Of a stretch of 34,418 nucleotides of DNA, positions 1 through 34,418 are shown one piece after another. Position 1 is the first letter of the stretch; every line of letters starts with the position of its first letter. Source of the stretch: a virus (Duplodnaviria; Caudoviricetes); the IMG/VR virus record IMGVR_UViG_3300017766_003471, positions 1 through 34,418 of that record. One strand, 5' to 3'. The notes under the pieces are model-generated. The model saw only the letters and a list, made by a program, of their open reading frames with translations. It searched no databases and was not told where the DNA came from. The translations under genes and the position numbers were made by a program.

Positions 1-876
1 TCGCAGTGGTCAATGTATGAACGTTGTCCACTTTCTTGGAAATTAGCTTACATTGATGGATTAGCTCCATTCACATCTTCAATTGATACATGTTTCGGAA
101 CAGCATTTCACGAAACATTTCAATATTTCTTAACGGTTATGTATACCGAATCAGTTAAGAAAGCAGAAGCAATAAATTTTAGAGACATATTAACGGCAAA
201 GCTCAAAGAAGAATATTCACGATGTGTTGCTGAAAATAATGGTGAACATTTTTCAAATCCATTACAATTAGCAGAATACCTTGAAGATGGCGTTGCAATA
301 TTGAATTGGTTTATGAAACGACGCTCACAATACTTTTCATCTAAGAATTGGGAATTGGCAGGCATCGAAATGGAATTGTGTGTACAAGCTTCAGACGAAA
401 ATCCTTCAGTATATTGGTATGGATTTATGGATGTTGTTATGCGACATGTTCCTAGCGGTAAAATATACATATATGACATTAAAACAAGTCGTAATGGTTG
501 GAATCAAAATGCAAAATCAGATTCACTTAAATTAGCTCAGCTTATTACATATAAAAATTATTTTGCAAAACAATATGGTATTCCTAAAGAAAACATTGAA
601 GTTGAATTCTTTGTGGTTAAACGCAAAATAATGGAAGAGTCAATGTTTCCTCAGAAACGCATACAAAACATCAAACCTGCCGCAGGTAGTGTAACACAAA
701 AGCGTGTTCAACGTAGCATTGATTTGTTTATTGAACATTGCTTTGATGCAGAAGGTAATAAACTAGCAGATAAAACATATTTAGCAGTAGCCAGCAAAGG
801 TTCTGCAAATTGCAAGTATTGTCCATTTAAAACTGATTACGAACGATGTCCGAAAGCGAACAGAATAAAAGAATAA
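1..876 (+). CDS. PD-(D/E)XK nuclease, AddB/Cas4-like (5' truncated)
   Basis: Frame is open from base 1 (SQWSMYERCP); FGTAFHE, GFMD, YDIKT and QLITY motifs; N-terminal CP plus C-terminal CKYCPF...C fit an Fe-S staple. Confidence 0.85.
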   Translation, partial: SQWSMYERCPLSWKLAYIDGLAPFTSSIDTCFGTAFHETFQYFLTVMYTESVKKAEAINFRDILTAKLKEEYSRCVAENNGEHFSNPLQLAEYLEDGVAILNWFMKRRSQYFSSKNWELAGIEMELCVQASDENPSVYWYGFMDVVMRHVPSGKIYIYDIKTSRNGWNQNAKSDSLKLAQLITYKNYFAKQYGIPKENIEVEFFVVKRKIMEESMFPQKRIQNIKPAAGSVTQKRVQRSIDLFIEHCFDAEGNKLADKTYLAVASKGSANCKYCPFKTDYERCPKANRIKE

Positions 877-1088
877 AGTATTTGCATGAACATGTTTATG
901 TTTATCAATTCGATATTGAAAATCACCCAACATGGGGTGGTAAGCGTTGGACTACAATGGAATATGCTCTATGCACTAACATTGATGATCCAAACCACAA
1001 AGAAAATAAAAAGCTATTAGAATCTATGCTTAGACTAGTATATGGATATTATCCAAAAGGTGTTAAATTCATAAAGGAACGAGTATGA
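846..1088 (+). CDS. hypothetical protein
   Basis: 80 aa ORF, ATGA-coupled to the next gene. Confidence 0.65.
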   Translation: MSESEQNKRIKYLHEHVYVYQFDIENHPTWGGKRWTTMEYALCTNIDDPNHKENKKLLESMLRLVYGYYPKGVKFIKERV

Positions 1089-1489
1089 CCCGAGTTGCAG
1101 TAGTAGGCAATACAAATTGGCAAAATAAACGCAAAGTACAAGATACACTTCAAATGCTTAAACGTAAGTTTGGAGAAGAATTAACAGTAGTAGGCGCCGG
1201 CGGAACTGAAGGTGCTAATAGTATGGTTAGAAAATATACATTAGAATTTTCAATACGTTATGAAGAATACAATCCTAGTTTTTCCGGATACAACATGTAC
1301 TCCGCTATGCCAGAATCTTATTATGGAAAACCTTATCATTTTAGTCAACTTCATCATCGCATGAAATTGATTGCCGAACGTTGCGATTACATGATGATAC
1401 TAACAAATGAAATGCAATTAGATCCAGTACTTCAAACTGCTTGGTCAAAGACAAAAAAACTTAATAAACCGGTTGTTATATTGGGCTAA
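1085..1489 (+). CDS. SLOG-superfamily (YspA/DUF2493-like) protein
   Basis: RVAVVG near the N-terminus, VVGAGGTEGANSM (GGAxGAD-like), IAERCDYMMI, C-terminal KKLNKPVVI. Confidence 0.7.
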   Translation: MTRVAVVGNTNWQNKRKVQDTLQMLKRKFGEELTVVGAGGTEGANSMVRKYTLEFSIRYEEYNPSFSGYNMYSAMPESYYGKPYHFSQLHHRMKLIAERCDYMMILTNEMQLDPVLQTAWSKTKKLNKPVVILG

Positions 1490-1512
1490 TATATTTATAT
1501 TAAAGTTATAAA
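1490..1512 (+). promoter_or_regulatory. ATATTTATA-type phage promoter; 23-nt exact repeat of 31606-31628
   Basis: TATATTTATATTAAAGTTATAAA lies just upstream of the glycosylation cluster and recurs identically before groEL. Confidence 0.65.
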
Positions 1513-1520
1513 GGAAAAGA

Positions 1521-3005
1521 ATGGAATTACCAAAGTTACAAAAGATTGATCCTAACAAACCTAAGAAAAAGAAAATCTTATTGTTAGCAGATGATTTCCG
1601 CTTACCATCGGGTATCGGAACAATCAGTAAAGAAATTATTTTTAATACAATTCATCACTATGATTGGGTTCAATTAGGTGCTGCACTAAATCATCCTGAT
1701 GCTGGCAAAGCATATGATTTGTCCGAAGATGTTCGCAGAGAAACAGGAGTTGAAGATGCTTCAGTTAAATTAATTCCATATAATGGTTATGGCGATAGAA
1801 ACATTTTGTTTGCATTGTTAAATCAAGAAAAACCAGATGCAATCTTTCACTTTACAGATCCTAGATATTGGACATGGTTGTATGCATTAGAACATGAAAT
1901 TAAAACTACATATGCAACGCCAATTATCTATTATTCAATTTGGGATGATTTACCATATCCAATGTGGAATGCACCTTTTTATGCTAGTTGCGATTTAATT
2001 ATGGGCATTAGTAAGCAATCTGATAATATTCATAGAGAAGTGCTTAAACAGAACGGATTTAAGGTTGTAGATTATGATGATGCTGAACAACCGATAACTG
2101 TCAATTCAGATGAAATCATTACCGGGTTTGTTCCTCACGGATTGAATCATAATACGTTTAAACCTTTAGACGCTAAAGATCCGGTGTTGGTTGATATGCA
2201 CAGAAAAATCAAAACGGATAATGGGGTTGATTTTGTAGTATTTTGGAATAACCGAAATATTAGAAGAAAACAACCAGGAGATGTAATTTTAGCATTTAAA
2301 CATTTTGTAGATGGATTACCGGAAGCTAAACGTCAAACAGTTGCATTATTAATGCACACACAAGTAGTTGATGGCAATGGAACAGATTTACGTGCAGTAT
2401 GGAAAGCAATATGTCCTGATTACAAAGTATTATTTTCGGAAGCAAAATTAAATACGCCGGAATTGAATGCAATGTATAACGTAGCAGATGTTGTAGTTAA
2501 TATTGGTTCAAATGAAGGATGGGGACTTAGTTCAACGGAAGCAATCTTATCAGGAACACCGATTATTAATAATGTTACCGGGGGGTTACAAGATCAATGT
2601 GGTTTTGTAGATGAAAATGACGAATGGATTCGATTTGATAGAGAATTTGCAACAAATCATGATGGTAGATATAAATTACATGGCATATGGGCTAAACCGG
2701 TATTTCCAAGTAATAGAAGCCTACAAGGATCTCCACAAACCCCTTATATCTTTGATGATCGTGTTCGATTTGAAGATGTAGCTGATGCAATTGCATATTG
2801 GTATGACACTCCAGAAACTCTTCGAATTCAAATGGGACAATCAGGAAGAGAATGGGCGTTAAAAAATGGATTAACTGCACAGCAAATGGGTCAGAAAATG
2901 ATTTGGATGATTGATTATTTATTTGAATCAAAACAAGTAATTAGAAAGCGATACACATTAACACCAGTTATAGAAACAAAATACGAAAAAATAGGAATAG
3001 TATGA
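1521..3005 (+). CDS. glycosyltransferase family 4 (GT-B)
   Basis: KILLL..D...SGIG; VPHG; NRNIRRKQPGD; YNVADVVV..SNEGWGLSSTEAILSGTPII. Confidence 0.9.
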   Translation: MELPKLQKIDPNKPKKKKILLLADDFRLPSGIGTISKEIIFNTIHHYDWVQLGAALNHPDAGKAYDLSEDVRRETGVEDASVKLIPYNGYGDRNILFALLNQEKPDAIFHFTDPRYWTWLYALEHEIKTTYATPIIYYSIWDDLPYPMWNAPFYASCDLIMGISKQSDNIHREVLKQNGFKVVDYDDAEQPITVNSDEIITGFVPHGLNHNTFKPLDAKDPVLVDMHRKIKTDNGVDFVVFWNNRNIRRKQPGDVILAFKHFVDGLPEAKRQTVALLMHTQVVDGNGTDLRAVWKAICPDYKVLFSEAKLNTPELNAMYNVADVVVNIGSNEGWGLSSTEAILSGTPIINNVTGGLQDQCGFVDENDEWIRFDREFATNHDGRYKLHGIWAKPVFPSNRSLQGSPQTPYIFDDRVRFEDVADAIAYWYDTPETLRIQMGQSGREWALKNGLTAQQMGQKMIWMIDYLFESKQVIRKRYTLTPVIETKYEKIGIV

Positions 3006-4261
3006 GAACAGCGGTTATATCATCACCAGTAGCAACACAATCTGGTTACGGACACCACGCACGAGAAGTAATTAAACAATTTATAGATAAACGAGGCGAA
3101 GAGTGGGACATTAAATTACTTTCAATGCCATGGGGACATACTCCATTTACATATCCTATTCCGTTTGATTGGCAAAGCAGATTTGTTCCGCTACCATTAA
3201 CGGCACAGCCAGACATCTGGGTTCAAATTACAGTGCCAAATGAATTTCAACCTATAGGTAAATACAATATTGGCGTAACAGCTGGAACCGAAGGCGATGT
3301 TTGTCCATTAGAATGGATTGATAAGATTAATCAAATGCACGTAACAATTGTTCCTAGTGAATTTACTAAATCAGTATTTGAAACAACAGCCAAGAATACG
3401 GGTAAAATAATTACAACTCGTTTACAAGTGATTCCAGAATATTTCGATGATAAAGTTTATGACAATAAAAATGTAACCGTTAAAGTAGCCGGATTAGATG
3501 ATATTAAAGAATCTGCAGCATTTTTAAGTGTCGGACATTGGTTGCAAGGCCAATTGGGGGAAGATCGTAAAAACATTGGAGGACTAGTACATTGTTTCTT
3601 CAATACATATAAAAACAAGAAGGACGCTCCGGCATTGATACTAAAAACTAGCGGTGCAACATATTCAGTAACAGATCGAATAGAAATAGAAGGTCGTATT
3701 AATCAAGTTCGAGATTTGTTTCCGAATGCAAAACTTCCTAGCATATATTTGTTACATGGAGATTTAACAAATGCAGAAATGAATGCATTATACAATCACC
3801 CTAAAGTAAAAGCAATGATATCTTTTACAAAAGCAGAAGGATTTGGCCGGCCATTACTTGAATTTGCAACAACGGGTAAACCAATCATTGCTCCGCATTA
3901 CTCCGGACCTGTAGACTTCTTAAAGAAAGATTTTATGTGTGCGTTGCCAGGAGGATTAACTCCGATTCATCAAACAGCACAAAACGAATTTTTAATTGCT
4001 GAAGCAAAATGGTTTACTGTAGACTACGGATATGCTAGCAAAATGATGCAAGAAGTTTTAAAGAATTATAAAACTTGGAAAGATTTAGCAACGCGTCAAA
4101 GATACTTTGTAAATACTAATTTTACAGAAACTGCAGTTTCTAAACGGTATGATGAAGTATTACAAATTATTGATGATGGAGTTAATAAAATTCCAAAAGC
4201 AGTTGAATTAAAATTGCCACAATTAAAAAAAGTAGAATTACCTAAACTGCAAAAGATATGA
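3002..4261 (+). CDS. glycosyltransferase family 4 (GT-B)
   Basis: SGYG; DRKNIGGL; AEGFGRPLLEFATTGKPIIA (EGFG-x5-E motif). Confidence 0.88.
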   Translation: MRTAVISSPVATQSGYGHHAREVIKQFIDKRGEEWDIKLLSMPWGHTPFTYPIPFDWQSRFVPLPLTAQPDIWVQITVPNEFQPIGKYNIGVTAGTEGDVCPLEWIDKINQMHVTIVPSEFTKSVFETTAKNTGKIITTRLQVIPEYFDDKVYDNKNVTVKVAGLDDIKESAAFLSVGHWLQGQLGEDRKNIGGLVHCFFNTYKNKKDAPALILKTSGATYSVTDRIEIEGRINQVRDLFPNAKLPSIYLLHGDLTNAEMNALYNHPKVKAMISFTKAEGFGRPLLEFATTGKPIIAPHYSGPVDFLKKDFMCALPGGLTPIHQTAQNEFLIAEAKWFTVDYGYASKMMQEVLKNYKTWKDLATRQRYFVNTNFTETAVSKRYDEVLQIIDDGVNKIPKAVELKLPQLKKVELPKLQKI

Positions 4262-4881
4262 AACTAAGTTACGCAATTACAGTTTGTAATGAATTTATTG
4301 AAATACAAAAACTACTCGGATTTTTATTAAAAAATAAACGTGTCGAAGATGAAATTGTAGTTTTATTTGATGAAACTAATGGAGATCTAGAAGTAGAAAA
4401 TTTTTTACGATCATATTCTGCAAAAGTAGGATTTTCATGGCATAAAGAAAAATTTAAAGGACATTTTGCAGATTGGAAAAATCATTTAACAAAATTATGT
4501 ACAGGAGATTATATTTTTCAAATTGATGCAGATGAAATACCACATGAAAAATTAATAGAACTTCTCCCGGAAATTTTACAAGAAAATATTGAATGTGATG
4601 TAATTATGGTACCGCGAGTTAATACGGTAGATGGTTTAACTCAAGAACATATTCAAAAATGGGGATGGCGTGTAGATGAAAAAGGTTGGGTTAATTGGCC
4701 CGATGAGCAATGGAGAATATACAAAAACAATTCAGAAATTAAATGGATAAACAAAGTTCATGAGCGACTAGAAGGCTATAAAGTTTGGACTCATTTACCA
4801 ACAATTGAAGAGTTTGCATTATATCATGCAAAAACAATTAAACGTCAAGAAAAACAAAATACATATTACGAGACATTATGA
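4258..4881 (+). CDS. glycosyltransferase family 2 (GT-A)
   Basis: LSYAITVCNE; FADWKN; GDYIFQIDADE (DxD); WINKVHE. Confidence 0.9.
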   Translation: MKLSYAITVCNEFIEIQKLLGFLLKNKRVEDEIVVLFDETNGDLEVENFLRSYSAKVGFSWHKEKFKGHFADWKNHLTKLCTGDYIFQIDADEIPHEKLIELLPEILQENIECDVIMVPRVNTVDGLTQEHIQKWGWRVDEKGWVNWPDEQWRIYKNNSEIKWINKVHERLEGYKVWTHLPTIEEFALYHAKTIKRQEKQNTYYETL

Positions 4882-5735
4882 GAAAACGAGCTTTAGTTAC
4901 CGGTGGTGCTGGATTCATTGGAACTAATTTAATTAAATTATTACTTCAAAATAACTTCGATGTTATATCAATTGATAATTATTTTACGGGATTTGAAAGT
5001 AATCACATCGATGGAGCTATTTATATTAAACGAGACTTATTAAACATATCTGATTTTCACGAATATGGATCTTTTGATGTAATATTTCATTTAGCTGCAA
5101 TTGCTAGAATTCAACCATCATTTAGTTTACCAGTAGAATATTTTGAAAATAATGCAGTAGCTACTATGAAAATTGCAAAATTTTGTGTAGATACTAATAC
5201 TCCATTAATTTATGCTGGTTCTAGTTCACACCATTCCGGAAAATTTAAGAATCCATATACATTTAGCAAAGATATAGGTGAAGAAATAATCAATTTATTT
5301 CAACAACATTATAATTTAAATGCATCTATATCTAGATTTTATAATGTATATGGGCCACATCATCTTAAAGAAGGTGGATACTGTACCGTTATTGGAAAAT
5401 GGGAACGTGCTATAGAAACTAAACATCCTATAGTAATATATGGCTCTGGAACTAAACGTAGAGATTTTACGCACGTTAATGATATTGTTTCTGCATTACT
5501 ATTAATTTTTGAAAAAAATGCATGGGGGCATATTTTTGAACTAGGTACCGGTAAAAATTATTCTATACAAGAGATTGCAAATATGTTTGAATATGATTCA
5601 ATTGTATATGAAGATGATAAACCTGGTGAAGCAATTGATACACTTTGTGATTCTAGTTTAGCTAAAAATGTATTGAATTGGGAATGTAAATTTAATATTA
5701 AAGATTATATTTTAAACTATATAGGATCTATATGA
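4878..5735 (+). CDS. NAD-dependent nucleotide-sugar epimerase/dehydratase
   Basis: VTGGAGFIG, HLAA, YTFSK (YxxxK), RFYNVYGP, RDFTHV. Confidence 0.92.
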   Translation: MRKRALVTGGAGFIGTNLIKLLLQNNFDVISIDNYFTGFESNHIDGAIYIKRDLLNISDFHEYGSFDVIFHLAAIARIQPSFSLPVEYFENNAVATMKIAKFCVDTNTPLIYAGSSSHHSGKFKNPYTFSKDIGEEIINLFQQHYNLNASISRFYNVYGPHHLKEGGYCTVIGKWERAIETKHPIVIYGSGTKRRDFTHVNDIVSALLLIFEKNAWGHIFELGTGKNYSIQEIANMFEYDSIVYEDDKPGEAIDTLCDSSLAKNVLNWECKFNIKDYILNYIGSI

Positions 5736-6688
5736 ATGATAATTTAATTATATACATATCTTCGCGAAATAATTATGATATGCTTAAAGGCGAAGTATTT
5801 AAAAATATCGACACTGAAGGATTTGAATTAATTAATGTAGATGACAATTCTTCATTAGAAGAAGTCGAAAAAGGAAAACAATATTGTTCTGAGAATAACA
5901 TAGTTTTTTTAGAGAATAAAGATCGCGGGGTACAAATGGCAACGCAAACATTGATTGATTTTATTAAAGAAAATCGACCAAATTGTAAATGGATAATTTG
6001 TTTTCAACATGATATATACCCGATATCTAAAAATTTCTTTAAAACATTATCTAGATATATTTTAGAACAAAAATTAAATGAATTTGGTATTGTTGGATTT
6101 AATGTTTTAGATAATGGCGATTATACTAATGATTCTTTAGATAGATTTAATAATGGCGAAATGCCATTAGGGATGATTGGTATGGCACATTTATCAATTC
6201 GATCAAATTCTGGGAGATGGTTATGTCCTAATCAACAAGATGCATTAATTAATTCAGGCAATTGGAATCAGCCATTTATTTCAGAATTTCCAATGTGGGC
6301 AGCAGTTGGTATTAATGTATCATTATGGAATATGTATATTAAACCTACAAATGAATATCATTTTCATTTATGGTTACCAGATATTGCAATGCAGTTTAAT
6401 TATCTAAACTTTCCATGTTTAACATTGACAAATTTATATTGTTTAAATAATCAATTTTTAAAAGAAAAATATAATATTAATGTTAATTCCGCAACAGGTG
6501 CTAAATCTGGAAATGAGTATCATTTTGGTAAATATTCAAATTTCGATGCTTGGCGTTCTAGATGGGGATGGGACTATGAAAATACAAATACTTTTGAATC
6601 AATCAAACAAAATTACGATAATACATTAATCGGAAAATATTACAAACACGATATACAGATGGGCCCATTAAGAAAGTATAAATTATGA
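5732..6688 (+). CDS. GT-A fold glycosyltransferase (putative)
   Basis: IIYISSRN, INVDDNSS, ENKDRG, WIICFQHD; lies within the glycosylation cluster. Confidence 0.7.
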   Translation: MNDNLIIYISSRNNYDMLKGEVFKNIDTEGFELINVDDNSSLEEVEKGKQYCSENNIVFLENKDRGVQMATQTLIDFIKENRPNCKWIICFQHDIYPISKNFFKTLSRYILEQKLNEFGIVGFNVLDNGDYTNDSLDRFNNGEMPLGMIGMAHLSIRSNSGRWLCPNQQDALINSGNWNQPFISEFPMWAAVGINVSLWNMYIKPTNEYHFHLWLPDIAMQFNYLNFPCLTLTNLYCLNNQFLKEKYNINVNSATGAKSGNEYHFGKYSNFDAWRSRWGWDYENTNTFESIKQNYDNTLIGKYYKHDIQMGPLRKYKL

Positions 6689-7665
6689 AAATATTAGTAA
6701 CAGGTGCAGCTGGCTTAATTGCAAGTCATTTAGTAGATTTTTTATTAGAGCAAGGACATAGTGTAGTAGGCGTAGATGATATGTCATATGGAAACATTGA
6801 AAATTTAAAAAATGCTCATCGAAATAAAAATTTTCAATTTAAAAAAACAAAAGTACAATTTTTAAATCTTTGGAAAGAACATTTTGATGTTATTTATCAT
6901 TTAGCTTCGATGAAAAAACCAGCAAACGGTATTATAAAATCAGCCGATGTTCTAAAAGAAAATTATCAAATGATTGAAATGGTTGTATCGGAAGCAGTAA
7001 AAAATGGTTCATTTTTAATATTTACATCAACTTCTGATGTATATGGGAATTCTACAACATTTTTAGAATCTGAAGCAATTACTATTGGACCTCCTACTAA
7101 TGAACGATATTCATATGCATTATCTAAATTATATGGCGAACAATTTATTTTCAATGAAATTCAACAATCGAATTTAAAAGGATGCGTAGTTAGAGTATTT
7201 GGATGCGCATCTTGGAGATCTAATAAAAGTTGGTCTGGTGGTCATATTCCATTATTTGTAGACAAAGCTTTAAAAGGTGAATCTATACACATTCATGGGG
7301 ATGGGATGCAAACTAGATCAATTAGTCATGCATTAGATATCGCTCATGGATTAAGTAAATTAATACAACATAAGGATATAGTTACTGGACATATTATTAA
7401 TTTAGGTACTGATGAGCAAACTACGGTACGAGAAGTTGCTGAATATATCATATCTAAAACTAATTCAAAATCTGAATTAATTTTTGATGATCGAGAACAA
7501 ATATTTGGAAATTATAAAGAAATTATGAAAAGATTTGCAAATACGACTAAAGCAAAAGAATTAATTGATTTCAAAATAAATTATTTAACTTATCAAGTTA
7601 TAGATGAAATAATCAAGGTATATAGTGATGAAAATAGCGGTTATTACACCAATTCAACATATTGA
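6685..7665 (+). CDS. NAD-dependent epimerase/dehydratase (UDP-glucuronate decarboxylase-like)
   Basis: VTGAAGLIA, FTSTSDVYG, RYSYALSK, GDGMQTRS. Confidence 0.9.
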   Translation: MKILVTGAAGLIASHLVDFLLEQGHSVVGVDDMSYGNIENLKNAHRNKNFQFKKTKVQFLNLWKEHFDVIYHLASMKKPANGIIKSADVLKENYQMIEMVVSEAVKNGSFLIFTSTSDVYGNSTTFLESEAITIGPPTNERYSYALSKLYGEQFIFNEIQQSNLKGCVVRVFGCASWRSNKSWSGGHIPLFVDKALKGESIHIHGDGMQTRSISHALDIAHGLSKLIQHKDIVTGHIINLGTDEQTTVREVAEYIISKTNSKSELIFDDREQIFGNYKEIMKRFANTTKAKELIDFKINYLTYQVIDEIIKVYSDENSGYYTNSTY

Positions 7666-8572
7666 TGGTGTATTAGATATATTACATACAAAAGGAGATG
7701 TATTTTTAAATGAAACTGCATCTAAATTAGAAGTTAGAAAACTTTTATTAAAAGAAAAAATTGATACTATAATTTGTAATCCAAATCAACAGACATATAA
7801 AATTGATCGTGAATTATTAGATGGTACTAATGTAACATTAATTAATACATGCTCAACGGGCATAAATCATATTGATTATGAATATTGTATTGATAATGAT
7901 ATTAAAATATATTCTTTAACTAAAGATTATGAATTAATAAATCATTTGCCATCTACATCGGAATTAGCATTTGGATTGATGTTATCATTATTAAGAAAAA
8001 TTCCAGAATCTAAACAACATGTTTCTGAATATAAATGGGATTATACAAATTTTGTAGGCAGACAAGTTAAAGGACTAAATATTGGAATTATCGGATATGG
8101 TCGTTTAGGAAAAATGATGTTCGATTATTGTTCAGCATTCGGAGCTAATGTAAAAGTTTACGATCCATATAAAAAACAAAATTTTTCAGATTCATTTTTA
8201 TTAAATCATTATACAACATTAGAACAGTTATTTGAAACATCTGATGTAATTTCGCTACATGTACATGTTACTAATGAAACTAAATATTTAGTTGATCATA
8301 ATCTTCTTGGATTATGCAAAAATACTCCTTATATTATAAATACATCAAGAGGTGAAATTGTACGAGAACACGATATTGTTGAAGCGTTAGATAAAAATTT
8401 AATCGCCGGTTATGGAACTGATGTCATAGAAAATGAATTTGATGATTTAACTATGTCACCAATAATTAATGCAATGAATGATAAAAAAAATATAATAGTT
8501 ACTCCACATATCGGAGGAATGACGTTAGAGGGACAAAAAAAGGCATATATATGGGCAGTAAACAAACTTTAA
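7628..8572 (+). CDS. D-isomer-specific 2-hydroxyacid dehydrogenase (SerA-like)
   Basis: TGINHID, GIIGYGRLG, SLHV, INTSRG, GTDV..E, TPHIGG. Confidence 0.9.
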   Translation: MKIAVITPIQHIDGVLDILHTKGDVFLNETASKLEVRKLLLKEKIDTIICNPNQQTYKIDRELLDGTNVTLINTCSTGINHIDYEYCIDNDIKIYSLTKDYELINHLPSTSELAFGLMLSLLRKIPESKQHVSEYKWDYTNFVGRQVKGLNIGIIGYGRLGKMMFDYCSAFGANVKVYDPYKKQNFSDSFLLNHYTTLEQLFETSDVISLHVHVTNETKYLVDHNLLGLCKNTPYIINTSRGEIVREHDIVEALDKNLIAGYGTDVIENEFDDLTMSPIINAMNDKKNIIVTPHIGGMTLEGQKKAYIWAVNKL

Positions 8573-9114
8573 AGGTATTAGTAATAATACCGGCAAAATT
8601 GGATTCGACAAGACTTCAAAACAAAAATATTCAACAAATTAATGGAAGACCGATGATTGAATATTCAATTGAATATGCAAAAATAAGTAAGTATAATCCT
8701 ACAATTGTAGTTTCGTCAGAAAGTCCAGATGTATGGGATATTGCGTTAAAAAATAATGTATCATGGACAGCTCGTCCAGATCACCTTTTAAAGGATGCTG
8801 AAGTTACCGATGTATACATTGATTTTTGCAGTAAAATTGAAGATGGAAAGTATGATTTAGTTGTAGCATTACAGCCAGATAATCCAAATCGTTCACATAC
8901 ACTAGACGAATGTATTGATTATATGATTTCAAATAATTATGATGATTTAATTACTGTTAATCCTTCATATAAAAGAAGCGGATCAGTTAGAGTTTTTAAA
9001 TTTGAATATTTGAAAAATTCGATGGTTAGTAAAAGAATTGGTTGTATACGCGATGCTGCAATTGATATTCATTATTTAAATGATTTAAAACAAGTAGAAC
9101 AAAAAATAGGTTAA
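8551..9114 (+). CDS. neuA: CMP-nonulosonate synthetase / acylneuraminate cytidylyltransferase (NeuA-like)
   Basis: IIPAKLDSTRLQNKNI (PARxGSKxxxxKN-like), ARP..L, LQPDNPNR, AIDIH. Confidence 0.8.
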   Translation: MGSKQTLKVLVIIPAKLDSTRLQNKNIQQINGRPMIEYSIEYAKISKYNPTIVVSSESPDVWDIALKNNVSWTARPDHLLKDAEVTDVYIDFCSKIEDGKYDLVVALQPDNPNRSHTLDECIDYMISNNYDDLITVNPSYKRSGSVRVFKFEYLKNSMVSKRIGCIRDAAIDIHYLNDLKQVEQKIG

Positions 9115-9115
9115 T

Positions 9116-9703
9116 ATGGCAAAATTTGGAAAAGAACGATTTCCGTCTGATTATCAAAATGCAGTAGGAATGAACGCAAGTTCGACATTACATGAAAATT
9201 CGAAAGAATTAGTTAAACTTCTTAAACGATATAATATTTTAAATTCTGATTCAAAAATCTTTGAGTTAGGAGCTGGTCCCGCTAGAAATTTGTATTATAT
9301 CAATGAAGAATTTAAAACCAATAACATTTATTGTAGCGATCTGTTTGCAGAAGCTTCGAAGAATAATATGTCTGAGTCAATAAGGAATATAATTACATTC
9401 TATGAAGGAGACTCACAAGATATCATTGATAATAATATTATTAAAGATTTAGATTTGTTTTTAGTTTCAGATCATTTTATGCATTTACAATATGAAAAAG
9501 CTGATTATGTTATTAAAATGATTTTAAAAAATTGGAATCCTAAATATATAATGTTACGTGAACTAAAAAAAGAATTTGAAACACCAGAACACCCTAGATT
9601 ATTTCATAATTATGATCAGTTTTTACAAAAATATGATTTAATTTTAGAAACAACTAGTAAACAAACTGATGCTTATTTTATTTGGTTATTAAAAAGAAAA
9701 TAA
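9116..9703 (+). CDS. class I SAM-dependent methyltransferase
   Basis: IFELGAGPARNL (motif I), YCSD, HFMHL. Confidence 0.75.
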   Translation: MAKFGKERFPSDYQNAVGMNASSTLHENSKELVKLLKRYNILNSDSKIFELGAGPARNLYYINEEFKTNNIYCSDLFAEASKNNMSESIRNIITFYEGDSQDIIDNNIIKDLDLFLVSDHFMHLQYEKADYVIKMILKNWNPKYIMLRELKKEFETPEHPRLFHNYDQFLQKYDLILETTSKQTDAYFIWLLKRK

Positions 9704-9704
9704 T

Positions 9705-10502
9705 ATGAGAATAATAGCAGAAATTGGTTGGAATCATTGCGGTGATATGAATCTAGCAAAAGAAATGATTAAAGCAGCTGCAGATAGCGGAGCTGATTAT
9801 GCTAAATTTCAAACTTGGTCTGTTTCTAGATTAAAAACAGGCGATTGGGACGTCGACGGCCGCAGGGAGATTTATGAGCAAGCTGAATTAACAAAAGAAC
9901 GTCATGAAGAATTAATTTCATATTGTAAAGAAATGAATATTTCTTTTTTATCATCAGTTTTTAGTATCGAAGATGCCAAACTATTAGTAGAACTAAAATG
10001 TAATTCAGTTAAAATACCTAGTTTTGAATCTAGAAATATTGAATTAATTAAATATTGCAATAATCATTTTGAAACAGTATTTATGTCAACAGGTACGTCG
10101 ACATTAGAAGAAATTAAATACAGTATAAGTTTTTTTAATAAAGCAACATTGTATTTAATGCATTGCGTTTCAGTATATCCAGGAAAATATGAAATTGCAA
10201 ATCTTCCAAAAATGATTGCGTTAAAGCAAGTACATGATTTAGTTGGATATAGTGATCATATTGAAGGAATTGAATCTGCTAAAATTGCATTAGGATTAGG
10301 TGCAGTTGTTATTGAAAAACATTTTACAATCGATAATAATCTGCCAGGCAGAGATAATAAGTTTGCAATACTTCCAAATGAATTACTTGGATTACGTAAA
10401 TATATTAATTATATTCATGATATGATGATAGATCATGGAACTGGTTACAATGAATTAGAATTTGATTCTAGAACAAATTATGCAGGTAGATTTAATGGAT
10501 AA
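9705..10502 (+). CDS. neuB: N-acetylneuraminate/nonulosonate synthase (NeuB family), no obvious C-terminal SAF domain
   Basis: IIAEIGWNHCGD, GADYAKFQ, SVF, KIPS, STG, HCVSVYP, GYSDH, IEKHFT. Confidence 0.92.
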   Translation: MRIIAEIGWNHCGDMNLAKEMIKAAADSGADYAKFQTWSVSRLKTGDWDVDGRREIYEQAELTKERHEELISYCKEMNISFLSSVFSIEDAKLLVELKCNSVKIPSFESRNIELIKYCNNHFETVFMSTGTSTLEEIKYSISFFNKATLYLMHCVSVYPGKYEIANLPKMIALKQVHDLVGYSDHIEGIESAKIALGLGAVVIEKHFTIDNNLPGRDNKFAILPNELLGLRKYINYIHDMMIDHGTGYNELEFDSRTNYAGRFNG

Positions 10503-11136
10503 AATTTCAGTTATAATTAGAAATCGCAATGAATCTGAATATATAGGTTTTGCAATTCAATCAGTTATTGATCATTTTAAAGATCCAGAAATTATTATTA
10601 TGGATAATAATTCTAATGATGATTCTATAGAAATTGTAAATTTATTTTTGCTTAAAACGAATATACAAATATTCAATATTGATAATTATAGTCCCGGCAG
10701 ATCTATTAATGAAGCAGTAAAACGATGTAGTAATGATATTATTTTAATTTTATCTGCACATTCTCAGATTCATAAAATGGATTATGAATATGTTCAGTCT
10801 TGTTTAAAAAATCATATAGCAGTATTTGGAAAACAAACTCCTATATATAGAGGTAAAAAAATAACACCTAGATATATCTGGAGTCATTTTGGAGCTAATG
10901 AAGTTACTAATTTATTTTCAACTATTGAAGATAGATACTTTTTACACAATGCATTTTGTTTTTATACTAAAGAACATTTATTAAAGTATCCATTTGATGA
11001 AAAACTAATAGGTAAAGAAGATAGATATTGGGCTATTGATCAAGTTGAACTTGGATATTCATTTTTTTATACACCGAAAATAGAAATTAATCATTATTGG
11101 ACTAGTAATGGTGCAACTTGGAAAGGCTTAGCATGA
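10495..11136 (+). CDS. glycosyltransferase family 2
   Basis: ISVIIRNRNE, IIMDNNSND, SAH, FDE...EDRYWA; start reassigned to ATG 10495. Confidence 0.85.
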   Translation: MDKISVIIRNRNESEYIGFAIQSVIDHFKDPEIIIMDNNSNDDSIEIVNLFLLKTNIQIFNIDNYSPGRSINEAVKRCSNDIILILSAHSQIHKMDYEYVQSCLKNHIAVFGKQTPIYRGKKITPRYIWSHFGANEVTNLFSTIEDRYFLHNAFCFYTKEHLLKYPFDEKLIGKEDRYWAIDQVELGYSFFYTPKIEINHYWTSNGATWKGLA

Positions 11137-11846
11137 AATTAGCAGTTTATACAGCATTATTTACAGATTATCCAGATTATTTATATGGAGATCTTATACC
11201 ATATGTACACGACAAAGATGGAATAGATTATATTGCGTTTACTAATAGTGATTATTTAGAATCTGATTTTTGGGATGTACGTAAAATGAATATATGGAGA
11301 TCTGGGCGGTGGACTGCTAGAAAATGTAAAACATCTCCAGAAGAATTATTACCTGAATATGATGCATGGTTATGGATGGATAACGAAATTTATTTTACAT
11401 ATGACCCGCATGATTTATTTTCATTACATTTAACTGATTTTGATTTAGCAGTTCATCTTCATTGTGATCGAACGTGCTTATATCAAGAAGTAAATGAAAC
11501 TATCAATAGAAACCCATTGCGCGATCCTAAGGAGATGATTATTAATCAAGGTTTAGATTATCAACAACGAGGATATCCGGAAAATAATGGTTTATATGAA
11601 AATGGTATATTGTATCGAAGAAATAACGAATTAATTCGAAATTTTAATAAAACATGGTTTGATGAGACGTCAAAATGGAATACGGAAGATCAAATTTCAA
11701 TGATGTATTCATTATGGAAACATCCAGACGTTAAAGTTAATGGATTAAAACAAACATTTGTTTCACACAATTATAGAAATACATATTTGCCATTAACAGA
11801 TCAATTTAAATGTTTACCTAGATCCAATCGATATGTCAAAAAGTAA
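11133..11846 (+). CDS. DUF616 / TOD1-MUCI70-like glycosyltransferase
   Basis: VYTA, YIAFTN, ARKCK..P, WLWMD, H..R.CLYQE, GLYENGILYR, DQIS; ATGA overlap at 11133. Confidence 0.8.
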   Translation: MKLAVYTALFTDYPDYLYGDLIPYVHDKDGIDYIAFTNSDYLESDFWDVRKMNIWRSGRWTARKCKTSPEELLPEYDAWLWMDNEIYFTYDPHDLFSLHLTDFDLAVHLHCDRTCLYQEVNETINRNPLRDPKEMIINQGLDYQQRGYPENNGLYENGILYRRNNELIRNFNKTWFDETSKWNTEDQISMMYSLWKHPDVKVNGLKQTFVSHNYRNTYLPLTDQFKCLPRSNRYVKK

Positions 11847-12849
11847 AATATTATTATTATTTACAAATCATAGAGTTGCTGAAAAGCTATGGCCTATAAT
11901 ACCATTATTATCAATTGAATATGAAATTGATTTATTTTGCGTTGGGTTATTTAGTTTAAATACACCATGGGTTGGTGATATTGATGAGCGTCTCGTTGCA
12001 ATTAATAAATACAATCAATATCTTAATAATGTAATACAAGGGCCTGGAATTAAATTCCATGGAGATAGTATTCACGAATCATTGTTAAATTTTATTGACA
12101 TAAATTCATATAAATTTGTAATTTATGATGATAACCGAGAAATGCAAGAATTTAATATTCCGCATTTTTATAATGAATGTAAGTATAGAAATATCAAAGT
12201 AATTGGCAATGTCCACGGAAATGAAGATATCACAAAAGATGCATCAGGCATTAGTTATGATTTTAAAATGGAATTTCATAATGGCGGCATTCCTGCAAAT
12301 GATACATTAGCTAATGTAGTAGTTCAACCCCAACATATATTAGTTATAACTAATTTCCTAGGTAACCGCGGATCTATATTTCCTATTAATTTTGATCAAC
12401 GATTTGTACACGAATCCGGAATATTAGAATTATCTAAACAATTTAACTTACCGATAAAAATAAAAATAAAAACAAGACTAGATAAACCAGATTATCTTAA
12501 TGATATTTCATATGTAAATAGTTTATTAGAATGTGAAGTTATAACTAATTCAGAAAATATCGATGAATTAATAGCAAATTCTGCAGTAGTTATATCAGCT
12601 CCGTCTACATTATCATTTAAATCAATTCAACTAGGAATTCCTACGGTATTAATTAAAGGTTGTGGTCAAATCGGTAAATTCGAGTATTACCCAGGTCTTG
12701 TTGATTTAAACAAACAACAAATATTTGATTCTATTCAATATCAAATCGATCATGGTAAATTTAATGAATACATACAAACAACGATATCCGGAGGTGATGT
12801 ATTTCAGTCATCTCAAAATTATGTTAACTATATAAAAACAATATTATGA
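11833..12849 (+). CDS. GT-B fold transferase (sialyltransferase / CDP-glycerol transferase-like, putative)
   Basis: VHG motif; C-terminal DELIANSAVVISAPSTLSFKSIQLGIPTV. Confidence 0.55.
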   Translation: MSKSKILLLFTNHRVAEKLWPIIPLLSIEYEIDLFCVGLFSLNTPWVGDIDERLVAINKYNQYLNNVIQGPGIKFHGDSIHESLLNFIDINSYKFVIYDDNREMQEFNIPHFYNECKYRNIKVIGNVHGNEDITKDASGISYDFKMEFHNGGIPANDTLANVVVQPQHILVITNFLGNRGSIFPINFDQRFVHESGILELSKQFNLPIKIKIKTRLDKPDYLNDISYVNSLLECEVITNSENIDELIANSAVVISAPSTLSFKSIQLGIPTVLIKGCGQIGKFEYYPGLVDLNKQQIFDSIQYQIDHGKFNEYIQTTISGGDVFQSSQNYVNYIKTIL

Positions 12850-13541
12850 AAATAATCTATAGAATATCAGATGCTGGTTATAATAAAGTTAAACCAGATT
12901 ACATTAACAACGAAACTTGTCTTAAAAACTTTTGCAATGTATTTTTTGACTATATACATGATATACTAATCATTGCAGATAATTGCAGTGTTTCTACGAT
13001 TGATATGATTAATAAATACATCGATCCGATTAATATCATTAAAGTATCAGTTGGCCATGGCGCCGGAACATTTAATTTAGCATTAGATAATGCATTAACA
13101 TATGATGATGATGAAATTGTTTATTTTGTAGAAAATGATTATTTACATAAACCATATGCTGATAGAATTATACAAGAAGGATTTGATTTAGGTGCATCAT
13201 TTGTATCGTTATATGATCATCCAGACAAATATTTAGATCCTAGTCTAGGCGGAAATCCATATTGCGAAGGCGGTGCTGAAGATACAAGAGTCTATCTATC
13301 TAAATCATCTCATTGGAAAATTACCAATTCAACTACCATGACATTTGCTAGCAAAGTATCAACACTTAAACGAGTTGAATCAACGTTACGAAAACATACC
13401 GTAGGAACACATCCTAATGATTTTCCTATGTTTTTAGAACTTCGAGAACAAAATGAATTGTTAATAACATCTATTCCTGGATATTCAACCCATGGAGAAA
13501 CAGCTTGGTTAGCGCCATTAACAGATTGGAGTAAAATATGA
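12846..13541 (+). CDS. GT-A fold glycosyltransferase (phage type)
   Basis: IIADN, GAGTF, VYFVENDYLH, SLYDHPDKY, STTMTFA, IPGYSTH. Confidence 0.7.
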   Translation: MKIIYRISDAGYNKVKPDYINNETCLKNFCNVFFDYIHDILIIADNCSVSTIDMINKYIDPINIIKVSVGHGAGTFNLALDNALTYDDDEIVYFVENDYLHKPYADRIIQEGFDLGASFVSLYDHPDKYLDPSLGGNPYCEGGAEDTRVYLSKSSHWKITNSTTMTFASKVSTLKRVESTLRKHTVGTHPNDFPMFLELREQNELLITSIPGYSTHGETAWLAPLTDWSKI

Positions 13542-14296
13542 TATCAGTAATAATACCAACTTATAAAAGTCCCGCAACGTTAGATTTATGTTTACGTTCT
13601 GCAATTACAGGACAACAAAATAAAAATCAAATAATAGTTGTTGTCGATGGCTTCTATGACTTGAATAAAGATGTCTTAGAAACATGGAAAGATTCAATTG
13701 ATATCTTGAACTTAGAATCTAATTTAGGTCTTTCCCGCGCCACGAATTTAGGAGTATACAATGCTAAACATGATAAGATACTAATAGTCAATGATGATAA
13801 TGTATTTCCTAGATTCTGGGATACAACGTTGGAAGATGATTGGGAAGATGGTGCTGTTATAACACCTAATCAAGTTGAACCACATCCTTCGATATTCAAA
13901 CAATTCATTATAGAAGATTTAGGAACAACACCAGAAACATTTGATTTAGAAAAATTTTGGTTGTTTGATTATCATTATGCATCTGGCGATAAAAAAGACG
14001 AATCTGGTTCGACACTACCTATATTCATGAATAAGTATGATTATTTACGAATAGGTGGTTGGGATGAAAATTATGAAATGGGTATGGTAGCAGATTGGGA
14101 TTTCTTTTTAAAATGTTCTATTTCGGGTTTAAAAATGATTAGGACATGGAATTGCCATTTTTATCATTTTGCATCCGTTTCGACAAATGGCGAACGTCGA
14201 CAACAAGCAGAACAAAATGGACATGAATATGCCCGATATAAATGGAATAGTTATATTTATTCACATCCTGAGACGAATTGTAAGTTTATAGTTTAA
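13538..14296 (+). CDS. glycosyltransferase family 2
   Basis: ISVIIPT, VVVDG, NLGL..ATNLG, VNDD, GGWDE, DWDF. Confidence 0.92.
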   Translation: MISVIIPTYKSPATLDLCLRSAITGQQNKNQIIVVVDGFYDLNKDVLETWKDSIDILNLESNLGLSRATNLGVYNAKHDKILIVNDDNVFPRFWDTTLEDDWEDGAVITPNQVEPHPSIFKQFIIEDLGTTPETFDLEKFWLFDYHYASGDKKDESGSTLPIFMNKYDYLRIGGWDENYEMGMVADWDFFLKCSISGLKMIRTWNCHFYHFASVSTNGERRQQAEQNGHEYARYKWNSYIYSHPETNCKFIV

Positions 14297-14322
14297 AAAT
14301 TTTATTAAACTAAACTAACAAC

Positions 14323-14331
14323 ATATTTATA
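14323..14331 (+). promoter_or_regulatory. ATATTTATA promoter motif upstream of the lysis cassette
   Basis: Recurrent intergenic motif. Confidence 0.55.
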
Positions 14332-14386
14332 CTAAAATTAAATAGTTATTAAGTTCAACTAGTTATGTCATTTATAAGGAGAAAAA

Positions 14387-14647
14387 ATGACAAACAAAAA
14401 AAACTTTATTAAAAGTATGTTATCTGACGAATCAGGTAATGTTTCATCAAAGAGATTCATAGGAATAGTAGCTGGATTATCTTTATGTATAACAATGTAT
14501 GTTAATAGTTATTCACATGGAGATATTAAACCATCTGATACGTTAGTTAACGCAGTTTCAATGTTATCATTTGGATGTTTAGGATTAGCTTCCGTTGACA
14601 AAATTTTTGGTAAAAAATCAAATAACGATAAAACAGAAAACTTGTAA
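14387..14647 (+). CDS. small two-TM membrane protein, holin-like
   Basis: 86 aa; SSKRFIG then two hydrophobic segments and a charged tail; directly upstream of the GH19 gene. Confidence 0.6.
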   Translation: MTNKKNFIKSMLSDESGNVSSKRFIGIVAGLSLCITMYVNSYSHGDIKPSDTLVNAVSMLSFGCLGLASVDKIFGKKSNNDKTENL

Positions 14648-14648
14648 A

Positions 14649-15260
14649 ATGAGTTTAAAGAGTTTACAAGAAAAGATCGGAGTAACTGCAGATGGTGCTT
14701 TTGGTCCAGGAACAATAAAAGCAGCCATGGCTTTCTATAAACTAACTCCAGTTCGTGCTACACATTTCTTTGCACAAACAGCTCATGAAACGGGAGAATA
14801 CAAATTATTTAGTGAGAATCTAAATTACTCTGCAAAAGGTTTGCAAGGTACATTTGGTAAGTATTTTCCAGGTACGTTAGAAGAATCTTATGCTCGTAAT
14901 CCAGAAAAGATTGCTAATCGAGTATATGCTGATCGAATGGGCAATGGTAATGAAGCTTCAGGAGATGGATGGAAGTATCGTGGAAGAGGCGCTCTTCAGT
15001 TGACTGGTAAAGCTAATTACGAAGCATTTGCTAAATATTTAGGTAAACCAGAAGTAATGACTAATCCGGATTTAGTTGCAACTACTTATGCATTTGAATC
15101 TGCAATGTACTTCTTTGAAAAGAATAAGCTTTGGGCTATTTGCGATAAAGGAGTTGATGCAGCTACAATCACAGCATTGACTAAAAGAATCAACGGCGGG
15201 ACAAATGGATTGGATCATAGAATAGCATTAACATCTAAATACTATAATTATGTAAAATAA
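14649..15260 (+). CDS. glycoside hydrolase family 19 endolysin with N-terminal peptidoglycan-binding motif
   Basis: LQEKIGVTADGAFGPGT; FFAQTAHET; ENLNYS; YRGRGALQLTGKANY; TKRINGGTNGL; start reassigned to ATG 14649. Confidence 0.92.
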   Translation: MSLKSLQEKIGVTADGAFGPGTIKAAMAFYKLTPVRATHFFAQTAHETGEYKLFSENLNYSAKGLQGTFGKYFPGTLEESYARNPEKIANRVYADRMGNGNEASGDGWKYRGRGALQLTGKANYEAFAKYLGKPEVMTNPDLVATTYAFESAMYFFEKNKLWAICDKGVDAATITALTKRINGGTNGLDHRIALTSKYYNYVK

Positions 15261-16369
15261 TGAAAAATCTATCAAAAGAAGAATTACTTAGTAGATTAGA
15301 GGCAATTAATAGAAGTAATGCTATTATTTACTTTGATCTTAGTGGAGTTATATTAGGAGTTAATGACATCTTCTTGGAAGCAATGGGCTATGGTAAAGGT
15401 AACCATAACGATATAATTGGTAAAAAGCATAGCATTTTTGTATGTGAAGATTATGCAAGGTCACTCGAATACGAAAAGTTTTGGGACATCTTAAGGAGCG
15501 GTAAATACTATGCTGGTGAGTTCGAAAGAAGAAGAAAAGATGGAAGTCTTATCAATCTTCAAGCAACTTATAATCCTATCTTTGATGAAGATAATAAGAT
15601 TACCAAGATAATGAAGATTGCTACTGACGTTAGTGCAATTGTTAATAGTAAGAAACAAATAGATGCAATTAACAGAAGCACTGCTTTGATTAGTTTTAAC
15701 ATTGATGGGTTTATAACAGATGTGAATTCTATATTCTTAGAAACCATGGGTTATAAATTCAATGAAAAAGACAAAGTCGTTGGTAAACATCATAGTGTTT
15801 TTGTAAGTTATGAGTATTCTAAATCTGATGAGTATGTTAAGTTTTGGGAAAGCTTAAGAAAAGGTAAGTACTTTGATGGGATCTTTGAAAGAAGAAAAGT
15901 AGATGGTTCTGTTGTTTATTTACAAGCATCTTACAATCCTGTATTTGACAGCAAAGGAAATATTACTGATGTAGTAAAAATTGCTACTGATGTTACTGAG
16001 TCTGTAGTCAATAAAGAAAAAATAGATAAGCTTACAAAGAGTTTGCAAGTGGAATTAGAAAACTCTGAAAAACTTAAAAATGCAGTAGAGATAGAAAAGA
16101 ATGCAGCTTTGAATGATTTGGATATAGTAATGAAAAAGAGTCAGGGTGAGTTGATAAAGATTATTGTTAAGGTTGCTTTGGCTGTTATAGTTGGAGTAGG
16201 AGTCGTAACAACGGTACTATTCTGGGCGGCGATTATAACAAATCAAGATACTCAAATTATTGGTTCAACATGGAGTAACATGTTTAGTGTATTATTAACA
16301 AATGCCTTTTCAATAGTTGGTACAATCATGGGTATCAAGTATGCTACTCAAGAAGGCAGTAAAAAATAA
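15260..16369 (+). CDS. tandem PAS-PAS sensor + coiled coil + two C-terminal TM helices
   Basis: Two 121-aa repeats (AINRS..F...G.I..VN..FL..MGY...G.HH..F...FW..L..G....G.F.R..DG....A.YNP..D.....KIATDV), a heptad-like region at aa ~250-295 and two hydrophobic segments at aa ~305-326 and ~341-359. Confidence 0.88.
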   Translation: MKNLSKEELLSRLEAINRSNAIIYFDLSGVILGVNDIFLEAMGYGKGNHNDIIGKKHSIFVCEDYARSLEYEKFWDILRSGKYYAGEFERRRKDGSLINLQATYNPIFDEDNKITKIMKIATDVSAIVNSKKQIDAINRSTALISFNIDGFITDVNSIFLETMGYKFNEKDKVVGKHHSVFVSYEYSKSDEYVKFWESLRKGKYFDGIFERRKVDGSVVYLQASYNPVFDSKGNITDVVKIATDVTESVVNKEKIDKLTKSLQVELENSEKLKNAVEIEKNAALNDLDIVMKKSQGELIKIIVKVALAVIVGVGVVTTVLFWAAIITNQDTQIIGSTWSNMFSVLLTNAFSIVGTIMGIKYATQEGSKK

Positions 16370-16376
16370 AATAATT

Positions 16377-16384
16377 ATATTTAT
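16377..16384 (+). promoter_or_regulatory. ATATTTAT promoter motif
   Basis: Recurrent intergenic motif. Confidence 0.5.
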
Positions 16385-16403
16385 TAAATATAAGGAATCA
16401 TAT

Positions 16404-16871
16404 ATGAAACTAAGCGAACATTTATCATTAGCAGAAGTAACACGTAGTGAAACTGCAAAAAGAAAAGGTATCTCAAATTTACCAACAGATGCTCATATTG
16501 CAAATTTCAAACTATTAGCAGAAAAGATTTTTGAACCAATTAGAAATAATTTTGGTAAACCTATTCACATATCTTCAGGGTATAGATCTGTAGCTTTGAA
16601 TAAAGCTGTTGGCGGCTCATTGTCTTCACAACATTGCTCGGGCGAAGCAATTGATATTGATATGGATGGCCACGCCGGCGGAATTACCAACAAAATGGTG
16701 TTTGATTATATCAAAGACAACTTAGAGTTTGATCAATTGATTTGGGAATTTGGTACAGACAACAATCCTGATTGGGTTCACGTTTCATATGAATCAACAG
16801 GCAAACAACGCAAACAAATTTTAAAGGCAGTTAAAAAAGCCGGTGGAACATCTTACGTAGCTTATAAATAA
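16404..16871 (+). CDS. peptidase M15 (Zn D-Ala-D-Ala carboxypeptidase-like) endolysin
   Basis: SSGYRS..LN.AVGG..SQH..GEAIDI; FDQLIWE; WVHVSY; start reassigned to ATG 16404. Confidence 0.9.
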   Translation: MKLSEHLSLAEVTRSETAKRKGISNLPTDAHIANFKLLAEKIFEPIRNNFGKPIHISSGYRSVALNKAVGGSLSSQHCSGEAIDIDMDGHAGGITNKMVFDYIKDNLEFDQLIWEFGTDNNPDWVHVSYESTGKQRKQILKAVKKAGGTSYVAYK

Positions 16872-16890
16872 ATTTAAAATTACGACAATC

Positions 16891-17307
16891 ATGAAAACAT
16901 TTCTATTAGTAAGTAGTACAACAACTTTATCATTTATTTGTACGTATTTTTTAAATTTAACAATGCACAATGCAGATCAATATTTGGCTCTAGTTGCAGT
17001 AGTAATGTTAGATGGATTTTTCGGAGTAATTGCCGGAATAAAACGAGAAGGATTTCAAACACGTAAAGCTCTAAAAGTTTTACAAACATTGGTAGTGTGG
17101 ATTATTTTCTTATCAACGTTGCTAATAGTAGAACAAGGATATCCGGGAACAACATGGTTAAGTGAAACAATTTTATTTCCATTCTTATTCTTCCAAATCA
17201 TTAGTGCATTAAAAAATGCATCTATGGCAGGATTTATTGAAGCACAATTATTAACAAGCATATTAGATAAAATAGATCTTCATAAAGGAGATCGTAAAAA
17301 GGATTAA
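16891..17307 (+). CDS. phage holin (Phage_holin_4_1-like)
   Basis: Three to four TM segments; LDGFFGVIAG and QIISALKNA resemble the DxxTG and ExxSIxEN motifs; lies between two endolysins. Confidence 0.7.
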   Translation: MKTFLLVSSTTTLSFICTYFLNLTMHNADQYLALVAVVMLDGFFGVIAGIKREGFQTRKALKVLQTLVVWIIFLSTLLIVEQGYPGTTWLSETILFPFLFFQIISALKNASMAGFIEAQLLTSILDKIDLHKGDRKKD

Positions 17308-17309
17308 CA

Positions 17310-17987
17310 ATGAGTTTAGATGTTACAAAAATCAAACAAGTTCCTTTGAAAGAAACACAGTATTTCAAAGAAGAAATCAAAAAAACACAAATCGTATTGC
17401 ATCACACAGCTGGCAATTCATCTGGTGTAGGCACAATTAAAATGTGGGATACGGATGATAGAGGACGTATTGCAACTTGCGTAACTATATCAGGTAAAGG
17501 TGCATCAAAAGATACATATGATGGAGAAATTTGTCAAGCATTTTCATCAAAGTATTGGGCATATCATTTAGGTATTAAAGGAGATGTATTTCGTGCAAAT
17601 GGTCTTCCTGTTAAAAGCTTAGATAAAACATCAATTGGTATTGAAATTTGTAGTTGGGGGCCATTAGAGAAAAAAGGTGACAAGTTTTATAACTATGTTG
17701 ATAGGGAAGTCCCCGCAGATCAAGTTACTGAATTAGAAACTCCATATAAAGGATATAAGTATTATCATCGATACACTGATGCACAAATTGAATCAGTAAA
17801 GAATCTTTTATTGTATTGGCGCGATACATACGGAATTAATTTGACATACAATGAAACGGATATGTGGTCAGTTTCTAAACGTGCACTTAGCGGCGATAAT
17901 GGTGTATACACTCATAATTCATATCGTAAAGATAAAACAGATATTCATCCATGCCCTAGAATGATTGCAATGTTAAAATCTTTGTAA
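17310..17987 (+). CDS. N-acetylmuramoyl-L-alanine amidase (Amidase_2)
   Basis: IVLHHTAG, WAYHLG, SIGIEI, TDAQI, THNSYRKDKTD. Confidence 0.9.
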   Translation: MSLDVTKIKQVPLKETQYFKEEIKKTQIVLHHTAGNSSGVGTIKMWDTDDRGRIATCVTISGKGASKDTYDGEICQAFSSKYWAYHLGIKGDVFRANGLPVKSLDKTSIGIEICSWGPLEKKGDKFYNYVDREVPADQVTELETPYKGYKYYHRYTDAQIESVKNLLLYWRDTYGINLTYNETDMWSVSKRALSGDNGVYTHNSYRKDKTDIHPCPRMIAMLKSL

Positions 17988-18002
17988 TTATGTCAAGTAT
18001 CT

Positions 18003-18011
18003 ATATTTATA
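18003..18011 (+). promoter_or_regulatory. ATATTTATA promoter motif, 4 nt before the ATG
   Basis: Recurrent intergenic motif. Confidence 0.55.
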
Positions 18012-18015
18012 TAAG

Positions 18016-19065
18016 ATGCTAAACGAATACGAAACACAGAAAACTCTTAATCCAAAACTTTGGGACGGCGACCGGCTTAAGCCAGGCCTGCGTAAAAAGT
18101 TTCTTAAGATTGCAAAAGAATTTTACGCATTCTTAGAAATTGATGCAGAAGTTAAAGATATCATACTAATTGGCAGCAATGCTAATTACAATTGGACAGA
18201 ACATTCTGATATTGATCTTCACGTTGTTATTAATTATATGCAAGTAGGAGAAAACATTCATCTCGTTAAAAACTATTTAATGGCAAAGAAATCCGTTTGG
18301 AATACAAATTATCCACTTTCATTGCAAGGAACTCCAATTGAATTGTATGCACAAGATTCGAATGAAGAATTGCATTCATCAGTAGGGGAATATTCTTTAC
18401 TTAATAATAAATGGATTCGTAAACCTAGTGCTGATACGATATCGATTGATGATAATATTATTGATCAAAAAGTAAAACCATTAGCATATGAAATTGAACA
18501 ACTTGATGCAAATGATCCTAAACTAAAAAAACGAATTAATGCGTTAATGCGTCGTATACGTTCTATGCGACAGGCAGGATTAGATGCCGAAGGAGAATAT
18601 TCAGTAGAGAATCTAGCATATAAAAAACTTCGCAATGACGGTCATTTAGACAAGTTAAAAAATTTATTACGTAAAGTAACAGTAGCATATTTGCAAACAG
18701 AATCCGTTATATATGAAGATGCAATCACATCATTAGCAAAACATGTTAATGGCGAAAAAATGTTAGACGAATCTGGGTGGATGCGCATAATGAAATTTAC
18801 CGGTGCGGTAGAAGATGCAATGGGACAATGGAAACACCCGGGACGTTGCACAATGATACCTAGCAGCAACATAACAATGCGCAATGTGTCACACGCAGTA
18901 ATAGGCATCGATGACACGGGGCATATGAAAATGATGCGCCCAGGCGTTGAAACATATACATACCCAGGCGGTCGAGTATTTGAAATACCCGTAACGCCTC
19001 AACAACGAACAATGATAATGCAATTGCGTAATGCAATACAAAATGGAGCTCGCTATGCAAAGTAG
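18016..19065 (+). CDS. Pol-beta superfamily nucleotidyltransferase with an extra C-terminal domain
   Basis: GSNANYNW...SDIDLH (GS-x-DxD), IELY.QD, GEYSVENLAYKKLR. Confidence 0.82.
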   Translation: MLNEYETQKTLNPKLWDGDRLKPGLRKKFLKIAKEFYAFLEIDAEVKDIILIGSNANYNWTEHSDIDLHVVINYMQVGENIHLVKNYLMAKKSVWNTNYPLSLQGTPIELYAQDSNEELHSSVGEYSLLNNKWIRKPSADTISIDDNIIDQKVKPLAYEIEQLDANDPKLKKRINALMRRIRSMRQAGLDAEGEYSVENLAYKKLRNDGHLDKLKNLLRKVTVAYLQTESVIYEDAITSLAKHVNGEKMLDESGWMRIMKFTGAVEDAMGQWKHPGRCTMIPSSNITMRNVSHAVIGIDDTGHMKMMRPGVETYTYPGGRVFEIPVTPQQRTMIMQLRNAIQNGARYAK

Positions 19066-19246
19066 AGGTTTAGGTGATGACATTAAAAAAATAACTGTAG
19101 CAACTGGTTTAGATCAATTGGCAAAACGAATTGCACAAATACTTGATGAAGATTGCGGGTGTGATGATCGTCAAGAATGGATGAATGAAAAAACAAAAAA
19201 TTGGCCTATATATAAAAAAAGGAACGTAAATGGCAATAATAAATAA
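19055..19246 (+). CDS. small phage protein with CGC motif
   Basis: SRGLGD.I.K.T.ATG...DCGCDDR; start reassigned to ATG 19055. Confidence 0.65.
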   Translation: MQSRGLGDDIKKITVATGLDQLAKRIAQILDEDCGCDDRQEWMNEKTKNWPIYKKRNVNGNNK

Positions 19247-19814
19247 AACAGGTATTACAACGGGTGGCACTATAGAAACTGAACATGTAACTCGTGCAAT
19301 AGATGCATTAAGTGGCGGATCAACAGATACTGTGGTAGCTACTGGTTCTTTTCAAGGAACATTATCTGGAACTGCAACAACTGCAACAACTGCATCATAT
19401 GTTTTAAATGCAGTATCTTCAAGTTTTGCAACAACGGCTTCTTTTGCTCTTAATGCATCCGGTGCCGGATTTCCATATACTGGTAGTGCTAGGATAACTG
19501 GTTCATTAAGTGTAACGGGTAGTTTTAGTCAACTTTCTAACACCGGTGGCAGTTTTTTCAATTCTAATCCCAGTACTAGTATTATTACATTAACGCTTGG
19601 AGCACTCTATTTAACCGGTAGTTCTGTCATATCAGCTAGCAGAGATTCAATTATAGATCTAGGAGGTATTGACTCAAATAAAGGAGCTCTCACAATTCCG
19701 GTGTCTACACTTGGTACTAAACCATTAACTGGTTCTATGTATTTTGATCCAACAGGGCCTACGTTGTACATATATGATGGTTCGGCTTGGCGAGGTTGGT
19801 CCAATGATTTTTAA
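19230..19814 (+). CDS. Ser/Thr/Gly-rich structural (tail-fibre-like) protein
   Basis: TGSF, TASY/TASF and ITGSL repeats; C-terminal GSMYFD...LYIYDGSAW. Confidence 0.6.
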   Translation: MAIINKTGITTGGTIETEHVTRAIDALSGGSTDTVVATGSFQGTLSGTATTATTASYVLNAVSSSFATTASFALNASGAGFPYTGSARITGSLSVTGSFSQLSNTGGSFFNSNPSTSIITLTLGALYLTGSSVISASRDSIIDLGGIDSNKGALTIPVSTLGTKPLTGSMYFDPTGPTLYIYDGSAWRGWSNDF

Positions 19815-19820
19815 TGAATA

Positions 19821-19829
19821 ATATTTATA
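19821..19829 (+). promoter_or_regulatory. ATATTTATA promoter motif
   Basis: Recurrent intergenic motif. Confidence 0.55.
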
Positions 19830-19844
19830 TAAAAAAGGAAAATT

Positions 19845-20018
19845 ATGAAACTTACACAAGAACAAGTACTTGGAATCATACGACACACTTTGACTTTCGT
19901 TGGAGGTATTGTTATTGCTCGAGGTTTAGCTGACGAAACTGTGGTTACTGAAATCATTGGTGGCGTTGTAACACTTACTGGTGCTATCTGGTCTATCGTA
20001 GATAAAAACAAGGCTTAA
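19845..20018 (+). CDS. 57-aa two-TM putative holin (Pam3-gp28-like); absent from the ORF track
   Basis: Manual translation MKLTQEQVLGIIRHTLTFVGGIVIARGLADETVVTEIIGGVVTLTGAIWSIVDKNKA; fills the gap and follows the promoter motif. Confidence 0.8.
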   Translation: MKLTQEQVLGIIRHTLTFVGGIVIARGLADETVVTEIIGGVVTLTGAIWSIVDKNKA

Positions 20019-20020
20019 TC

Positions 20021-20491
20021 ATGAAACGACTTAACGAATGTGGTTGCGGTTGTGGAGGAATGTCCGGAGGATGCCAAGACACGGAAAGCAACAACTACAT
20101 GTTCTTTCAGAATTTAAAAACGATTCAACATGCAGTTAGTGAACTTCTAGAAATGGATCCAATGCAGGTAGATAAATTGTTAAGTGATGGACATGCATGG
20201 GCTGTTGATCATATAACAACTTCTGCGGATGATGTAGAAGAAGTATATCATTTCATTACTAGCAATTTTGGTCATGATGATCAAGATGCATACAATTCTC
20301 AACAACCACAATTCGTTCCAGTCAATTTTAAAAATCATCTTAAACGTGCAATGAATGAAAAAATTCAAAAAGTAGAAGGTGGTTGGGCAGTATATCCTAG
20401 TAAAGGCGGAAAACGTTTAGGAACGCATCCTACAAAAAAAGCAGCACTTAAACAATTAGCAGCAATTGAAATCTCAAAACATAGAAAATAA
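20021..20491 (+). CDS. hypothetical two-domain phage protein
   Basis: ECGCGCGG leader; NYMFF..GHAWAVDHI domain; after AMNE a small basic domain (GGWAVY..GKRLGTHPTK..A.KQL.AIE). Confidence 0.65.
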   Translation: MKRLNECGCGCGGMSGGCQDTESNNYMFFQNLKTIQHAVSELLEMDPMQVDKLLSDGHAWAVDHITTSADDVEEVYHFITSNFGHDDQDAYNSQQPQFVPVNFKNHLKRAMNEKIQKVEGGWAVYPSKGGKRLGTHPTKKAALKQLAAIEISKHRK

Positions 20492-20492
20492 C

Positions 20493-20894
20493 ATGTTCGA
20501 ACAGATACTACATAGTATCAATCATTATGGTAAAACCAAGTTAGCTCCGTCGCTCATATGTGACGGAGTTGGTGTTTTCGCAATTACAGAAATTGTCGCA
20601 GGTTTCGTTTTATTTCAAGATGTTGAACCAGATTCAATTCATATTCCTTTTGATCAAATTGATAATGAAACCACACGCGCATATTTAAACTCTACATGTA
20701 ATTCAGATAAATTTGGAATTTGGCTTTCTAGAACATATAATAATATTAATATGGCATACTATATCAACCATTCAGAAACGCCTAATGTATTTCATGATTT
20801 AACGTTAGATAAATACATTGCACTTCGAGATATTTGTGCTGGAGAAGAATTAACATGTTTATATACTAACGAGGAAATAGATTGGCTTACTTAA
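20493..20894 (+). CDS. SET-domain lysine methyltransferase
   Basis: GVGVFA..I..G, YINHSETPNV, ALRDI.AGEELTCLY; start reassigned to ATG 20493. Confidence 0.85.
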   Translation: MFEQILHSINHYGKTKLAPSLICDGVGVFAITEIVAGFVLFQDVEPDSIHIPFDQIDNETTRAYLNSTCNSDKFGIWLSRTYNNINMAYYINHSETPNVFHDLTLDKYIALRDICAGEELTCLYTNEEIDWLT

Positions 20895-21520
20895 ACGCAA
20901 ACATACCAACCATTACATGTTTTATACGTAATGAATTTTTATTTAATTTTGAACGAGGACAAAATGAATATACTGCTGCAGATGTACATTCCGTAGCATC
21001 GATACAAAAAAGAACGCCATTATTTGAAGCATTTCTAGAAAATGGAGTAAATTGGACACGAAGACCAATTCATGCATTTTGTTGGAAGAAGAATGCTGAA
21101 ACGTTGCCATTAACGGAACATGTATATTGGGATTGTTTTTCTTCTTACATTGATGTTCAAGTACGAGAACGATTATCGGGGTTACGTGCAGATCTGATTA
21201 GCATTACGGGTGTCAAGCGCCAAGGGGTGTATATGTTTACATTAGATTGGAGTCATGAAAATCGCAATGTATTAGACACTAATTTTTCTGAAACTCCAGA
21301 ACATAAATGCGGACATGTATTCAAAATGGATAACGGAAACTATTTTATATATCCTAACAATAGAATCATATGGATGGATAATGCTTGGACATTTAATAGA
21401 ATAGATAAGAATCCCGGATATAAGATTGATATGACTGTTTATTCCGTTGAGGGAAAAGCTGGTTATGAAACAGACTATTCATATATGACGGAGTTTAAAC
21501 AAGATAAAACAAACAAGTAA
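20882..21520 (+). CDS. hypothetical phage protein (MAYLNANIP type)
   Basis: TTG start; PIHAF, WDCFS, YMFTLDW, EHKCGH, YPNNR. Confidence 0.7.
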   Translation: MAYLNANIPTITCFIRNEFLFNFERGQNEYTAADVHSVASIQKRTPLFEAFLENGVNWTRRPIHAFCWKKNAETLPLTEHVYWDCFSSYIDVQVRERLSGLRADLISITGVKRQGVYMFTLDWSHENRNVLDTNFSETPEHKCGHVFKMDNGNYFIYPNNRIIWMDNAWTFNRIDKNPGYKIDMTVYSVEGKAGYETDYSYMTEFKQDKTNK

Positions 21521-21527
21521 TATTTAT
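21520..21527 (+). promoter_or_regulatory. ATATTTAT promoter motif, 4 nt before the ATG
   Basis: Recurrent intergenic motif. Confidence 0.5.
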
Positions 21528-21531
21528 TAAT

Positions 21532-21864
21532 ATGAAACTAATAAATTTACTTTTTGAATCAAAAGATAAACCTGACACTTTCGAATCATTTGCAGATACT
21601 AGAGAAGCGGGAGCCGAGAAGATTGCGAATACCGCACATAAAAAAGGTGGATTAGCACTTTTAACGTGGCATCATTTCAAAGTTAAATTGCCTTACTATA
21701 AAAAAGCAGCAGCAGGACGGTTTGACTTAGACAAAGCAAAAAAGGAATTTGAAGAAACATATAAAAAGATATCTACTTCAATGTCACAAACCGAATTTCA
21801 ACGAGAAGTAGGTCGATTAGAAGTATTAGGTGAATTAATAATTAGAGAGGAACGAGGACGATGA
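21532..21864 (+). CDS. hypothetical protein with MKLINLLFE leader
   Basis: 110 aa ORF, ATGA-coupled to the next gene. Confidence 0.7.
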   Translation: MKLINLLFESKDKPDTFESFADTREAGAEKIANTAHKKGGLALLTWHHFKVKLPYYKKAAAGRFDLDKAKKEFEETYKKISTSMSQTEFQREVGRLEVLGELIIREERGR

Positions 21865-22556
21865 TACGCCTTACATCTTTATTAAACGAAGGCAATGGTC
21901 CATTAACTGGTAAATGGTTAGATACTGGAGTCGGTTTAGCTAAATTATTAATTGCTCGTGGATTTTCAAAAGAAGCTGCAAGTGCCATTGTTGGAAATAT
22001 GTGGGCAGAATCCACATTCAATCCTGCAGCATCAAATGCAATTGGAGCATTTGGTTTATTGCAATGGTTAGGTGATCGTAAAAAAGAATTAATCAAATTT
22101 GCAAACAGCCGTAAAATGAATCCAAACTCACTTAAAACTCAATTGGATTTTATCAAGTATGAATTGCTAGATGCATATGATGGTGAGTATGCATATGAAG
22201 CAAATCAATTTAAAAAAGCCATGGCGTCTGATACCGTAACAGGAAAGGCTTATGCATTTGCTAAGTTTGTTGAACGTCCTAATAGTTCAGAATTAACTGC
22301 ATCAGCTAGTTCAAGAAAAATTGCAGCAAAAAATGTATATGATGTTTTAACTGGAATAAAACCTAAAAAAACTGCAGCTACAACACTTGGAAAAGCTTCT
22401 ACAAAAAAATCATCTAAAAAACAATATACAGTTAAACAAGGTGAAACGTTAGGTGGCATTGCAAATCGCAATAAAACAACGATAGATGCAATTCTTAAAA
22501 AGAATAAAGGACTTAAAGCTAATAAGATTGCAGTAGGGCAAAAACTATATATTTAA
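21861..22556 (+). CDS. phage tail lysozyme (Phage_lysozyme2-like) + LysM
   Basis: AASAIVGNMWAES.FNP, GAFGLLQW..R, QLDFI..EL, FVERP; C-terminal YTVKQGETLGGIA...N....I.VGQKL. Confidence 0.88.
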   Translation: MIRLTSLLNEGNGPLTGKWLDTGVGLAKLLIARGFSKEAASAIVGNMWAESTFNPAASNAIGAFGLLQWLGDRKKELIKFANSRKMNPNSLKTQLDFIKYELLDAYDGEYAYEANQFKKAMASDTVTGKAYAFAKFVERPNSSELTASASSRKIAAKNVYDVLTGIKPKKTAATTLGKASTKKSSKKQYTVKQGETLGGIANRNKTTIDAILKKNKGLKANKIAVGQKLYI

Positions 22557-22585
22557 TTGGATATTGCAAAAATAATTCATATTAT
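22557..22585 (+). promoter_or_regulatory. TTGGAT-N17-TATTAT promoter
   Basis: Same layout as 28165-28193. Confidence 0.55.
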
Positions 22586-22590
22586 AAGTT

Positions 22591-22803
22591 ATGATCTTAG
22601 AAAATTATATTAACCAGTTATTCGTTGATTCAATCAATATCATGAAAACCGAAGAATGGGAATGGCCTGAGTCATGGAACATTTCAAGGAAAATCAAGTT
22701 TCTAGATGAATCATTACAATATGCAGAAAAACGAGAATTTTATGAGCAATGCGCAATCATTAGAGATGTCAAAAAAAGCATCAACGAAGACCAAACAACC
22801 TAA
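22591..22803 (+). CDS. small UVR (UvrB/UvrC) motif protein
   Basis: LQYAEKREFYEQCAIIRD resembles the A-xx-E-x-[FY]-E-x-A-A-xx-RD pattern. Confidence 0.6.
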   Translation: MILENYINQLFVDSINIMKTEEWEWPESWNISRKIKFLDESLQYAEKREFYEQCAIIRDVKKSINEDQTT

Positions 22804-23062
22804 AACAAATCGCGGACTTTATGAAGTTATAATTCATAATGACTCTGTTAATACATTTGATCATGTAATTGATTGTTTGATTGATATTTGTGGACATAAT
22901 AACCTACAAGCTCAACAATGTGCATTAATTACGCATACGCGCGGCAGCTGTTCGGTATTTGTTGATGGATTTGAAATGTGCACGGAAATAAGCAAACTAT
23001 TAACACAACAACGTATTAAAACATCAGTAAACAAATTTAATAGCCGTTATGAAATTGATTAA
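22766..23062 (+). CDS. clpS: ATP-dependent Clp protease adaptor ClpS
   Basis: VIIHNDSVNTFDHVIDCL...A.QCALITH.RG.C.V; start reassigned to ATG 22766. Confidence 0.85.
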   Translation: MSKKASTKTKQPKTNRGLYEVIIHNDSVNTFDHVIDCLIDICGHNNLQAQQCALITHTRGSCSVFVDGFEMCTEISKLLTQQRIKTSVNKFNSRYEID

Positions 23063-23252
23063 TACTATATCAAAACTATTAGCAAAAATCCGTGTCGGAT
23101 TTCTTCATGCAGCATTTCAACGCAATATGCGAAAAGCAAACGTAGCTAGAAACAAACATGATATCGTTACATTCAAAAAACATATATATCAAGCGGAAGA
23201 TGCTTGGCGTAAAATAGTTATATTAACACAAAAAATAAAAGCAAATGGGTAA
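23049..23252 (+). CDS. hypothetical protein
   Basis: 67 aa basic ORF overlapping both neighbours. Confidence 0.6.
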   Translation: MKLINTISKLLAKIRVGFLHAAFQRNMRKANVARNKHDIVTFKKHIYQAEDAWRKIVILTQKIKANG

Positions 23253-23631
23253 GAAATCAGCACACACAGGAATGTCTCCAAAGGATCGTTCAATCAACTT
23301 AATGGACAAATTCATTTCAAAGAATGCACGTAACCAAAGTCAACAACCTAGACAACCTGCACTTAGAAAAGATCCTAACATTCCAATTCATATGTGGCCA
23401 TTAAAAGATCAAATTGAATATTGGGATACGCGTTCAGCAGAAGATTGGTTTAAAGATAAGTATCCGGTATATTCATATTGGATCGATGAAGTAAAAAAAG
23501 AAAGCAAAGTACATTCAACATTCTTCGCAGATCAGACTCTTAAATTAAAACCAATGTTAATAGAAATGTATGATGCTGCTACACCAGTAAAAGAAGCTGT
23601 TAGACAACTTCGTAAGCACGGAATATACTAA
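23245..23631 (+). CDS. hypothetical protein
   Basis: 128 aa ORF, TAATG-coupled to the next gene. Confidence 0.65.
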   Translation: MGKKSAHTGMSPKDRSINLMDKFISKNARNQSQQPRQPALRKDPNIPIHMWPLKDQIEYWDTRSAEDWFKDKYPVYSYWIDEVKKESKVHSTFFADQTLKLKPMLIEMYDAATPVKEAVRQLRKHGIY

Positions 23632-24185
23632 TGGAAGAAAAGCAGTACAAGTACGTATATGGTATAGGTAAAACGGCCTTAGACATACCTGAAAGTGAAA
23701 TTCGGTATGCCATGGAAAATACTAAGTCAAATGCTGAAGCTGCTCGTTTTTTAAAAGTATCATTCACAACATATAAAAAGTATGCACGACTCTATACGGA
23801 TCGAGAAACTGGTAAGACACTTTATGAATTGCATAAAAATCAGTTTGGAATCGGCATACCAAAAGATGTTCAAAAAGCCAATAAAGGTATATACAGCATA
23901 ACAAATATACTTGAAGGTAAGCATCCTAACTATCCAACATGGAAACTTCGTAACAGATTATTAGCATTAGGTATATTTAAAGAAGAATGTGCAAGCTGCG
24001 GATATTCAGAACGCAGAATAACAGATGATACAGTTCCATTGCTCTTAGATCATATAGACGGTGATGAAACTAATCATGTTGTAGAGAATTTGCAAATGCT
24101 TTGCTTCAATTGTTATTATCAACAAACCGGTAATCCTTTCAATCAAGACAAAGAACGTTATTGGAATTATAATTTATTAGAATGA
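23631..24185 (+). CDS. HTH + HNH endonuclease-like protein
   Basis: SNAEAARFLKVSFTTYKKY (HTH); CASC...LDHIDGDETN...NLQMLCFNC. Confidence 0.8.
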   Translation: MEEKQYKYVYGIGKTALDIPESEIRYAMENTKSNAEAARFLKVSFTTYKKYARLYTDRETGKTLYELHKNQFGIGIPKDVQKANKGIYSITNILEGKHPNYPTWKLRNRLLALGIFKEECASCGYSERRITDDTVPLLLDHIDGDETNHVVENLQMLCFNCYYQQTGNPFNQDKERYWNYNLLE

Positions 24186-24192
24186 TATTTAT
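24185..24192 (+). promoter_or_regulatory. ATATTTAT promoter motif
   Basis: ATATTTATTATAAAGTTAAAGG resembles the 1490/31606 element. Confidence 0.55.
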
Positions 24193-24212
24193 TATAAAGT
24201 TAAAGGAATATC

Positions 24213-24557
24213 ATGAAATTATTACAACGTTTAATTCAATTGTTCATGAAAGGTGGACGAACTGGTGGAGGACGTATAATAGCTAGGAATATATCAAAAG
24301 CACAACGTTTAAAACAATTTCAGCGAGAGCTAGAAATGAATCCACAATTCCGTAAAAAATTTGAGTATTTATCACAAAGCGGAAAAAAACAAGAACATAT
24401 AAAATTCATTAAGGATTATTTAGCCGGTCGCAAAAAAATGACAGACTACATAAAACCATCTAAGTATGATAAAAAATGGGGCAATGCACGAGATTGGCAA
24501 TCTAAAAGTGTATTAAAAAATCCGCATGGAGGAGAAGGCTACGGAGGCGGTTGGTAA
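24213..24557 (+). CDS. basic hypothetical protein
   Basis: 114 aa; N-terminus resembles that of the next gene. Confidence 0.65.
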   Translation: MKLLQRLIQLFMKGGRTGGGRIIARNISKAQRLKQFQRELEMNPQFRKKFEYLSQSGKKQEHIKFIKDYLAGRKKMTDYIKPSKYDKKWGNARDWQSKSVLKNPHGGEGYGGGW

Positions 24558-25780
24558 TGCGACTATTACAAACATTAGTACGATCTTTAATTAAATTGTT
24601 TTCCAAAGGTGGTAAAATCAAAGGTGGTAAATTTATTCCACCTAATCCAACAGCTATTAAAAATTTACAAAAGCTAGAAAGACTACAACAAACTAATCCG
24701 GAAGTATGGAACAAGTTATCAAAATTACCAAAACAAGAACAAATTGAAATTTTAAAAAAAACAAAACAAGGTAAGCTATCAATATCACAACTAATTGATA
24801 AAGTAAAATCTGCAGGAAGAAAAATTAAAGCACGTGCAGTAACGCCAATTGGATACAATTTATCAAAACCTTTTGGCATTCCGTTAGAAATACTTTTACC
24901 TAAGATTGGGCCTAAATATCAATCACTTCGAAATCGGTATGATGCGTGGTACTTATACAATAATGCTCCGCAAAAATACAATTCATTGATAAAAATAGGT
25001 ACTCATACAGACGGATTACCAGCATATAGTATAAAAAATTTTACAATTGCAAAAAATGAAATTGATGCTATAATACGTAATCCAAAACAAAAAGACATAT
25101 TAACAACATTTAATTTTGGCGGAGTACATGGTAATGGTGGTGCATATAAAGGTATTGATAAAAAAGGAAACTTCATTGTCTTTTATGACCATTGGGACTT
25201 ACAACCTTTAAAAGGAGTAGTTAATCGATTAGGTAAAAAACTAAAATTGCCAAAAACACAAACAGATAAAATTGCCAATTGGGAAGTAGGTGGAAAACCT
25301 TTTTGGACTAAGAATAAAATATATTATGATGATGCTGGCAATGTCTTTAGAGCTGATGGCAAAACGCCATTATATCAAACTAAAGGTACAATGTATAAAG
25401 ATATAACAACAGCTCCAGACCAAGCAATGCTAAATGTTAAAAATGTTAATAAAAGAAAATCTGCATTACAGCGTTTAGGTAAGAAAGAAGTTACAGTATA
25501 TTCAACAGAGCCAATAACACCAGAAACATTGTCTGCTATGTTAGGCGAATGGGGAACGCATCTTAAATATAGCAAAATCAAATCAACAGCTATGATAGCA
25601 ACCGGTACATTTGCAGGATTAGGTGCATTGGCATCATATATTATTAGTAAAGATGATGACCAAAGACGTAAAGTTGGTGAATACATGATAAAAAATAAAT
25701 TATCACAAAAAGATCTCAATAATAAACTTCAAGATAAACAATTTGCATCTAAACTAGATAAACAAATAGGCATTAAATGA
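24557..25780 (+). CDS. basic hypothetical protein with one C-terminal hydrophobic segment
   Basis: TAATG overlap gives ATG 24557; YDHWDLQP...GGKPF; AMIATGTFAGLGALASYII. Confidence 0.7.
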   Translation: MRLLQTLVRSLIKLFSKGGKIKGGKFIPPNPTAIKNLQKLERLQQTNPEVWNKLSKLPKQEQIEILKKTKQGKLSISQLIDKVKSAGRKIKARAVTPIGYNLSKPFGIPLEILLPKIGPKYQSLRNRYDAWYLYNNAPQKYNSLIKIGTHTDGLPAYSIKNFTIAKNEIDAIIRNPKQKDILTTFNFGGVHGNGGAYKGIDKKGNFIVFYDHWDLQPLKGVVNRLGKKLKLPKTQTDKIANWEVGGKPFWTKNKIYYDDAGNVFRADGKTPLYQTKGTMYKDITTAPDQAMLNVKNVNKRKSALQRLGKKEVTVYSTEPITPETLSAMLGEWGTHLKYSKIKSTAMIATGTFAGLGALASYIISKDDDQRRKVGEYMIKNKLSQKDLNNKLQDKQFASKLDKQIGIK

Positions 25781-26526
25781 TATCACTTAAAACATTGATT
25801 GTAGAAGGCCGTTATGATAGTTTAGTAACTAAGTTATCTAATAAACTTTTAGGTATCGTTAAAGATAGTTATGCTGCCACAAAAGATCTGGAAGGGCGTT
25901 TTGCTGGAGAAAAGATTTATTTCAAACAAGATGAAGAAGTTCCTTTAATCATTGATGATAAGAAGCAACGTCATATATATTTTGAAGAAGTAGAAAACAA
26001 AGATATTCCTGTAGAGTTTTATTTGCAACTTAAGGTACAATGGATAGAAGGATTTGATGATTTCACTTATGGAGGAGATGCATATAATTCTGATAAACGA
26101 GATTCAGACGAATTGCCATTGATAGAAATACGATTCCAATTCGACCCGGCAGAATATCCTCAAATTTTAAGTGAGGTAGCAATGGAACTAAGAGACATAC
26201 TTCGACATGAAATTGAACATGTAACACAAAGTGGTTGGAACTTAATTGCTAGCAAATATCTACGTTCAGATATAGGACTTCGTGCTAAGATTGAATCGGG
26301 AGAATTACCTCCAGTTCGATACTTTTTATTGCCCAAAGAAATACCAGCAATGATTCAAGGCTTGTATTCAAAAGCTAAAAAAGCAAAACAACCATTTCAG
26401 CAAGTTGTTGATAATTATTTAAGTATATGGGTTGATAATGGCAACCTAACGCAACAAGATAAAGAAAAAATAATAACAACATGGAGGACATATCTTCCTA
26501 AGTTAGCAATACGTCAGGAGTTGTAA
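25777..26526 (+). CDS. HEXXH zincin-like metallopeptidase-domain protein
   Basis: LRHEIEHVTQ followed by Y...P.EIPA; MISLKTLIVE leader. Confidence 0.65.
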   Translation: MISLKTLIVEGRYDSLVTKLSNKLLGIVKDSYAATKDLEGRFAGEKIYFKQDEEVPLIIDDKKQRHIYFEEVENKDIPVEFYLQLKVQWIEGFDDFTYGGDAYNSDKRDSDELPLIEIRFQFDPAEYPQILSEVAMELRDILRHEIEHVTQSGWNLIASKYLRSDIGLRAKIESGELPPVRYFLLPKEIPAMIQGLYSKAKKAKQPFQQVVDNYLSIWVDNGNLTQQDKEKIITTWRTYLPKLAIRQEL

Positions 26527-26963
26527 TGCAATATATTGATGAATCAGATCCATGTTGGTCTGGATATGAAATGATTGGTATGAAGAAAAAAGGAGGACGC
26601 AAAGTTCCTAACTGCGTACCAATCAATGAAGCAGATGGATATTGTCCAAGCTGTTTAATTGAATACATTAAAAAACATGCAGATCTAGATGAATATATTG
26701 ATATTGCATATCCAGGAGTAAATGAATCAGAATATCAAGGACGCAAAGTTAAACTTGGCAAACCAATGCAAGGCGATGTTAAGAAATTCAAAGTCTACGT
26801 TAAGAACGCTAAAGGCAACGTTGTAAAGGTCAACTTTGGAGACCCTAACATGAGAATCCGCAAGAACAATCCTGCACGTAGGCGTTCATTTAGAGCAAGA
26901 CACCGTTGTCATACAGCAAATGATAGAACCTCAGCACGTTATTGGTCTTGTCGTAAATGGTGA
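26526..26963 (+). CDS. phage protein with CWxGY...VPNCVP and RSFRARH.C...YWSC domains
   Basis: Both motifs recalled from large T4-like phage proteins. Confidence 0.7.
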   Translation: MQYIDESDPCWSGYEMIGMKKKGGRKVPNCVPINEADGYCPSCLIEYIKKHADLDEYIDIAYPGVNESEYQGRKVKLGKPMQGDVKKFKVYVKNAKGNVVKVNFGDPNMRIRKNNPARRRSFRARHRCHTANDRTSARYWSCRKW

Positions 26964-26995
26964 TTTGAATTTTAAATTATTTTCTGTATATTTAT
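26964..26995 (+). promoter_or_regulatory. TTTG-N19-TATATTTA promoter (Bacteroidota -33/-7-like)
   Basis: TTTG at 26964-26967 and TATATTTA at 26987-26994; one mismatch to TAnnTTTG. Confidence 0.6.
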
Positions 26996-26999
26996 TTAT

Positions 27000-27113
27000 A
27001 TGGAGAAGATTCAAGTTACGATGCAAGAAGTTTGGCAGGCTACACGTCCTGTAATACAACGCAATCGCAAAAAGTATACTAGAAAATTAAAACACAAAAA
27101 ACAAGACATATGA
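27000..27113 (+). CDS. 37-aa basic peptide, ArfA-like; absent from the ORF track
   Basis: Manual translation MEKIQVTMQEVWQATRPVIQRNRKKYTRKLKHKKQDI; promoter upstream, ATGA overlap downstream. Confidence 0.7.
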   Translation: MEKIQVTMQEVWQATRPVIQRNRKKYTRKLKHKKQDI

Positions 27114-28162
27114 AACAGTTATTTTTATTTTTATTACTGCCGTTACTATCATTAACGCAAACATTGTATAAATTTGATTATGTAGAAACCTTTGATGCCG
27201 ATTGGTCTGGTGCATGGTGGGTTCCTGCTGCAACAACGGGATATTATACAAATGCATTTGTTTCTTCTACTTCGAGTGCCGCAATATACGGCGTAGGTAG
27301 TGGAACTAGTGTATATGAATCTGATTGGTATTCTTTTCCGAATCTAGTTGTTAACTCATCATATGATTATCAATTCAAATTTAGATTAGGCTCTTATAGA
27401 TTTACTTCAACGGCAACAACACGCGGTGTAGATGGTGCAGATTATGTTACGGTACAGCTATCTACAAATGGTGGAGTTAGTTATGTTAATGAATTACGCA
27501 TTACAGGAAATGCAAATGCATTTTGGGACTACAATGCAGCATCATACACAAAAACAGCTAATGGCACTTTGACAACTATAGGTCCTGCAGCCGGCGGAAA
27601 TAGAACAGCAACCGGAGATGGTTACTCTGTAATACAACTTAACATTCCTGCAGGAACAACGCAAATTGCAATTGACATATTTGCAAGAGCCAACTCTGCT
27701 GGCGAAGAATGGTGGATGGATAATTTTGAACTAACACGTATTGGAGGACCACTACCCGTAGAACTTTTATATTTTGATGCTACTGCATATCCAAAGTATA
27801 ACATGTTAACGTGGTCAACCGCATCAGAGAAAGATGCATCGCATTTTATTATAGAACGATCTGTGGATGCAGAAAATTGGATTAAAGTAGGAGAAAAAGC
27901 CGCAGCAGGAAATTCTTCAGAATTGCAAAACTATTCATATCAAGATGTCATAACGGAATCTGCAATACATTATTATAGATTAATACAATATGATATAGAT
28001 GGTGCATATGAGATATATGGGCCAATTGTAATTGACAATACTCGTAAATTGAAAAAAATTATCAAATATGTAGACTTAATGGGACGAGAAGTTACACCAG
28101 AAGCTCAAGGCATCATATTCGAAATATACGAAGATGGAACTAGCAAAAAAATCATAAGATAA
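27110..28162 (+). CDS. secreted beta-sandwich protein with LPVEL Ig-like domain and T9SS-CTD-like tail
   Basis: Signal peptide MKQLFLFLLLPLLSL; WWMDNF; PLPVELLYF..W.TASE....F.IERS.D...YYRL.Q.D.DG; YVDLMGR...GIIF...KKI. Confidence 0.75.
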   Translation: MKQLFLFLLLPLLSLTQTLYKFDYVETFDADWSGAWWVPAATTGYYTNAFVSSTSSAAIYGVGSGTSVYESDWYSFPNLVVNSSYDYQFKFRLGSYRFTSTATTRGVDGADYVTVQLSTNGGVSYVNELRITGNANAFWDYNAASYTKTANGTLTTIGPAAGGNRTATGDGYSVIQLNIPAGTTQIAIDIFARANSAGEEWWMDNFELTRIGGPLPVELLYFDATAYPKYNMLTWSTASEKDASHFIIERSVDAENWIKVGEKAAAGNSSELQNYSYQDVITESAIHYYRLIQYDIDGAYEIYGPIVIDNTRKLKKIIKYVDLMGREVTPEAQGIIFEIYEDGTSKKIIR

Positions 28163-28164
28163 GG

Positions 28165-28193
28165 TTGGATTCTAGCTTTTTATTTTATATAAT
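28165..28193 (+). promoter_or_regulatory. TTGGAT-N17-TATAAT promoter
   Basis: sigma70-like spacing, upstream of the MoxR gene. Confidence 0.6.
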
Positions 28194-28212
28194 ATAGAAA
28201 AATAAAAGAGCT

Positions 28213-29379
28213 ATGAAAAAAGAATCAATTGGCGTAGTAAAGTATACGCAAGATGGAAATCCTTATATTTCCGAATTAGGTACTGGTAATGACATTACTT
28301 CATTATTCCGATCCATAATGGTTAAACATGCAATAGATAATGATGAAGCATTAGTGTTTGATCACACAACGGGTCGTGCAAAACGAATTGCATTAGATGA
28401 CATTAAACAACAAGAAGTAATACCAACACCAGAACCACAACCTATGCCTAAACAAGAAATGGATCCTATATTATCATTGATCCACAATGCACATAAGATT
28501 AAACCAGCAAACTTAGAAATGTCTGACATTAAATGGAAGTATTTGGTTCGCTCAGCAGTTCGTGGTAAGAATATCATGATGGTTGGCCCTGCAGGTTGTG
28601 GTAAGACACAAGCCGCAAAGGAATTGCCTAAGGCAACTAATCGTCCTTTCTTCTATTTCAACTTAGGTGCTACGCAAGATCCTAGAGCAACTCTTATTGG
28701 TAACACGCATTTCAAAGATGGTCAGACAACTTTTGATGAGTCTGCATTTGTTAAAGCAATTCAAACTGAGAATGCCGTTATCCTATTAGATGAGTTATCC
28801 AGAGCGCATCCAGAAGCATGGAACATTTTAATGACAGTTTTGGATGAAGGTCAAAGATATCTTAGATTAGATGAAGATGTTAATTCGCCAACTATTAGAG
28901 TTGCTGCAAATGTATCCTTTATTGCTACAGCAAACATTGGTACGGAGTATACATCAACCAGAGTATTGGACCGAGCATTGATGGATCGTTTTGAAATTAT
29001 TGAAGTTGACATTTTGTCTTTATCTCAAGAAGAAGATTTATTGACGAAGCGTTTTGGTGACAAGGTATCTGGCAATCTTATTCATTCAGTAGCAGACATT
29101 GCAGATGCAACGCGAAAGGAATGGAGATCAGAAGAAGGCAAACTAAGCACAATGATATCAACCCGTATGACGGTTAGGATATGTGAGTTGTTAGCAGATG
29201 GATTTTCTTTGTCAGAAGCGTCTGAGGTTGCAGTTCTCCCATTCTTTGATGCATCAGGAGGAACAGACTCCGAAAGAACCTTTGTTAAGCAAATTATCCA
29301 AAAGCATATGGCAACCGAAATGAAAGACATTTTCAATACTGGTAAAGATGATAACAGCAACGAAGCAATACCGTTTTAA
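28213..29379 (+). CDS. MoxR-family AAA+ ATPase (CbbQ/NorQ/CobS-like)
   Basis: Walker A GPAGCGKT, Walker B ILLDE, IATAN, LDRALMDRF, ISTR. Confidence 0.92.
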   Translation: MKKESIGVVKYTQDGNPYISELGTGNDITSLFRSIMVKHAIDNDEALVFDHTTGRAKRIALDDIKQQEVIPTPEPQPMPKQEMDPILSLIHNAHKIKPANLEMSDIKWKYLVRSAVRGKNIMMVGPAGCGKTQAAKELPKATNRPFFYFNLGATQDPRATLIGNTHFKDGQTTFDESAFVKAIQTENAVILLDELSRAHPEAWNILMTVLDEGQRYLRLDEDVNSPTIRVAANVSFIATANIGTEYTSTRVLDRALMDRFEIIEVDILSLSQEEDLLTKRFGDKVSGNLIHSVADIADATRKEWRSEEGKLSTMISTRMTVRICELLADGFSLSEASEVAVLPFFDASGGTDSERTFVKQIIQKHMATEMKDIFNTGKDDNSNEAIPF

Positions 29380-29392
29380 TTTTTCATAGCTC
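29380..29392. repeat. 13-bp inverted repeat of the AAA gene start region (28208-28220)
   Basis: TTTTTCATAGCTC is the exact reverse complement of GAGCTATGAAAAA. Confidence 0.85.
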
Positions 29393-29393
29393 G

Positions 29394-29455
29394 AAAAGGA
29401 GACAGTTACGGCAAAAATCACCATTCGTTAATCAGCGTGATCTGTCTCTTTTTTT
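29394..29455 (+). terminator. intrinsic terminator with a large loop
   Basis: GAGACAG (29399-29405) pairs with CTGTCTC (29442-29448), inner TTACG/CGTGA, then seven T. Confidence 0.7.
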
Positions 29456-29466
29456 ATGCAATCTGG

Positions 29467-29497
29467 TTGGATAATACTGAATTTTTTCTTATATTAT
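29467..29497 (+). promoter_or_regulatory. TTGGAT-N19-TATTAT promoter
   Basis: Shares GGTTGGAT with the promoter at 28163. Confidence 0.5.
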
Positions 29498-29515
29498 TTA
29501 TATAAAAATAAAGAT

Positions 29516-31597
29516 ATGAAACAGAGAGATAACAAGACACAATGGGGCGCATCTAGCTTTTGGTTGGACCGAGACTTTGATGTTGATTTCAAACGCGAAC
29601 AAGGCGGCGTTGACTTAGCTAAATTGGCAGCAGCACAAAGAGCAATTGCTAATTTTGTTAATATTGTAACAGGTAAACAAATTCCTGTAGTATTTCAAAG
29701 CTCCGACAATAGTTACACAGATGGAGAACATGTTGTTATTGGTTCTAAATTAGAAGATAAACACTTTGATCCTGCAGTTGGATTGGCTTTACATGAAGGC
29801 TCGCATATTTTATTGACAGACTTTACTATGTTTCAAACAGTTAACGGTGGCCACACTAGTTATATTGAAAATACAAAGTTTGCAAATGCAGTTCGTATGC
29901 GTGGTTTAGATCCTGATATGAAGATGACTTCCAGAGAATTTACAATCATCAAAGACTTATTGAATTGGATTGAAGATCGTCGAATTGATTATTACATATA
30001 CACCACAGCTCCAGGATACCGTATGTATTATGAAGCAATGTATGATAAATACTTCAATGATAAAATTGTTGATAAGGCGTTGAAGACTAATGAGAAGTGT
30101 GAAGAGTCTTGGGATGATTACTTTTTTCATATCATCAACTTCACTAATCCAAATCGTAACTTAGATGCACTTAAACAATTAAGAAGTATATGGTCAATGA
30201 TTGATTTGCGAAACATTAGCAGATTGAAATCTACCGATGATGCATTAGGAGTAGCAATTGAAGTATACAAAGCAATCAAGGATGCGGTATCTGAGATAGA
30301 TATGCCAGGCAATAATGGACAAGGAGAAGGAGAAGGACAACCTGGAGAAGGACCTATAGGTAATAGTACCGGCGATGGATCGGGAGAGCCAGGAGACATT
30401 AATGAAGATGATGATGAAAGTGACGGCGAAGGAGATGAAGAAGGAGAAGGTAATGGAGGAGGTTCCGAATTAACACAAAGGGAGCTAGAAAGATTGCAAA
30501 AAGCAATTGATAAGCAACGAGAATTCTTAAATGGAGATTCTAAAAAATCCGGAAAGATTACAAAGAAGAATGCATCGATTATCAATGCCTTACGAGATTC
30601 TGATACAAATATCAAACAAGTAGATACTAGTGCAGAAGGTGCTGGCTCAGCAAACTTTGTTGATACGGTTGTTATTAAAAAGTTGACGCCAGGTATTATT
30701 TGTTCATTGTCTGGAATATTTGCAACTAATTCTGAAGAATATGCCTCCGGGAAGCGAGATTATGAAGCAGATGTTAAAAAAGGTAGTTACGGTGCTAGAC
30801 GATTACAAGAAACTGATAATGCAGTTGTCAAAGGTATTATCTTAGGAAAACAATTGGGTCGCAAGCTTCAAGTAAGAGATTCAGAACGCAGTCTTAAATC
30901 AACACGTTTGCAATCTGGTAAAATTGATAGACGTTTGATTTCACAATTAGGTTATGACAATGTAAATGTATTTCACCGAATTGTAACGGATCGTTATAAG
31001 AATTATTTTATTCATATTTCAATTGATGCTTCAGGTTCTATGGCAGGAACTAAGTTTCGCAATGCAATTACATCTGCAGTGGCAGTTGCACAAGCTGCAT
31101 CAATGACAACAGGTATCCGAGTTCAAATTTCACTTCGCGGAACAAATTCAATTGGCTCTGGCGATAAATGTATAACATTGTATGCATATGACTCACAACA
31201 TGACAAAATGAGTAAAATCAAATCATTGTTCAAGTATTTGCAGGTATTTGGTGTAACTCCGGAAGGTATTGCATTTAAAAGTATCGAAAAAGAAATTCGT
31301 GCTGCAGCAAAAGGAGATGAATGTATCTTCATTAACTATTCCGATGGTGAACCAACTGATATCTCCGGAGTTCAAAGTTCATATGACGGCGTAGAATATA
31401 CAAGACGCGTTATCAATTCGTTTAAAGAAGCAAACATCAATGTGATATCATATTTTATCTATCAAGGTTATATGGGTGCTAGTACAAAACAAAAATTTAC
31501 TAGAATGTATGGCCCAGATGCACAATTTATTGATCCAATGAACATGACACAAGTTTCCAAAACAGTTAATCAGAAATTTTTGGAAATGGCTGAATAA
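29516..31597 (+). CDS. VWA-domain protein with N-terminal HEXXH domain (CobT/NorD-like MoxR partner)
   Basis: LHEGSH, NWIEDRRID, acidic G/E/D linker, SGKIDRR, MIDAS DASGS...TPE...SDGEP; start reassigned to ATG 29516. Confidence 0.88.
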   Translation: MKQRDNKTQWGASSFWLDRDFDVDFKREQGGVDLAKLAAAQRAIANFVNIVTGKQIPVVFQSSDNSYTDGEHVVIGSKLEDKHFDPAVGLALHEGSHILLTDFTMFQTVNGGHTSYIENTKFANAVRMRGLDPDMKMTSREFTIIKDLLNWIEDRRIDYYIYTTAPGYRMYYEAMYDKYFNDKIVDKALKTNEKCEESWDDYFFHIINFTNPNRNLDALKQLRSIWSMIDLRNISRLKSTDDALGVAIEVYKAIKDAVSEIDMPGNNGQGEGEGQPGEGPIGNSTGDGSGEPGDINEDDDESDGEGDEEGEGNGGGSELTQRELERLQKAIDKQREFLNGDSKKSGKITKKNASIINALRDSDTNIKQVDTSAEGAGSANFVDTVVIKKLTPGIICSLSGIFATNSEEYASGKRDYEADVKKGSYGARRLQETDNAVVKGIILGKQLGRKLQVRDSERSLKSTRLQSGKIDRRLISQLGYDNVNVFHRIVTDRYKNYFIHISIDASGSMAGTKFRNAITSAVAVAQAASMTTGIRVQISLRGTNSIGSGDKCITLYAYDSQHDKMSKIKSLFKYLQVFGVTPEGIAFKSIEKEIRAAAKGDECIFINYSDGEPTDISGVQSSYDGVEYTRRVINSFKEANINVISYFIYQGYMGASTKQKFTRMYGPDAQFIDPMNMTQVSKTVNQKFLEMAE

Positions 31598-31605
31598 GTT
31601 ATTAT

Positions 31606-31628
31606 TATATTTATATTAAAGTTATAAA
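31606..31628 (+). promoter_or_regulatory. ATATTTATA-type promoter; 23-nt exact repeat of 1490-1512
   Basis: TATATTTATATTAAAGTTATAAA. Confidence 0.65.
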
Positions 31629-31643
31629 AAGAAAGAAAAGGTT

Positions 31644-33254
31644 ATGAGTAAACAAATCGAATTCAATTCAGATGCTCGTGCGAAATTGAAAGCGGGAGTT
31701 GATGCGTTAGCAAACGCAGTACGTACCACATTAGGTCCAAAGGGAAGAAATGTAGTTATTGGCAAGAAGTTTGGAAGTCCCCACGTTACTAAAGATGGTG
31801 TTACAGTTGCAAAAGAAATTGAATTAAGCGATCCAATTGAAAATTTAGGTGCACAAATGGTTAAGGAAGTTGCATCCAAGACAGCAGACATTGCAGGCGA
31901 TGGAACTACCACAGCAACAGTATTAGCACAACAATTGGTAGCAGGTGGATTAAAAGTTGTTGCAGCAGGATCAAACCCAATTGATGTTAAGCGCGGAATG
32001 GATAAAGCGGCGGCGGCAGTAGTTGCTGAGCTTAAATCATTGTCACAAGAAGTTGGTGTTGATAATGATAAAATCAAACAAGTTGCAACTATCTCTGCAA
32101 ACAATGATGACGCTATCGGAGGATTGATTGCCGAAGCTATGCGGGTTGTAGGTAAAGACGGAGTTATTACCGTTGAGGAAGCAAAGGGTACTGAAACTGA
32201 AATAAAGACAGTTGAAGGTATGCAATTTGATAGAGGATTCCTTTCTCCTTACTTTGTAACTAATCAAGAAAAATTGACTGCCGAAATGGAAAGTCCTTTA
32301 GTATTACTAATTGATGGCAAAGTATCAAGCATGAAAGAATTGCTTCCCGTATTAGAACCAGTAGTTCAAATGGGTAAGGGTCTTGTTATCATTGCAGAAG
32401 ATGTTGAAGGAGATGCCCTAGGAACATTGGTTGTGAATCGTATACGAGGAGCACTAAGAGTTGCGGCAGTTAAAGCTCCAGGCTTTGGCGAATCCAGAAA
32501 AGCACAATTGGAAGACTTAGCAACGTTGCTTGGTGCAACCGTTGTATCAGAAGAACGAGGTGTGTTGCTTTCAGAATGTGGCACTGAGGTATTAGGTAGC
32601 TGTGAGAAAATTGAAATCACAAAAGATAAGACTACAATTATCAATGGCCATGGCGAGTCATTGGAAGTTCAAAAACGAATTGATACAATCCGACGTGAGA
32701 TTGAAGATGCTAAGTCAGACTATGACCGTGAGAAGCTACAAGAGCGTTTAGCAAAATTGGCCGGGGGTGTTGCTGTATTGTATATTGGTGCACCAACTGA
32801 AACGGAAATGAAAGAGAAGAAGGATCGAGTGGATGATGCATTAGCAGCAACTAGAGCAGCAGTAGAAGAAGGCATCGTTCCTGGCGGGGGAGTTGCTTTG
32901 ATTAGATGTCAAGATGCTTTAAATGCACTAAAAGGCGGCAATGCCGACGAAAATATAGGTATTGATTTAGTAAAGTCTTCAATTGAAGCTCCATTACGCC
33001 AAATTGTAGCAAATGCAGGCGGCGAAGGCGCTGTGGTTGTAGCGGAAGTTAAACGTGGCACAGGAGACTTTGGATACAATGCACGAACTGGAGTCTATGG
33101 TTTAATGTTGGAAATGGGTGTGTTAGATCCTACCAAAGTAACCCGTACGGCTGTTGAAAATGCAGTATCAATTGCTTCAATGGTTCTAATGACAGAATGC
33201 GTTATTGTAGATGAGCCAACCAAAGATGATGAACCACAAATGCCAATGATGTAA
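31644..33254 (+). CDS. groEL: chaperonin GroEL (Cpn60)
   Basis: [53 protein letters not shown]. Confidence 0.97.
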
Positions 33255-33466
33255 TGAATCAAATACAAGTACATAACGGAATCGCATACAAAGTATTACG
33301 AGCAAAATTTATTTCACACTTTGCTCCTAAATTAGACGAGCACCCAAACATGGAGTATGTACAATTATTTAGAGACTGGGTTGGAGCAGATCATGTATTG
33401 AGAACTCCAACTCACTTTCTTTTTTGCGAAACAATTCAAGATGCGGAATTTGAAATGTGTAAATAA
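33254..33466 (+). CDS. hypothetical protein
   Basis: 70 aa, TAATG-coupled to groEL; no GroES motifs. Confidence 0.65.
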   Translation: MNQIQVHNGIAYKVLRAKFISHFAPKLDEHPNMEYVQLFRDWVGADHVLRTPTHFLFCETIQDAEFEMCK

Positions 33467-33482
33467 TTTAATATAATATGTT

Positions 33483-33746
33483 ATGACAGAAAAAGAAGTA
33501 CAATTGTTAGGGTTTGAACGAGAAGAATATTCAGATTTTGACGGAGATCATTATTATTATTCATATCAAATAGCTCAAGGCTTTGGTTTTATTTCATCAG
33601 CTAATACGGATGCTGCCGAAACGGGACAATGGTTTGTTGAGTTCTTTGATTCATATCCAACTATTCGATTCACTGAATTTGGCGAAGTACAGGCATTGAT
33701 TAATTTAATTGAAAAACGAGTAGTACGCGATGAATCAGCTGGATAG
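33483..33746 (+). CDS. hypothetical protein
   Basis: 87 aa acidic ORF preceded by TTTGAA-N17-TATAAT (33449-33477). Confidence 0.65.
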   Translation: MTEKEVQLLGFEREEYSDFDGDHYYYSYQIAQGFGFISSANTDAAETGQWFVEFFDSYPTIRFTEFGEVQALINLIEKRVVRDESAG

Positions 33747-34418
33747 ACATTATCAGGATCTTTTATTTAAACTTATAGCAGATGGGGCTGTAAAGGATAC
33801 GCGCAATGGTAAAACTATATCAATATTCGGGCATCAGATACGACATAAGATGTCAGAAGGGTTTCCTTTGCTCACAACCAAGAAAATGTATTGGCGAGGT
33901 ATTGTAACAGAGTTGTTATGGTTTTTACGTGGTGATACGAACATCAAATACCTTGTTGATAATGATTGTCATATATGGGATGGTGACGCTTATAAGGCGT
34001 ATCTCAAAAACTGGAAACCTCAACCAGTTGTAGAAAATGAATTACATTGGTTGGAACAAGAATTAGTAAGTGATAGGCCGTTACCGAAAGATATGTTTAT
34101 TCATTGTATCAAAACAGATGATGGGTTTGCTAAGCAGTGGGGTGAATTAGGTCCGGTATATGGTAAGCAATGGAGAAAGTGGAAATTTACAGATAAGTTT
34201 ACAAATGGTGAACAAATAGCATATGTTAATGGAAATATAGACCAAATCGCAAACCTAATCCGTGACCTTAAAACAAACCCAGACTCAAGACGATTGATGG
34301 TTTCATCTTGGAATGTAGGTGAATTGGACCAAATGACTTTACCACCTTGTCATTATGGGTTTCAAGTTTATACGAGAGAGTTGTCAACCGATGAAAGAAA
34401 TGAATGGTTTCAAATTCA
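33730..34418 (+). CDS. thyA: thymidylate synthase (3' truncated); absent from the ORF track
   Basis: Manual translation: MNQLDRHYQDLL...GFPLLTTKK..ELLWFLRGDTNI...IWD...LGPVYGKQWR...DQI...PDSRR..SWN...LPPCH; runs off the window end. Confidence 0.95.
   Translation, partial: MNQLDRHYQDLLFKLIADGAVKDTRNGKTISIFGHQIRHKMSEGFPLLTTKKMYWRGIVTELLWFLRGDTNIKYLVDNDCHIWDGDAYKAYLKNWKPQPVVENELHWLEQELVSDRPLPKDMFIHCIKTDDGFAKQWGELGPVYGKQWRKWKFTDKFTNGEQIAYVNGNIDQIANLIRDLKTNPDSRRLMVSSWNVGELDQMTLPPCHYGFQVYTRELSTDERNEWFQI

What the first reader, a model, noticed from the sequence alone, without database searches (positions are those of the whole stretch)
14387..17987. Tandem-PAS sensor fused to two TM helices inside a lysis cassette: candidate environment-gated lysis system
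Seen: gene order is 2-TM protein, GH19 endolysin, PAS-PAS-coiled-coil-2TM (15260-16369, TAATG-coupled to GH19), M15 endolysin, holin, amidase. The PAS protein has no kinase, GGDEF/EAL or methyl-accepting output; it ends in a heptad-like linker and two hydrophobic helices. Known: AINRS...FW..L..G...YNP...KIATDV repeats resemble the PAS pairs of BdlA-type soluble chemoreceptors, and PAS domains often bind heme or flavin to sense O2, redox or NO. Inference: a chemoreceptor input has been joined to a holin/antiholin-like or pore-forming membrane module, so lysis timing could depend on host redox or oxygen state. I know of no described phage lysis regulator with this architecture.
Basis: partly seen in the sequence, partly recalled or inferred. 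Interest (0 to 1): 0.9.

Follow-up and report, generated by a model that had tools for sequence, protein, structure and literature searches.

The report
Phage redox sensor on lysis hairpin
A large uncultured freshwater phage carries, among its cell-bursting genes, an optional protein that joins two PAS sensor domains (predicted to bind flavin) to a very strongly conserved two-helix membrane hairpin, and it likely lets the phage time the bursting of its host by the host's internal redox state, which nobody has tested.

Summary
Observation confirmed: 2-TM gene, GH19, PAS-PAS-coil-2TM, M15, holin, amidase. The PAS gene is a large phage family (253 viral loci). A named lysin lies within 1.5 kb in 46 of 60 loci, against 0 of 62 for a control gene, with lysin type swapping between backbones. 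The gene is optional (hairpin in 21 of 80 holin-centred loci). TM2 is invariant in 64 of 64 CDS despite pS 0.57 and carries a small/polar stripe. The PAS domains keep the FAD-type His and Trp, pointing to flavin rather than heme. The same hairpin is the fixed third gene of a phage kinase-receiver unit, and also occurs fused to GAF. Best reading: a sensor-gated membrane effector that tunes lysis timing, probably by self-assembly and depolarisation. No binding, cofactor or lysis effect is shown; the complex predictor was unavailable. The three-gene form is tied to lysins more loosely (29 of 47). Five literature searches found no description. This scan noted the same family before on other genomes.

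The parts
14387..14647 (+). small 2-TM protein of an unnamed family common in these lysis cassettes; holin candidate (inferred)
   Evidence: family within 1.2 kb of the PAS gene in 36 of 60 full-flank loci; also in cassettes without the PAS gene
14649..15260 (+). GH19 endolysin with short N-terminal PG-binding segment
15260..16369 (+). PAS-PAS-coiled coil-membrane hairpin protein (369 aa, P0001)
15293..15634 (+). PAS1 (aa ~12-125); His57 and Trp75 invariant
15656..15997 (+). PAS2 (aa ~133-246); His178 and Trp196 invariant; 61 of 116 residues identical to PAS1
15998..16150 (+). coiled-coil linker (aa 247-297), predicted continuous with TM1
   Evidence: length steps of 7 residues in the PAS-less relatives
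16151..16237 (+). TM1 (aa 298-326), hydrophobic and more variable
16253..16351 (+). TM2 (aa 332-364), invariant and amphipathic, small/polar stripe at 336-340-343-347-351-354-358
16404..16871 (+). peptidase M15 endolysin
16891..17307 (+). Phage_holin_4_1 family holin
17310..17987 (+). Amidase_2 endolysin

Best explanation
The 369-residue protein is an optional phage gene that sits in lysis cassettes and joins two PAS domains, predicted to bind FAD, through one long helix to an invariant membrane hairpin, and it likely acts as a sensor-gated trigger of host lysis. Inferred mechanism: the PAS pair lies in the cytoplasm (N-in, C-in) and reads the redox state of the cell through flavin. The in-register coiled coil passes the change to the hairpin. 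Hairpins self-associate through the small/polar face of TM2 and open a small ion leak. The fall in membrane potential would set off whichever holin the cassette carries (holin triggering by depolarisation is recalled knowledge), so the phage leaves a failing host early. It is the one-piece form of a three-gene phage unit (histidine kinase, lone receiver, small N-domain-coil-hairpin). Shown by computation: architecture, linkage, optional presence, constraint on TM2, His/Trp conservation, the three-gene and GAF forms. Inferred: FAD binding, topology, oligomer, leak, direction of the effect.
For: Lysin within 1.5 kb in 46 of 60 loci (named families) or 58 of 60 (with the unnamed PG-binding family), against 0 of 62 and 3 of 62 for control gene 20882-21520. 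Lysin type swaps among GH19, GH24, M15 and the PG-binding family over at least 7 multi-locus backbone groups. Gap to the upstream ORF <=30 nt in 51 of 81 and to the downstream ORF <=40 nt in 56 of 81. TM2 has 33 of 33 columns invariant in 64 unique CDS with pS 0.574 and pN/pS 0.012, against 0.11-0.25 elsewhere. TM2 stays the same whichever holin is near: 2-TM family 34 of 43, holin_4 17 of 43, neither 7 of 43, which fits self-assembly better than one fixed phage partner. Small/polar stripe 0.94-1.0 conserved in 47 family sequences; a glycine zipper in TMD2 serves pinhole formation in pinholin S21 (PMC9025707, one passage). His and Trp of FAD-type PAS in 64 of 64, aligned to Aer H53/W70 (PMC9668731 passages); best PDB matches are MmoS, Aer, NifL. 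PAS-less form: receiver upstream in 68 of 68 and kinase in 65 of 65 loci with enough flank; phospho-Asp motif 72 of 72 receivers, H-box in all 73 longer kinases; coil lengths 52/59/66/87/94. GAF-hairpin fusions in L260-L262, beside the 2-TM gene and/or GH19.
Against: No experiment. The hairpin matches no holin family and none of 18 neighbouring membrane families by profile comparison (best probability 2.4%). The three-gene form is tied to lysins more loosely: 29 of 47 within two genes on either strand, only 17 of 47 on the same strand, and several loci have no recognised lysin within 6 kb (e.g. L186, L195, L206, L215). Two full-flank PAS-hairpin loci (L029, L068) have no recognised lysin within two genes. 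The control family appears to come from one backbone and rises to 12 of 62 when a tail-lysozyme query is added. Many loci are near-copies, so counts are not independent. The third FAD-binding residue (Aer N85) is Arg in 64 of 64. The 80 loci were the best of 253 and one of six search patterns lay in TM2, which may inflate invariance. The direction of the effect is not constrained by any result.
Confidence: 0.42

Rival explanations
1. Sensor-controlled antiholin: the hairpin binds the small 2-TM protein or the holin_4 protein in the membrane and holds lysis back until the PAS signal releases it, like T4 RI/RIII but with a cytoplasmic redox input.
For: 2-TM family within 2.5 kb in 34 of 43 loci and next to two of three GAF fusions; the gene is optional, as a regulator would be; the three-gene unit lies directly after holin_4 in L130-type loci.
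Against: TM2 is invariant while neighbouring 2-TM proteins differ (about 40% identity between subtypes); the 2-TM family is within two genes of the three-gene unit in only 4 of 47 loci.
Confidence: 0.2
2. The hairpin is itself the holin (class II topology) that releases the endolysin, with the sensor setting its trigger time.
For: In L036, L064, L072, L073 and L076 the PAS-hairpin gene and GH19 stand as a two-gene unit; N-in/C-in two-TM layout inferred from charges and hydropathy.
Against: The window already has a Pfam holin and a 2-TM candidate; close relatives L086-L089 (holin 94%, amidase 96%) have no hairpin gene; small hydrophobic ORFs lie near some of the two-gene units; no holin profile match.
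Confidence: 0.12
3. Not a lysis timer: a late-expressed host-membrane modulator (for example superinfection exclusion, control of membrane potential, or binding of a conserved host membrane protein) that travels with lysins because both are late genes.
For: Invariance of TM2 would also fit a conserved host target; the three-gene form often sits head-to-head with GH19 or away from lysins; L029, L068 lack near lysins.
Against: Lysin density falls to zero beyond 2 kb for the fused form and from 2.8 to 0 per 10 kb for the three-gene form; a control accessory gene shows no such link; no PADLOC match in the hairpin.
Confidence: 0.21
4. A membrane-anchored decoy of host chemoreceptor PAS domains that disturbs host signalling; the hairpin is only an anchor.
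For: 43-45% identity to PAS-MCP proteins; JGI labels many homologues 'methyl-accepting chemotaxis protein'.
Against: No MCP domain; TM2 is more constrained than the PAS domains; the same hairpin occurs without PAS, under a kinase relay, and with GAF.
Confidence: 0.05

Closest known systems
T4 lysis inhibition: holin T with antiholins RI and RIII (PMC8385771, PMC11413866; abstracts read)
   Same: A phage ties lysis timing to a sensed condition through membrane-bound lysis proteins.
   Different: T4 senses superinfection in the periplasm through RI bound to holin T. Here the sensor is a cytoplasmic PAS pair fused to its membrane output; no family match to T or RI.
phiKZ lysis cassette with cytoplasmic lysis regulator (PMC12894885; abstract read)
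   Same: An extra gene in a jumbo-phage lysis cassette that shifts holin timing.
   Different: The phiKZ regulator is a soluble protein that is suggested to bind the holin; the abstract names no sensor domain. Here it is a sensor-bearing membrane protein.
FAD-PAS redox sensors AerC, Aer, BdlA/McpS, MmoS, NifL (PMC10468136, PMC8694187, PMC9668731; passages read)
   Same: PAS fold with the conserved His and Trp; tandem PAS as in BdlA/McpS.
   Different: No MCP, kinase or cyclase output; Asn replaced by Arg; the PAS clade lies outside the sampled bacterial clade.
Lambdoid phage 21 pinholin S21 (PMC9025707, one passage; rest recalled)
   Same: Two TM helices with a small-residue zipper in TM2.
   Different: No detectable homology; pinholins pair with SAR endolysins, whereas the three endolysins here have no hydrophobic anchor; here a long coil and sensors are attached.

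Membership tests
FAD-binding PAS (clusters 4/9/14 of PMC10468136) | Conserved Trp at F-alpha | tested here: met
   W75 and W196 in 64 of 64 CDS; aligned to Aer W70 (numbering matched by me to PMC9668731 passages)
FAD-binding PAS (clusters 4/9/14 of PMC10468136) | Conserved His (clusters 9 and 14) | tested here: met
   H57 and H178 in 64 of 64
FAD-binding PAS (clusters 4/9/14 of PMC10468136) | Conserved Asn (clusters 4 and 14; not listed for AerC cluster 9) | tested here: not met
   Arg90 and Arg211 in 64 of 64; His+Trp without Asn is the pattern given for cluster 9
FAD-binding PAS (clusters 4/9/14 of PMC10468136) | Binds FAD | not testable with these tools
   needs purified protein
Methyl-accepting chemotaxis protein (BdlA/AerC type) | MCP signalling domain after the PAS pair | tested here: not met
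   no MCPsignal match at E<=0.01; the protein ends 123 aa after PAS2
Described holin families | Profile match to a holin family | tested here: not met
   Pfam on 44 hairpin sequences, PHROGs, NCBIfam, profile comparison with neighbouring holins
Described holin families | Small TM module encoded next to an endolysin | tested here: met
Described holin families | Forms membrane lesions that release endolysin | not testable with these tools
   needs experiment
Pinholin (S21 type) | Small-residue zipper in TMD2 | tested here: met
   stripe 343-347-351-354-358
Pinholin (S21 type) | Paired with a SAR endolysin | tested here: not met
   no hydrophobic segment >=1.3 in GH19, M15 or amidase of the window
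T4-type antiholin (RI/RIII) | Binds the cognate holin | not tested
   complex predictor was not available
Known membrane-protein folds | Structural match standing above generic helical hairpins | tested here: inconclusive
   best Z 8.7 to a designed helical bundle, within the range of common arrangements
Anti-phage defence TM effectors (PADLOC) | Profile match | tested here: not met
   only weak coil matches outside the hairpin, E 0.014 and 0.027

The most novel reading that the evidence does not exclude
Large freshwater phages have their own signal-transduction toolkit (one-component PAS or GAF fusions, and a full kinase-receiver relay) whose output is a new family of gated membrane hairpins that decides when the infected cell bursts according to its respiratory redox state.
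Probability: 0.4. Interest if true: 0.92.

Novelty: categorically new. Interest (0 to 1): 0.78.

Why it matters
Lysis timing is the main life-history decision of a lytic phage. The studied controls read superinfection or holin accumulation. A phage-encoded metabolic sensor wired straight to a membrane effector would be a new kind of control, present in hundreds of environmental phages (253 close loci; about 1000 stored stretches with the TM2 motif estimated). It would link lake oxygen or redox gradients to viral lysis. A single 369-aa gene with a sensor and an output is easy to test in laboratory strains and could become a ligand-gated lysis part.

Tried and rejected
ESM Atlas gave no usable hit for aa 250-369 and did not answer for the PAS-less form. 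Fold searches of the PAS-less model: BFVD gave one real match, an uncharacterised protein of an uncultured phage; VIA wide gave only generic helical hairpins, which shows neither a new fold nor a difference. No hairpin match in 50,697 GenBank phage records. In 400 genomes sampled from the phylum of a Flavobacteriales MAG, no hairpin beyond the seed genome; two weak hits were in the coil only. The genome-contig scan found 4 MAG contigs; the two read (L081, L083) look like binned viral contigs, so they are not taken as host evidence. DUF7442 matched a few members weakly but not the window. The RNA run X20 laid only three short contigs, one over 15994-16145: no evidence of expression. An antisense or DNA-level cause for TM2 invariance is rejected because 30 of 33 codons vary. 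A second control gene (ClpS) gave only one locus and was not used. The ATATTTAT motif is not over-represented by count (10 against 10.6). P0355, the only longer form found, looks like a joined ORF and was not used; several cluster representatives also look chimeric, and P0256 (single-PAS fusion of another PAS type) was not confirmed in a contig. Rows dropped: 17 duplicate CDS of 81; loci with short flanks (20 of 80 fused-form, 33 of 80 three-gene, 18 of 80 control, 37 of 80 for the 2.5-kb holin count); near-duplicates before both trees.
Full report
Setting. The window is a linear virus record, about 20% complete by CheckV, with GroEL, a MoxR-like ATPase and a long glycosyltransferase cluster. 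Public runs that hold half or more of the stretch's words are freshwater or lake metagenomes (4 runs). The host is not known.

Observation. The six genes are there in the stated order and with the stated families. The 369-aa protein has two PAS_3 domains and no output domain known to Pfam, PHROGs or NCBIfam. The model shows two PAS folds, one helix from 246 to 326 that runs through TM1, a five-residue loop and TM2 (pTM 0.36, so only local structure is trusted). Basic residues flank the hairpin on the N- and C-sides and none lie in the loop, so N-in/C-in topology is inferred.

Family and linkage. 253 viral stretches encode close relatives; the best 80 were kept (83-99% identity). Neighbours change between GH19, GH24, M15 and an unnamed PG-binding family on several backbones. 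Lysin genes occur at 6.3, 1.0, 0 and 0 per 10 kb with rising distance. Among 60 loci with 1.5 kb on both sides, 57 have a lysin within two genes, 45 if only named families count. By tblastn, 46 of 60 (named) or 58 of 60 have one within 1.5 kb, against 0 of 62 or 3 of 62 for the control gene 20882-21520; the control rises to 12 of 62 when a tail-lysozyme query is added and seems to come from one backbone. Two full-flank loci, L029 and L068, lack a recognised lysin within two genes. The loci are not independent samples.

Optional gene. Of 80 loci found with the window's holin, 21 carry the hairpin (12 of 37 with 2.5-kb flanks). L086-L089, with holin 94% and amidase 96% identical to the window's, have only 2-TM gene, holin and amidase. 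The gene is therefore an accessory to lysis, not a core part.

The hairpin. TM2 (aa 332-364) is identical in 64 unique CDS while 30 of its 33 codons vary; pN/pS is 0.012 against 0.11-0.25 for the other regions. Across 47 more distant sequences, positions 336, 340, 343, 347, 351, 354 and 358 are small or polar in 94-100% and fall on one helix face. It matches no holin or defence family and none of 18 neighbouring membrane families. It was not found in GenBank phages or in 400 sampled bacterial genomes beyond the seed. The holin neighbours vary (2-TM family 34 of 43, holin_4 17 of 43, neither 7 of 43), so the conserved face more likely meets another copy of itself or a conserved host protein than one phage holin. 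This is inference; no complex could be modelled.

The sensor. Best solved matches are MmoS, Aer and NifL. PMC10468136 (passages) gives Trp as the main FAD determinant, with His in clusters 9 (AerC) and 14 and Asn in 4 and 14. Both PAS domains keep His and Trp in 64 of 64 CDS and have Arg at the Asn position, the cluster-9 pattern. PMC8694187 (passages) predicts FAD for both BdlA PAS domains. Flavin redox sensing is thus the better guess than heme, O2 or NO, but binding is untested.

Origin. A lead from earlier notes was tested. A profile search gave 113 cluster representatives, many with a small N-domain, coil and hairpin but no PAS. In 80 such viral loci a lone receiver lies upstream in 68 of 68 and a histidine kinase in 65 of 65 with enough flank; catalytic motifs are intact. 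Coil lengths differ by multiples of seven, as expected when register carries a signal. In a PAS tree of 68 rows, PAS1 and PAS2 form one clade (98/99), so the pair arose by internal duplication; it is sister to phage-kinase PAS domains with weak support (82/57) and outside a starred clade of 25 bacterial domains. In the hairpin tree the fused form is one clade (100/100) inside a starred group with three-gene forms (99/94), root not tested. GAF-hairpin fusions exist in three contigs beside the 2-TM gene and/or GH19. The fused protein is best read as a short-circuit of the relay. Against a pure lysis role: the three-gene unit has a lysin within two genes in 29 of 47 loci, on the same strand in 17, though density still falls from 2.8 to 0 per 10 kb.

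Mechanism. Most likely (0.42): a redox-gated, self-assembling hairpin that depolarises the membrane and so triggers the resident holin. Rivals: antiholin (0.20), holin proper (0.12), non-lysis membrane modulator (0.21), decoy (0.05). A lysis-related role of some kind is about 0.74.

Literature. Five searches (listings only) showed no paper on a PAS- or kinase-controlled phage lysis gene; the library lacks most subscription papers. Abstracts read: PMC8385771, PMC11413866, PMC12894885. Passages read: PMC10468136, PMC8694187, PMC9668731, PMC9025707, PMC9723584 (no occurrence of 'histidine kinase', 'PAS' or 'two-component' in its main text). No supplements were consulted; gene tables of huge-phage papers may list these genes under automatic names. 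Holin triggering by depolarisation and the pairing of pinholins with SAR endolysins are recalled. This scan has noted the family before on other genomes; those notes are not counted as support.

Verdict. Real, widespread, strongly constrained, lysis-linked and without a described counterpart; function untested. Interest 0.78.

Noticed in passing
window 1521-14296: About 15 consecutive genes for glycan synthesis (glycosyltransferases, epimerases, cytidylyltransferase, NeuB, methyltransferase) directly before the lysis genes.
   Followed up: no
window 19845-20018 and 21861-22556: A second holin (Pam3 gp28 family, E 1e-17) and a phage-lysozyme-2/LysM protein lie 2-4 kb after the cassette.
   Followed up: no
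window 1491, 14323, 16377, 18003, 19821, 21520, 24185, 26988, 31607: ATATTTAT occurs 10 times, all on the + strand, 9 of them within about 125 bases before a start codon; count alone is at chance level. Possible late promoter; it would split the cassette into 2TM-GH19-PAS and M15-holin-amidase.
   Followed up: partly
window 18016-19065: Pol-beta-like nucleotidyltransferase (phrog_36119) that follows the lysis cassette in many related loci.
   Followed up: no
L031:3520-4140, L077, L078, L179:6683-7294: TM plus GAF-like protein next to the hairpin gene or unit (GAF E 0.0014); layout recalls T4 holin T (recalled, not tested).
   Followed up: partly
L183, L184, L193, L205, L206, L224: Hairpin units with two histidine kinases separated by a 200-220 aa gene with an N-terminal hydrophobic segment.
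   Followed up: no
L002:768-1562: Common unnamed family (PG-binding domain plus phrog_3000) that takes the endolysin's place in many cassettes; probably an undescribed lysin.
   Followed up: partly
L081 and L083: MAG contigs with the PAS-hairpin gene among many small proteins that have one terminal membrane anchor; look like binned viruses of a different type.
   Followed up: partly
window 22706-23062, 28213-33254: Phage-encoded ClpS adaptor, MoxR-like ATPase with vWA-like partner, and GroEL.
   Followed up: no
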